DNA of 64,000 nucleotides from Octopus sinensis (Eukaryota), in assembly GCF_006345805.1 (NCBI RefSeq), contig NC_043022.1, forward strand, positions 24,304,001 to 24,368,000, given 5' to 3'. Below are positions 1 to 64,000 of this stretch, piece by piece. The position numbers and the translations under genes were made by a program. The notes under the pieces were generated by a model that was given only the letters and a program-made list of their open reading frames with translations, was not told the DNA's origin and made no database searches. Every line of letters starts with the position of its first letter. Positions within the stretch are counted from its first letter, which is position 1.

Positions 1-450
1 TTGGACCGACCTAGGGTTAGCAACAACAACAACAACCATGTCATGAAGCAGGTTTCACTCTATAGTTCATAGTTGAGTGAGTGATTAACATATGGAAGAG
101 CAAACAGCTGGAAAAACAATTAGTACAAGGAACAAAATTATCCCACCCAGAAAATGGGTGTAAAACAGGAAGAAGGCGCACAGGGAGGGTGGAGAGGGAG
201 AGAGAAAGAGAGAGAGGAACAGGAAATAGGAGGGAGTGGGGTGTAAGAGATAATGAATCCTGTATTTAGAGTTTTGGGATATTTAAAGTAGTTCTGGGTA
301 ATATAATAAGGAGTGTTTCAGGAAAGTAGGACTATTTGTGTGAGTATGCTTACAGAGTAGACAATTGATGCCTGAACAGTCCAATACTGGCCCACACTCT
401 CTAACGCAGCTGAGACGTGAATATGTGATGGCACATATACACACAGACAC

Positions 451-665
451 AGGATGAAAGGCAAAGTTCAAATTCCGCCGAGGTCAACTATGCCTTTCAT
501 CCTTCGGGGGTCGTTAAATAAAGTACCAGTTTCGCACTGGGGTCGATGTAATTGGCTTAATCCGTCCCTGTAACTTAGCGGAGGTCGATGTAATCGACTT
601 AATCCGTTTGTCTGTCCTTGTTTCTCCCCTCTATGTTTAGCCCCTTGTGGGTAGTAAAGAAATAT
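451..665 (+). mobile_element. SINE family B copy, 5'-truncated, with a short 5' inversion and an internal family-A insert
   Basis: B box GAGTTCAAATTCC, body GCCTTTCATCCTTCGGGGGTCG, tail GTGGGTAGTAAAGAAATA. Bases 451-463 are the reverse complement of 491-503. Confidence 0.85.
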
Positions 666-936
666 ATACACACACACACATGCACTAGTACAGACATACA
701 CTTGTGTTTATAATACCAGTGAATATATATAGGAAGTAATACTAACGTATGTGTCTGTGTGTGTGGGGGGGGGTGTCTGCTTTTGTGTATGTAGGTCTGC
801 TTGTGACTAATACATTAGTCACAAGAGAAGATGTGGGACAATAGTCATAACTTTTGGCAACTCACAAGCCTCAAGATATCACGACAAGCCTTGTAATGTC
901 GCATACGTTTCCAATGCTTCCTCAGGTACATCAATG

Positions 937-1346
937 GGATCTTTTCGGTTTGAACGGCAGTTTTTAACATAATTTCTAGGTAACTAAAAAATTTTAAACT
1001 TCGTATACTGGTAGAATGTGTTTATAAAACATCTTTTTCCCTTGGCTTTATTGGGAAAATTCTATAGTTTGTAAGATATTTGTTGTTTTTTTCTTCAATT
1101 TCTGCAATTTCAACCCATCAATGACGTCTATTGAGGTGAAAAACATTCTGTGGCGTATGAATATGTCCCTCGTTTAAGAAACAGATGGGTTTATTTACAT
1201 TTCTGAAGAAAAAAAAGATACCCTTCCCCCCACCCCTAACCCTAAAACAGATTGAAATGCAATAGATCGATACTAGGGTCATAATTATGGGTGACAATTT
1301 CATATGGCTCCGCTAGAAAAAACTGCCGTTCAAACCGAAAAGATCC
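937..1346. mobile_element. GGATC-TIR MITE (Merlin-like non-autonomous DNA transposon)
   Basis: TIR GGATCTTTTCGGTTTGAACGGCAGTTT / AACTGCCGTTCAAACCGAAAAGATCC. Perfect 8-bp TSD CATCAATG at 929-936 and 1347-1354. The superfamily call is an inference from the GG termini plus 8-bp TSD. Confidence 0.9.
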
Positions 1347-1595
1347 CATCAATGTCCTACTTGTTTTCACTGCCAACAACAACAAGACCTATGCAGATAA
1401 TACGACCGACTTCAGTCCTTCTTAATGATCCACACACCTCCAAGCTCTGACCTCATGCAATTAAGATACTCTGAGTCAAACCTGTCCTACCTCAATGAAC
1501 AGACACCTTGAGAACATTCTCTGATCGAGATCAAGTTTTACCAATCTTGTATTTTTCAACAAATTTGATAATCACAACACACATTGACTGGCGCC

Positions 1596-1893
1596 AGCAC
1601 TCCGTCAGTTATGACAACGAGGATTCCAGTTGATACGATCAACGGAACAGCCTGCTTGTGAAATTAATGTGCAAGTGGCTGAGCGCTCCACAGACATGCA
1701 TACTCTTAATGTAGCTCTCAGGGAGATTCAGCATGACAATGTGGAAAGCTGGCCCATTGGCTTACGGGTACAACTCGTTTTTGCGAGCTGAGTGGACTGG
1801 AGCAATATGAGATGAAGTAACTTGCCCAAGAGTACAATACACAATCAGGAATCAAATATACAACCTTACAATCTTGAACTGAATACCCTAACC
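1596..1893 (-). mobile_element. tRNA-headed SINE family E (degenerate)
   Basis: Reverse complement aligns by eye with the 19990-20316 copy (GGTTAGGG..TTC head, CTTGGGCAAG core-like motif, AATTTCACAAGCAGGCTGTTCCGTTGATC tail). Confidence 0.75.
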
Positions 1894-2310
1894 TATTTCT
1901 TTACTACCCACAAGGGGCTAAACACAGAGGGGACAAACAAGGACAGACAAACAGATTGAGTCGATTATATTGACCCCAGTGCGTAACTGGTACTTAATTT
2001 ATCGACCCCGAAAGGATGAAAGGCAAAGTCAACCTCGGCGGAATTTGAACTCAGAATGTAACGGCAGATGAAATACCTATTTCTTTACTACCCACAAGGG
2101 GCTAAACACAGAGAGGACAAACAAGGACAGACAAATGGATTAAGTCGATTATATCGATCCCAGCGCGTAACTGGTACTTAATTTATTGACCCCGAAAGGA
2201 TGAAAGGCAAAGTCGACCTCGGCGGAATTTGAACTCAGGACGTAACGGCAGACGAAGTACGGCTACACATTTCGCCTGGCATGCTAACGATTCTGCCAGC
2301 TCGCCGCCTT
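1894..2310 (-). mobile_element. SINE family B head-to-tail dimer
   Basis: Full tRNA-like head at 2310 (A box TGGCAGAATCG, B box GAGTTCAAATTCC), plus a second 184-bp headless unit. Junction palindrome GAAATACCTATTTC at 2070-2083. Confidence 0.9.
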
Positions 2311-3360
2311 TATTCTTGTTTCTTTTTTTTTTTAATACCTTAACCATTAAGCCACATGCCTTCACTAGTACCAACACTAGTACTATGCCTTCACTAGTAC
2401 CATGTCTTCACTAGTACCAACACTAAGAAAGCAGGCTTGAATATTACTACCCAAGCCACAGACAACATGCAGCAGAAAACCCTCAAAATGATTACAAAAT
2501 GCCAAATTTTACTGTCATTGAGGATGTCTCCTTGCAATCTCACATATATAACACAGCAAAATCTGCATCCCAAGGATTGATCTTCCTCTTTGAGCCAGAA
2601 GAGGCTTCAGTGAGATGTTAGCTGTTTATGAGATTTAATTGAGACCCACAATGGGATAACACTTCAACATCTAGCATCAACTTATATTTCTCAAATTTAT
2701 CAAATTATCTAAATAACTGCATATTAAATCAACCTATTCAAAATATCATTCACGAATTCTTAAATGATAATCCCATTATTATAAAAGATTAGTTTTTAAT
2801 AAACGACAACATTTACAAATATTATTATTAATAATAATAGACACATACAAATTCAGCACAACCTATTACATATTATAAATCATGGTTTGTTTATTAAGTT
2901 TAAAATACATCATTTTTTTTTTGATACATGTGTCTACATTCAAATTGATATAATTATAAATAACAATTAAAACCAATTTTTTCTTTGATGTTATAATTTT
3001 ATATATTTAATAACAGCAGAAAATTGTCTAGAACGACAATGTAAGTAGCAGTTGTTGCTGCTGTATACACTGCTATGCTAGACAATATTCACAAATCATA
3101 CACCACCAGACTCCAGTTCTGGTTAACAGACATACTGTGTCCTCTTGTTCTGTTTTCTACTGCTACTACAGTGGCCTCTGCTCTTCCCCACTGGTTCATC
3201 TTGTGCCATCTCTACCCAGGTATTTCTCCCACGTCTCTCTTCTTTCTCTTGTCACCTATATTGTATTAACCCTTTCGTTACTGTATTTATTTTGAGATGC
3301 TCTGTGTTTCTTTCAATTACTTTAAATATAACAAAGAATTCAGTAAAATAACCCTAACCA

Positions 3361-3782
3361 CACTCCCATTGTATGGCACCTTAGGCAAATGTCTTCTACT
3401 ATAGCCCAGGGCCAACCAAGGCCTTGTGAGTGGATTTGGTAGACGGAAACAGAAAAAAGCCCATCCAATATATATATATATATATATATATAATCAAAAT
3501 AAGCAACAAGTATATCCGAGGTAATGTGGTACGATCGTTTCATGCTACTTCCTTTTATTAAACACTGTAAGCATTACATCGGTTTTAAAATGTCGAGCAA
3601 TCTTCAGCCACCTTTAGAAATTTTCCAAACAACCGGACAATGCACATTCTTATCCCTAATTCATTTGCCAGATCGTACCACATTACCTCGGATATACTTG
3701 TTGCTTATTTTAATTGTAATCACCCTGTGGATTTATATGGATAATACCATACAAAATTCTGGTGCCTTTGACTTAAGTACCA

Positions 3783-3824
<42 letters not shown>

Positions 3825-4057
3825 TGTATGTGTCTTTGAGTCTGTGTTTGTCACCCAACCACTGCTTGACAACTGGTACTGGTGTGTTTACATCCCCATA
3901 ACTTAGCAGTCTGGCAAAAGAGACTGATAGAATAAGTACCAGGCTTTGAAAAATAAGTACTGGGGTTGATCCATTCGACTAAAAGTTCTTCCAGGTGGTG
4001 CCCCAGCATGGCTGTAATCTAATGACTGAAGCAAGTAAAAGATAAAAATAAAAGATA
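3361..4057 (+). mobile_element. SINE family A (CORE-like), interrupted by a MITE in its internal TA microsatellite
   Basis: GGCACCTTAGGCAAATGTCTT core-like motif, GCCTTGTGAGTGGATTTGGTAGACGGAAAC, and 3' tail ending GACTGAAGCAAGTAAAAGA. Confidence 0.8.
3491..3716. mobile_element. Tc1/mariner-type MITE
   Basis: Perfect 41-bp inverted repeat at 3496-3536 / 3671-3711, extending imperfectly outward to flanking TA dinucleotides (3489-3490, 3717-3718). Confidence 0.85.
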
Positions 4058-4429
4058 TGTGTGTATGGATGTATATGTGTGTGTATGTATGTACGTATGT
4101 CTGCATGAGTGTATGTATGCATGTATGTGTTTGATTATAAGCAATGTATAAATGGACTGTACCACTGGTTTCATATAATTTCTTCATGGTGTTAATTTTT
4201 AAACACACAGCAACATCCTACACAAGAATTCAGCAGTTTCAGTAGCTGCTGAAACAGCAGTAATGTAGTGGACTGGGGAGGGATTCATCTCCCTCTCACT
4301 ATGTCTCTGTCTCTGGTCTCTCTCTCTCTCTTCTCTCTCTCTAAACACACACACACACTTTCAGTATAAGTGAGTATGAATGACTACTATTATATTTTTA
4401 ATGTATGAAATAAACACATACACAACATG

Positions 4430-4432
<3 letters not shown>

Positions 4433-4495
<63 letters not shown>

Positions 4496-4865
4496 CCATA
4501 CATATATATATACATATATACATATATATATACACATATATATATACATAGATATATAATATATATACACATATATATATACATACATATATATATAGAC
4601 ATATAATATATATATACATATGCATATATGTATATATATATACATATACATATATATATATGTATATAGATATATATATATACATATGCATATATGTATA
4701 TATATATAATATACATATGTATAGATAGATACATAATATATATATATATATATATACACATACATATATATATATATACACATACATATATATATTATAT
4801 ATTATATATATATATATATACATACATATATATATATACATACATACAATATATTATATATATAT
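4433..4865. repeat. (TA)n/(TACA)n compound microsatellite
   Basis: Read directly; it is the source of the YI-repeat ORFs. Confidence 0.97.
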
Positions 4866-5483
4866 TTAGCTCAGCTCTCTTATACAACAGTATAGAATTT
4901 ATTCATATGCCCCATGAGGTGTTACATAACTACCCTCAAACACATTGTACGAGCGTATGTATGTATGTATATATGTATGTATATAGAGACTAAAACCGAC
5001 ATATTGAATACCCATTAAAGATTACAATCATCTCGCTATGAAATGCGCAGTCAGTAAGATATTCTACATAATGGTTTCAACTCTCATTCACCACACATGC
5101 ATACACACAGAGTCTCTGCTCTCTTTCTCTCTCTAAGTTTCCAGGATATATCTCTGGCATATGCAGTAAGATACAGCCGAAGAAAAACATATATTTAAGA
5201 TACTATAAAAATAGACAAGTTAAGTTGGGCCAAGCAGTGAGAGAAAAATGAATGGAAATGAGCAAAAGTGATAGGAACTTGAAAAGAGTTAAGAATAAAT
5301 GTATGTATACACATACACACACATACAACATTAGCTAAACACACACATGATGATGTGCATGTGGCAGCTGACAGAGTTCAACTGTGCAATGCTGAAAATA
5401 ACCAAACTAATTTTCATCACTATCAGAAGAAATTCCTCTCTTTTGCTTTGAATGCAGTGTTCTTGAAATGGGTTTCTCTAGGA

Positions 5484-5684
5484 CAGTGGTTTTCAACCAG
5501 GGTTCTGCCAGTACAGTCCAGGGGTTCCGCAAGAAGTTACAAAAATGCTAAAATCGGCAGTAATTTTTAATTCTCCCGTGCAGATATGTGTGCATAAGAC
5601 TATTAAATTATTGCACAGGGGTTCCTCGAGCCAGTGGAATGTTTCCTTGGGGTTCCGCTCCAGCAAAAAGTTTGAAAAGCACTG
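5484..5684. mobile_element. hAT (Charlie-like) MITE
   Basis: TIR CAGTGGTTTTCAAC / TTTGAAAAGCACTG with perfect 8-bp TSD CTCTAGGA (5476-5483, 5685-5692). This matches the NTCTAGAN-like target of Charlie hATs. Confidence 0.9.
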
Positions 5685-6055
5685 CTCTAGGATGTTGGCT
5701 ATCTTGAAGAAGTCCCATGCAATTTGATTTTGTCTTACTTTTTTTTTGTAGGGGTACCCATTGCAGGGTTATCCATTTGCAGCTTAGTGGACTGGGGCAA
5801 CATGGAACAAAGTGTTTCACTCAATAACACAGCATGCAGCTGGTCTGAGAATTGAAACCACAATCTCACAGTTGTGAGACCATATATCTTCACACACACA
5901 CACAAACACATATATACACAGGTATCTCCTACACTACAGAAGTATTGCATCCTTCTGTATCAGGAAATTCTGTAATGTGAAACCTATTTCTCATTGATTT
6001 CTGTTACACAGAAGAAAAATAAAAAATGAATATGTGTGTCTGTGGAGAGAGAGAA

Positions 6056-6108
<53 letters not shown>

Positions 6109-6866
6109 AAGGAGAGGAAAGAAGGGAAGAAAGTGAGATCAAAGTTGAGCAGCAATAAACATATTTTGACTAAGGTCACAATGCTAGCTTGATCCCAGAC
6201 TGTTCTTTGTTATCGATATTAATTTTGCTGTTTAGCCCTAGGACAAGTCTGACTGAACAGGCCTAAGATCAATGATTTTTTGATTTTTTCAGAAATAGAA
6301 TGTATAGGTATGACTGTGTGGTAACCAACCACTTGGTTTCAGGTTCAGCCCCATTGCATGGCACCTTGGTCAAGCATCTTCTGCTGAAGCCCCTGGGGGA
6401 CCAATAAGACTTTTGAGTGGATTAGGCAGACAGAAACTGAAAGACCGATGATCAAAGATGCTTTAGCTATGACCAATCGTCTCTCTTCTCAAGACAACAG
6501 GGTGTAAACTCATTACTGACAATGGAAGCAGTGTTATTTCGGAATAGCAATTTGTATATCTTCCTTAACATGGATATACTGTAAAGAAATCCTCAACACC
6601 GGTGCAAATGTGGCTGTGTGGTAAGAAGCTTGCTTCTCAACCATGTGGCTCCAGGTTCAGTCCCACCACATGGCACCCTGGGTAAGTGTCTTCTACAATG
6701 GCCTTAGCCTCAAGAGAACTACAGCAGAAAACTAGTTGCTGGTGCCATGATAAATCGGACCCAGTACTTTCTGTAGAGTGGTTGGTGTTAAAAAGGGCAT
6801 TCATGTGAAATGTGTGGGCTAGATGTGAGCCTCTGACCCATTTATGAAGGCAGAAAGCTTTGTTGT

Positions 6867-7173
6867 GTGGAGGCACATGGCCTAGTGGTTAGAGCAGCGG
6901 ACTTGCGGTCGAGGGATCGCGGGTTCGAATCTCAGACCAGGCAATGTGTGTGTTTATGAGCAAAAACACCTAAGCTTCACACGGCTTCGGCAGAAGATAA
7001 TGGCGAAACTTCTGCTGACTCTTTCGCCACAACTTTCTCTCACTCTTTCCTCCTGCATCTTGCAGTTCACTTGCGATGGACCGGCGTCCCGTCCAGGTGG
7101 GGAACCTATACGCCAAGGAAACTGGGAAACTGGCCCTTATGAGCCAGGCATGGCTCGAGAAGGAACAAACAAA
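6867..7173 (+). mobile_element. tRNA-headed SINE with V-domain-like body
   Basis: A box TGGCCTAGTGG, B box GGTTCGAATC. Body GCGATGGACCGGCGTCCCGTCCAGG resembles the V-SINE conserved domain as I recall it. Flanked by ~100-bp direct repeats. Confidence 0.8.
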
Positions 7174-7838
7174 ACTTTTTGTAGAGCGGTTGGTGTTAGA
7201 AAGGGCATTCATGTGAAATGCATGGGCCAGATGTGAGCCTCTGACCCACTTATGAAGGCAGAAAGCTTTCTTGTTGGTTTGCTGTTAAGGGGGGAGAGAG
7301 AGAGAGAGGGTAGAAGAGATCCTGCTAGGTCAAAATTCTCAACCCCATCCACTCTTCGTTCCTCTCACAGAAGGTGTAGAGGCTAGCTGTGAAGCATAGG
7401 AGATGGAGCTACAATAAGATATAGATGGCAAATACAGTGTAGAAGAGGAAGAAAGGTGTGTGTAGTGGGGGTGTGTGTGGGGGTGATGTTCTAGAAACAT
7501 CCATTCAGAACACAAACACACACACACATGCGCACGCATTCACTCACTCACATATAGACATACAGACAGAGGTCAAGTGACACTCAACAAATATTTAGTG
7601 TGTTGGACAGAATTTGTAATAATGATCCAAGCAGAAGGAGGTATAACTCGAGTAATTGCATTTGTGTGAGCGTGTATGTGGGTATGTGCATCTGTGAGTA
7701 TATGTGTGTGTGTGTGTGTGCATTATGTTTGTACATGCACTCGTGTACATATATTTGTGCATGTATGTGAGTGTACACAATTCAGCAGGCGTATGTACAT
7801 GGCTGTGTTAACATGTGCACACATGAATGAATGTTGTG

Positions 7839-7880
<42 letters not shown>

Positions 7881-8239
7881 CTTCTTGCAGAAGTGTGTGT
7901 ACGTGTGCATGCATGTGTGTGTGAAATATTATATAGACACTGCAGCAGTGCAGCGAACACACTGCATGATGTAAACGGAAGCTGTTGTGGATCAAATTGA
8001 TAAAGGCTTAGGTGTAACATAGACCGAACGCATACACATGTCTAGATACACATACAGATGTATGTGCATAACACACACACACACACACACATACACACAC
8101 ACATGTCTAGATACATGCACAGATATATATGCATACAAATACACACACAAACATTCACACACACACATCTATTCAAATACACAGCTGTCTCATCAGTTTG
8201 CTATCTTCCTATCCACTTTCTCTGCTGCAAGACAGAACT

Positions 8240-8263
8240 GAGGTGGTAGTGGTGATAATAGTG

Positions 8264-8300
<37 letters not shown>

Positions 8301-8560
8301 CAGCAGCAGCAGCAGTAATAATAGTAGTAGTAGTAGTAGTAGTAGCAGCATGGTGAGGAGGAATTGAATCAATAAAAAGTCTTTTGTGATGGCTGAGAAA
8401 CAAGATAAAGGAGGAGGAGGAGGGTGAGTAACTGTGATTACAAAAGAGGAGAGGGATGAGGAGGAGAGCAGGAGAGAGAAGTGGGAAGAGGAGGAGGAGA
8501 AGAAGAGGTAGACCTATCTGTACAGAAGACTATACACTTCCTCAATCTCCAAGTCTCCAT

Positions 8561-8600
<40 letters not shown>

Positions 8601-8983
8601 TGCGCTTGTGCATGTATGTGTGTGCAGAAGGTGGACAGAGATTGCTGCTTACTACTAGATCTGCAACTGCAACCACCAACCACCACAGCCAGTACTACGT
8701 CCACCACACAGCTATACCATCTCGGAAAAAACCATCACCACCGTCAACTGTACGTCTGACAACAAACTACAGCTGGAACAAGTAGCGCCATGACGACAAC
8801 TGCAGTACTACCACAGACACCACCATTATGCCACTACCAAACCCACACTACTGCCACAACCACTAACTGCACTACCACAGCAACCTCAAGCTCTACTACC
8901 TTCGCAACCACTACAAGACATGGCCACTACCACTTTTACTACTACAATCACCAGTTCTAAGACGGCTGTCAGATCTATTAGCC

Positions 8984-9014
<31 letters not shown>

Positions 9015-9501
9015 AGCAATAAGAACCACTAGATCTATGATCAGCACTACTACCACCTCTACTTCAATAACCACTAAATTTATGACCACTACCACCACCA
9101 CCACCAGCTGTACAAGACATTCAGATCTACATACAGTTGCAGCAAATCTGCTGACACTACCACTACTACTACTACTACTACTACAATTATTGCTGCTGCT
9201 AGTCGTAGTTGTTGTTTAACCGCAGGTCAAACCTGCTGAACAGACTTTATGAACAAAGACACACCAGCCATGACCAGCCCACCAGAGAGCTACATTATAC
9301 AATGTATTTTTTTTTTTGCCTTCTCTTCTCACAGATTGAGGGTTCCCTCATTGCCAGACATGGCTGTTGTTTTAGCTCTAGGTGTACCTGGACTGAGCAA
9401 ACCCAGTGATTAAAGGTATTACATCCTTGCCCATCCCGTCTGAGAGTAGTAGCCTACAACAGCAGAATTACTTTTTACAGCTGCTGCTACTGTTGCTAGC
9501 T

Positions 9502-9537
<36 letters not shown>

Positions 9538-9900
9538 ACCAAATGGATGGCTGTCAGAAATGCTACTTCAGTGTTTGTCTCACTAGAGTGGTAGTATTGG
9601 TAGTAGTAGTAGTAGTACTACTACTATCACTGCTGAAGGTGGCGGTGGTGATGATGGTAGCGGGGAGAGTACTGTTGTCAGAGGTGGTAGTCGTGGTGTT
9701 GGTAGCTGTGTTATCAAAAGTGGTGGCGGCAGTGGTAGCGTTGCCAGTGTGTTGGCGGTGGTGTTTGTAGTGGTGGTACTGCTGTTGCTGCTACTGCTAG
9801 TGCTGGTGGTTGCAGTGGTAGCATTAGTAGTGGTGGGAGGTGAGAGTGTTATTGTTGCCGCTGCTGAATGTGACGCTGGCAGTGGCCGTGATGCAGCTAC
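8240..9900. repeat. Low-complexity (TAG/TAC/CAC/GTG)n trinucleotide-rich region
   Basis: Runs of TAG, CTA, CCA and GTG; these explain the poly-V and poly-T ORFs. Confidence 0.85.
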
Positions 9901-10544
9901 TGCTAGGTGTTGTGGTAGTTTTCGCTCCGGGTCAGCCCTGATCAAGCAAACCTATGATCAAAGACATTCCAGCTGTGACCACCTCGTCTCCATCTTTTTA
10001 GAGGGGTGTATTATTACTGTTGCAGGTCGTTACGGTAGCATTAGTACAACGACAAGCAGTACCGTAGACTGTAGTGATGCTGGTGCTAGTACTACTATAT
10101 ATCTTTTACATTTATTTGTTTTAAGTCATTGGACAGTGGCCATGCTGGGGCACCGCCTTAAAGGGTTTAGTCAAACAGATTCAGCCCAGTACTTATTTTT
10201 AAGCCTGATACTTATCCAATCAGTTTCTTTTGCTGGACTGCTGAATTACAGGGATGTAAACAAACCAACATCGGTTGTCAAGTGGTGGTGGTGGTGGTGG
10301 GTACAAACACCAAAGACACAAAGATACATTCACAGATATGCATACAAATATGATGGGCTTCTTTCAGTTTCTATCTGCAAATCCACTCACAATATTTTGG
10401 TCAGCCTGGGGTTACAGTAGATGATACTTGTTCAAAGGGTCATGCAGTAGGACTGAACCCAAAACCATGTGGTAGGGAAGAAAGCTTCTTACAACACAGC
10501 CACACCTGCTACACCTACACTTTACATATGTGTATGTGTGTGTG

Positions 10545-11130
10545 TATCTTTTGTTTGTTTCAGTCATTAGACTGTGGCCACGCTAGGGCATCAACTTGAA
10601 GTATTTTAGTTTCTATTGGTCTCATTTGCTGAACTACTAAGTTACAGGGACATAAACACACCAACACAGGTTGCCAAGTGGTGGTGCGTGACAAAGTCTC
10701 ACACACACACACGTGTGTGTGTGTGTATATATGACAGGTTTCTTTCAGTTTCTTATTTCTTTATTGCCCACAAGGGGCTAAATACAGAGGGGACAAACAA
10801 GGACAAAGGGATTAAGTTGATTACATCGACCCCAGTGCGTAACTGGTACTTAATTTATCGACCCTGAAAGGATGAAAGGCAAAGTCAGCATCAGCGGAAT
10901 TTGAACTCAGAACATAATGGCAGATGAAATACTGCTAAACAGGTCGCCCAGCGTGCTAACGTTCTGCTAGCTCGCCGCCTCGCTTCTTTCAGTTTCCACC
11001 TGCCAAAACCACTCACAAGGCTTCGGTCAGCCCGAGGCTATAGCAGAAGACACTTGCCCAAGGTGCCATGCAGTAAGACTGAACCTGGAACCACATAGTT
11101 GGGAAGCAAGCTTCTTACCACACAGCCATG
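10545..11130 (-). mobile_element. SINE family A carrying a nested family B monomer (10753-10983)
   Basis: The family B monomer is flanked by the 13-bp TSD TTCTTTCAGTTTC (10740-10752, 10984-10996) inside a family A copy. Confidence 0.85.
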
Positions 11131-11310
11131 TTTCTATAATTTAGCAGTTCAGCAAAACGAGACTGATATAATAAATACTGGGATCTATTTGCTCAACCAC
11201 TTTTTACCTGTGGACACTCTTGATTCCTATTTCACTTAGTGGGATCCCCATAACCATTTGCTGTCTAAAACCCTCTAATATATTTTTATTATTAAGTATT
11301 ATCAGGAATA

Positions 11311-11648
11311 GTGAAGGCGCATTGTTCAGTGGTTTGAGTATCGGGCTCACTATCATGAGGTAGTGAGTTCGATTCCTGGACCGGGCTGTGTGTTGTGTTC
11401 TTGAGCAAGACACTTTATTTCATGTTGCTCCAGTTCACTCAGCTGTAGAAATGAGTTGCAAACATCACTGGTGCTAATGTGTATCGGCCTTTGCCTTTCC
11501 CTCGGATAACATCAATGATGTGGAGAGCAAGGCCGGTATACATGGGTGACAGCTGGTCTTCTATAAACAACCTTACCCAGATTTGTCCCTCAGAGGGTAA
11601 CTTTCTAGGTACAATCCCATGGTCATTCGTGTCTGAAGGGGATCTTAT
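11311..11648 (+). mobile_element. tRNA-headed SINE family D, nested in a hAT-like MITE (about 11205-11787)
   Basis: Head TTCAGTGGTTTG / GAGTTCGATTCC and core-like TTCTTGAGCAAGACACTT. The host right end is GTTGAGAACCACTG near 11787. Confidence 0.7.
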
Positions 11649-11976
11649 CTTTTATAATCAGAAATTAAATTGTTAAAATATTTTGTGCATTGTAGAAGTA
11701 TAACCAGTTTCTTTCACATAAATTTCAACAATAAAATCTTATATGGATCCCCAAGGGCCATACAGACCCCAGTTGAGAACCACTGGACTAAACCCTGGGA
11801 AAAGTAAAATATAAAAGATAACCCCTCATTTTTCATTTGTTTAACAGCCTTGTTTTTTCATGCTTCCATGACTCAGAGGGAGACATATTTGAGGTAGGAT
11901 TTTACAGGTGAATTCCCTTTCTCTTCTTGTCAACCCTTAGCTGTTTCCCAAGTAAGGAATCTTTTTATTCCAAATC

Positions 11977-13600
11977 GGTGGCACACAAGAAAACCATCCG
12001 AACGTGGCCGTAGCCAGTACCGCATCGACTGGCCTCTGTGATGTGGGCACATAACAAACACCATCCGATCGTGGCCGTCCGCCAGCCTCATCTGGCACCT
12101 GTGTCGGTGGCACATAAAAACCAACCGAAGACCCGGCAAGACTAGTCAGGCCATACCCGTGGCCCCCACTTGGGACGTAGTCAGTCCACCTGTGCATACC
12201 TTCCTTCCTTCTTGTGACACTTGTGAAGACCTGTTAAGGCAAGTGAAAATCAAATCAAATCAAAATAGATGAACATCAATGGAATTTGTATCTTTGTGGT
12301 ACCAGTGCCGCCGGTGGCACACAAGAAAACCATCCGAACGTGGCCGTAGCCAGTACCGCATCGACTGGCCTCCGTGCTGTGGGCACGCAACAAACACCAT
12401 CCGATCGTGGCCGTTCGCCAGCCTCATCTGGCACCTGTGTCGGTGGCACATAAAAACACCATCCGAAGACCCGGCAAGACTAGTCAGGCCATAACCCGTG
12501 GCCCTACCTGGGACGTAGTCAGTCCACCTGTGCATACCTTCCTTCTTGTGACACTTGTGAAGACCTGTTGAGGCAGTTGAAAATCAAATCAAGTCAAATC
12601 AAAACAATCAAAATAGATGAACATAATGGAATGTGTACTTTGTGGTACCAGTGCGGTGGCACACCAGAAAATCATCCGAACGTGGCCGTAGCCAGTACCG
12701 CATAGACTGGCCTCCGTGCTTTGGGGACGTAACAAACCCAGCCGATCGTGACCGCCCCAGCCTCATCTGGCACCTGTGTCGTGGCACATAAAAACACCAA
12801 CCGAAGACCCGGCAAGACTAGTCAGGCCATAACCCGTGGCCCCCACTTGGGACGTAGTCAGTCCACCTGTGCATACCTTCCTTCCTTCTTGTGACACTTG
12901 TGAAGACCTGTTAAGGCAAGTGAAAATCAAATCAAATCAAAATAGATGAACATCAATGGAATTTGTATCTTTGTGTACCAGTGCCGGTGGCACACAAGAA
13001 AACCATCCGAACGTGGCCGTAGCCAGTACCGCATCGACTGGCCTCCGTGCTGTGGGCACGCAACAAACACACCATCCGATCGTGGCCGTTCGCCAGCCTC
13101 ATCTGGCACCTGTGTCGGTGGCACATAAAAACACCATCCGAAGACCCGGCAAGACTAGTCAGGCCATAACCCGTGGCCCCCTACCTTGGGACGTAGTCAG
13201 TCCACCTTGCATACCTTCCTTCTTGTGACACTTGTGAAGACCTGTTGAGGCAGTTGAAAATCAAATCAAGTCAAATCAAAACAATCAAAATAGATGAACA
13301 TAAATGGAATTGTATCTTTGTGGTACCAGTGCCGTGGCACACAAGAAAATCATCCGAACGTGGCCGTAGCCAGTACCGCATAGACTGGCCTCCGTGCTTT
13401 GGGGACGTAACAAACACCAGCCGATCGTGACCGTCGCCAGCCTCATCTGGCACCTGTGTCGGTGGCACATAAAAACACCATCCGAGCGTGGCTGTCTGCC
13501 AGCCTCGTCTGGCACCTGTGTCGGTGGCACATAAAAACACCATCCGAGCGTGGCCGTTCGCCAGCCTCGTCTGGCACCTGTGTCGGTGGCAACATAAATC
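11977..13600 (+). repeat. Tandem array of ~340-bp units with a ~675-bp two-unit higher-order structure
   Basis: Units start near 11977, 12313, 12655, 12986 and 13334, and alternate two sets of diagnostic variants. Each unit is a family C minisatellite fragment plus a LINE-like 3' tail ending in (AAATC)n. Confidence 0.9.
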
Positions 13601-13770
13601 ACCCACACTACACTCTCGGAGTGGTTGGCGTTAGGAAGGGCATCCAGCTGTAAAACACTGCCAGATCTGACTGGCCTGGTGCAGCCTTTGGACTCCCCAG
13701 ACCCCAGTTGAACCGTCCAACCCATGCTAGCATGGAAAACGGACGCTAAATGATGATGATGATGATGATG
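13560..13770 (+). mobile_element. SINE family C 3' part with (GAT)n tail
   Basis: GGTTGGCGTTAGGAAGGGCATCCAGC ... AACCCATGCTAGCATGGAAAACGGACG-(GAT)n. Confidence 0.85.
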
Positions 13771-13807
13771 TCTTCAAAAGCATAATGTGGCCAGTAGTGA
13801 TATTAAC

Positions 13808-14345
13808 ATCATCATCATCATTATTGTTTAACATCCGCTTTCCATGCTAGCATGGGTTGGACGATTTTGACTGAGGGCTGGCAAACCAGATGGCTGCACC
13901 AGGCTCCAATCTCGATTTAGCAGAGTTTCTACAGCTGGATGCCCTTCCTAATGCCAACCACTCAGAGAGTGTAGTGGGTGCTTTTTACGTGCCACCAGCA
14001 TGGGGGCCAGTCAGGCGGTACTGGCAACAACCTCACTCGAATCCTTTTACACATGCTACCAGCACAGGTACCAGTAAGGCGACGTTGGTAACAATCATGC
14101 TCGAATTAAGCCCTTTTACGTGCCACTGGTACGGAAGCCAGTTGGCTGCTCTGGCAACGATCACGCTTGGATGGTGCTCTTGGTACCCTACTAGCACGGG
14201 CATAAGTGCCAGTAAGGCGATGCTGGTAATGATCACGCTCGAATGGTGCCCTTTAAGTGTCACTGGCACGGAAGCCGGTTAGCCGCTCTGTCAATGATCA
14301 CGCTCGTATGGTGCTCTTTGCACCCTGCTAGCACAGACGCCAGTC
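13808..14345 (-). mobile_element. SINE family C with two ~138-bp internal units
   Basis: Reverse-complement tail CATCATCAT..TTTCCATGCTAGCATGGGTTGGAC. Internal units start at CCAGTAAGGCGA (14071 and 14209). Confidence 0.8.
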
Positions 14346-15048
14346 ATTGAATTTGATTTTGCTTATCATATCACTGTTTTACTCAAACAATGTAGAGGTG
14401 TTGTCAACATTGATACACACACACGGCTTTGAGTTCGATCCTATATCACAGCACCTTGTCGGTCTTCCGCTATAGACCCAGGCAAAAATAAAAGTGGTAG
14501 ACAGAAACTGTAAGAAACTCAATATATATGTACACACACACACACACAACTGACATTCTGTCAGTTGTGACAATGAGTGTTCTAGTCCAGCCGATCAACA
14601 AAACAGCCTGCTTGTTAAATTAAGTGGTTGAGCACTCCAAGGACACACACACCCTTTATGGAGTTCTCTGATAGACTCAGCATGACCCAGAAAGTGTCAA
14701 GGCCTTCTCTTTGAAATACAGGTAAACTACACACACACACACACTCATATTCTTCACATATATAGGGAAGGAGAACAGTTTGGGGAACCAACATGGGGTA
14801 ACTCTGGAGTAAAGTAACAGGTCACTGGATCAGTTTCATACACACACGCAAACACACACACACACACAAACCATATATGTATTATACAGAAAGAGAGACG
14901 GAGAAAAGGATTGGAAATGTAGGTAGATAACAGAAGCTTTTCTCCTATATTGTAGAAAGAACTACAGGGGGAGGATAGTGTGTGTGTGTATGTATGTATG
15001 TGCATATATATATATACACCTGTATATATATATATATATATATATACA

Positions 15049-15213
15049 GGTGTAGGAGTGGCTGTGTGGTAAGTTGCTTGCTTACAAGCCACATGGTTCC
15101 GGGTTCAGTCCCACTGTGTGGCATCTTGGGCAAGTGTCTTCTACTATAGCTTCGGCCCGACCAATGCCTTGTGAGTGGATTTGGTAGACGGAAACTGAAA
15201 GAAGCCCGTCGTA

Positions 15214-15256
<43 letters not shown>

Positions 15257-15464
15257 ATATGTTTGTGTGTCTGTGTTTGTCCCCCAACATCGCTTGACAA
15301 CCGATGCTGGTGTGTTTACGTCCCCGTAACTTAGCGGTTCGGTAAAAGGAGCCCGATAGAATAAGTACTAGGTTTACAAAGAACAAGTCCTGGGGTTGAT
15401 TTGCTCGACTAAAAGGTGGTGCTCCAGCATGGCCGCAGTTAAATGACTGAAACAAGTAAAATAG
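15049..15464 (+). mobile_element. SINE family A, near full length
   Basis: Head GGAGTGGCTGTGTGGTAAG / GGTTCAGTCCC, CORE-like CTTGGGCAAGTGTCTT, internal (TA/TG)n, tail GACTGAAACAAGTAAAA. Confidence 0.92.
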
Positions 15465-15946
15465 TATATATATATATTATCAATATGTATACGTATACCT
15501 GTGCATGTGTACCTAGGTGTGACAGAAACTACTTAGTCAGTACACATTACTGAGAGAGTGAGTGAAATAGAGAGGGCGACAGAGACAGGGGGTAGAGGAG
15601 GAAGGAAACCCCCCAGCCCATCTGCATGACATCGGCGGCCACCCTCTTACAATGCACCAAGCTGTGCTAAATCAGCTAAGTAAAAGCTGAAGTAAGCCAA
15701 TGTTGAAAATAGATCAGAACACAACAGTAGCAGCAGTAGTAGTAGAACAGCTGAAAGAAAGAAAGAACCAAAAAAAAAAAAAAAAAATCAATTGTAATCT
15801 TAGAGACAGGAGGAAGAGCAGTGGAGCAACTGTTGTAATTGATTTTTATATATAATGTGGCACAGTGTGTGAGAGAGAGAGTGGGAGAGACAGGGTGGGT
15901 TGATCTTGAAGTTACATGGCTAGTGTCACATCAGGAAACAACATAC

Positions 15947-16014
15947 TGTCAAAAATATATGGATGGTTATTGTGACACTGCCACTCATCATTAGGTGCTG
16001 GGTGATGGTGGAGT
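15947..16014 (-). CDS. Candidate internal exon (68 nt) of an unidentified gene
   Basis: Long polypyrimidine tract ending TTTCCGCTATCAG before 16014 and a GTATGT donor after 15947. Two of three frames are open (LHHHPAPNDEWQCHNNHPYIFD or DSTITQHLMMSGSVTITIHIFLT). No homology recognised. Confidence 0.35.
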
Positions 16015-16450
16015 CTGATAGCGGAAAGAGAGAGCGCAAGAGGAGAGAAAACAACAAGCCTTCCATGTTACACAAATAGGAGATGATGGCCTCCATGTCA
16101 GAGTAAAGAAACATGGAGCTTCTTTTATTATTATACAGCACAATCAAGGAGGTGGAGCCGGTAGAACCAACAGCATCATCTTCATCGTTTGACATCAATT
16201 TGCCATGCTGGCATGGGTTGGACAGTTTGACAGGGGCTGGCCAGCTGGAGAGTTGCCAGGGCTCCATTTGACTGTGTTGTCATGGTTTCAACAGCTGGAT
16301 GCTCTTCCTGACACCAACCACTTTATGGAGGGTGCTTAATGCTTTCTATTTTCAACTGGTATGGGTGCATGTTCGTGGCACATGGCACTGGCACAAGTGC
16401 ATTTTTTACGTGCGGAAAAAGAAAAAAATGCTTAGTAGCATTTCTTCTAG

Positions 16451-16843
16451 CTCTTTTACTTGTTTCAGTCATTTGACTGCGGCCATGCTGGAGTACCGCC
16501 TTTAGTCGAGCAAATCGACCCCGGGACTTATTCTTTGTAAGCCCAGTACTTATTCTATCGGTGTCTTTTGCCGAACCGCTAAGTGACGGTGACGTAAACA
16601 CACCAGCATCGGTTGTCAAGCAATGCTATGGGGACAAACACAGACACACACACATACATATATATATATATACATATATACGACAGGCTTCTTTCAGTTT
16701 CCGTCTAACAAATCCACTCACAAGGCATTGGTCGGCCCAGGGCTATAGCAGAAGACACTTGCCCAAGATGCCACGCAGTGGGACTGAACCCGGAACCATG
16801 TGGTTGGTTAGCAAGCTACTTACCACACAGCCACTCCTGCGCC
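16451..16843 (-). mobile_element. SINE family A, near full length
   Basis: Reverse complement of the same head-core-microsatellite-tail layout as 15049-15464. Confidence 0.92.
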
Positions 16844-17554
16844 TGATTTACATTTTGAGTTCAAATTCCACTGGAGTCTACTTTTCATCCTCTCAGGACT
16901 GATGAATAAGGAAAGAACCTGTCAAGTAATCGCTTACACTAACCCTCCCACCCCTGTAACTGCTGGCCTTGTGCCAAATTTTGAAACACTTATATGGCAC
17001 AATGAGAGGGAGGGTGAGGAGAGCAGTGGCGTGCATCATGAAAATGTTCTTGAAACACTTTCATCTGGCATATTTAACTCTTTCACATTCACATTCAAAT
17101 TATTTCGTGGTTAGCGTATTCAGCTCACATTCATAAGGTGGCGAATTCAATACCTATTTATTTACTACCCACAAGGGGCTAAACACAGAGGGGACAAACA
17201 AGGACAGACAAACGGATTAAGTCGATTACAAGTGTCTTCTACTATAGCCTCAGGTAGACCAAAGCCTTGTGAGTGGATTTGGTAGACGGAAACTGAAAGA
17301 AGCCCATCATATATCTGTATGATGGGCTTCTTTCAGTTTCCCCTCCACCAAATCCACTCCCAAGGCTTTGGATGGATGGGAGATTTCGCAGAAGACACAT
17401 GCCTAAGGTGCCATGCAGTGGTATAGAACCCAGAACCATGTGGTTGTGAGGCACACACACATACACGCATCCTGTTATCAGTTCAGGGGATATGGTAAGG
17501 TAAATTTAAGTAAAATACTCAAAAATATTAATAATGAGTTTAAACTTGTTTTAA

Positions 17555-17759
17555 ACCTTTAGCGTTTAAACTGGCCACATCCAACCCAAATACGCGCAAA
17601 CTAGCCAGATCCCACCTCTCACACTGATCCTTCACTATCATTCGAAAACTCTATGGTCACATTGAAATCTCAAAGCTATAGACAGGATAATACAGGATTA
17701 ATTCAAAACAATGAATAAATAGGCAATACGTTTGACAGAGTAATCTGAATGTTAAAGGG
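17555..17759. mobile_element. piggyBac-like MITE (degenerate)
   Basis: TTAA|ACCTTTAGCGTT ... AATGTTAAAGGG|TTGA ends. Related copies at about 45014-45240 and 54725-54925 (the latter ends AATGCTAAAGGG|TTAA). Confidence 0.7.
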
Positions 17760-17857
17760 TTGATAAAATAGCCATACATGCACAAACACACACACACACG
17801 TATATAAATATATGTGTGCCTGTATATATACATATGCACACATGCATATATATATAT

Positions 17858-18178
17858 ATCATCATCGTTTAATGTCCGTTTTCCGTGCTAGCACGGGTTG
17901 GACGGTTCGACCAGGGTCTGGGAAGCCAGGAGGCTGCACCAGGCTCCAGTCTGATCTGGCAGTGTTTCTACAGCTTGATGCCCTTCCTAACGCCAACCAC
18001 TCCGCGAGTGTAGTGGATGCTTTTTACGTGCCAGGGGAGTCTGGCAGCGGCCTCGATCGGTTGGTGCTTTTAACGTGCCACCGGCACGGAAGCCAGTCGA
18101 GGCGGCACTGGCATCGGCCACGCTCGGATGGTGCTTTTTACATGCCACCAGCACAGGTATCACAACTACTATTTCCAT
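17858..18178 (-). mobile_element. SINE family C
   Basis: CATCATCGTTTAATGTCCG..GCTAGCACGGGTTGGAC tail and GGATGCCCTTCCTAACGCCAACC body in reverse orientation. Confidence 0.85.
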
Positions 18179-18450
18179 TGACATATATATATATATATAT
18201 ATATACATTTAAGTAAAGAGGGAGATAAATTGAATATTGATAAATTGAATTTTCCTTTAGAGAACATTCTTTTCTTTGTAGTTTGATCGTAGGTGATCTA
18301 CTTCTAGCATATGGCTGACCACATAGTGGTTTTTAAGCCTTTAAATATACACATGTATATATATGTTGGACAGTTGAACCGTCCAACCCATGCTAGCATG
18401 GAAAGTGGACACTAAATGATGATGATGATGATATATATATATATACATAC

Positions 18451-18515
<65 letters not shown>

Positions 18516-19083
18516 CACATACATACACACATAGATATATGCACATATATATTCACACACACACACATAATAAAAAGATGACATTTAAAAAAAAGAGAAA
18601 AGAATTATTTATTTCACATACGTACAAAAACATACAAATACGCACATACCGACCGAACAAACAACGGTCATAACAAAAGGTTAAGTATTGAATAGATCAG
18701 AACATTTCTTCAGTTTGCTGAACGACAACGATAATAACACACACACACATGAAATATACATATACATATATATATATATATAACAAAGAACGGGGGTTGA
18801 ACAAGGTGAACGGGAAGAAATGTGTTAGTAAATCACAAGCTGATGATGAGAGTAGCAGAACATGAATATCAAGACAGCTCCGCAGAAATGTTGGCAAACT
18901 CCTGGCTTCTCATACACACTGGTTCCATCCACTACCCAGCCCCCCTCCCCCCCTCTCTCTCTCTGTCTCTTCCTCCGCCTCCTCATACACAAACAGATAA
19001 ATCTTATCTGTCTAGAATTAGTAAAGCAAAAGAGGGGAAAATGTGAAGAGAGTTTAGGTCAGCTGCTGTTGATGATGAACCCG

Positions 19084-19602
19084 GCAAAGTGGAACTTCAA
19101 CGTGGTCGCTCAATATGCTAGACATAGTAGCCAGATAGATGGATATATTTCCCTGAGATCCTTGAGATGAAGGTTACAGGAGATAATGTAGTTCATCCAA
19201 CTAACTTAAGCAATACAGAGGAGATGGTCATGGATGGAATACTGTTGGGTATACAAGCAAAGTGGAGCTTCAACATGGTCGCTCAATATGCTAGACATAG
19301 TAGCCAGATAGATGGATATATTTCCCTGAGATCCTTGAGATGAAGGTTACAGGAGATAATGTAGTTCATCCAACTAACTTAAGCAATACAGAGGAGATGG
19401 TCATGGATGGAATACTGTTGGGTATACAAGCAAAGTGGAGCTTCAACATGGTCGCTCAATATGCTAGACATAGTAGCCAGATAGATGGATATATTTCCCT
19501 GAGATCCCCGAGACGAAGGTTACAGGAGATAATGTAGTTCATCCAACAAACTTAAGCAACACAGAGGAGATGGTCATGGATGGAATACTGTTGGGTATAC
19601 AA
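19084..19602. repeat. Three near-identical tandem 173-bp units
   Basis: Units start GCAAAGTGGA at 19084, 19257 and 19430; 519 = 3 x 173. Confidence 0.95.
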
Positions 19603-19989
19603 CTACTACATCAGAGTTGCTCTAGGGTTAAACAACAAAACCTCCAAAACAGGGGATTTCTCTATGTGGCTACACAACTAACCTGAAATAGCAGCCAAAT
19701 CTTCAAATAATGTTCTACTATCTTAAAACAAAAACAAGGCACGTCATCTTTTACTTGTTTCAGTCAGTGGAGTTGACCATACTGGGGCACTGCCTCTAAA
19801 TTGACTCCAGATTCCTTTTTTTGACGAAATTGACCCCTGTACCTTTTTTTTTCTAAGTCTGGTACTTACCCTATCAGTCTCTCTACAGAGCTGCTAAGTT
19901 ACAGGGACATAAACAAACCAATAAGAGGTCAAGTGGTGGTGGGGACAAACATATAGACAAATATATATATATGTGTGTGTGTGTGAGTG

Positions 19990-20316
19990 TGAAGGCGCAT
20001 GGCTTAGTGGTTAGGGGCATTCGGCTCACGATTGTAAGGTTGTGAGTTCAATTCCTGGTGGCGTGTTGTGTCCTTGAGCAAGACACTTTATTTCATGTTG
20101 CTCCAGTTCACTCAGCTGGCAAAAATGAGTTGTACTACATGTATTTGAAAGGGCCAGCCTTGTCACACTCTGTGTCACACTGAATCTCCCTGAGAACTAC
20201 GTTAGGGGTACGCGTGTCTGTGGATTGCTCAGTCACTTGCACGTTAATTTCACGAGCAGGCTGTTCCGTTGATTCTATCAGCTGGGACCCTCGTCATCGA
20301 AACCGACAGAGTGCTC
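19990..20316 (+). mobile_element. tRNA-headed SINE family E
   Basis: A box TGGCTTAGTGG, B box GAGTTCAATTCC, core-like GTGTCCTTGAGCAAGACACTT. Confidence 0.85.
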
Positions 20317-20983
20317 CTATACCTATATATATATATATATATATATATACATAGGAAGGGCATTCAGCCATAGAAATGAAGCCAAATCAGATTGGATCTT
20401 GGTGCAGCTCTCTGGCTTGCCAGCTCTGATCAAACCATCCAACCTATGCCAGCATGGAAAACAGATGATGATGATGATGATTATATATATGTATATGGTG
20501 GGCTCCCTGGTCAGCCCAGGGCTATAGTAGAAGATACTACACAGTGTGACTGAACCAGAAGTGATGTGGTCGGGAAAGAAGCTTCTGGACCACACAGCCT
20601 CTCTCTCTTTCTCTGTCAATACGTTAGCTTAATTTTAATCAATAAAGCAGTATTTTTTTTTTAAATTCCCTATGCAAAGTGCCCCGATAATTTTTAACTT
20701 TGCATGTGAAGTACACAAATAATGTTTTAGTTTGATTTCCAATGCAGTGTAAGGCAATAAAACTGAGAAGCAACACATTGCATAATGTCCTGGGTATGGC
20801 ATATACATTTACCCATTATTTACACTCAAGTCATGCACTTAAGTTGAGAAAAGATCAAAGACTACTGTAAAAGCAAAGGCCATTTTGAATTGTAAATATA
20901 TGTAAAATACTGTCAATAAATATAACAATCAACCAAAACCTAAAACTTTTTATTTTATGATAAAATGAATAATGGGCAAGCAA

Positions 20984-21031
<48 letters not shown>

Positions 21032-21145
21032 GGCATCTGGTAGTCGAAGATACTCTTTTGACCCTTTTGTTATCATATTCTTGTTGGAATACATTTCTTT
21101 TGCTTCAGAAAATATTGAGGAATTTAGTAAAGTAACTTTTGTTAT

Positions 21146-21569
21146 GGATCTTTTCGGTTTGAACGGCAGTTTTTAACTTAATTTCTAAATTTTAACTTAA
21201 TAACTAAACACTTTTAAACTTCGTATACTGGTAGAGTGTGTTTATAAAACATCTTTTTCCTTGGCTTTATTGAGAAAATTCTATAGTTTGTAAGGTATTT
21301 GTTGTTTTTTTTCTTCAATTTCTGCAATTTCAACAAATCAATGACGTCTATTGAGGTGAAAAACATTCTGTGCCATATGAATATGTCCCTCATTTAAGAG
21401 ACAGATTGGGTTTATTTACATTTTTGAAGAAAAAAAAAGATACCCTTCCATCCACCCCTAACCCTAAAACAGATTGAAATGCAATAGATCGATACTAGGG
21501 TCATAATTATGGGTGACAATTTCATATGACACCGCTAGAAAAAAACTGCTGTTCAAACCAAAAAGATCC
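21146..21569. mobile_element. GGATC-TIR MITE (Merlin-like)
   Basis: Same TIRs as 937-1346. 8-bp TSD TTTGTTAT / TTTGTCAT (7/8 match). Confidence 0.9.
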
Positions 21570-22964
21570 TTTGTCATTATGTTGGTGTTTGGTATAGAAA
21601 TTAACATGAAAATTTTGATAGATTTTAATTTAGATCGCTTGAAAACAGAAGGCTTGAGTTACAGAATCAACAGCGGTCTCAGGCAGGGTGATATCAAAAG
21701 GGTTAAGGAGATGGTCACGATTGGAATGCTTTTGACCATAAATCTGCTCAATCAGGGTTGACCCAATCTAAACAACATCAACAACTTACTACATGGATTG
21801 GAAAGCATGGAATAACATCATTGCTAAAGTCTGTCATCCAGTGGCACCCTCAGCAGTGAATTGGTAGAGAGGACAGCCTCCACCCCTCAGGTTGCCAGGT
21901 AGGGATTTTACTTAGTTACTCTTACTTATATTATACAAAGTAAGAGTTAAGGGATAAGGGCTATGGTTTCACTAAGACCCTAGTCGGCCGGGTCTGCAGA
22001 GAAGTTAATATGCTTACATCAGCAGCTTACAAACAGTAGAGTGGTGTATACCAGGGTAAGATAGCAACATATTGTGCACCCTTACAACATTACATAACGC
22101 TATATAATTAGGGTAGGTTTAAGATCAAAGCAGCCAGCTGGGTCAACAAAACAGCTAATTTGACTATGAATAACAAACAAACAATATGGTTGTGTGTATT
22201 ACGGTGAATCAACAATTGATCGTATACCCATTACTACATTATATAAGGTTAGGGTTAAACTAACTTCATAGCAACCAGCTGGGTTTGCATGCAGCACAGC
22301 TGATGTGACTATAGAGCTAACAAATAGCACTGTTGTATACATTCATAGTGGAACAGCAGCAAAATTTAAAAACAATACCCATTTATCAAACCCTATCGTT
22401 ACTGTACAGTAAGTAACCTTATTATCATCACTTGAACAGACTAACCCCTCTCTCTCACACACACAGCATATCAAAAACTAGGGTGAGAGCTAAACTATTT
22501 TGAAGATAAGATATAATGGTGATTTATTGATGTTGTTACTGTTGTGGTTGTCATTGCTATCAGTCAAGGGGAGCAGCCACTCCTCCCATGCAAATAGATA
22601 TATACCTTGTTGTACTGAGATTCCTTCAAGAGTGAGAAACTGAATAGCTGGGGGGTGGGGTTATTGTGTGGTGTAAAAAAGGATGTATAGATAGATAGAA
22701 AGACAGATGGTTAGATATATAGTTATACAGTTAGACAGAAGAAATTCGTTTTCCAACCACATGGTTCTGGGTTCAGTCCCACAGTGTGACACCTTGAACA
22801 AGTGTCTTCTACTATAGCTCCAGCCTTAGCAAAGGCTTGTGAGTGGATTTGGAAGAGGGAAACTGAAAGAAGCTCGTCGTATACATAAACCTGTCCCAGC
22901 GTTGGTTTGTTTACATCTCCGTAACAGCGGTTTGGTATAAGTACCCGGCTTTAAAAAATAATCG

Positions 22965-23106
22965 ATCCTTCGGAATTGGTCTGTCTACATAGTGTCGGTA
23001 TGAGGAGACGTCGTCATTCACCCTCTTTTTCAACCGAGTCTCATTTTATTTATATATGAGGGAAAGTTGTTTTGGTGAATGACACCGTGTACCAATACCG
23101 AAGGAT
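22965..23106. mobile_element. Small inverted-repeat element nested in a family A SINE
   Basis: ATCCTTCGGAATTGGT (22965-22980) versus the reverse complement of ACCAATACCGAAGGAT (23091-23106), 15/16 match. Internal GTCATTCACC is also inverted. No clear TSD. Confidence 0.65.
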
Positions 23107-23220
23107 TACTAATTAAAAAAAAAAGTACTCGGATCGATTCGTTCGACTAAACATTGCGCAAGGCGGTGCCCCAGCACGACCGTAGTCCAAATGACAGAAA
23201 CATTAAAAAATAAAAAGACA

Positions 23221-23603
23221 GGCATAGGAGTGGCTGTGGTAAGTAGCTTGCTTACGAACCACATGGTTCTGAGTTCAGTCCCATTGCGTGGCACCTTGGG
23301 TAAGTGTTTTCTACTATAGGGCCGACCAAAGCCTTGTGAGTGGATTTGGTAGACGGAAACTGAAAGAAGCCCGTCGTATATATGTATGTGCGTGTTTGTG
23401 AGTCTGTGTTCGTCTCCCCCACCCAACATCGCTTGACAACCGGTGCTGGTGTGTTTACGTCCCCGTAACTTAGCGGTTCGGCAAAAAGAGACCGATAAAA
23501 TAAGTACTAGGCTTACAAAGAATAAGTCCTAGGGTCGAATTTGATCGACTAAAGGCGGTGCTCCAGCATGGCCACAGTCACATGACTGAAACAAGTAAAA
23601 GAG
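23221..23603 (+). mobile_element. SINE family A, near full length
   Basis: Canonical head, core-like motif and tail, as in the other family A copies. Confidence 0.92.
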
Positions 23604-23656
23604 TGAGTAAAAAGAGTATAACTTTCGTTCATTCTACACGAGATTGTCACTAGAGC

Positions 23657-23740
23657 GAGAGAGTGACGGAAAAGAGAGAGAGTGACGGAAAAGAGAGAGA
23701 GGGACGGAAAAGAGAGAGAGTGACGGAAAAGAGAGAGAGA
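23657..23740. repeat. 19-bp minisatellite x4 (GAGAGTGACGGAAAAGAGA)
   Basis: GACGGAAAA at 23665, 23684, 23703 and 23722. Confidence 0.95.
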
Positions 23741-23947
23741 TAGGGGAAGGAGAAATGTCGTGGAAATTACACCGGTTGAGTAAAAGGGGAAAGAAACAGG
23801 GGAGACAACTGAGGAAGCCTTGTTGGTTCCCTACCTTTCTCGATATATATACGGTCAGGTGACTCGAAGGTGTCAACGTGGGGGGAGGGGGAGACGGCAG
23901 AAGCAGTAACTTATGTGTGTGTGTGTGTATGTATTATGAGAAATGGC

Positions 23948-24260
23948 GGTACTACTAGCGAACAGTGGTCCCGGTGCGCGCACGCGCGTACTCGCGCATC
24001 CACTCTAGCTAGTCATGACTAGTCGATCCTTACTTCGTATTTTTGTGTTACTTTGTTTAAATAATTAAATCACTTTGTGTTTTTGTGTTTTATTTACTTT
24101 AACAAAAATTATTAACTTTGTGTAAAAAAAAATTATTTATTTTGTGTTTTATTTACTTTGCTAGGGAGGAGTCGTAGGATCGACTAGTCACGACTAGCTA
24201 GCGCGGATGCGCGACTACGCGTGTGCGCGCGCACCGGGACCACTGTTCGCTAGTGGTACC
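23948..24260. mobile_element. CpG-rich long-TIR MITE with GGTAC termini and 9-bp TSD (Merlin- or Mutator-like)
   Basis: About 80-bp imperfect TIRs GGTAC(T/C)ACTAGCGAACAGTGGTCCCGGTGCGCGC... with an AT-rich core. TSD AGAAATGGC at 23939-23947 and 24261-24269. Partial relative at about 27490-27578. Confidence 0.85.
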
Positions 24261-26199
24261 AGAAATGGCGGTATGAGGTGCGTAGGAAGAGGGCATCATC
24301 TCGGCATTCAGATTGTTTTAAAAGCGGTGGTTGCGAGGTCGCACAACGGAAACAAGAGAAGAAAAAAAAAAACATTACATCGACACCCCGTCACCTCCCC
24401 ACACTTTTTCTTTCTCTCTCGCGCACGCGCGACTGTGTGTGTGTGTGTGTGTGTGTTGGTGTAACGAGAGCAGTAAATACAGACATCATCAGAGAGGATC
24501 TTGATAAATTTCGTCTAATCACTTCAAAGTGTTTCAAATTTTTCACTAGATTATTTTTTTTCAAAAAAATTATAGTTTTGATGTCGAAAATTGCATTACT
24601 CTTTTTTTTTTCGTTTTCCCCACTTCAGAAATAAATAACGAAGACGTTACAAGCATTTTAAAGTTATGTAATTATAGAAAATTTTGGAAGAAAAAAAAAA
24701 TCTGGTGAAAAAATTTAAAATACTTGGAGTGGTTGGAAGAAATTTAACAAGATCCATCATTAATTGCTATTAAAGAAACCAGTAGTTGTATAACAGGAGA
24801 CTACAGACAGGAGGCTGGTTTGGCAATGGGGGAGATTTGGCTGTTATTTCTAGCAGACCGAGCGACAATGGAGATGGAATAAAGGTTTCTTTTTCTTTTT
24901 AGTTTGTGAACATGTTAAATAGATACGGCGTGTTGTTAAGAACGTGTGTGTGTGTGATTGCGAACACAATTATGTCTGTGTCCCTTTCAGCGCTTTACCA
25001 TTGTGTTCAAGTTTGTGTTGGAGGCGGGAAAAACGAGTATGTGAGTGTGTGCGTGTTTGTGGCTGTGTGGTAAGAACTCTGCTTTTCGATCATATAAATT
25101 CCGGGTTCAGTCCCACTGCATGGTACCTTGGACCAGTGCCTTTCCCTATCGCTCCGTGCTGACCAAAGTCTTGTGAGTGAATTTAGAAGCCCATAGTATA
25201 CAAATATATATACGCACGCGAGTGTGTGTGACCACATGTTGTCCCTTCACCAACGCTTGACAACCAGTGTTGTTGGCTGGTTTGTGACCCCCGTAAACTA
25301 GCGGTTCGGCGAAAGAAACCAACAGAATAAGTACAACAAACAAAAAGGTACTGGGATCGATAAATTCGATTAAACCCTTGAAAGCAGTGCTCCAGCAAAG
25401 CCGCAAATCCAATGACTGAAAAGACAAAAAGGGGATCTATTCCATCTCAATCACAAATTAGATCCCAAAAAGGATCAGATTTAAAAGGCATGACGTTTAA
25501 TCTAGGAACAATTGCAACAGTAGAAGTGAACTGTGCTGGGGATCGATCCCGAGTCTCTCACTACCAACGCTCTAATCATTAAGTACAACTGTGTGTTTAC
25601 TACATATCTGTCACAGACAATATGTAGTATTAGCCTAATAATAGGATGTGATAAAAAATCTATTTGGAACTAGACCAGGACCTGCTAGAAGTAGCAACAA
25701 AATCTCATTCCTATCACGTTCTGACGTCTTTAAAACCTTTGAGAACCTTTGCGTAGACCTTCGTCACACGAGGAAGGCATTTGAAGCAATATTTCCCATG
25801 GGATTAGTGGGGAAGGTTCCTGGGTCGGGAGGTATGAAGATTGAAAAGGGCGCGGGACAAACTGCCTTGTTTGATAAAATCAAGAAAGCCCAGCGTCATG
25901 GAGAAGAAAGAAGAATTTTCATGGGTACAAACTGTAATTTGCCTTCTTAATATAAAGGGCAGGGGACAAAAACAGAAGGGTTAGGGTTAGGGTTTGATAA
26001 AGGTTGATTATAAAGTGCCGAAAAGGTTCAGTCTTTCTGATATACTTCTGTACAGTTTTCATCTAACCAAGTTCCACTCGACAAAACTTATTTGTTAACC
26101 CGAAGCTACGGTAAAAAGAAAAAGATACCTCAGCAAAAAAAAAAAAAGTACCTTGCACTAGGATCGAACCCCCGGAAACATGATTGTGCAGCGAGCTAA

Positions 26200-26341
26200 T
26201 TAACTACACGGCCGTTTATACATATTGTTAATATACATATCGCTTACATCGTTAGATGACACCGTTTATACGGTTTGTTGATATACATAATTTATACATA
26301 TCATTTATGCATACATGCACCGGTTAGCTATATCGTTGACG

Positions 26342-26422
<81 letters not shown>

Positions 26423-26490
26423 TTGATTAACAATGTATAAACGGTGATTATTAACATTGCTGATACAAACCGTTTATACACATACCATTG

Positions 26491-26544
<54 letters not shown>

Positions 26545-26900
26545 TATATATATACACACCGTTTCATAAACTATTAATAGACAGTTTATACACATTGTTA
26601 GTCTACACCGGTTATATATGTCGTTTATATATACCACTTATGTACATCATTAACAGCTGCTTAAACACTTAATATACACCACTCATACACGTCATTACTA
26701 TACACCGTTTTATAGACATTATTAATATACACCGGTTATATCGTTTATACGCATAATATATACAAGTGTAAACATCGTTGATACACACCGTTCATAGACT
26801 TCCTCGATATACATCGTAAATATACAATGTATGTACACAACAGTAATATACACCGCTTATATACAGCCCGTTTAACACAAGTTTTAATATACAGTATATC
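26200..26900. repeat. Cryptic degenerate minisatellite built from an ATACACCGTTTAT-like motif
   Basis: Recurrent variants ACACCGTTTATA, TACACCGGTTA and ACACCGTTCATA, interspersed with TA/CA runs. Confidence 0.6.
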
Positions 26901-26906
26901 CAGATC

Positions 26907-27482
26907 GGATCTTTTCGGTTTGAACGGCAGTGTTTTCTAGTGGTGTCATATGAAATTGTCACCCATAATTATGACCCTAGTATCGATCTATTGCATTTCA
27001 ATCTGTTTTAGGGTTAGTTAGAGGTGGGGGGAAGGTATCTTTTTTTCTTCAAAAATGTAAATAAACCCAGGATCTTTTCGATTTGAACGGCAGATTTTAA
27101 CATAATTTCTAGGTAATTAAAAAATTTTAAACTTCGTATACTGGTAGAATGTGTTTATAAAACATCTTTTTTTCTTGGCTTTATTGAGAAAATTCTATAG
27201 TTTGTAAGATATTTGTTGGGTTTTTTTTATTCAATTTCTGCAATTTCAACCAATCAGTGGCGTCTATTGAGTTAAAAAAGCATTCTGTGACATATGAATA
27301 GGTCCCTCGTTTAAGAAACAGATTGGGTTTATTTACATTTGTGAAGAAAAAAGATACCCTTCCCCCCACCCCTAACCCTAAAACAGATTGAAATGCAATA
27401 GATCGATTCTAGGGTCATAATTATGGGTGACAATTTCATATGACACCGCTAGAAAAAACTGCCGTTCAAACCGAAAAGATCC
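26907..27482. mobile_element. Inverted partial GGATC-MITE (26907-27069) abutting a full copy (27070-27482)
   Basis: Both start with GGATCTTTTCG. The first is the right end in reverse orientation. No matching TSD for either pairing. Confidence 0.85.
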
Positions 27483-28213
27483 AAATAATGTTTTTACACA
27501 AAGTAAATAAAACACAAAGGATCGACCTAGTCACGACTAGCTAGCCGCGGATGCGCGAGTGCGCGCACCGGGACCACTCTTCTTAAACAGTACTATTGAG
27601 GGTACTACATCAGGTTATCAATTTCGGAAACGCTTAAGCGAAACGTTAAAACGCCGTCTAAAACAGACATTTAATATCTTAACCCTTTGACTTAACCGTG
27701 AAACAGTAATAAAATAATACTAACAACAACGGCAACTACTTCACTGACATTACCTCCTACCGTCACTACCTCCCTCCTTCCCCCCACCCTGGCACTTCAT
27801 CATCGCCACAGAAATTTAATTACAGATTATCTCCAATGTAAAGAGCCAGAAATGATAATATAGCAATCTCATTATGGAATCAAATGTAAACCGGACAAGC
27901 AGTCTGACAAATATTGTCACCATCAAAACCCACCACCACCACCACCGCCGCTGTTTATTCCCTTTTCACATACTAAAATAGACGGAAGCGGGGGGGGGCG
28001 GTCGGAAGTGGTACAAACGTGTAAACATCGTATGTAAATGTGTGTGTATACGTCTTTCATCTTTTTGTTTTCGACCGTTGGACTGCGGTCATAGCCCCGC
28101 CACTACTTTTGTTTTACAAAGTCTCGTACTTAATTCTATCGGTGTCCTTCGTCGAACCACCAAGTTACCGGGGCGTAAACAAGCCAACATCACTACAGTT
28201 TTTTTTCTGTGTA

Positions 28214-28251
28214 TCTTTCTGTCGAAGAGCGTAGGCTCGAAACGTAAAAGA
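28214..28251 (+). ncRNA. Minimal type I hammerhead-ribozyme-like motif in a Penelope-like element terminus
   Basis: Stem I TCTTT/AAAGA, core CTGTCGA(A), stem II GAGC-GTAG-GCTC, GAAA-CG-TA site. The core deviates from CUGANGA at A6. Confidence 0.5.
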
Positions 28252-28347
28252 CTTTTTCTATTTCTATTCCTGAGCGCCATACTAATACATTTGTTTGTTT
28301 GTACTCCACCTGCCTTTGTCTTTTGTTTATTTTCGTAAACTTTCCCG

Positions 28348-28385
<38 letters not shown>

Positions 28386-29365
28386 TATACCGGAGTAAAC
28401 ACATAAATGTGAAACAAGGTGGAAAAATGAGTACTCAAATCCCAACTGTAGAGTAATATGTATATATGTGTATATATATATATATAAATATGTATATGTA
28501 TATATACATACTCACACACACACGTACACACTTAGTGCATAATGGTGAGACCCCAGGAGTAAAGGCATTCCAACTTTTTTTACGTCCCCATAACCTAGCG
28601 GATCAGTAAAAGAGACCAATAGAATAAGTATTAGGTTTACAACGAATAAGTCCTGGGGTCGATTTGCTCGACTAAAGGCAGTGCTCCAGCATGGCCACAT
28701 TAAAATGAGTGAAACAAGTAAAAGAGTAAGCTAACTGAAACGGAAGTAGTGTATTTCAACAGAAACCTAGTAACAAGAGGGTTAAAAACGGACACATTGG
28801 AGAATCTAGAGTAGTGTTTCTCAAACATTTTTTTTTTAAGGACCCCTTTGATTCCTATTTTACATGGATGGACCCTTATTGCCTTTTCATGTTTTAAAAA
28901 TCCTATAGTATTTTAGTAATTAAATGTTAGAAACTGTATTAAAAAAATTTAACAAATTTTTTTGAATTCTAGAAGTATAACCAATTTGTTGCACGTGAAT
29001 TTTTAACAGTAAAATCTTATATGGACCTCAAGAACCTCTGATCTCGACTGAAATAGATGATCTGTAAAGACAGGGTGGTCATAGATGGAATGCCTTTGAA
29101 TATAAGTCTGTTGAAATAGAGCTAATCTTGGGAGTTGATCAACAGTTATTGATCCTCTCAGCAAGGGAGCTACTATATGGTTGCTTGGCTCGCTAGAAAT
29201 AACAGCTGAAGCTCTCTCAAATCACAGCCTACCATCTTGAAAAGGAAGAGGATACACTAGACAATTCTACACTTTGAAACATACAAAAAGGAGAGATGGT
29301 CATATTTAGAATGTGTTTGATCATTCTATGTCTTTCCAGTCAGGGCTGACCTTAATCTTACTTAC

Positions 29366-29635
29366 TTGTACTTGTGGCGACATTCACCCTGGGCGGGTTG
29401 AGTCGGCTTCTTCTACTCATGGAAGAAGTTTCGTGGGAATATGTGGATTTCACAAGCGGTCCCCAACAATCCCGCATGTGGAGACATCCTGTTTGCTGCA
29501 GATTGTCCGCAGACGCAGGGACAGAATGACCGAGGAGCCAATCCGCCTTGGGTGGCCCTAACAGGAACTAAAGTTCCTGACAGCATAGCTCTGACACTAC
29601 CCGGTGAGGAGGGGATGGACTTTGGGGATCTTAAT
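29366..29635 (-). CDS. Candidate exon of an unidentified gene (270 nt from acceptor 29635, or 192 nt from acceptor 29557)
   Basis: GC-richer unique island with a perfect AA|GTAAGT donor at 29365. The 192-nt form is fully open (GPPKADWLL...SRRSRLNPPRVNVATST). The 270-nt form has one in-frame TAG at 29413-29415. No homology recognised. Confidence 0.4.
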
Positions 29636-30844
29636 CTAAACAACAATCTTTCTAGACCAGTAAATAACATGGTTGAATATATATTTAAAAAAATTACATC
29701 TCTCTCATTTATGCTGCTAACAAATAATACTAATAACAAAAATAATTTAAACCATAAAATAATTTTAAAATATAGAGAAGAACTCAGCAGAGGAACCAAA
29801 CAGATTATTAATTTTTTCTTCACCCTCCCCGCTCTGACACCATCACTTTTTTTCTCTTAATTATCCTAATTATGATGCTAATTCCAGAAAGATCCTGATA
29901 ATCATCGTTATCACTTATGGCCAATGTATTCTAATTAGAAGCAAATGAATGCACAGAAAAATGTTGATGTCTGCAGGAAGCTGGCAGAAGGTACCAAGTT
30001 ATTCTGGTCTATATTGTTTTAATAAGATTTGTTGTTGTTTAGCCCCAGGTCAATCTTGACCAAGCACATGCATCTACCATTAAAGGCATTCCAGCAATGA
30101 CCTTTACAGCTTTTCTCCTTTTAAAATAATATTATGACTGATTTGCAAGAGATTTTTCTCCACCTTTTAAAAGCAGGTCAAACATCAAGATTGTTGTTTA
30201 GCTCCCAGCTTTATCCTGTACAAGATGATCTAAGATCAAAGGCATTCCAGTTGTGACCATCTCACCTTTTTACCAGATATAGTGAATTTGGACTACATTA
30301 ACCAAAGCACCCTCTTCTAAGACTGTTAGTGTAGTTTGAGGAGAAATTTACTGGTATTTCTAGCAACCTGAGACAGCAGACAAGGGTTACTTTGTTAGCT
30401 GAAGTTACAAGCAACATGGTGGCTGTGATGATTGGTGGAGGGTAGGGTCGCTCCTTCCATTTTCAACGCAATACATCAAAACACAAATTCTTTCTATAAT
30501 TCATATATATTTTTTCCCCTGCTCTTTGCCAAACAAGATGCAATATGCTGCAGTTTTGCATTTGCTGGTGCACAGCAGCTGATATTTTAGAGCATTTCAA
30601 TAATAACAACAACAACAACAACACCCCACCAACTCAGCTCTACTCTACGATGCTGTTATAATAATGCACTATCTGTCCGCATTCACATGCTGATGCTGCG
30701 GTGATACAGTGCATCTTATCAATGCGCAGTAAATATATACATTACATTTAATATTTACCACCGGTGAAAGGTTAAGCTCTTAAAAGAAATGGTTTCCTAC
30801 AAAGAATATCTTGGCCATAAACAACTGTTGGAATGATTTATACA

Positions 30845-30874
<30 letters not shown>

Positions 30875-30875
<1 letters not shown>

Positions 30876-31076
30876 GACCACGTGTGTACCATTGGCAATT
30901 TTTTTTCCTCCGTCTTCCCTTCTCTGGATCTTTCCTTTTCCTATGTTTCTGACGAAGAGCTCCGCTCGAAATGTAAAACCCTCCTTCTTCCCTTCCTTCC
31001 TGAGCATCCAATAATACTATATTTGTTCCACGTCCTCGCGTTGTTGTGTTTTCTCTTTGTGTTTTCATGTTTCGAT

Positions 31077-31080
<4 letters not shown>
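30875..31080 (+). mobile_element. Penelope-like terminal fragment between (TA)n runs, containing a hammerhead-like motif at 30945-30979
   Basis: GTTT-CTGACGA(A)-GAGC-TCC-GCTC-GAAA-TG-TA-AAAC, followed by TTCCTGAGC..TAATA..ATTTGTT shared with 28268-28300 and about 32575-32610. Confidence 0.6.
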
Positions 31081-31121
<41 letters not shown>

Positions 31122-32163
31122 ATACATGCTCAATCGATAGAAGTATAAAAATTGGTTACTTTGTGCCTCATTTTGAGGTGATCCAGAGAAGACCAGAATA
31201 GGGCAATAATTTGTGTTTGGTGAGTGGCCACCACTACAAGACAGAAATGAAATGTTAAATTTATATTTCTAGTAAGGTGATAAGCTGGCAGAATCAATAG
31301 CATCCTGAACAAAATGCTTAGCAGCAATTCAGCCATCTTCGCATTTTGAATTCATATTCTGCCAAGGTCATCCTTTCAGGGCTGATAAAGTACCAGTTAA
31401 GTACTGAAGCTGATGAACGCAAAATGTTTAGAAGATGACAAAGAAAACACGGACAGGACATTTGAAGCCTTCAATCTTCAGTCAAGAACCGGATCATCTT
31501 CGCAATTTCGGCTGATTAATCTTCAGATTGCCACCCCCAAGGAAAATCTAAGCTAAGCGCATTAGATTCCTTGGAAGAAAGCCTCGAATGTATACAAAAG
31601 AAAGACGGAAAAACGGACGATGTTACACGAATAAGAATACAAAAATACGTAAAAACAATAATAATAATACGTAAAAACAATAATGATAATAATAACAAAA
31701 ACACATATATATATATACACATATATATAAATGGAATTTTACCAAAAACTGGAACAAATATACATTAAAACAATTGCCATTTTTTCTTATTTAAAAACGA
31801 AAACTAACTCTCTATTAGCTCTCTTAATAACAACGCATGTGAGATTCCAGCTCAGCTTCTATGAGAGAATACAACAACTCATTTGAGGGTATTCTTATTT
31901 AAATGAAAAGCTTCCATTAGAATCTCATGTAAAAGAAACCGTTATTAAATTAGGAGCCAAACACATCTTAAATAACAGAAAACTGGGTTATTTTACTAAA
32001 TCCCTTCCAACTTCTTGGCTATTTTGGAAATTAATTGCAAAACAGATGCTGTATCTTTATTAGAAATATGCTCACACAAAGAACTGGGCATGAATTGTTC
32101 GAAAGCATTCATAATCTAATTAAAAAGAAGAAAATAATTGCCTTGATTAACTGTAAGTGAAAC

Positions 32164-32203
<40 letters not shown>

Positions 32204-32645
32204 GTACTGTGCTTTGATGGAAAATTCAACAGAGTACTCCATCTGATGAGAGATAAATATTATTTATTTAAAAGACACAATACATGTCTTTAAGTGCTAC
32301 TAATAGTTTCATGTGCTGAGAAATATCTCAAACATATTCATCAGGCAAAAACCACATATCATAATGAATTTAACCAATTGAATAAGAGAAGAAACGGGGA
32401 AAAACTGAGACAGTAGCATATAGAAAATGCAGAAGGTTAAAAAAGTAGAAGTGAAATTTGAGAGATGGAAAAAGCACACATCACGTCTGTATGCATGCAC
32501 ATACACATATGCACACACATACACACACACATATATATGCACACACATACACACACATATATATATATATATTTCCTGAGCGCCTATTAATAATAATACT
32601 GTAATTGTTCCATTGTTGTTGTTTTTTTGTTTTCCCGTTTGGATT

Positions 32646-32680
<35 letters not shown>

Positions 32681-32685
<5 letters not shown>

Positions 32686-33060
32686 CTATATAAACGGCAG
32701 TTTGTCTGTGCGTTTTCTGTGTGTCTGTTTTCTCGTACCCTCACTCTGACCACGGCTTTCAACCGATTCTGATGAAACTTGACACACACATAGCCCAATG
32801 TCATAATTCAAAACTAACGCAGCGAAAATTTTGAAAAGTTCCCCCAGTTCTGAAAAAAATCGATAAATTCGACATGGGGTCGAGAATCAGAAACCCAAAC
32901 CACAGACCGTCTAGGGGGCGCAACTCCACCTTTTTTAAACTCTCAAAAAAATTTACCATAATTTTTTTCCATTTTTTTGCTATTTTTGGCTATAACTCTC
33001 TAAAAATGCTTTATAGTTATTTCCATTACAAACCTGAGCAACGCCGGGCGACACTGCTAG
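32681..33060 (+). mobile_element. Non-autonomous Helitron
   Basis: 5' TC start after A, 3' hairpin CCTGAGCAACGCCGGG then CTAG|T, and no TSD. Confidence 0.85.
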
Positions 33061-33450
33061 TATATATATAAAGCTGAAGTTGTCTGTGTATGGCAGGTTT
33101 GGTAGCCTTCAACTAACACCATCTCCTCTGAGACCCTGGCGCGCAAGTTGACCAAAATTGAGAGTATGATAGAAGAAGGCTTGCTCTTCCTTCCATAGAA
33201 GGAAAAATTGAAATCGGACCATGTTAACACCAAAAATTATTTACATCAAAAAGGTGCACTTTTTCTATGAAAATCCCGATATTTTTACGATTTTTTTTAC
33301 TGGTATGTCGCCATTTTTTGGTGTATTTCAACCAGAAAAATGTTCACTTAAAGAGAATAACAAGCTACATAATGCAAAATTTTTACTTTTCAAAAATTCC
33401 AATCCTAAAGGGTCGAAACAAACCCGAGCAACGCCGGGCGATACTGCTTG
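33061..33450 (+). mobile_element. Non-autonomous Helitron of a second subfamily with the same 3' end
   Basis: Different body, but 3' CCCGAGCAACGCCGGGCGATACTGCTTG|T. Confidence 0.75.
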
Positions 33451-33600
33451 TATATATATATTTACATACCTACACATATGCTTGTTGTGTGTGTGTGTCT
33501 ATGTGGCATGTTGGGTAAAAATGTGTTATTAATGAGGGAAACAGTATTGGTTAAGAATAAAGGGTAAAAATAACATTCTGTATACATCACTTAATGTGAA

Positions 33601-33966
33601 TCTCTCTATATATAAACGGCAGTTTGTCTGTGTGTGTTTCTGTGTGTCTGTTAGGTTGTACCCTCACCCTGACCATGGCTTTCAACCGATTCTGAAACTT
33701 GACACACACATAGCCCAATGTCATAATTCAAAACTAACGCAGCGAAAATTTTGAAAAGTTCCCCCGGTTCTGAAAAAAATCGATAAATTCGACATGGGGT
33801 CGAGAATCAGAAACACAAACCACAGACTGTCATGGGGACGCAACTCGACCTTTTTAACTAAAAAAAATTTACCATAATTTTTTTCCATTTTTTGGCTATA
33901 ACTCTCTAAAAATGCTTTATAGTTATTTCCCTTACAAACCCGAGCAACGCCGGGCGATACTGCTAG
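33601..33966 (+). mobile_element. Non-autonomous Helitron (paralogue of 32681-33060)
   Basis: A|TCTCTCTATA start, CCCGAGCAACGCCGGG hairpin and CTAG|T end. Confidence 0.88.
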
Positions 33967-34963
33967 TATACTATATAGAAAGCCACAAAACTTCAGATTT
34001 TGTCTTGAGAAAGCTTCTCCCATAGACAAACACATAGTGCTATAAAGCACTTCTTGACATCTACTACTACTTCTACACTTTCCGGGGTGCGGATCCATGG
34101 AATAAGCTGACAGACGAGATGCTGAAGATGCCGACAACCGTTCGGTTCAAAGTCTCCCTTGACCTCAAGTGGCCTGAACTCTTTACATGAACACCACCCT
34201 GTACATAACTCCATGTCCCCCTACATGGCGTTGCTTTTTGCTTTTTGAGCCAAAAAATTAACTAACTAACTTATATTTTTTAACACTCTACATCTACACA
34301 AGAAGCTTTCTCATGATAAATACTGCAGTTTTGTGACTTTCTATAGTTTATTCATGCTAAATAAGGTATACAGAATGCTGTATGTGTGTGTGCATGTATG
34401 TCCTACATTGGTATTGTTTTGGCTGTGGTGGTGTTGTCGACGTCCCATGTAATATGTCTAGCAGCTTAGTAAAGATGTGCACAGGCCTGCGGGATAAGTA
34501 CCTCACTTGGAAACAAAGGCTGGTATAAAGAAGGTCAAAAATATAACCACAAGAATTCTTATCAAAGCCATACTAGCTTGCAAAAATTTAGACCTAAGAA
34601 CAAATGAAGCATTCCCAAATGCTGCCTTTAATCAAGGGGAAAATGGTCTTTTTTTTTTTTTAAAACAAAATTTTTGAAAATTTTCGATTATTCTCAAAAT
34701 TAATTGAAATAAATAAACAGTGCATTTCATTAGAAAAATGTTGTGAAAAGGAGTTTTCATTCAAAATATAGTCACGAAAACTAATTTTATACTAATTAAC
34801 TACTGTGCTTTATCTCACCCCTTTCCCATTTTAATTTTTTTTTATAAATTTCAATTTAAATTATCTGTGTAACTCCAGATGCCAGCATGCAATTATCCAA
34901 TTCTTAAAGAGACATACAAATGGAACCCACTTTGCCATTATCGTTATTATTATTATAGTTATA

Positions 34964-35002
<39 letters not shown>

Positions 35003-35440
35003 ATCATCATTTAAAACACTTTGATTCGGCCTAATGCAACTTAGAGGCTCAATAGTATGGGAGCAGAATCAAATAGTTTTAAATAAAAATGTATGTGACT
35101 CTATTAAGTATATTGAATGTCTCTTTGTTTTGTCCACTCACCTGCTTGTGTGTGTGTGTTTATATATATATGTGTAGGTGTGAAAATGTGGGGATGGGTG
35201 TGTGGGTGGTGTGTTGTGATGTGATATATATATATATATATATATAAATTCTTTAAAATGTGTCAACTTCAAAGCTGCAGTCATGCTAGGGAACATATAC
35301 ATACACACACACACATTTATATTAGGGAGTATAGTCTTGCTGAAGCATTGTTCAAGAACAATGCCCCATTGGCCTGGGATTGGAAACCACAAATGCAAAA
35401 TCATGAATACAACACCCTAACCAATAGATCGCATGCCTTC

Positions 35441-35471
<31 letters not shown>

Positions 35472-35724
35472 GCCAGAAACTTGCTGCAAGGCAAGCACAC
35501 AGCAGGAGAGATCTTCAGTGGAAGAATTCTCATCCAATAAGGGTTTTGGCCCTTATTCCAGACACTCTATGGGAGCCAGGCCCATCTAGGTCATGACTCC
35601 TACGTGTGCCCCTGCTGCTTTCCAAAATCCTGTCTCCAGCAGGATCTGAACCTGGGTCATTCTTTTTGCGATCTTGTATTTCCAGGTCTGTGTTTCAGAC
35701 CTCTAGGCCAAACACACACATATA

Positions 35725-35861
35725 TAAGGTTGTCCCAAAAGTTTGTAGAAAGTCTTGGAAAATAATGGTCTTTATTTTGAGGAATAATTTTTGTTGCTTT
35801 TGTTAGTACTTGGCGAGTAAAAATTCAATTTTCGCAAGTGTTTATGAACTTTTGGGACAAC

Positions 35862-35865
<4 letters not shown>
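35725..35865. mobile_element. Mariner mini-MITE (MADE1-like)
   Basis: 17-bp perfect TIR AGGTTGTCCCAAAAGTT / AACTTTTGGGACAACCT with TA flanks. Confidence 0.85.
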
Positions 35866-35900
<35 letters not shown>

Positions 35901-36854
35901 CATCACACTACAATAGTTTACAAAAGAACCTTCAAACCTGGTACCGGTTCCATTCAGTTAGCCATGGTAAAATATCCACCCAATGTCGGTTTCAACAATT
36001 GGACTTACCTAAAAAGAGAAGAAAAATAAAGAATAGTAAAAATTGCTTTGAATTGTTGAAAATCTGAGTCATTCAATAATATTTGGAATTAATTTTGTCT
36101 TTCTTTCTTTTGGAAATCTTGGAATATCTTAGACTATAATTTTCTGCTATGGTTTCTCATGGCTAGACACAACAACAAGCTTTCCACAGAGTAAGTTAGA
36201 GTCAAGTGTACCAACTCCAGTATAAATATTATCATCATCATCATTTAGCATCTACTTTTCTTTTCCATAATTGCATGGGTCCAAAAGAGTTTATTAATGC
36301 AGATTTTCTATAATTGGACGCCCTTCCCATCAACAATTCTCACCAGTTTCCAAGCAAGGTAATAACAACCCATGACCAGATGTTCTCGCAGAATTTGAAC
36401 TCAGAATGTAAAGACAGACAAAATGCCGCTAAGCATTCTGCCTGGTGTGCAAATGATTCTGCCAGCTTGCTGCCTTCAATAATAATAATAATAATAACCC
36501 TTTCTACTAAAGGCATAAGGTTTGAAATTTTGGGGGAGGGGTCTAGTTGATTACATCGACCCCAGTGTTTCACTGGTACTCTACTAACTCTGAAAGGATG
36601 AAAGGGGAAGTGAACCACAGTGGAATCTGAAGGCAGGATATAAGAACAGGTGAAATACTGCTAAGCATTTTGCCCGGCATGCTAACGAAATAATAATAAT
36701 AATGATAAGAGCACCCAGAGAGCTCAAACCTCTGCCGAGGCAACACCAATGTCCTCTTGATGATTAGCCAGAGATGATTTTTAAAATGAGAATATCTGAA
36801 ATAAACTCGACTGCCATCACAAACGAGAATACTAAAAATGAACCCGACCGCTCT

Positions 36855-37076
36855 CAAAAATTAATAAAAAAAGAAAAACAGGAAAAATAATCCAGAATCC
36901 TTGTCTGGTACCAGATCGATTCCAAATCTAATCAGTTTGTGCCAGTCACGAGGCCAAACATCCCTGAAAGTTTCATCAGAATCCATCCAGCGGTTCTTGA
37001 GATATCTTGTCCACAGACAGACAAACAAACACGACTGAAAACAATACCTCTGCCTTTGCTAAGGTGGAGGTGATAA
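36855..37076 (-). mobile_element. Helentron-associated (HINE/DINE-like) non-autonomous element
   Basis: Terminal hairpin ACCTCTGCCTT-TGCT-AAGGTGGAGGT (37046-37071) next to (ACAG/ACAA)n and flanked by a TAA repeat. This layout is typical of such elements. Confidence 0.65.
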
Positions 37077-38323
37077 TAATAATAATAATAATAATGATAA
37101 TAATCCTTTCAACTGCAGGCACAAGGTGTGAAGTTTTGGAAATTCTGCAATCCTGCCAGCTCATTGCCTTTAAATAATAATAGTAATAATCATCATAAAG
37201 TGACATAGTTGTTTAGCCACAGGTCAGTCCAAACTGAGCACACCTGTGATCAAATGTATTCCATCTATGACCATCCTGCCATTTTGTATGTCCAATACAC
37301 CTGGTTGTCCAATGTATACTTCCCTTTTTATATTGTAATAAGGATATTCTGCTATTTCTAGTAAATCCAGTGATCAAGTATGGGCCCATGGTCTTGTTGT
37401 CGATGATGCTGCTGGTGATGTTGTTGGTGTAAGGTCTGAGACATGCAACTGCTCTATTTCAACAGAACAAACTACAATAGCAATTAATTCATTGCCGTGA
37501 TCCACTGTTCCACTCAGCCACTCCACTGAAGATGAGAGCGTGTGTGTGTAGGAGGTGGAGAAGATCAGATCAGATCAGACTTTGAAGATTCACTTGACAG
37601 GATGTTACTGTGACCCCCATCATCCATACCCTGTCCATTTCCTGATGGACAGGTCAAGGTTGCAAAGCCCTAGCCATCAGCTCCTTATTCAGCTGCTAGT
37701 CTCATCCATTGAGACACACACACAAAAAAAAGTGGAGGGGGGGTATCTTCAACATATAATATTGCCTATGATTCATAATGATTCCAGTTTTCTACTTCAC
37801 AGCTTCCTAATAGCATAACAGTCGTGTTATATCTAAGTTTATACATATAATAAAACACACACACACACATCAACATACATACACGTCTTTATAAACACAG
37901 ACACATTTACACAAACATACATATATACATTTATGCGCGTGTATACAAATGCATGCATACTCGCATGTGTATTTCCTATATTTACTTTATAAATACATGC
38001 CTGTGTATATTATCTCTGTGCAACACGCGTGTGCATGCTGCATATATTCATGTGCATACAATAAAACAGCAGCTTACCCTTTCAACCTTGCAGTAAGCCA
38101 CAATGTATTCAATAGCGTGTTGTGACAGGAAAAAAAACAAATCCCCCCAAAATGCATAGAGACACACATTATTATTATTATTATTATCATCATCATCATC
38201 ATTTATATTAACCGGATCATGAGAGACAGAAAGCAGATACAGTATAGATTAGCAGTGAAGGAAATGGATTTCATATGGTAATTTACTATTTCCTTTCTCT
38301 CTCTCTCTCTTTCTCAATATAAA

Positions 38324-38329
<6 letters not shown>

Positions 38330-38354
<25 letters not shown>

Positions 38355-38700
38355 ATGCACATGCATGGTATGTGTACAAAGATGTATGTATATAGGTATG
38401 TGTGTGTCTATGTGCATATGTATAAAAGTGTGCAGATGTGTGTGTGTGCACGCATATAAATATATATATATATACATACACACACATATACATACACACA
38501 CATATATTCACACATATATACATACACACATATATACATACATATATACATACATACACACACACACATATATACATACACACACACACATATACACATA
38601 CACACACACACATATATACACACACACACATATATACATACACACACACACATATATACACACACACACACACATATATGCATATTCATACATGTGTGTG
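38330..38700. repeat. (TG)n/(CA,TA)n compound microsatellite
   Basis: Read directly. Confidence 0.95.
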
Positions 38701-40285
38701 CATATGGCTGTGAGCAAGAAATGAAAACGAAACAAACTAACAAAATAAAAAAAAAAAAAAAAGAAAGATGTATCACACAACATAACAGTGAAGAGATAAC
38801 ATATGGTGAAATAAACACTGAGAGGATATCATATCATAAACAGCACCCGATAGCAATAGGAGAAATGCAAGAGAATAAGTATGTGTGTGTGTGTGTGTGA
38901 GTGTAGTATATGTGTGTGTGTGTGAGTGTAAGGTGTGTGTGTGTGTGTGTGTGTGTGGTAGTGGGGGAATAAATAAAATAATAACCCCCATAGCTGTTTG
39001 AATATCAAATAGCAGGAAGAAGTACACAGCAAGGTAACTAATGCCGGAGGTATCAGCTATCTGGAGGCAAGTGCTAAATGAAAACATTCATCGCAATAAA
39101 TCACACACAGAAATTGCCAGCTCTCTTGATGGCTCCTTTATCATCATTACATATCGTATAGGTGGCAGCAGGCGCAGCTAAACAGACACGGCTTGCAACA
39201 GCGAAAAAGGATGGAAGGGGTAAGGGTGAAGCGGTGGCAGTTAGATTGCAACCTAATTGCAGATATATAACTTTGATCTAATCAATAAATTTGGCGATAG
39301 AGTTTCGGTGCAAAATTCTTCTTATATATTAGCCACAGCTTTCAGGTTTTAATGCTAAAATTAACATTTCAATCAATAAGAGGAAATGTTGTTGTTGTTG
39401 TTATTATTATTATTATTATTGGACAACAAGTAGTTCATACTAAACACACAAGAGCACTAAAACAGTTTGACTTTGATTACAGCTGATCTGACTATTTGTG
39501 CTTCTTCGTCTTTTGTAGTTTAGTAACAGAAGACAGAGCACTGCAAGTGACTTTTACAGGGCACCAAGATTAGTCAGGAAGAATATATAAAAAAACCTGG
39601 TATGGAGGCTTGCAATTCCTCAAAAGACACCCAAGGGTCAGACAGTATCTGGCAGAAACGTTAGCACACAGGGCGAAAGGCGTAGCTGCATTTCGTCTGA
39701 GTTCAAATTCCGCCAAGGTCGACTTTGCCTTTCATCCTTTCGGGGTCGATAAATTAAGTACCAGTTACGCACTGGGGGTGATATAATTGGCTTAATCCGT
39801 TTGTCTGTCCTTGTTTGTCTCCCCTATGTTTAGCCTCTTGTGGGTAATAAAGAAACAAGTATCATACCACATGAAGGATTAAGATTTGTTGTTGCTTGTC
39901 TACCTCAGGTTTTTTGGTAGGACAGGTGTCAAACTAGAAGCCGGAGCCAGAGGGGAAGTAAAAGATCGGAGTATGACAGGATCAAATTGGGAGAACAGCT
40001 AAACTAAATTTCATAGGATGGAACTCTATATCGTAGAGTAGGACAAGGGAATGCAGAAGACATGCTCTCTTATACAGAATCACAGCCAAGATTTACAGAA
40101 CATGAAAAGTGACAAAAGAGAAGCTTTTCCGATAGAATCACATCTAAAACTCAGAACATAGAGAAGACAAAGAGAAGCTACATGAAACATACCCAAAACC
40201 TACACTCAGAATATGCAGAGTGGCAAAAGAGAAGCTGGGGTATGTACAACACACAAGAGCAGAGGGTACTTAAAATATAAAACGC

Positions 40286-40612
40286 AGATCTTTTCGGTTT
40301 GAACAGCAGTTTTTAACATAATTTCTAGGTAACTAAAAAATTTTAAATTTCGTATACTGGTAGAATGTGTTTATAAAACAGCATTTTCTCTTGGCTTTAT
40401 TGAGAAAATTTCTTGCATTTTGGCAATTTTAACCAATCACTGGTGACTATGGAGTTAAAAAGCATTCTGTGCCGTGGGTTTATTTACATTTGTGAAGAAA
40501 AAAAGATACCCTTCTCCCACCCCTAACCCTAAATCTAAAATAGATTGAAATGCAATAGATCGATACTAGGGTCATAATTATGGGTGACAATTTCATATGA
40601 CACCGCTAGAGA
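40286..40612. mobile_element. GGATC-TIR MITE, right end truncated
   Basis: Left TIR AGATCTTTTCGGTTTGAACAGCAG and family body. It ends at GACACCGCTAGA, where a SINE fragment begins. Confidence 0.8.
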
Positions 40613-40880
40613 AAATGGCAAATTGCTAAGTTACAGGGACACAAACACACTAACACCAGTTGTCAAGCAGAGGCGAGGGACAAACGCAGACACACACACG
40701 ACAGTCTTCTTTCAGTTTCTGTCTACCAAATCCATTGAAAGCATTGATTGGCCTGAGGTTATAGTAGAAGGCACTTGCCCAAGGTGCCATGCAGTGGAAC
40801 TGAACACAGAACTATGTGGTTGTAAAGTAAGTCTCTTACCGCACAGCCACACCTGCGCCTATATGTATGGACAGGGTATA

Positions 40881-41115
40881 GGTGGCGAGTTGACAGAAAC
40901 GTTAGCATGCCAGGCGAAATGCGTAGCCGTATTTTGTCTGCCGTTACGTTCTGAGTTCAAATTCCGCCGAGGTCGACTTTGCCTTTCATCCTTTCGGGGT
41001 CGATAAATAAAGTACCAGTCACGCACTGGGGGTCGATGTAATCGACTTAATCCGTTTTTGTCTGTCCTTGTTTGTCCCCTCTGTGTTTAGCCCCCTTGTG
41101 GGTAGCAAAGAAATA
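40881..41115 (+). mobile_element. SINE family B full-length monomer
   Basis: Head GGTGGCGAGTTGACAGAAACGTTAGC, B box, and tail GCAAAGAAATA. Other monomers at about 39652-39856, 55648-55868 and 56873-57000. Confidence 0.88.
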
Positions 41116-43705
41116 TATATGTACGGACGGTGGGGGGGGGCGAACAGATGCTAAAGTGATTAAAAAGAAAACAAATGCAAAAACAGCCACACTGTGCACT
41201 CCCCCCCCACCACCACTACTCTAATCAATATGATTCCCTACGTCACTGCCAACTTCTGCCACTACACTAATACAGAAACCATATAACTGTCCCAAATACA
41301 AGATATTGACATAAAATGACATTTACATTTGGATTAAGGTAGCAAATTAAAAAACAATGTACACCAATTTATAGAGTAATCATGGCGAAGGTCAGAGAGG
41401 GAGGCAGAGGGGTTAGAAGCAACCACATACATCAAAAAGGCAGGAAAAGAAATCAATGGTTTGAGACAGTACTCTTCACTAGTTTTCTGCCAAATCCTTC
41501 AAGGATATTTAATATTATATCATGATGATGACAAACATTTTCTCTATAAACTACTGATGACGCCTTAGATAAGTTCGTCTCTGAAGATTTCCAGTGAATC
41601 GGTAACTATGAGCTATTAATTGTACAGCTGACTGGACTGTCTATTCCCACAGAACTGATTACAAACACAAAAGAATGACAGAAAGAAAAAGAGAGGCGAA
41701 GAGAAGAAAAACATGAAAAGAAATGTAAATCATTGTGGTAAAGAGGTGGTAGGTTAAGACAGCGCAGTGCTTTATGTAAGATTAAACTTAAAAGTTTATC
41801 GTTTCGTAATGATAATAGATCTACTACTGCAGGGTTTCATATGGCGCCGGTGGATAGTTCTGCAGATGCTAAGTGAATCATCATCATCCCTCGATGTTCA
41901 TTTCCCATGCTAGCATGGGTCGGACGGTTTGATAAGGAGCTGGTAAGATAGGAGGGGCTGCACCAGGCCCCATTGTTTCTTCTGGGCTTGGTTTCTGTGG
42001 CCGGATCATCATCATCATCATTATTGTTTAATGTCTGCCTTCCATGCTGGCATGGGTTGGACGATTTGACAGGAGCTGGGGAGGCAGGAGAATACACCAG
42101 ACTTCTGTGTCTGCTTTGACAAGGTTTCTGTGGCTGGATGCCCTTCCTAATGCCCACCGCTTTACAGAGTGTACTGGGTGCTTTTTATGTGGCACCAGTT
42201 CCAATGCTTTTTATTTGGAACCAGCACCAGTGCTTTTTTATGTAGCACTGAATTGGAGGCAAATATCTCCCTGGCTACAACAGAGATGTCTGATTTAAGC
42301 ACAAGGTCAGCAATTTTAAGGGGAGATGGCTACACAATACCCTCAACCTCCAGTTGAGCACTGGAGTTGATGTAATCAACTTAATCCCATCCCTGAAATT
42401 GCTGGCCTTGTGCCAAAATTTGAAACTATTATCATTAAGGCATCGAGCAGGCAGAGTTGTTTGCACGATAGAAAAAAAAAAACGCTTAGTGGTATTTATT
42501 CCAGCTTTACATTCTGAGTTCAAATCCCATCAAGGTCAGCTTTGCTTTTTATTCTTTCAGGATCAATAAAATAAGTACCAGTCATGTACTGGGGTTGATG
42601 TAAGCGACTAGCCACCCCACCTCCTCCTCCCTCAAAATTTCAGTCCATGTGTCTGAAAGTAAAAAGGATTATTATTTTATTGTTTAAGGCGGCTAGCTTC
42701 CAGAATTGTTAGCCTGTTGGACAAAATGTTTAGTGGTAAATCTTCTGGCCTTATGTTCTGAGTTCAAATTGATCTTGGCCAACAGCCAGATCCATCCCAC
42801 AAATGACAACAGCTATTTGTCAAAACTCTGCAAGTGAAATAAATAATAATGGCAAAGTATTATGGATATAAGTGAGCCATCCAAGTAGTTCTTTTAAAAA
42901 CTGCGTTATCTTAAAAGGAAACACCAGAAATTAACCCTAATTAATTCCTCTGGATAACGGTTATTAAAACAGGTGGAACCGTCAGAGCTTCCACATCAAA
43001 GTACTTTCTGATTTAATGAGCTACTAAAAACGAGGTAGGTGTTTGATAGTGCTGCTTTGCTATACCAGAGATTACGACAGTTAAAAGCTGAAAGCTGTAC
43101 AAAGTACATGTACGAAACACAGCAAGAACTTGAAGAGAAAGAAGTTGGGGAGGAGGGGGGGGCAGTACCCCACCACCACCACCACACCTCCACGAACCAA
43201 GCAAGACAATAAAAGCAAGAGCAAATAGCTATGAAGAAAAATTTATGGTAAAGGATGTAAAATCTCTATTTGAATAGAGTAAAGCCTAGAAAGAAGTGTG
43301 TATTAGTTTGTTTGATGGTAATTTATGACTGTCGTTGGTGGCCACCACATTGAGAGATAAACTAACTTCCTAGATTGTTTTTAGAAAAGAGAAAGAAAAA
43401 AGAAGGAGGCGGTGGAGGTGTGGATAGATACAAGGATATTTCTTCAAGGTATGTATTAACATTTTATAACTGACACTGGAGTATTTTTAGTAAGACATTG
43501 GAAACTGGCTGGCAACAGATTCGTTTCGCTCAAGCACTACTGTGTATGTATATGCATACGCTTGAAACTGTGTGTGCATATATACATCATATTTTTGTAT
43601 ATGTATATATGTAATGTATACCTCTGTGTAAGTATGCAGGTGTGTGTGTTTAAGTGTATATATATATATATATAATAACAAAATAATAAATAAAACATAT
43701 GCATA

Positions 43706-44085
43706 GGCACAGGAGTGGCTGTGTGGTAAGTAACTTGTTTACCAACCACATGGTTCCGGGTTCAGTCCCACTGCGTGGCACCTTGGGCAAGTGTCTTCTA
43801 TAGCCTCGGGCCGACCAAAGCCTTGTGAGTGGATTTGGTAGACAGAAACTGAAAGAAACCCGTTGTATATATATATATATATATATGCGTGTGTGTGTTT
43901 GTCCCCCTAGCATTGCTTGACAACCAATGCTGGTGTGTTTATGTCCCCGTTATTTAGCGGTTCGGCAAAAGAGACCGATAGAATAAGTACTGGGCTTACA
44001 AAAGAATAAGTCCCGGGGTCGAGTTGCTCGATTAAAGGCGGTGCTCCAGCATGGCCGCAGTCAAATGACTGAAACAAGTAAAAGA
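43706..44085 (+). mobile_element. SINE family A, near full length
   Basis: Canonical head, core-like motif and tail. Confidence 0.92.
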
Positions 44086-44759
44086 ATACATACATACATA
44101 TATGTACGTACCTACATCTATATGTAGATATATATACATGCATATATGGGTACAGGACACCAAAAAAATGTCAAACACAATGAGAAACGAAAACATAAAC
44201 ACAAAACTAAGGAACTGGACATTTTTCTTAAACAACGAACAAATAGAGTACAGGACATACAACACAAGAAACATTCCCCTTCTTCAGCCGCCTCTGTTTC
44301 ATCTACTCCGCATTTCGTATATATATATATATACATACACACACACTGGTACAGCCATGCACACACGTGTGTATGTGTGTGTGTGTGATATCAGTTTATT
44401 TTTTCACTTGGTTTAGTCACTGAACTGCAACCATATTGAGGTACTGCCTAGAAGGTACTTATTTTATTGGTCTGCTTTTGCTAAACTGCTAAGTTACAGG
44501 GGAGGTAACATACACACACACACACACACACACACACGTAGCAAGCTTCCATGCATTTTCAATCTAACAATTTCACCCAGTTCTCTTGAGCCTAAAAACT
44601 TGATTACATAAAATTTAGTCTGGTATCCAAGGCATTAAAATCCTTTTGATACCAACCCACCCGAGACTGTGCTTGCCTCTATGATACAAACTCCATTTTA
44701 AAGAGATTTAAATGAAAACTTCCCATCAAAATTTCATGTTGATTTATGATCCAAATACC

Positions 44760-44944
44760 TATTTCTTTATTACCCACAAGGGGCTAAACATAGAGGGGAC
44801 AAACAAGGACAGACATAGGTATTAAGTCGATTAGATCGATCCCCAGTGCGTCACTGGTACTTAATTTATTGACCCCGAAAGGATGAAAGGCAAAGTCAAC
44901 CTCGGCGGAATTTGAACTCAGAACGTAGCGACAGACGAAATACC
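44760..44944 (-). mobile_element. Headless unit-length SINE family B monomer bounded by the multimer junction at both ends
   Basis: AAATACC|TATTTC at 44753-44765 and GAAATACC|TATT at 44937-44948. Confidence 0.85.
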
Positions 44945-45458
44945 TATTGGAATGTGGTAAACATCCAAGACATAAACCAAAGAGATGTCTTAGGGATGCC
45001 TTCAAAAGTAGCCGTAACTCATTAACATCCAGATTATTGTCTCAGATGTAATGCTTATCTATTCATATTGTTTTCAATTAATCATGCATTATCTTGTAGC
45101 CTTGAGATTTCGATGAAGTGGTTGTTTATTTTAAGAATGAAATTACAAGGTAAATGGCAGAGGCCAAAACTTGTCAGTTTGAACATAAAACAGGTAGAAT
45201 ATTTTGGCAGGATATGGCAGGTTACACGGCTAAATGGATAAAGATCTTAGTGTGAATATTGGCTTCAAATTTTGACACAAGGCCAGCAATTTCAGGTCGA
45301 TTACATTGACTCCAGTGCTCAACTGGTAATTATTTTATTAGCCCTGAAAGCATAAAAGGCAAAATTGACCCTGGCTGGATTTGAACTTAGGATGTAAAGA
45401 CAGGCAAAATACCGTTAAGCATTTCATTAACGATTCTACTTGATCACTACCTTATGAA

Positions 45459-45702
45459 GGAGTTGTGAATACTGAAAACTGGGAACAGTTGACAGAAGAC
45501 TGATTGGTTTCGAAAAGAGTGATCTACAATGGTTTGTTAAGCATTTGATATGCAGAGAATTGAGCAATCCATCTTGAAACAAGCACTTCATAAACAGGAC
45601 TTGGCTTCAGTCCCAGACACTTTCCAGCCTGAAAATATTTGTAACATCTGCTGTAGGATCCCATCTGTCAAAGCTGGACTTACTAGTTATATGAGTTCTC
45701 AG
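45459..45702 (+). pseudogene. Degenerate C-terminus of RTE-clade LINE ORF2
   Basis: GVVNTENWEQLTED*LVSKRVIYNG /frameshift/ AFDMQRIEQSILKQALHKQDL...NICNICCRIPSVKAGLTSYMSS. This matches the recalled RTE pattern WExLAxDRxxWRxxVxxG...CxxCxRxCxSxxGLxSH. Confidence 0.75.
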
Positions 45703-45781
45703 GATGGCATTTATGAAATGGAAGAGATGGCAATTACTACATGTGCGTGTGAATGTATGTATGGAGAGGTGTATGTATTAA

Positions 45782-46085
45782 TCATCATCATCATCATCGT
45801 TTAGCATCCGCTTTCCATGCTAGCATGGGTTGGACGGTTCAACTGGGGTCTGGGAAGCCAGAAGGCTGCACCAGGCCCAGTCTGATCTGGCAATGTTTCT
45901 ACGGCTGGATGCTCTTCCTAACGCCAACCATTCCGTGAGTGGAGTGGGTGCTTTTTACGTGCCACCAGCACAGAGGCCAGTCGGGGCGGCGCTGGCAACA
46001 GCCACGTTTGGATGGTTCTCTTATGTGCCACTGGCACTGGTATCACAGCTACAATGTCCATTGATGTTGATCGATTTTGATTTTG
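45782..46085 (-). mobile_element. SINE family C
   Basis: (CAT)n tail, CCATGCTAGCATGG and GGATGCTCTTCCTAACGCCAACC. Confidence 0.85.
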
Positions 46086-47267
46086 ATGTGTTTGTTTAAA
46101 TAAGCACACCACAAAAATTGCAAGCCACAAATGGTGGTGTTGCTGTTGTTCTTGTTACATTTCCTGCCAACAAACTGTCTGCTCACTTTGCACCTTTGAA
46201 GACACCAGATAAGATCTCTGATATGTAAAACAGGTTACAGTTAGGAACAGGAAGAGCATCCAACAGAAAAACAACACCTCATATATTCACCTAACCCATG
46301 CCAGCATGGAAAAATTGGATATAGAAACTAACAAAAGGATTAATTATGTACACTACTGTCTTAGTTATGACCAATTTTAAACATGGAGCACTTTGTGATA
46401 ATATAACCCAAGAGAAGCATATCCAGATTATGTGACTAGGAACATGTAGATCTTAATCCATACTCTCTGTGTGTGTTGGATGAGAAAGAGAGGCATAATT
46501 ACTGTGGTTATCCAGTGCATATGTTTAGGACATGATAGGAGGATCCTAAGAGACCATCCTCATACCCAAGAGACCTCCACTCAGCTGAATTAACAACCAA
46601 ATGGAAGTTCAGATACCATAACATACTCTGCAGGGACTCTTTAAGCAATACCATAAAAGTGTTTCTCTAATTCATAAACACACACACACTGAGTGGATGT
46701 TGGTTGGTGGGTGGATGGTTGTAAAGAGGATGGCCCAGAAGAGTGGTAGATAATGGGTCCAGTAAAAGGCGCGGGGGGGGGGACAAGACATGGTGATGAG
46801 ATATGAAAGAGTAGGGGATTAAGAGGGGCTGGAGGGGAGGCAGTAGAATATGGGGAAGGGTTAGAATGAGACATCAGAAAAGAGGAAGCAGAGACAATCA
46901 AAGAGTGTGTGTGTACATATGAATGTGTGTATTTATATCCCTTTTTTCTTTACTTTTATTCATTTCACTCATTTGACCGTGGCCATGCTGGGGCACCACC
47001 ATGAAGGATTAAGTCAAATTACCCTCAGTACTTAATATTAAGTATTGGTTTCTATTGGTTTCTTTCGATCAACTTTAAGGTTACAAGGATGTAAATAAAC
47101 CAAGTCAAGCAGCGGGGATGGGAGCAAGCATGATTTTAATCACTTAGTCAGCATTTAGTTCATAATTTCAGGGCTAGTAAGATGAAGTACCAGTCAAGTA
47201 CTGGGGAAAAGGATGTAGACAACTAACACCTACCATTAAAATTACTGGTCTTTTGCTGGAACTATTA

Positions 47268-47655
47268 CTCTTTTACTTGTTTCAGTCATTTGACTGTGAC
47301 CATACTGGAGCACCGCATTAGTTGAACAAATTGACCCCAGGACTTATTCTTTGTGAGCCTAGTACTTATTCTATCAGTCTCTTTTGCCAAACTGCTAAGT
47401 TACAGGGATGTAAACACACCAGCATCAGTTGTCAAGTGATGTTGGGTGGACAAACACAGACACACAAATATATACACACACATACATATATACGACAGGC
47501 TTCTTTCAGTTTCCGTCTACCAAATCCACTCACAAGGCTTTGGTTGGCCCAAGGCTATAGTAGAAAACACTTGCGCAAGGTGTCACGCAATGGGACTGAA
47601 CCAGGAACCATGTGGTTGGGAAGCAAACATGTTACCACACAGCCATGCCTGTGCC
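47268..47655 (-). mobile_element. SINE family A
   Basis: Reverse complement of the canonical layout. Confidence 0.88.
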
Positions 47656-47669
47656 TATGTGTATATATG

Positions 47670-49265
<1,596 letters not shown>

Positions 49266-49547
49266 TACAATATACAGGGAGAGAGAGTGGGGGTGACTAA
49301 AGGGAGAAAGATTTAAGAGCAGGGATTGATTGTAATCAGTATCCTTTTGCTAAACATAACATTTCATATCCATGTGTGCGCTGGAATATGTAACTACATT
49401 TACATATCCCAAACACACATATCTGTCTGTGAATCTGTCCTGCCTATATCTTACTTTTATCTTATATTTGTTACAGCTACCACACTGAGGCACAGCCTTG
49501 AAAAAATTTTTAGTCCGGTGAATCGACCCCACTCTCTCTCTCTTTTA

Positions 49548-49932
49548 CTCTTTTACTTGTTTCAGTCATTTGACTGTAGCCATGCTGGAGCACTGCCTTT
49601 AGTCGAGCAAATCGACCCCAGGACTTATTCTTTGTAAGCCTAGTACTTATTCTATCGGTCTATTTTGCCGAACCGCTAAGTTACGGGGACGTAAACACAC
49701 CAGCATCGGTTGTCAAGTGATGTTGGGACACACACACACACACACATACACATATATATATATACATATATACGACAGGCTTCTTTCAGTTTCCGTCTAC
49801 CAAATCCACTCACAAGGCTTTGGTGGGCCCGAGGCTATAGTAGAAGACACTTGCCCAAGGTGCCATGCAGTGGGACTGAACCTGGAACCATGTGGTTGGT
49901 AAGCAAGCTACTTACCACACAGCCACTCCTGC
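49548..49932 (-). mobile_element. SINE family A, near full length
   Basis: Reverse complement of the canonical layout. Confidence 0.92.
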
Positions 49933-51261
49933 TTTTTTTTTTTAAGGGCTAACACTTATTCTTTTGATCTGTTTTGCTGAACCCCTATATTACAGGGACT
50001 TAAATACACCAAGCAGTTGTGGGGGACCAACACAGGCACATACACATATGTATATATGATAGGCTTCTTTCACTTTCCATCTACCAAATACACTCACAAG
50101 GCTTTGGTGGGCCCGAGGCTATATAGCAGGAGACATTTGCCCAAGGTGCCACACAGTGGGACTGGACCTGTCGTATATGTGTGTGTGTGTGTGTGTGGTC
50201 TTTGTATCTGTATTTGCCCCCCCACTTGACAACTGGTTTTGGTTTGTTTATGTCTCTGTAACTTAGCAGTTTGGCAAAAAGAGACTCATAGACTAAGAAC
50301 CAGGCTTTAAAAAGAAATAAATACTGGGGTTGATTCATTTGATTTTAAAAAATTCTTCAAGGCTGTGCCCCAGCATGGCCACAGTCTAATGACTGAAACA
50401 AGTAAACAATAAAAGATGTGTGTGTGTATATACATCTACTGCATGTAAATATACACACAGATCTACCACAACACTACTAGAGCCACCACAAACACTACAA
50501 CCACCACCACCACAGAACTATCACTACAACACTGCTACAGCTACCTGGACGCTGGTAATATTTCTATCAACAACATCCGACAAACAAGTGTAAAAATATG
50601 AAATATGATGTTGCAATGTACTTCGGAGTCAATTAAAAAGAAATAGCAGGAGGAATGGTGGTGGGGGTGGTGGGGATGTTGCCCAATAAACAGAAACACG
50701 ATTAAAACAGTTTCATCATGAAATATTTTCTTAATGACTTGGCTTTTACTTCGTTTCCCGGTGCAATTAGTTTCTGAACAAAGGAGCGAATCACAGAGGG
50801 TGGCCATCAGACAAATCCTTCATCATTTCTTTCAGCCTTCTAACAGTGGTGGTCATGCTGGGGCATCATTTTGAAGGGTTTAGTAGAATAAATCAATAGC
50901 AGTACTTTTATTTTTAGGGCCCTGCTACTCATTCTATCAGTCTCTTTTGCCAAGGGACATAAAATGAAGTACCAGTTGAGCACTGGAGTCAGTGTAACTG
51001 ACTTAATCCTCCCCTTAAAATTGCTGGCCTTGTGCTGAAATTTGAAACCATTATATGTATGTGTGTGTGTGTGTGTTTGCTTCATCAAGACTCACCCTGG
51101 AGTTGGACAGCAACAACAGTAACACGCCAAGGGGGGCCTTGAAATAATTGATTGACCTGCAAGAAGTAGCAGTCAAACTGTCTTCACATCATTCGATAAA
51201 TGAATGTATTGTCAAAGTAGAAGTCTGACCAAGGGATAAACAACAACAAACAACAAAGGGG

Positions 51262-51660
51262 CAGAAACATTAGCATGCTGGGCGAAATGCTTAGCGGTAT
51301 TTCGTCTGCTGTTACATTCTGAGTTCAAACTCTGCTGAGGTTGACTTTGCCTTTCATCCTTTCGGGGTCGATAAATTAAGTACCAGTTACGAACTGGAGT
51401 CGATATAATCAACTTAATCCATTCCTCTGTCCTTGTTTGTCCCCTCTGTGTAGCCCCTTGTCAACAGTAAAGAAATAAGTATTTCATCTGCCGCTACGTT
51501 CTGAGTTCAAATTACGCCGAGGTCGACTTTGCCTTTCATCCTTTTGAGGTCAATTAAATAAGTACCAGTTACGCACTAGGGTTGATATAATCGACTTAAT
51601 CCATTTCTCTGTCCTTGTTTGTCCCCTCTGGGTGTAGCCCCTTGTGGGCAGTATAAAAAT
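51262..51660 (+). mobile_element. SINE family B head-to-tail dimer with TSD
   Basis: 10-bp TSD AACAAAGGGG (51252-51261, 51661-51670) and junction GAAATA|AGTATTTC at 51477/51478. Confidence 0.9.
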
Positions 51661-52324
51661 AACAAAGGGGGAATATTTTTAGGAGAGAACTGATGAATGC
51701 AACATGATGGCTGGCTTTAATTGAATGAAGAAGATTTCATGGTTTCTTGGACAGGACTGCTGCTGGTGTTAAGTGAAGAGAAGTTAGGAGTTTCTCGGAT
51801 ATACAAAGGCTGCTGGAACCGAGTGAGGAGGAATTAAGAGCTTCTCAGACGTACTATGGCTGCAGGTACTGGGTAGAGAGGAGTTCATTACTTACAATAA
51901 AATTAGTGAGTGGTGTATCTGATAGAGGTATGTGTGTATGTGTGAGAGAGAGAGAGAGGGAGAGAGAGAGAGGGAGAGAGAGAGAGGGAGAGAGAGAGAG
52001 GGGGGTATTAATAATTTGTTGGATGAGGTCTTTAAGAATAATATCGTGGTTGAAGATATCACACAAGTAACAAAAGAACAGAAACAAAAAGAAAAACAAC
52101 AGAACAAAACAACAAAAAAAAAACAAAACTACTGATGATGTAATATCAATGAAATAAAGATTGTAACCTCTCTGGCCTCTCTGAAAGCGCATCTCATAAG
52201 GTGCAGAGATGCAAGGCTTAGATTGTGTAAAACCAAAATGAGGATGGCTGATGGTGGAGACAAGTGGAGGTGAGGTGATGATGGTGGTGGTGGTAATGGT
52301 AGTTCTTGTTGTGTTTAAGTGCAA

Positions 52325-52359
<35 letters not shown>

Positions 52360-52610
52360 TGATGACATGCAGATGATAGATGCAGTAGAACTGTGATAAA
52401 TTATGGCTTGCATCACATCTGAGTGGTGGAGCAGGAGGTGGGGGATGGGTGGGTCTGGCTGGCTGGTTTGCTGGTTGGTGTGGTAAATAGATGTCAAGTA
52501 GAGAAGATAAGAGGTGGACAGGGTTTAGGAGGACGAGGAGGAGGAGGAGGAAATTGTCAGTGATATTAAAGCGAACATTTACTATATTTGCAATAGATAT
52601 ATAGAGCCGG

Positions 52611-52611
<1 letters not shown>

Positions 52612-52665
<54 letters not shown>

Positions 52666-52800
52666 GTGTGAGTGTGTGTGTGTGTGTTTGTGTTTGTGTG
52701 TGAGAGTCTCTGTGTGAGAGTCTCTGTGTGTGTGTGTGTGTGTGTTTGTGTGAGTGTGTGTGTGTGTGTGTCTGTGTTTGTGTGTGTGTGTGTGTGTGTG
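52612..52800. repeat. (TG)n microsatellite
   Basis: Read directly. Confidence 0.97.
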
Positions 52801-53290
52801 CAGGAAAGGAAAAGTTAATAGTAGTTTAGTGATTAAGTCAGCATAATATGTCTTCTAAAACAAACAGACATCTTACAATGGTTGTGTGTCAGTTAACACT
52901 AACCATATTCTGTTCACGGCAGTCAGTCAGTCTGTCTGCCTGTGTCTGTCTGTCTGGCTTTATTTATGGTTTCTTTCTTTCTTTCTCAGTGTGTGTGGGT
53001 GTGTGAGAGAGAAAGAGAGAAAGACAGACTAACAGACAGACTCCAAGAGGCAAACTTACAGATCTGTGAAAATAGTAACAGATTTACTTCAGCGTTTTTG
53101 TACTCATTCATTTACTCATTTACTTGTTTCAGTCATGTGACTGTGGCCATACTGGAGCACCGCCTTTAGTTGAGCAAAGCGACCCCAGGATTTATTCTTT
53201 GTAAGCCTAGTACTTTATTCTATCGGTCACTCTTTTGCCGAACCGCTAAGTTACGGGGACACAAACATACCAGCATCAGTCGTCAAGCGC

Positions 53291-53681
53291 ATCTTTGATC
53301 ACGAGCAGAAGTAGTGGGGGAGCATCACAGCCATGTGTTGAGAGGGATTCTTTGGGGTTTGAATAATTCACCTCTGGAAACATGGGTGTTTTGTTCAACA
53401 TCCTTAAACAACCCTTATTCAGGGACCTTTTTGAGCAGGATGTGTTACTTGACCAGAAGAAAATTCTAACTGGGCCCCACCTGCAAGGTCATGTGCTGTT
53501 TATCGTGATATGAGATCAGCATGTCGCGCACATATGGTTGTGATGTATGTGCCTGGTGCACCCTTATCAGACGAGTAGTCATGATGGGTATACTGGGCTT
53601 TGTATATTTTACCCCAGTGTCACTTTGATGGCATGCACTGCTCTCTCACTCAATAATAATAATAATAATAATAATAATAAT
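53291..53681 (+). mobile_element. Probable non-LTR retrotransposon 3' UTR fragment with (AAT)n tail
   Basis: Non-coding stretch ending GCACTGCTCTCTCACTC-(AAT)n that truncates a family A SINE at 53290. Confidence 0.55.
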
Positions 53682-53880
53682 TTCTACTACAAGCACAAGG
53701 TCTGAAATTTTGGTGGGAGGGGAGCTAGTCAATTACACCGGGCCCCAGTATGAAACTCATACTTACAATGATGAAAGGCAGAGGTTGACCTTGGCGAAAT
53801 TTGAACTCAGAATGTAATGATGAACAACATGCTGCTAAGCATTTTGCCTGATGTGGTAATGATTCTGCCAGATCGCTGCC

Positions 53881-53919
<39 letters not shown>

Positions 53920-56009
53920 GTTTCAAATTTTGGCACAAGAGCAGCTGTTTTATAAGAGTTGGGATGACATTAATTACATTGATCTTGACTAGTACTTATT
54001 TTATTACCCATGAAAAGATGAAATGCAAAGTCAAACCTAGGCGGAATTTGAACTCAAAAAGTAAAGATAGACAAAATGCTGCTAAGTCTGGCATTCTAAC
54101 AGTTCTGCTAGCTTGTTGCCGTAATAATAATCTAACCCACAGGGCACCAAACTGGCACCACATGAATCATTTACAGTTCAGTTGCCTTTCACTTCTGTTG
54201 ACTTGAAACCTTCTGTTAAAATAGCAGTAATATACCAAGGGCGCATCAGAAGCCTAGACATAAGGTCACCACACCCCCAGAAAGACTCCCAACTGCGACA
54301 ACATCTTAGCCTAAATTTACTGCTTGTTGTTTTACCAGCAGTAAAACAACTAATGCTTTACAGTAAGCTACTAAGTGACATTTTAGTACACCTCTATCTC
54401 TCCATATATATATATGTGTGTATGTATGTATGTATATATGTATGTATGTATGTATATATATTTCATTTTTGAAATTTGGTTTCAAGATTCTTTATGTGAG
54501 TTCGCGTGTTGAAGCATATTTTGTTGTGTCTGGGGAAAGTCATTCTCTTTTAGTGCCTTATGATTTAACACACTCACTGGTTAAGTTTCCACTCAATTAC
54601 TCATTTATTTTGTTCTATGCATGCACCGCCACTCCAACTGAGACCACCCCTAGTTTTAAAGTGATCTAAATGAAAGCCTTCCATCAAAATTTCGTGTTAA
54701 TTAATGTTTCAAATACCAGCTTAAACCCTTCAGTATTTCAACCATCCATAACCAGCCCAAATATTTTATGTTTTATGCAAAAAACGACCTGATTCAACCT
54801 TTTATACCTATCCTACCATGCCATTTTAAATATATACAATCACATCATTTAAATTTTTAAGTTAAAAGATAATGCATTATTAATTCAAAACATACATTTG
54901 ACAGGGTAATCTGAATGCTAAAGGGTTAAAAAGGGCAAAGTTATTTTGATAAATTCTTTACTAGTTAATTGAAGCAAAGGCAATGTATATCAACAGAAAT
55001 ATGGTAACAATAGGGGTATGATGAATCCTAACACAATGTTTCATTATGGACGGTCTAGCATCATCATCATCATCAACAACAGCACCACCTAAACTGTTAA
55101 CCATGTTGGCATTGTTACTGCTGCTGCTACTACTACTACTGTTTAGTCTCTATACATACAGCTGTTCATGATTATATTCATTGAACAAGATTTCCCAACA
55201 GGTTTACAGAAATGAAGAAGAAAAAAAAAATCCACCCCATTCAAACATTTACCCCTTCAAAGGAAGAAAACAACAACAAAAATAACTCTTACCACAAGCA
55301 AACTTAACTCTGTGTGTGTGTGTGTGTGGACATACATGCAGAGACAGGTGCTGTGTGTGTACATGGTGCTTGGAGAGGTAGCAAGCCTTGAAATAGCAAC
55401 AGCTGTGAACACACACACACAGAGTTCTACACATACATCTGGTTTTATACACACACATACACAAGAGTTCTATGCACACATCTGCATAGATTTGCATGCA
55501 TACACAAATATAATACTCTTACGCACACATGCACCCCCACCACACAAACACTAGCTGTGTACACAGCTCCAGATGTGGATTTGAACCAGAAACATTTATT
55601 TCTAATTTATGAACAGCAATATGCACAGGCAGAATGCAATATGTGCGCTGGCAGAAACGTTAGCAAGGCGGGCGAAATGCTTAGCCATATTTCGTCTGTC
55701 TTTACATTCTGAGTTCAAATTCCGCCGAGGTCGACTTTGCCTTTCATCGTTTTGGGGTCAATAAATTAAGTACTAGTTTCGTTGGAGTCGATGTAATTAA
55801 CTTAATCCCTTCGCCTGTCCTTGTTTGTCCCCTCTATGTTTAGCCCCTTGTGGGCAATAAAGAAATAAGAAGTTTGTTTCTTAACCACATGGTTCCAGGT
55901 TCAATCCCACTGTGTGGCACCTCAAGTAAGTGTCTTCTGCTACAGTTTGGGCCAACCAAAGCCTTGTGAATGGGTTTGGTAAACAGAAGGGGTCCCAAAT
56001 ATATATATA

Positions 56010-56228
56010 TGAGGGAGTACTGAAAAGCTCCCGGATTTAAGGGTATAGTGAAAGGCCTGGTTGGAGGCCCAACCTTCCAAGTTTTTTTTTACAGGGCTTA
56101 GAAAAATTGAGGGCCTGCTGCCAAAAGTGTGTGAATCTGAGAGGGGAAGTGGTTGAATAAGATCAAAACTAACTGATCCTCCTGTATTTTCTTTTACCCA
56201 AAGCCAGGAATTTTTCAGCAACCTGTCA
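56010..56228 (+). mobile_element. Internally deleted mariner retaining the transposase C-terminus
   Basis: Degenerate TIRs (TA)TGAGGGAGTACTGAAAAG / TTTTTCAGCAACCTGTCA. Bases 56092-56160 encode QGLEKLRACCQKCVNLRGEVVE*, similar to mariner GIxKLxxRWQKCxxxxGxYxE*. Confidence 0.75.
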
Positions 56229-57226
56229 TGTGTGTATCTGTGTCGTGTTTGTCCCCCCACCACTGCTAAACTTGAGCAGATATGGCAAAAGAACTAATGG
56301 AGAAAGTACCATACTTTAAAAACAAGAAGAAGAAAAAACAAAAAAAGAAAGGACTGGGGTTGATTTGTTCAATTAACCCTTTGAGACAGTGCCCCAGTAT
56401 GACCACAGTCTAACGACTGAAACAAGTAAAAGATAAAATATAAAAGAAAATATTTCAATAAAAGAGAAGCTGAACCACATTGAAAGAAATAAGCCGAAGT
56501 AAAAGCTGCTCTCATAAATGAATAATGCTCAAATTATTATACAACATAATTAAGTCATTCCTTTTGATTTCGCCGACTGACCTCCTCACCTCCCACCTCT
56601 TTACATACATAGAGGAGAAATAGGTCAGTGGGTCAAGTAATTAACATCCAGTCCACACTCAATAGAGAACCGCTAATCCTTTCTACCCCACTTCTTTTCT
56701 TTCCCCGCTCTCTCTTTCTCACCAAGCCAGTGGTTGGACTGCTACTAGTGGTCATGGCTGTGATAATATTGTGTTGGCGATGGCTGCAGTGGTGATTGTA
56801 GTAGTAATGGTTGTTAGGTGCAGTATTGGTGATAGAAGTAATAGTAGTAATAATGGTAGTTAGGTACAGTTTTGGCGGCGAGCTGGCAGAAACGTTAGTA
56901 CGACAGGCGAAATGCTTAGCCATATTTCGTCTGCCGTTACGTTCTGAGTTCAAATTCCGCCAAGGTCGACTTTGCCTTTCATACTTTTGGGGTCGATAAA
57001 TATAGTTCACTGTAGAGTTGGAGATAGTAGTGAGAGTGGTAGTAATGAAAGGTAGCTAGCTGTAGTATTGGAGATGGTTAGTAAAGGTAACTATCATATT
57101 TTCCAGCAAACAAGTCCAAGAAGTTACATATTGTGTAAACACTGAAACATGTCAATATCTTTCCAAACTCTACATCTTGCAAGGAATTCCCCAACTTCCT
57201 AAGTCATTTTGGTACATAAATCAACT

Positions 57227-57580
57227 GGATCTTCTCGGTTTGAACGGCAGCTTTTAACATGATTTCTAGGTAACAAATTTAAACTTTGTATACTGGTAGA
57301 ATGTGTTTATAAAACATCTTTTTCTCTTGGCTTTATTGAGAAAATTCTATAGTTTTTCTTCAATTTCTGCAATTTCAACCAATCTGTGCGGTATGAATAT
57401 GTCCCTCGTTTAAGAATCAGATTGGGTTTATTTACATTTGTGAAGAAAAAAAGATACCCTTTCCCCACCCCTAACCCTAAAACAGATTGAAATGCAAGAG
57501 ATCGATACTAGGGTCATAATTATGGGTGACAATTTCATATGACACCGCTAGAAAAACTGCCGTTCAAACCAAAAAGATCC
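57227..57580. mobile_element. GGATC-TIR MITE (Merlin-like)
   Basis: Family TIRs; 8-bp TSD AATCAACT / AATCAACC (7/8 match). Confidence 0.88.
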
Positions 57581-57856
57581 AATCAACCTACATTTTTTGG
57601 CTGTAAATTTTGGTCCGAAAAATTCTACTTGCATGCCACAAAATATAATGGTTGTGGTACTGAAGATAGCTGTGACAGTGGTGGTAATGGTAGCTAGCTA
57701 TGATGCTCCAGATAGTGATCAAGTATTTTTGCACTCAAGTCCTAGACTCACCAAAGTCTCACAATGGTTGTGTGTCAGTTAACACTGTATTCTATTCACA
57801 GAAGTCAGTCAGTTTGTCTGCCTGAGTGACTGTCATTATTTTTGTTTTCTTACAGT

Positions 57857-57918
<62 letters not shown>

Positions 57919-58154
57919 TCAGAGACAGAGAAAGCAGACTCAGAGATCTGTAGAAGTAGTGACAGATTTAACTTCAGCATTTATCTTTAAATACTTGTTT
58001 CAGTCATTACACTGTGGCCATGCTGGGGCACTGCCTTGAAGAATTTTTAGTTGAATGAATCAGCCTCAGTGCTTATTCTTTTAAGCCTGGTACTTATTTT
58101 ATTGATCTACTTTGTCGAACTGCTAGGTTACAGGGACAGACACAAATATATATA

Positions 58155-58549
58155 CATAGGAGTGGCTGTGTGATAAGTAGCTTGCTAACCAACCACATGG
58201 TTCCGGGTTCAGTCCCACTGTGTGGCATCTTAGGCAAGTGTCTTCTGCTATAGCCTCGGGCCGACCAATGCCTTGTGAGTGGATTTGGTAGATGGAAACT
58301 GAAAGAAGCCTGTCGTATATATGTATATATATATGCGCGTGTGTGTTTGTGTGTCTGTGCTTGTCCCCCTAGCATTGCTTGACAACCGATGCTGGTGTGT
58401 TTATGTCCCCGTTACTTAGCGGTTCGGCAAAAGAGACCGATAGAATAAGTACTGGGCTTACAAAAAGAATAAGTCCCGGGGTTGAGTCGCTCGATTAAAG
58501 GTGGTGCTCCAGCATGGCCGCAGTCAAATGACTGAAACAAGTAAAAGAG
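58155..58549 (+). mobile_element. SINE family A, near full length
   Basis: Canonical head, core-like motif and tail. Confidence 0.92.
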
Positions 58550-58875
58550 TATATACATATGTGCTACTTTTAGTTTCCATCTACAAAATCCACTCAAAAG
58601 ACTTTGGTTTGTTTGAAGCTATAGTAGAGGACACTTGTCCAATGTGTCAAGCAGTGGGTCTGAACCTGAAACAATGTGGATGCGAAGCAAGCTTCTTATC
58701 ACACAGCCATACCAATACCTACTTTTGTTTTTTTTTTAAACCTGTAACAACGATCTGGAACTCGACTGACAATAGAAAGCTCCAAATGACCTGTCCTTTT
58801 TTATATCATTTAACTGTCCGGATGTTTTGTTACGTTCTTGTTCCATTTTTTTGTTTTGTTTATATAAATATATAT

Positions 58876-59124
58876 GCCGGTGGCATGTGTAAAAGGTTTG
58901 AGCGAGGTCGTTGCCAGTACTGCCTGACTGGCCCCTGTGCCGGTGGCACGTAAAAGCACCCACTACACTCTCAGAGTTGTTGGCGTTAGGAAGGGCATCC
59001 AGCTGTAGAAACTCTGCCAGATCGAGATTGAAGCCTGGTGCACCCATCTGGTTCGCCAGACCTGTCATACGTCCAACCCATGCTAGCATGGAAAGCGGAC
59101 GTTAAACGATGATGATGATGATGA
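58876..59124 (+). mobile_element. SINE family C
   Basis: GGCGTTAGGAAGGGCATCCAGC body and CCATGCTAGCATGG..(GAT)n tail. Confidence 0.85.
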
Positions 59125-59148
59125 CATAGCAATGCATATATGAGGCTA

Positions 59149-59206
<58 letters not shown>

Positions 59207-59734
59207 CATCGTTTAACGTCCGCTTTCCATGCTAGCATGGGTTGGACATGTGTATATATATATATATATATACACACACACATAGCCTCATATATGTATT
59301 GCTATGTATGTCATCATCGTTTAACGTCCACTTTCCATGCTAGCATGGGTTGGACGTGTGTGTGTATATATATATATACACACACACACATACACATACA
59401 GTATATTGTCCCTAATACTTGTTTCTAATTTAAGTCCAAGGGTTTTGAGGGAGAAAAAGTAGCAGATACCATTGGTCCCAGGATCTTATTTCATGGACTG
59501 ACACCGGAGGAACGAAGGGCACATACAAAACCCCACTTTCTAATTTTGGCACAAGGTGAGCGGGTTTCAAAGGGTGGGGACAAGTCGATTACATTGACCC
59601 TAATACTTGGTACTGGATTTTATCACCCCACCCCACATCCAAGAATGGAAGGCAAAATTTGAAAAATGTAAATATGGATAGTCGCTGGCGTGGTCGTGCG
59701 TTAAGAAGTTTGTCCAACAACTGTAATAGTCGGC

Positions 59735-59883
59735 GATCCTTCGGTATAGGTACCTTAAGTGGCTCTGTTTACGTTTCTGAAGATAACAGAAACCCTTTTC
59801 TACCACCCCTAACCCCTCATATATATATATATATATATATAAAACACTTTCTGAAATGTATCCGGTACCTATACCGAAGTTAC
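59735..59883. mobile_element. Small inverted-repeat element nested in a family A SINE head
   Basis: Perfect 16-bp inverted repeat CTTCGGTATAGGTACC (59739-59754) / GGTACCTATACCGAAG (59864-59879). Confidence 0.7.
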
Positions 59884-60781
59884 GCCCAATATTCTGGGTT
59901 CAGTCCTACATACAGCAAAGCAGCTGAGCCGATCAAAGCTTTGAGTAGATTAGGTAGACGGAAACTGAAAGAAGCCCGTCGTGTGTGTGTGTATGTATGT
60001 CACTCACCCCCCCCCCGCTTAATAACCGGTGTTGGTTTGCTAACGTTCCTATAAATTAGCGATTCCACAAAAGAAATCGACAGAATAAGCACCAGGCTTT
60101 AAAAAAATTAGTATCGTTGAAGGAGGTGCCCCAGCATGGTCGCAGTAATGCCTGAAACAAGTACAGGATATATACTTACATATATACACACACGCATACG
60201 TATCTACACAAGTGGTTTTTATATACACGCGGAGATGCGTGTATGTGTTTGTCTAAACAAAAATATACATACATACACACATCTGCTACGTTAATTGGCG
60301 CGCTAATTCACTGGTGTAAGTGGCCGCAGCCAAGTGCGAGAAGGGGAGTGATGGTAAGAGGAGAGAGCGAGCGAGGGAGTCGCAAGTCAGTGAGCCAACG
60401 TTATAGTCTTCTGCCTACTGACACCGCTACCACTGCTGCTGCTAATGCTACTAGCTCTCACAGAGCTGCTCGCCTCGCTCTTAAAAGGCTGACAGCACTA
60501 CAAAACAAGTCGACAGCTACATAGCTTTATACTGTCTGCTGAACGAAGCACAAACGATTTGTTGTGAACACAAGGATTTCTTTCAATATACACGCATTAT
60601 GTACATAGAAACAGACATTACAAACACATAAATATAAGACAGGTGTGTGTGTGTGTTATCTATACACACACACACACACACACATTACATACAAACCCAT
60701 AGATCCAGATATACACACACATACCTGCACACATATACATATACACGCACGCACAAGCATATATACATTCATATCTGTACG

Positions 60782-60836
<55 letters not shown>

Positions 60837-61444
60837 GCGTTGACTACTTAATTTTCATAGCTCTAAGCTAATCGTTTAATGTGTTTTTTTTTTGTTTTTT
60901 GGTAGATTCTACAAAAGAAAATATATCCTCACGTGCCTTTGTATAATAATTTATTTTTACAAGGAAAAACGGTTGACAGGGACTTCGAAGCCAACAAACT
61001 GGCGAAATTTCACGAAGTCACTATCAACAATTTTCTTTTACAAATAAATGTGACGCCCTACTTAAAATGTGTTGAGTAGATCCTTCAGCCCATGTTTGTT
61101 TATATACACGCATATATACATACATGCAAATAACACTACATAAAACAAAAACAGACGTTAAAACACACTGCCTTGACCAAGTACACGTATAACATACGTG
61201 CGTAGATATACATATATAAACACATATAAATACACATATCGAATAACAATTTTCTCCCCTTCACACAAATGTGAGATCTAGGACTAGATACAGCACGGGA
61301 TTCGGCGGCGTTGATGCTTTTCTCTGCTGTTAGCAGTCTCAACAAACGAGCCTGTGTGGTCACTGGAGTTCTCTTAGAAATAACAGCCAAAACTCTCTCT
61401 CAAACACCCTTGCTGTTTCCAAGCAGGACCTTTGGAACACAACC

Positions 61445-61561
61445 TTATCTATCCGTCTGCTTGCCTCTATTTATCTATCTATCTATCTGACTGTCTGTCT
61501 GTCTTCTGTCCGCCTATCTATCTATCTATCTACCTATCTATCTATCTATCAATCTGTCTGC

Positions 61562-61615
<54 letters not shown>

Positions 61616-61830
61616 GCCTATCTATCTATATCTATCTATCTGTCTGTGTGTCTATCTATCTGTCTGTGTCTATCTATCTATCTGTCTGTCTGTCTATCTG
61701 TTTATCTATCTGTCTTTCTATCTATCTATCTATCTATCTGTCTGTGTGTCTATCTATCTGTCTGTGTGTCTATCTATCTGTCTGTGTGTCTATCTATCTA
61801 TCTGTCTGTCTGCCTATCTATCTGCATGTC
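61445..61830. repeat. (TCTA/TCTG)n tetranucleotide microsatellite
   Basis: Read directly. Confidence 0.97.
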
Positions 61831-62353
61831 TCTCATCTTCTCTCTCTCTCACACACACACACAATCTACATTCGAAACATGAAGCTGCACGTTTGAAAAC
61901 AAACGGTAAGATGGTCACGGCGGGAACTCAGGGGTTGATCTGAGACAATTTCTTAGTCAGACTTCCCTTCCTCTAATACGCAAAGGTCTGTCTGATGCCC
62001 ACTGAACGATAAGCGATTAGGTGACGATCATGCTTGGACCTGAACGGGAAATTGAAACCCTGTCGCTGGAGTTTGCATCTAAAACACCACAGATCAATAA
62101 AAATTTCTGGAGGTATTTAATTAAGGAGAATAAACACAAGCAAGGTGCGAGCGAGTATTAATGAGACTTAAGAGCTTGTAGTATGTGTGCCAGTATATTT
62201 TATACATACATACACACACATATATACACAAGCACCTAATATATTTCTATACCTACACACACACACACACACACATAGGTAAGTGTCAATGCACGGTACT
62301 CTCGGCCCTTGAGTAACTGTAACTTCTGTCGATTGTTAGTAATGGAAAATATA

Positions 62354-62764
62354 TATTTCTTTACTACCCACAAGGGTCTAAACATGGAGGGGACAAACAA
62401 GGACAGACAAAGGGATTAAGTCGATTACATCGACCCAGTGCGAAACTAGTACTTTATTTATCGACTCCCGAGAGGATGAAAGGCAAAGTCGACCTCGGTG
62501 GAATTCGAACTCAAAACGTAACGATAGACGAAATACCTATTTCTTTATTACCCACAAGGGGCTAAACACAGAGGGGACAAACAAGGACAGACATAGGCAT
62601 TAAGTCGATTACATCGACCCCAGTGCGTACCTGGTACTTAATTTATCGACCCCGAAAGGATGAAAGGCAAAGTCGACCTCGGTGGAATTCGAACTCAAAA
62701 CGTAACGATAGACGAAATACCGCTAAGCATTTCGCCCGGCGCGCTAACGTCTCTGCCAGCTCGA
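62354..62764 (-). mobile_element. SINE family B head-to-tail dimer with TSD
   Basis: 9-bp TSD GAAAATATA (62345-62353, 62765-62773), junction palindrome at 62530-62543, and a second unit of 184 bp. Confidence 0.92.
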
Positions 62765-63104
62765 GAAAATATACTCGTGTTTTGAGTTCTATTTTCCTAT
62801 TTGCATCACTGTATATACACACACTTGCGCGCGCGAATTCGGATTTACAAACAGAGGCAAAAAGAAAAAAGCAACAACAAAAAAAAAAGAAAAGCATGTA
62901 CTCAATACATGTAATGGAGTTTATTTCTTTATTCGAAGCTGAGTGAACCCGCCCTCTGCCGCTCGCTGCTCTGTTTCAATTTTACACAGCACTGACATAT
63001 ATTATTTATAATATAATCACTCTCTCTCTCTCTCTCTCTGTCTCTCACACTCACACACACTCACTCACTCACTCACTCATTCACTCACTGCTGGTACTAC
63101 TGTT

Positions 63105-63624
63105 TTTTCGTCTGCCGTTACGTTGCGAGTTCAAATTTCGCCGAAGTCGGCTTTGCCTTTCATCCTTTCGGGGTCGATAAATTTAGTACCAGTTTCGCAC
63201 TGGGGTCGATGTAATCGACTTAATCCATTCGTCTGTCCTTGTTTGGCCCCTTGGGAGTAGTAAAGAAATAGGTATTTCGTCTGTCGTTACGTTGTGAGTT
63301 CAAATTCCGCCGAGGTCGACTTTGCCTTTCATCCTTTCGGGGTCGATAAATTTAGTACCAGTTACGCACTGGGGTCGATGTAATCGACTTAATACTTATG
63401 TCTGTCCTTGTTTGTCCCCTCTGTGTTTATCCCCTTGTGGGTAATAAAGAAATAGGTATTTCGTCTGTTGTTACGTTCTGAGTTCAAATTCCGCCGAGGT
63501 CGACTTTGCCTTTCATCCTTTCGGGGGTCGATAAATTAAGTACCAGTTCCGCACTGGGGTCGATGTAATCGACTTAATACCTATGTTTGTCCTTGTTTAG
63601 CCCCTTGTGGGTAGTAAAGAAATA
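63105..63624 (+). mobile_element. SINE family B headless trimer
   Basis: Junctions GAAATA|GGTA at 63270/63271, 63454/63455 and 63624/63625. Flanks GGTACTACTGTT (63093-63104) and GGTACTACTACTGTT (63625-63639) look like one TSD. Confidence 0.92.
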
Positions 63625-64000
63625 GGTACTACTACTGTTACTCAGCCCAGACGTAGCATGAACTGGCTCAGCGCGCACACACATATCCAAAAGAGTTTTT
63701 CAACCCAGTCTTTACACGCTATTGTTTTACAGCTTTGTATGCGTGCTTCGGGATACACTATTCCAAAAAAAAAAAAGAATACACACACACACACACACAT
63801 ATATAAATAAACATACACACATTGTTGGCACAACCGCTCTTCAGTCCAGACGCAGCATGATCTGGCACACACACATACATACACACACACACCTGGGCTG
63901 TAAGAACTGTACCAGCAGAATAAATTAAGAGAAACTTTACCGATTCCACAGAGTCCAGCAGAAAAATCTACAGCTAGACTGCTGCTGCTGCTGCACAGCA

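What the first reader, a model, noticed from the sequence alone, without database searches (positions are those of the whole stretch)
62345..63639. A tRNA-derived SINE that spreads as head-to-tail concatemers joined at its anticodon loop: candidate circular-RNA / rolling-circle retroelement
Seen: four separate multimers (1894-2310, 51262-51660, 62354-62764, 63105-63624; three with a single TSD) use the same junction, tail ...AAAGAAATA joined to (G/A)GTATTTCGTC, giving ~184-bp units. In the full head, GGTATTTCG is the 3' side of a 10-bp stem (CGGGCGAAAT-GCTTAGCGGT-ATTTCGTCTG) lying between the A and B boxes, which is the anticodon-arm position. The break falls in the loop after CTTAGC, equivalent to 37/38 if CUUAGCG is the loop. 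The tail GAAATA is exactly complementary to TATTTC, so the junction is a hairpin (GAAATA-GG-TATTTC) that replaces the lost 5' strand. Established: tRNAs are cleaved in the anticodon loop, RtcB-type ligases circularise RNAs whose ends are held by a stem, retrozymes spread as tandem copies of small circular RNAs, and non-LTR RTs can jump end-to-end. Inference: the Pol III transcript is cut in the anticodon-like loop, and the 3' fragment either circularises and is copied rolling-circle style or is repeatedly re-primed by template jumping. No ribozyme core was seen in the unit. I do not know of this mechanism being described for a SINE, but I cannot check the literature.
Basis: partly seen in the sequence, partly recalled or inferred. 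Interest (0 to 1): 0.85.

Follow-up and report, generated by a model that had tools for sequence, protein, structure and literature searches.

The report
SINE copies joined head-to-tail at hairpin tip
A short retrotransposon (SINE) in this animal genome is often inserted as two or three copies joined at one exact point, the tip of an RNA hairpin, most likely because the copying enzyme hops to a fresh RNA there; no circular RNA is needed to explain it.

Summary
Four loci (1894-2308, 51262-51661, 62354-62764, 63105-63624) carry two or three ~184-bp units joined five times at the same point, ...AAAGAAATA|(G/A)GTATTTC. Each array sits inside one pair of target-site duplications (all four, not three).

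- **Not an anticodon loop.** The break lies at the boundary between a UAGC tetraloop and the 3' arm of a 12-13-bp stem, inside a ~34-bp hairpin (z = -3.06). No tRNA or ribozyme model matches.
- **No rolling circle needed.** Three arrays start with a full head, which a circle made of the 3' fragment could not supply. In the two young arrays the units carry different subfamily markers, and their nearest relatives lie at other loci.
- **New finding.** The 3' flanks of 11 independent insertions resemble the unit start GGTATTT (44/77 matches against 21-28 expected, P<=1e-4). The template RNA therefore carried GGUAUUU after its tail.

Best reading (about 0.45): during target-primed reverse transcription the cDNA leaves the template at the hairpin tip. 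It then re-anneals on the GGUAUUU that follows another SINE RNA's tail. Rivals are multimeric master genes, repeated homology-targeted insertion, and circular RNA.

The parts
62765..62773 (-). Array J: 5' target-site duplication TATATTTTC
   Evidence: Perfect 9-nt direct repeat of 62345-62353
62722..62764 (-). Array J: head. It holds the A-box-like TTAGCGCGCCGGG, the 5' arm of the hairpin and the UAGC loop, and ends ...GCTTAGC
62538..62721 (-). Array J unit 1 (184 bp). It starts GGTATTTCG at the first base of the hairpin's 3' arm and carries the 'AAT(G/A)CCTATG + TAA tail' subfamily markers
62354..62537 (-). Array J unit 2 (184 bp), joined ...GAAATA|GGTATTTCG. It carries 'CCC' subfamily markers shared with H and B. 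Its first 65 nt are identical to unit 1, including private variants A13, T24, G32 and A39
62345..62353 (-). Array J: 3' target-site duplication TATATTTTC
63093..63104 (+). Array K: 5' target-site duplication GGTACTACTGTT
   Evidence: Matches 63625-63639 apart from one TAC repeat
63105..63270 (+). Array K unit 1. It has no head, begins about 4 nt inside the unit (TTTTCGTCTG), has a 15-bp deletion and belongs to a divergent subfamily (8.8% non-CpG distance from consensus) although its CpGs are intact
63271..63454 (+). Array K unit 2, of the 'ACTTATG/TAA' subfamily. Its nearest relatives are K3, F and J1
63455..63624 (+). Array K unit 3, of the 'ACCTATG' subfamily, with a 15-bp deletion. Its nearest relative is F, at another locus
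63625..63639 (+). Array K: 3' target-site duplication GGTACTACTACTGTT. It starts with GGTA, the same bases as the unit start
1882..2345 (-). Array A. In order: TSD, a 25-nt A-rich filler, full head, unit 1 (2078-2261, which starts CG), unit 2 (1894-2077, which starts GG), TSD
51253..51670 (+). Array G (old). In order: TSD, 5'-truncated head, unit 1 (51296-51477), unit 2 (51478-51661, junction AG), TSD. The two units share private variants C135 and G162
44753..44948 (-). Copy F: a headless single unit (44760-44944) that starts exactly at GGTATTTCG. It is bounded by the 11-nt direct repeat AATAGGTATTT
10754..10979 (-). Copy B: full-length monomer (head plus one unit), TSD GAAACTGAAAGAA
39650..39857 (+). 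Copy D: monomer with a slightly 5'-truncated head and a 13-nt internal deletion, TSD AGTATC
40881..41115 (+). Copy E: full-length monomer with 5 extra nt (GTATA) between the 5' TSD and the head
55647..55867 (+). Copy H: monomer with head
56874..57006 (+). Copy I: monomer with a full head, with its 3' part lost
17155..17230 (-). Copy C: 3' fragment of a unit. The tail is followed by GGTATT
452..664 (+). Copy R1: a copy of the same family, 5'-truncated at about nt 76. It has a 15-nt snap-back inversion at its 5' end and a 42-bp internal duplication

Best explanation
The arrays are concatemers made while the element is copied into the genome by target-primed reverse transcription (TPRT) using a partner LINE's enzyme.

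The SINE RNA folds its first ~88 nt into a long hairpin. The 184-nt unit begins at the first base of the hairpin's 3' arm (GGUAUUUCG...). The RNA that is copied also carries GGUAUUU immediately after its tail (...AAAGAAAUA-GGUAUUU). So these 7 nt occur twice, once inside the element and once at the 3' end.

Reverse transcription starts at the tail and runs toward the 5' end. Once the cDNA has copied the 3' arm up to the apical loop, its 3' end (...GAAATACC) leaves the template in about half of the passages. It then pairs with the GGUAUUU that follows the tail of another SINE RNA and synthesis resumes. Each transfer adds one exact 184-nt unit.

If a later passage reads through the hairpin, the array ends with a head (A, G, J). 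If the cDNA is instead joined to the target at that point, the copy is headless (K, F).

Shown: the exact join, the single TSD pairs, the hot spot at the hairpin tip, the flank resemblance to GGTATTT, and the mixed origin of units. Inferred: the strand transfer itself, the cause of the departure (hairpin stall, bound protein, modified base or a cut RNA), and how the RNA acquires its 3' GGUAUUU (a Pol III stop in a following T run, or transcripts of existing arrays).
For: 1. Five of five joins are in register with no extra bases, and each array lies within one TSD pair.
2. There is a hot spot at the hairpin tip. Of 9 events in which the cDNA did not reach the 5' region, 7 lie within 4 nt of the loop/3'-arm boundary (5 joins plus the 5' ends of F and K1). 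Eight passages read through into the head. The hairpin is significant: consensus -37 kcal/mol, z = -3.06, 0 of 200 shuffles as stable. The apical stem is also present in a sister SINE family.
3. The 3' flanks and TSD starts of 11 independent insertions match GGTATTT at 44 of 77 positions. Random window positions give 21 +/- 4, and positions after ATA give 27.6 +/- 4.4 (P<=1e-4). The individual flanks are GGT (A), GGTA (K), GGTATT (C), GGTATTT (F), AGTAT (D), TATATTT (J) and TATAT (E). In TPRT the TSD start mirrors the RNA's 3' end, which is established for LINE-1.
4. The first base of internal units is G or A in 6 of 6 and never C, while next to the head it is C in 4 of 8. In array A unit 1 starts CG and unit 2 starts GG. 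This fits a base copied from the acceptor's terminal GG.
5. Full-length copies show extra bases at their 5' junction: 25 nt in A, 5 in E, 2 in B. The internal joins show none. In the yeast Zorro3 system, head-to-tail joins are uniform when internal and 3' homology exists, and ragged with untemplated bases when it does not (PMC3510499).
6. Units inside the young arrays come from different sources. CpG sites are 10/11 to 11/12 intact in J and K (hand count on the alignment). Yet J1, K2 and K3 carry the ACCTATG-type marker while J2 and K1 do not. J1's nearest units are K2, K3 and F, and within-locus distance is not clearly below between-locus distance (8.4% against 9.9%, P = 0.09).
7. LINE reverse transcriptases do make concatemers by template jumping (L1 ORF2p in vitro, PMC10830420).
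8. Another copy (R1) carries a snap-back inversion, a separate footprint of template switching by this machinery.
Against: - The sample is only 4 arrays and 11 insertions in 64 kb, so all statistics are small-sample.
- The 3' end of the RNA was not observed. GGTATTTCG has only three Ts, which is not a canonical Pol III terminator.
- A chicken-and-egg problem remains. The terminal GGUAUUU is most easily supplied by transcripts of arrays that already exist.
- J1 and J2 share an identical first 65 nt with four private variants. This needs an extra homologous switch, gene conversion or another origin.
- K1/K2 and G1/G2 also share private variants.
- No partner LINE is present in the window, so the enzyme's properties are unknown.
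Confidence: 0.45

Rival explanations
1. Multimeric master genes. An array with a head is itself transcribed by Pol III. The LINE enzyme starts at any tail-GGUAUUU junction inside the long RNA. Monomers, dimers and trimers are then all copies of array masters, and the join was invented only once or a few times.
For: This reading accounts for four observations:
- the exact join;
- GG at every junction, as against CG next to the head;
- the GGTATTT-like flanks of monomers;
- the private variants shared within a locus, namely J1/J2, G1/G2 and K1/K2.

It is also compatible with the best explanation rather than exclusive of it.
Against: - No variant other than the junction base is shared by second units across loci, and units do not cluster by position.
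- J (TAT-type then CCC-type) and K (divergent, then TAT, then TAT) would need different masters that were already mixed. So joining of unlike units must still have happened several times.
- The model does not explain why the headless copies F and K1 end at the junction.
- J carries a T4 run in both units (GTTTTGAG), which would stop Pol III.
Confidence: 0.2
2. Repeated, homology-targeted insertion. A new RNA ending in GGUAUUU is primed at the GGTATTT of a resident copy, or at the GGTA-like flank after its tail. Its 5' side is then resolved by homology. Each event adds one headless unit in register inside the old TSDs.
For: - The flank microhomology shows that priming prefers GGTATTT-like targets.
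- F is exactly such a headless unit, bounded by AATAGGTATTT.
- J1[1-65] being identical to J2[1-65] would be a long duplicated target or homology tract.
- It explains why the distal unit starts GG.
- The sister family with (ATT)n tails also sits head-to-tail at three loci, as expected if tails attract new insertions.
Against: - It needs two or three independent hits at the same nucleotide in 4 of 11 loci, although ordinary insertions use only 3-7 nt of microhomology, which is available at very many genomic sites.
- None of 8 sister-family heads that carry GG(T/C)ATTT has a nested unit.
- For K, the added units would need 4-nt duplications, whereas the TSDs measured here are 6-16 nt, mostly 9 or more.
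- CpG retention gives no age difference between units in J and K (hand count).
Confidence: 0.12
3. The RNA is cut in the apical loop. The 3' fragment, whose ends can pair (GAAAUA with UAUUUC), is circularised or ligated end to end by a tRNA-type ligase. It is then copied round and round, as with retrozymes.
For: - The break is in a loop, after a pyrimidine (UAGC|GG).
- In the headless RNA the 5' UAUUUC and the 3' GAAAUA pair in the predicted fold.
- The joins are exact, and headless copies exist (F, K).
- A circle or concatenated RNA would also place GGUAUUU after every tail.
Against: - No self-cleaving ribozyme model hits five units and three junctions on both strands at E<=10.
- No tRNA-like fold is present to recruit tRNA enzymes.
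- Three of four arrays begin with a head, so a template jump is needed anyway.
- Units of the young arrays J and K were different at birth, which excludes one monomeric circle for those loci.
- Internal units never begin with the C that is commonest next to the head.
Confidence: 0.08
4. Change at the DNA level after insertion. Unequal crossing-over or replication slippage duplicates part of a single inserted copy.
For: - Gene conversion between neighbouring units probably does occur, as the J1/J2 identical tract suggests.
- Authors who described SINE arrays in bivalves invoke unequal recombination (PMC11481361).
Against: The same breakpoints, the hairpin tip and the last base of the tail, recur at four unrelated loci with no TSD between units. 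The units within J and K belong to different subfamilies.
Confidence: 0.03

Closest known systems
TSD1-(SINE)n-TSD1 arrays of tRNA-related SINEs in the blood clam Scapharca (Anadara) broughtonii (Martelossi et al. 2024, PMC11481361)
   Same: The architecture is the same. There is one TSD pair. The first unit has a complete head, the internal units lack the head, and the last unit has the complete tail.
   Different: In the clam the internal units are described as truncated in the tail as well. No join position, RNA structure or flank signal was reported, and only unequal recombination was discussed. Here the join maps to a hairpin tip and the tail is complete.
Template jumping and switching by non-LTR reverse transcriptases. 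Examples are Zorro3 head-to-tail junctions (PMC3510499), L1 ORF2p concatemers in vitro (PMC10830420) and chimeric retrocopies such as the Magnaporthe tripartite pseudogene (PMC2104539)
   Same: One cDNA continues on a second RNA. In Zorro3 the preferred join lies between an internal tract and the identical 3'-terminal tract, and it is then uniform.
   Different: Those products are circles, in-vitro products or one-off chimeras of unlike RNAs. Here the same SINE is added repeatedly at about half of passages, from an internal hairpin tip rather than the RNA's 5' end.
Retroviral minus-strand strong-stop transfer through the terminal R repeat (established knowledge, not tested here)
   Same: A short sequence is present twice in the RNA. 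This lets the nascent cDNA end re-anneal at the 3' end and continue.
   Different: In retroviruses the repeat is at the two RNA ends, the transfer is obligatory and it yields one genome. Here one copy is internal, the transfer is optional and it adds extra units.
Non-LTR retrozymes: tandem hammerhead-ribozyme repeats that give small circular RNAs (bioRxiv 10.64898/2026.07.22.740005). Also, from memory, the Schistosoma Sm-alpha SINE-like hammerhead repeats
   Same: Both are short non-coding units in head-to-tail arrays flanked by TSDs.
   Different: Every retrozyme unit encodes a self-cleaving ribozyme. None is detectable here, and the arrays carry a Pol III-type head.
Dimeric or complex SINE families (Alu-type), as defined in SINEBase (PMC3531059)
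   Same: Two SINE modules are joined head to tail and can propagate as a unit.
   Different: Those dimers are fixed families with position-specific differences and full monomers. Here the copy number varies from 1 to 3, the later units lack the head, and the units are drawn from several subfamilies.
Slippage retrotransposition in SINE and LINE tails (Kajikawa & Okada 2002; Tu et al. 2004, both cited in PMC3531059; content recalled from memory)
   Same: The cDNA end re-aligns on a repeated template sequence at the start of reverse transcription.
   Different: The repeat there is a few nt of tail microsatellite. Here the re-alignment spans a whole 184-nt unit.

Membership tests
tRNA-derived SINE (Pol III type 2 promoter) | Internal A and B boxes at tRNA-like spacing | tested here: met
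   TTAGCACGCCGGG (A-box-like) and GAGTTCAAATTCC (a good B box) lie about 52 nt apart in all head-bearing copies. This rests on sequence inspection; promoter activity was not tested.
tRNA-derived SINE (Pol III type 2 promoter) | Head recognisably similar to a tRNA (cloverleaf or tRNA model hit) | tested here: not met
   ARAGORN finds 0 genes. Rfam gives no hit at gathering score in the window, and no tRNA hit at E<=10 on the J/K region or on copy E. The predicted fold is a ~34-bp hairpin.
tRNA-derived SINE (Pol III type 2 promoter) | Short, interspersed, many copies, variable-length TSDs | tested here: met
   There are 11 independent insertions in 64 kb, with TSDs of 6-16 nt.
tRNA-derived SINE (Pol III type 2 promoter) | 3' region shared with a partner LINE | not testable with these tools
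   The window holds no LINE or reverse-transcriptase ORF, and no host-genome collection is available.
tRNA anticodon-loop cleavage product (tRNA half or tailless retropseudogene type) | Break inside a 7-nt anticodon loop closed by a 5-bp stem in a cloverleaf | tested here: not met
   The loop is 4 nt (UAGC) on a 12-13-bp stem, and the break is at the loop/3'-arm boundary.
Retrozyme or ribozyme-bearing tandem retroelement | Self-cleaving ribozyme in each unit | tested here: not met
   No hammerhead, twister, HDV-like or other ribozyme family hits 62300-63700 at E<=10 on either strand. CUGAGUU in the unit does not fit the CUGANGA core (read by eye).
Retrozyme or ribozyme-bearing tandem retroelement | Unit-length circular RNA | not testable with these tools
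   No transcript data are available.
Fixed dimeric SINE family | Position-specific diagnostic differences shared by all copies | tested here: not met
   Only the first base of the unit differs by position. Otherwise units do not cluster by position. The sample is n = 4 arrays.
SINE-derived satellite, or TSD1-(SINE-TSD1)n array formed by unequal recombination | TSD or flank sequence repeated between units, with variable register | tested here: not met
   No bases lie between tail and next unit in 5 of 5 joins.
TSD1-(SINE)n-TSD1 concatemer (bivalve type) | One TSD pair, head only on the first unit, complete tail on the last | tested here: met
   Arrays A, G and J fit. K is the same but has lost the head. 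The description comes from PMC11481361.

The most novel reading that the evidence does not exclude
The SINE RNA is cut at the tip of its hairpin. The headless 184-nt fragment closes on itself through its GAAAUA/UAUUUC ends and is ligated into circles or chains by a host RNA ligase. These ribozyme-free circular RNAs are a regular template of the LINE enzyme. That would make the element a Pol III-driven, protein-processed analogue of retrozymes.
Probability: 0.08. Interest if true: 0.85.

Novelty: new variant of a known kind. Interest (0 to 1): 0.5.

Why it matters
SINE arrays inside a single target-site duplication have been noted in a bivalve but never explained.

This window points to a concrete, testable rule. 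A few bases are present both at the tip of an RNA hairpin and just after the tail. The reverse transcriptase can therefore restart on a new RNA, and it does so in roughly half of its passages.

If the rule holds genome-wide, three things follow:
- It would show that the initiation and template-switching steps of target-primed reverse transcription can be read from insertion anatomy in a non-model animal.
- It would explain how SINE-derived tandem repeats, and eventually satellites, are seeded.
- It would explain how new copies inherit a T-rich Pol III stop right after the tail.

It also warns that repeat annotation by monomer consensus miscounts insertion events in such genomes.

Tried and rejected
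1. **tRNA and anticodon identity.** ARAGORN and Rfam were negative.
2. **Ribozymes.** Rfam was negative at E<=10. A hand check for an HDV-like P1/P3 arrangement at the unit start did not fit.
3. **The head as a diverged copy of the unit's 3' end, making the monomer a 1.25-mer of a permuted repeat.** Local alignment was no better than shuffles (P = 0.41).
4. **A significant junction hairpin.** It is not significant (z = +0.48).
5. **More copies for a genome-wide survey.** All attempts failed, so no survey was possible.
   - A conserved 23-mer found only five metagenome contigs (two of them identical over the stretch read) that share a ~35-nt core of a different repeat.
   - The same 23-mer found nothing in bacterial/archaeal genomes or viral contigs.
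   - A protein-style search with the antisense reading frame across the join returned one 543-bp contig with a single monomer.
6. **Clustering of units by position (one dimeric master) or strictly by locus (identical at birth).** Neither pattern was seen.
7. **A partner LINE in the window.** No candidate ORF was found.
8. **The A-rich filler at the 5' end of array A as a known 3' end elsewhere in the window.** There is no second copy.
9. **Literature search.** No report of these octopus-type arrays or of this mechanism was found.
Full report
**What the window is.** The 64-kb window is AT-rich (35-47% G+C) and full of microsatellites. It has no convincing protein-coding ORF. It looks like intergenic or intronic DNA of an invertebrate animal. 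From memory the SINE resembles octopus repeats, but I could not test that. One SINE family ('family 1') occurs at 11 independent places. A complete copy has two parts. The head is 47 nt: GGCGGCGAGCTGGCAGAAACGTTAGCACGCCGGGCGAAATGCTTAGC. The body is 184 nt, starting GGTATTTCGTCTGCC and ending GTAGTAAAGAAATA. There is no simple-repeat tail.

**Check of the observation.** Tandem Repeats Finder finds four arrays with a period of about 184 bp.
- Reading and aligning the copies shows that arrays A, G and J are head + unit + unit. Array K is three units without a head.
- All five internal joins are in register: ...AAAGAAATA followed directly by GGTATTTC (AGTATTTC in G).
- Each array is bounded by one pair of direct repeats and none lies between units. 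The repeats are A 12 nt with one mismatch, G 9 nt, J 9 nt, and K 12/15 nt.
- So the arrays were made at insertion, or by something that respects the old insertion boundaries. The join is far too regular for chance.

**What the break point is.**
- The head is not detectably a tRNA. ARAGORN finds nothing. Rfam finds nothing at gathering score. The tRNA model gives no hit even at E<=10 on regions containing intact heads.
- Instead, nt 1-88 of the element fold into one long hairpin of about 34 bp. For the consensus this is -37 kcal/mol, z = -3.06, with 0 of 200 shuffles as stable.
- The apical stem is 12-13 bp, CGGGCGAAAUGCU/GGUAUUUCGUCUG, capped by the tetraloop UAGC. The same apical stem is predicted for the consensus of a sister family with a different tail.
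- The head is also significantly similar to the reverse complement of the body start (P about 0.01).
- The repeated unit begins at the first base of the 3' arm. The break is therefore the loop/3'-arm boundary of a long hairpin, not position 37/38 of an anticodon loop.
- A-box-like and B-box motifs are present, so Pol III transcription is plausible.
The small hairpin this creates at the join is not thermodynamically notable (z = +0.48).

**A hot spot for leaving the template.** I counted every place where the cDNA must have stopped or moved.
- Eight passages ran through the hairpin into the head (A1, B, D, E, G1, H, I, J1).
- Seven ended within 4 nt of the hairpin tip. Five of these are joins. 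The other two are the 5' ends of the headless copies F (44760-44944) and K1.
- Only two other truncations occur, R1 at about nt 76 and C at about nt 160.
- Under uniform truncation, seven of nine events in a 9-nt window of a 231-nt element is vanishingly unlikely. This is my own arithmetic on those counts.

**A new observation: the flanks look like the unit start.** The 7 nt after the tail of the 11 independent insertions match GGTATTT at 44 of 77 positions. Random window positions give 21 +/- 4, and positions following ATA give 27.6 +/- 4.4 (P<=1e-4).
- Examples are F GGTATTT, C GGTATT, K GGTA, A GGT, D AGTAT and J TATATTT. In A, K and J these bases are part of the TSD.
- A twelfth copy, from a metagenome contig, gives 4/7.
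- In target-primed reverse transcription the nicked target strand pairs with the 3' end of the RNA, so the start of the TSD mirrors that end. This is established for LINE-1. The RNA being copied therefore had GGUAUUU right after its tail.
- The match never extends beyond 7 nt.

**Are the units of an array copies of one molecule?** This is a hand count on the alignment. CpG sites are almost all intact in J (10/11 and 10/11) and K (11/12, 11/11 and 10/11). They are decayed in G (5/12 and 7/12) and partly in A (10/12 and 7/12). So J and K are young, and most differences between their units were present at birth.
- Those differences include linked subfamily markers shared with other loci. AAT(A/G)CCTATG plus T14 occurs in F, J1, K2 and K3. 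CCC, T91 and T96 occur in J2 and H. K1 is a third, divergent type.
- At non-CpG sites the nearest relatives of J1 are K2, K3 and F, and the nearest relative of K3 is F.
- Mean within-locus distance (8.4%) is not clearly below between-locus distance (9.9%; permutation P = 0.09).
- Units do not cluster by position either.
- Some private variants are shared within a locus. J1 and J2 are identical over their first 65 nt, including A13, T24, G32 and A39. G1 and G2 share C135 and G162. K1 and K2 share G24 and T85. The sources were therefore related, or later conversion occurred.

**The first base of the unit.** Next to the head, the two bases after the loop are CG, CA, TG or AG in six of eight copies, with C first in four of eight. 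In internal units they are GG in five of six and AG in one, never C. In array A, unit 1 has CG and unit 2 has GG. A fragment simply cut after UAGC and copied should often start with C.

**Best explanation.** Taken together, I think the arrays arise by a homology-guided strand transfer during reverse transcription. The cDNA is copied through the 3' arm to the hairpin tip and ends ...GAAATACC. This end can pair with the GGUAUUU that follows the tail of another SINE RNA. Synthesis resumes there and adds one exact unit. This accounts for:
- the precise joins;
- the GG at joins, which would be copied from the acceptor's terminal GG;
- the flank signal;
- the headless copies;
- the mixed units;
- the heads on arrays A, G and J, where the last passage read through.

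Two published results bear on this. Joins without extra bases contrast with the 2-25 extra bases at the 5' ends of full-length copies B, E and A. In the yeast Zorro3 system, head-to-tail joins are uniform when an internal tract matches the 3' tract, and ragged with untemplated bases otherwise (PMC3510499). L1 ORF2p makes concatemers by template jumping in vitro (PMC10830420). The snap-back inversion at the 5' end of copy R1 (452-466 is the reverse complement of 488-502) is a separate footprint of template switching.

Several things are not shown. These are why the enzyme leaves at the tip (stall, bound protein, modified base or a cut RNA), what the true RNA 3' end is, and which LINE does the work.

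**Rivals.**
- Array masters transcribed as a whole, with initiation at any internal tail, would explain the joins, the GG and the flank signal. But J and K would need masters that were already mixed, so unlike units must have been joined repeatedly anyway. It also does not explain 5' ends at the join. I treat it as complementary (0.2).
- Repeated insertion of headless units into the GGTATTT of resident copies explains J's identical 65-nt tract and copy F neatly. However, it demands several hits on one nucleotide at 4 of 11 loci, and no sister-family head is hit (0.12).
- The circular-RNA model is not excluded as a minor route.
- Post-insertion unequal crossing-over cannot give the same breakpoints at four loci (0.03).

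**Comparison with what is known.** The architecture matches the 'TSD1-(SINE)n-TSD1' arrays reported in the blood clam, which were described without a mechanism (PMC11481361). The mechanism I favour combines known LINE template switching with a terminal-redundancy logic like retroviral R-mediated transfer. It is not a retrozyme, because there is no ribozyme. It is not a fixed dimeric SINE family. I therefore rate it a new variant of a known kind. Its interest is moderate. It gives a specific, falsifiable rule for how SINE concatemers and SINE-seeded tandem repeats arise, but it rests on four arrays in one window.

**Limits.** No collection available here holds the host genome. Scans and a protein-style search returned only unrelated repeats sharing a ~35-nt conserved core, plus one extra monomer. 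So the genome-wide survey, RNA-end mapping and functional tests remain to be done.

Noticed in passing
window 452-664 (+): This is a 5'-truncated copy of the same SINE. Its 5' end carries a 15-nt inverted segment (GGATGAAAGGCAAAG, the reverse complement of the CTATGCCTTTCATCC found 22 nt downstream). That is a snap-back or twin-priming-like footprint. It also has a 42-bp internal partial duplication around GGTCGATGTAATCGACTTAATCC.
   Followed up: partly
window 36391-36703 (-), 42350-42790 (+), 53660-54128 (-); also 16848-16990, 31283-31400, 45296-45430, 50962-51055: A sister SINE family shares the head hairpin and central region. It has different 3' parts that end in (ATT)n, in two tail variants. 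At three loci these copies sit head-to-tail, with a full head directly after the (ATT)n tail of the upstream copy. So SINE-next-to-SINE arrangement is common in this genome, but there the join is at the tail microsatellite.
   Followed up: partly
window 2309-2333 (-): A 25-nt A-rich filler (AAAAAAAAAAAGAAACAAGAATAAA) lies between the 5' TSD and the head of array A. Copies E and B have 5 and 2 extra nt at the same place. These may be untemplated additions or short abortive jumps at the RNA's 5' end. The filler has no second copy in the window.
   Followed up: partly
L001-L005 (metagenome contigs), e.g. L004 1620-1657: Five environmental contigs (L001 and L003 are identical over the stretch read) share only a ~35-40-nt core with the SINE (ACTTTGCCTTTCATCCTTTCGGGGTCGATAAAT). 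In them the core sits inside an otherwise unrelated repeat. This suggests a conserved SINE central domain shared across taxa. From memory it may be of the Nin-DC/Deu type, but I did not verify that.
   Followed up: partly
window 62354-62764 and 63105-63624: The two young arrays J and K lie only 340 bp apart in opposite orientation. Between them are an A-rich stretch and (CT)n/(CACT)n microsatellites. I could not judge whether this proximity is chance or a local insertion hot spot.
   Followed up: no
window 11976-13598 and 14071-14334: A 336-bp tandem repeat (4.5 copies, 88% matches) has an internal ~62-bp sub-repeat (GGTGGCACA...CCATCCGA.CGTGGCCGT.GCCAG). A related 137-bp repeat lies nearby. 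Similar sequence recurs near 17.8-18.2 kb, giving the shared ORF peptide LQLDALPNANHS.
   Followed up: no
window 19084-19602 (+): There are three copies of a 173-bp unit at 97% identity, unrelated to the SINE. This looks like a recent tandem triplication.
   Followed up: no
window 16760-16850 (+), 55885-55920 (+); L006 480-530: A third short repeat with a canonical tRNA-like B box (GGTTCCAGGTTCAATCCCAC..GTGGCAC) lies next to SINE copies. It is probably another SINE family.
   Followed up: no
window 63248-63258 and 63598-63610: Units K1 and K3, but not the middle unit K2, carry the same 15-bp deletion between the direct repeats TGTTT(G/A).CCCCT. This is either a recurrent slippage deletion or a sign of a deleted subfamily.
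   Followed up: partly
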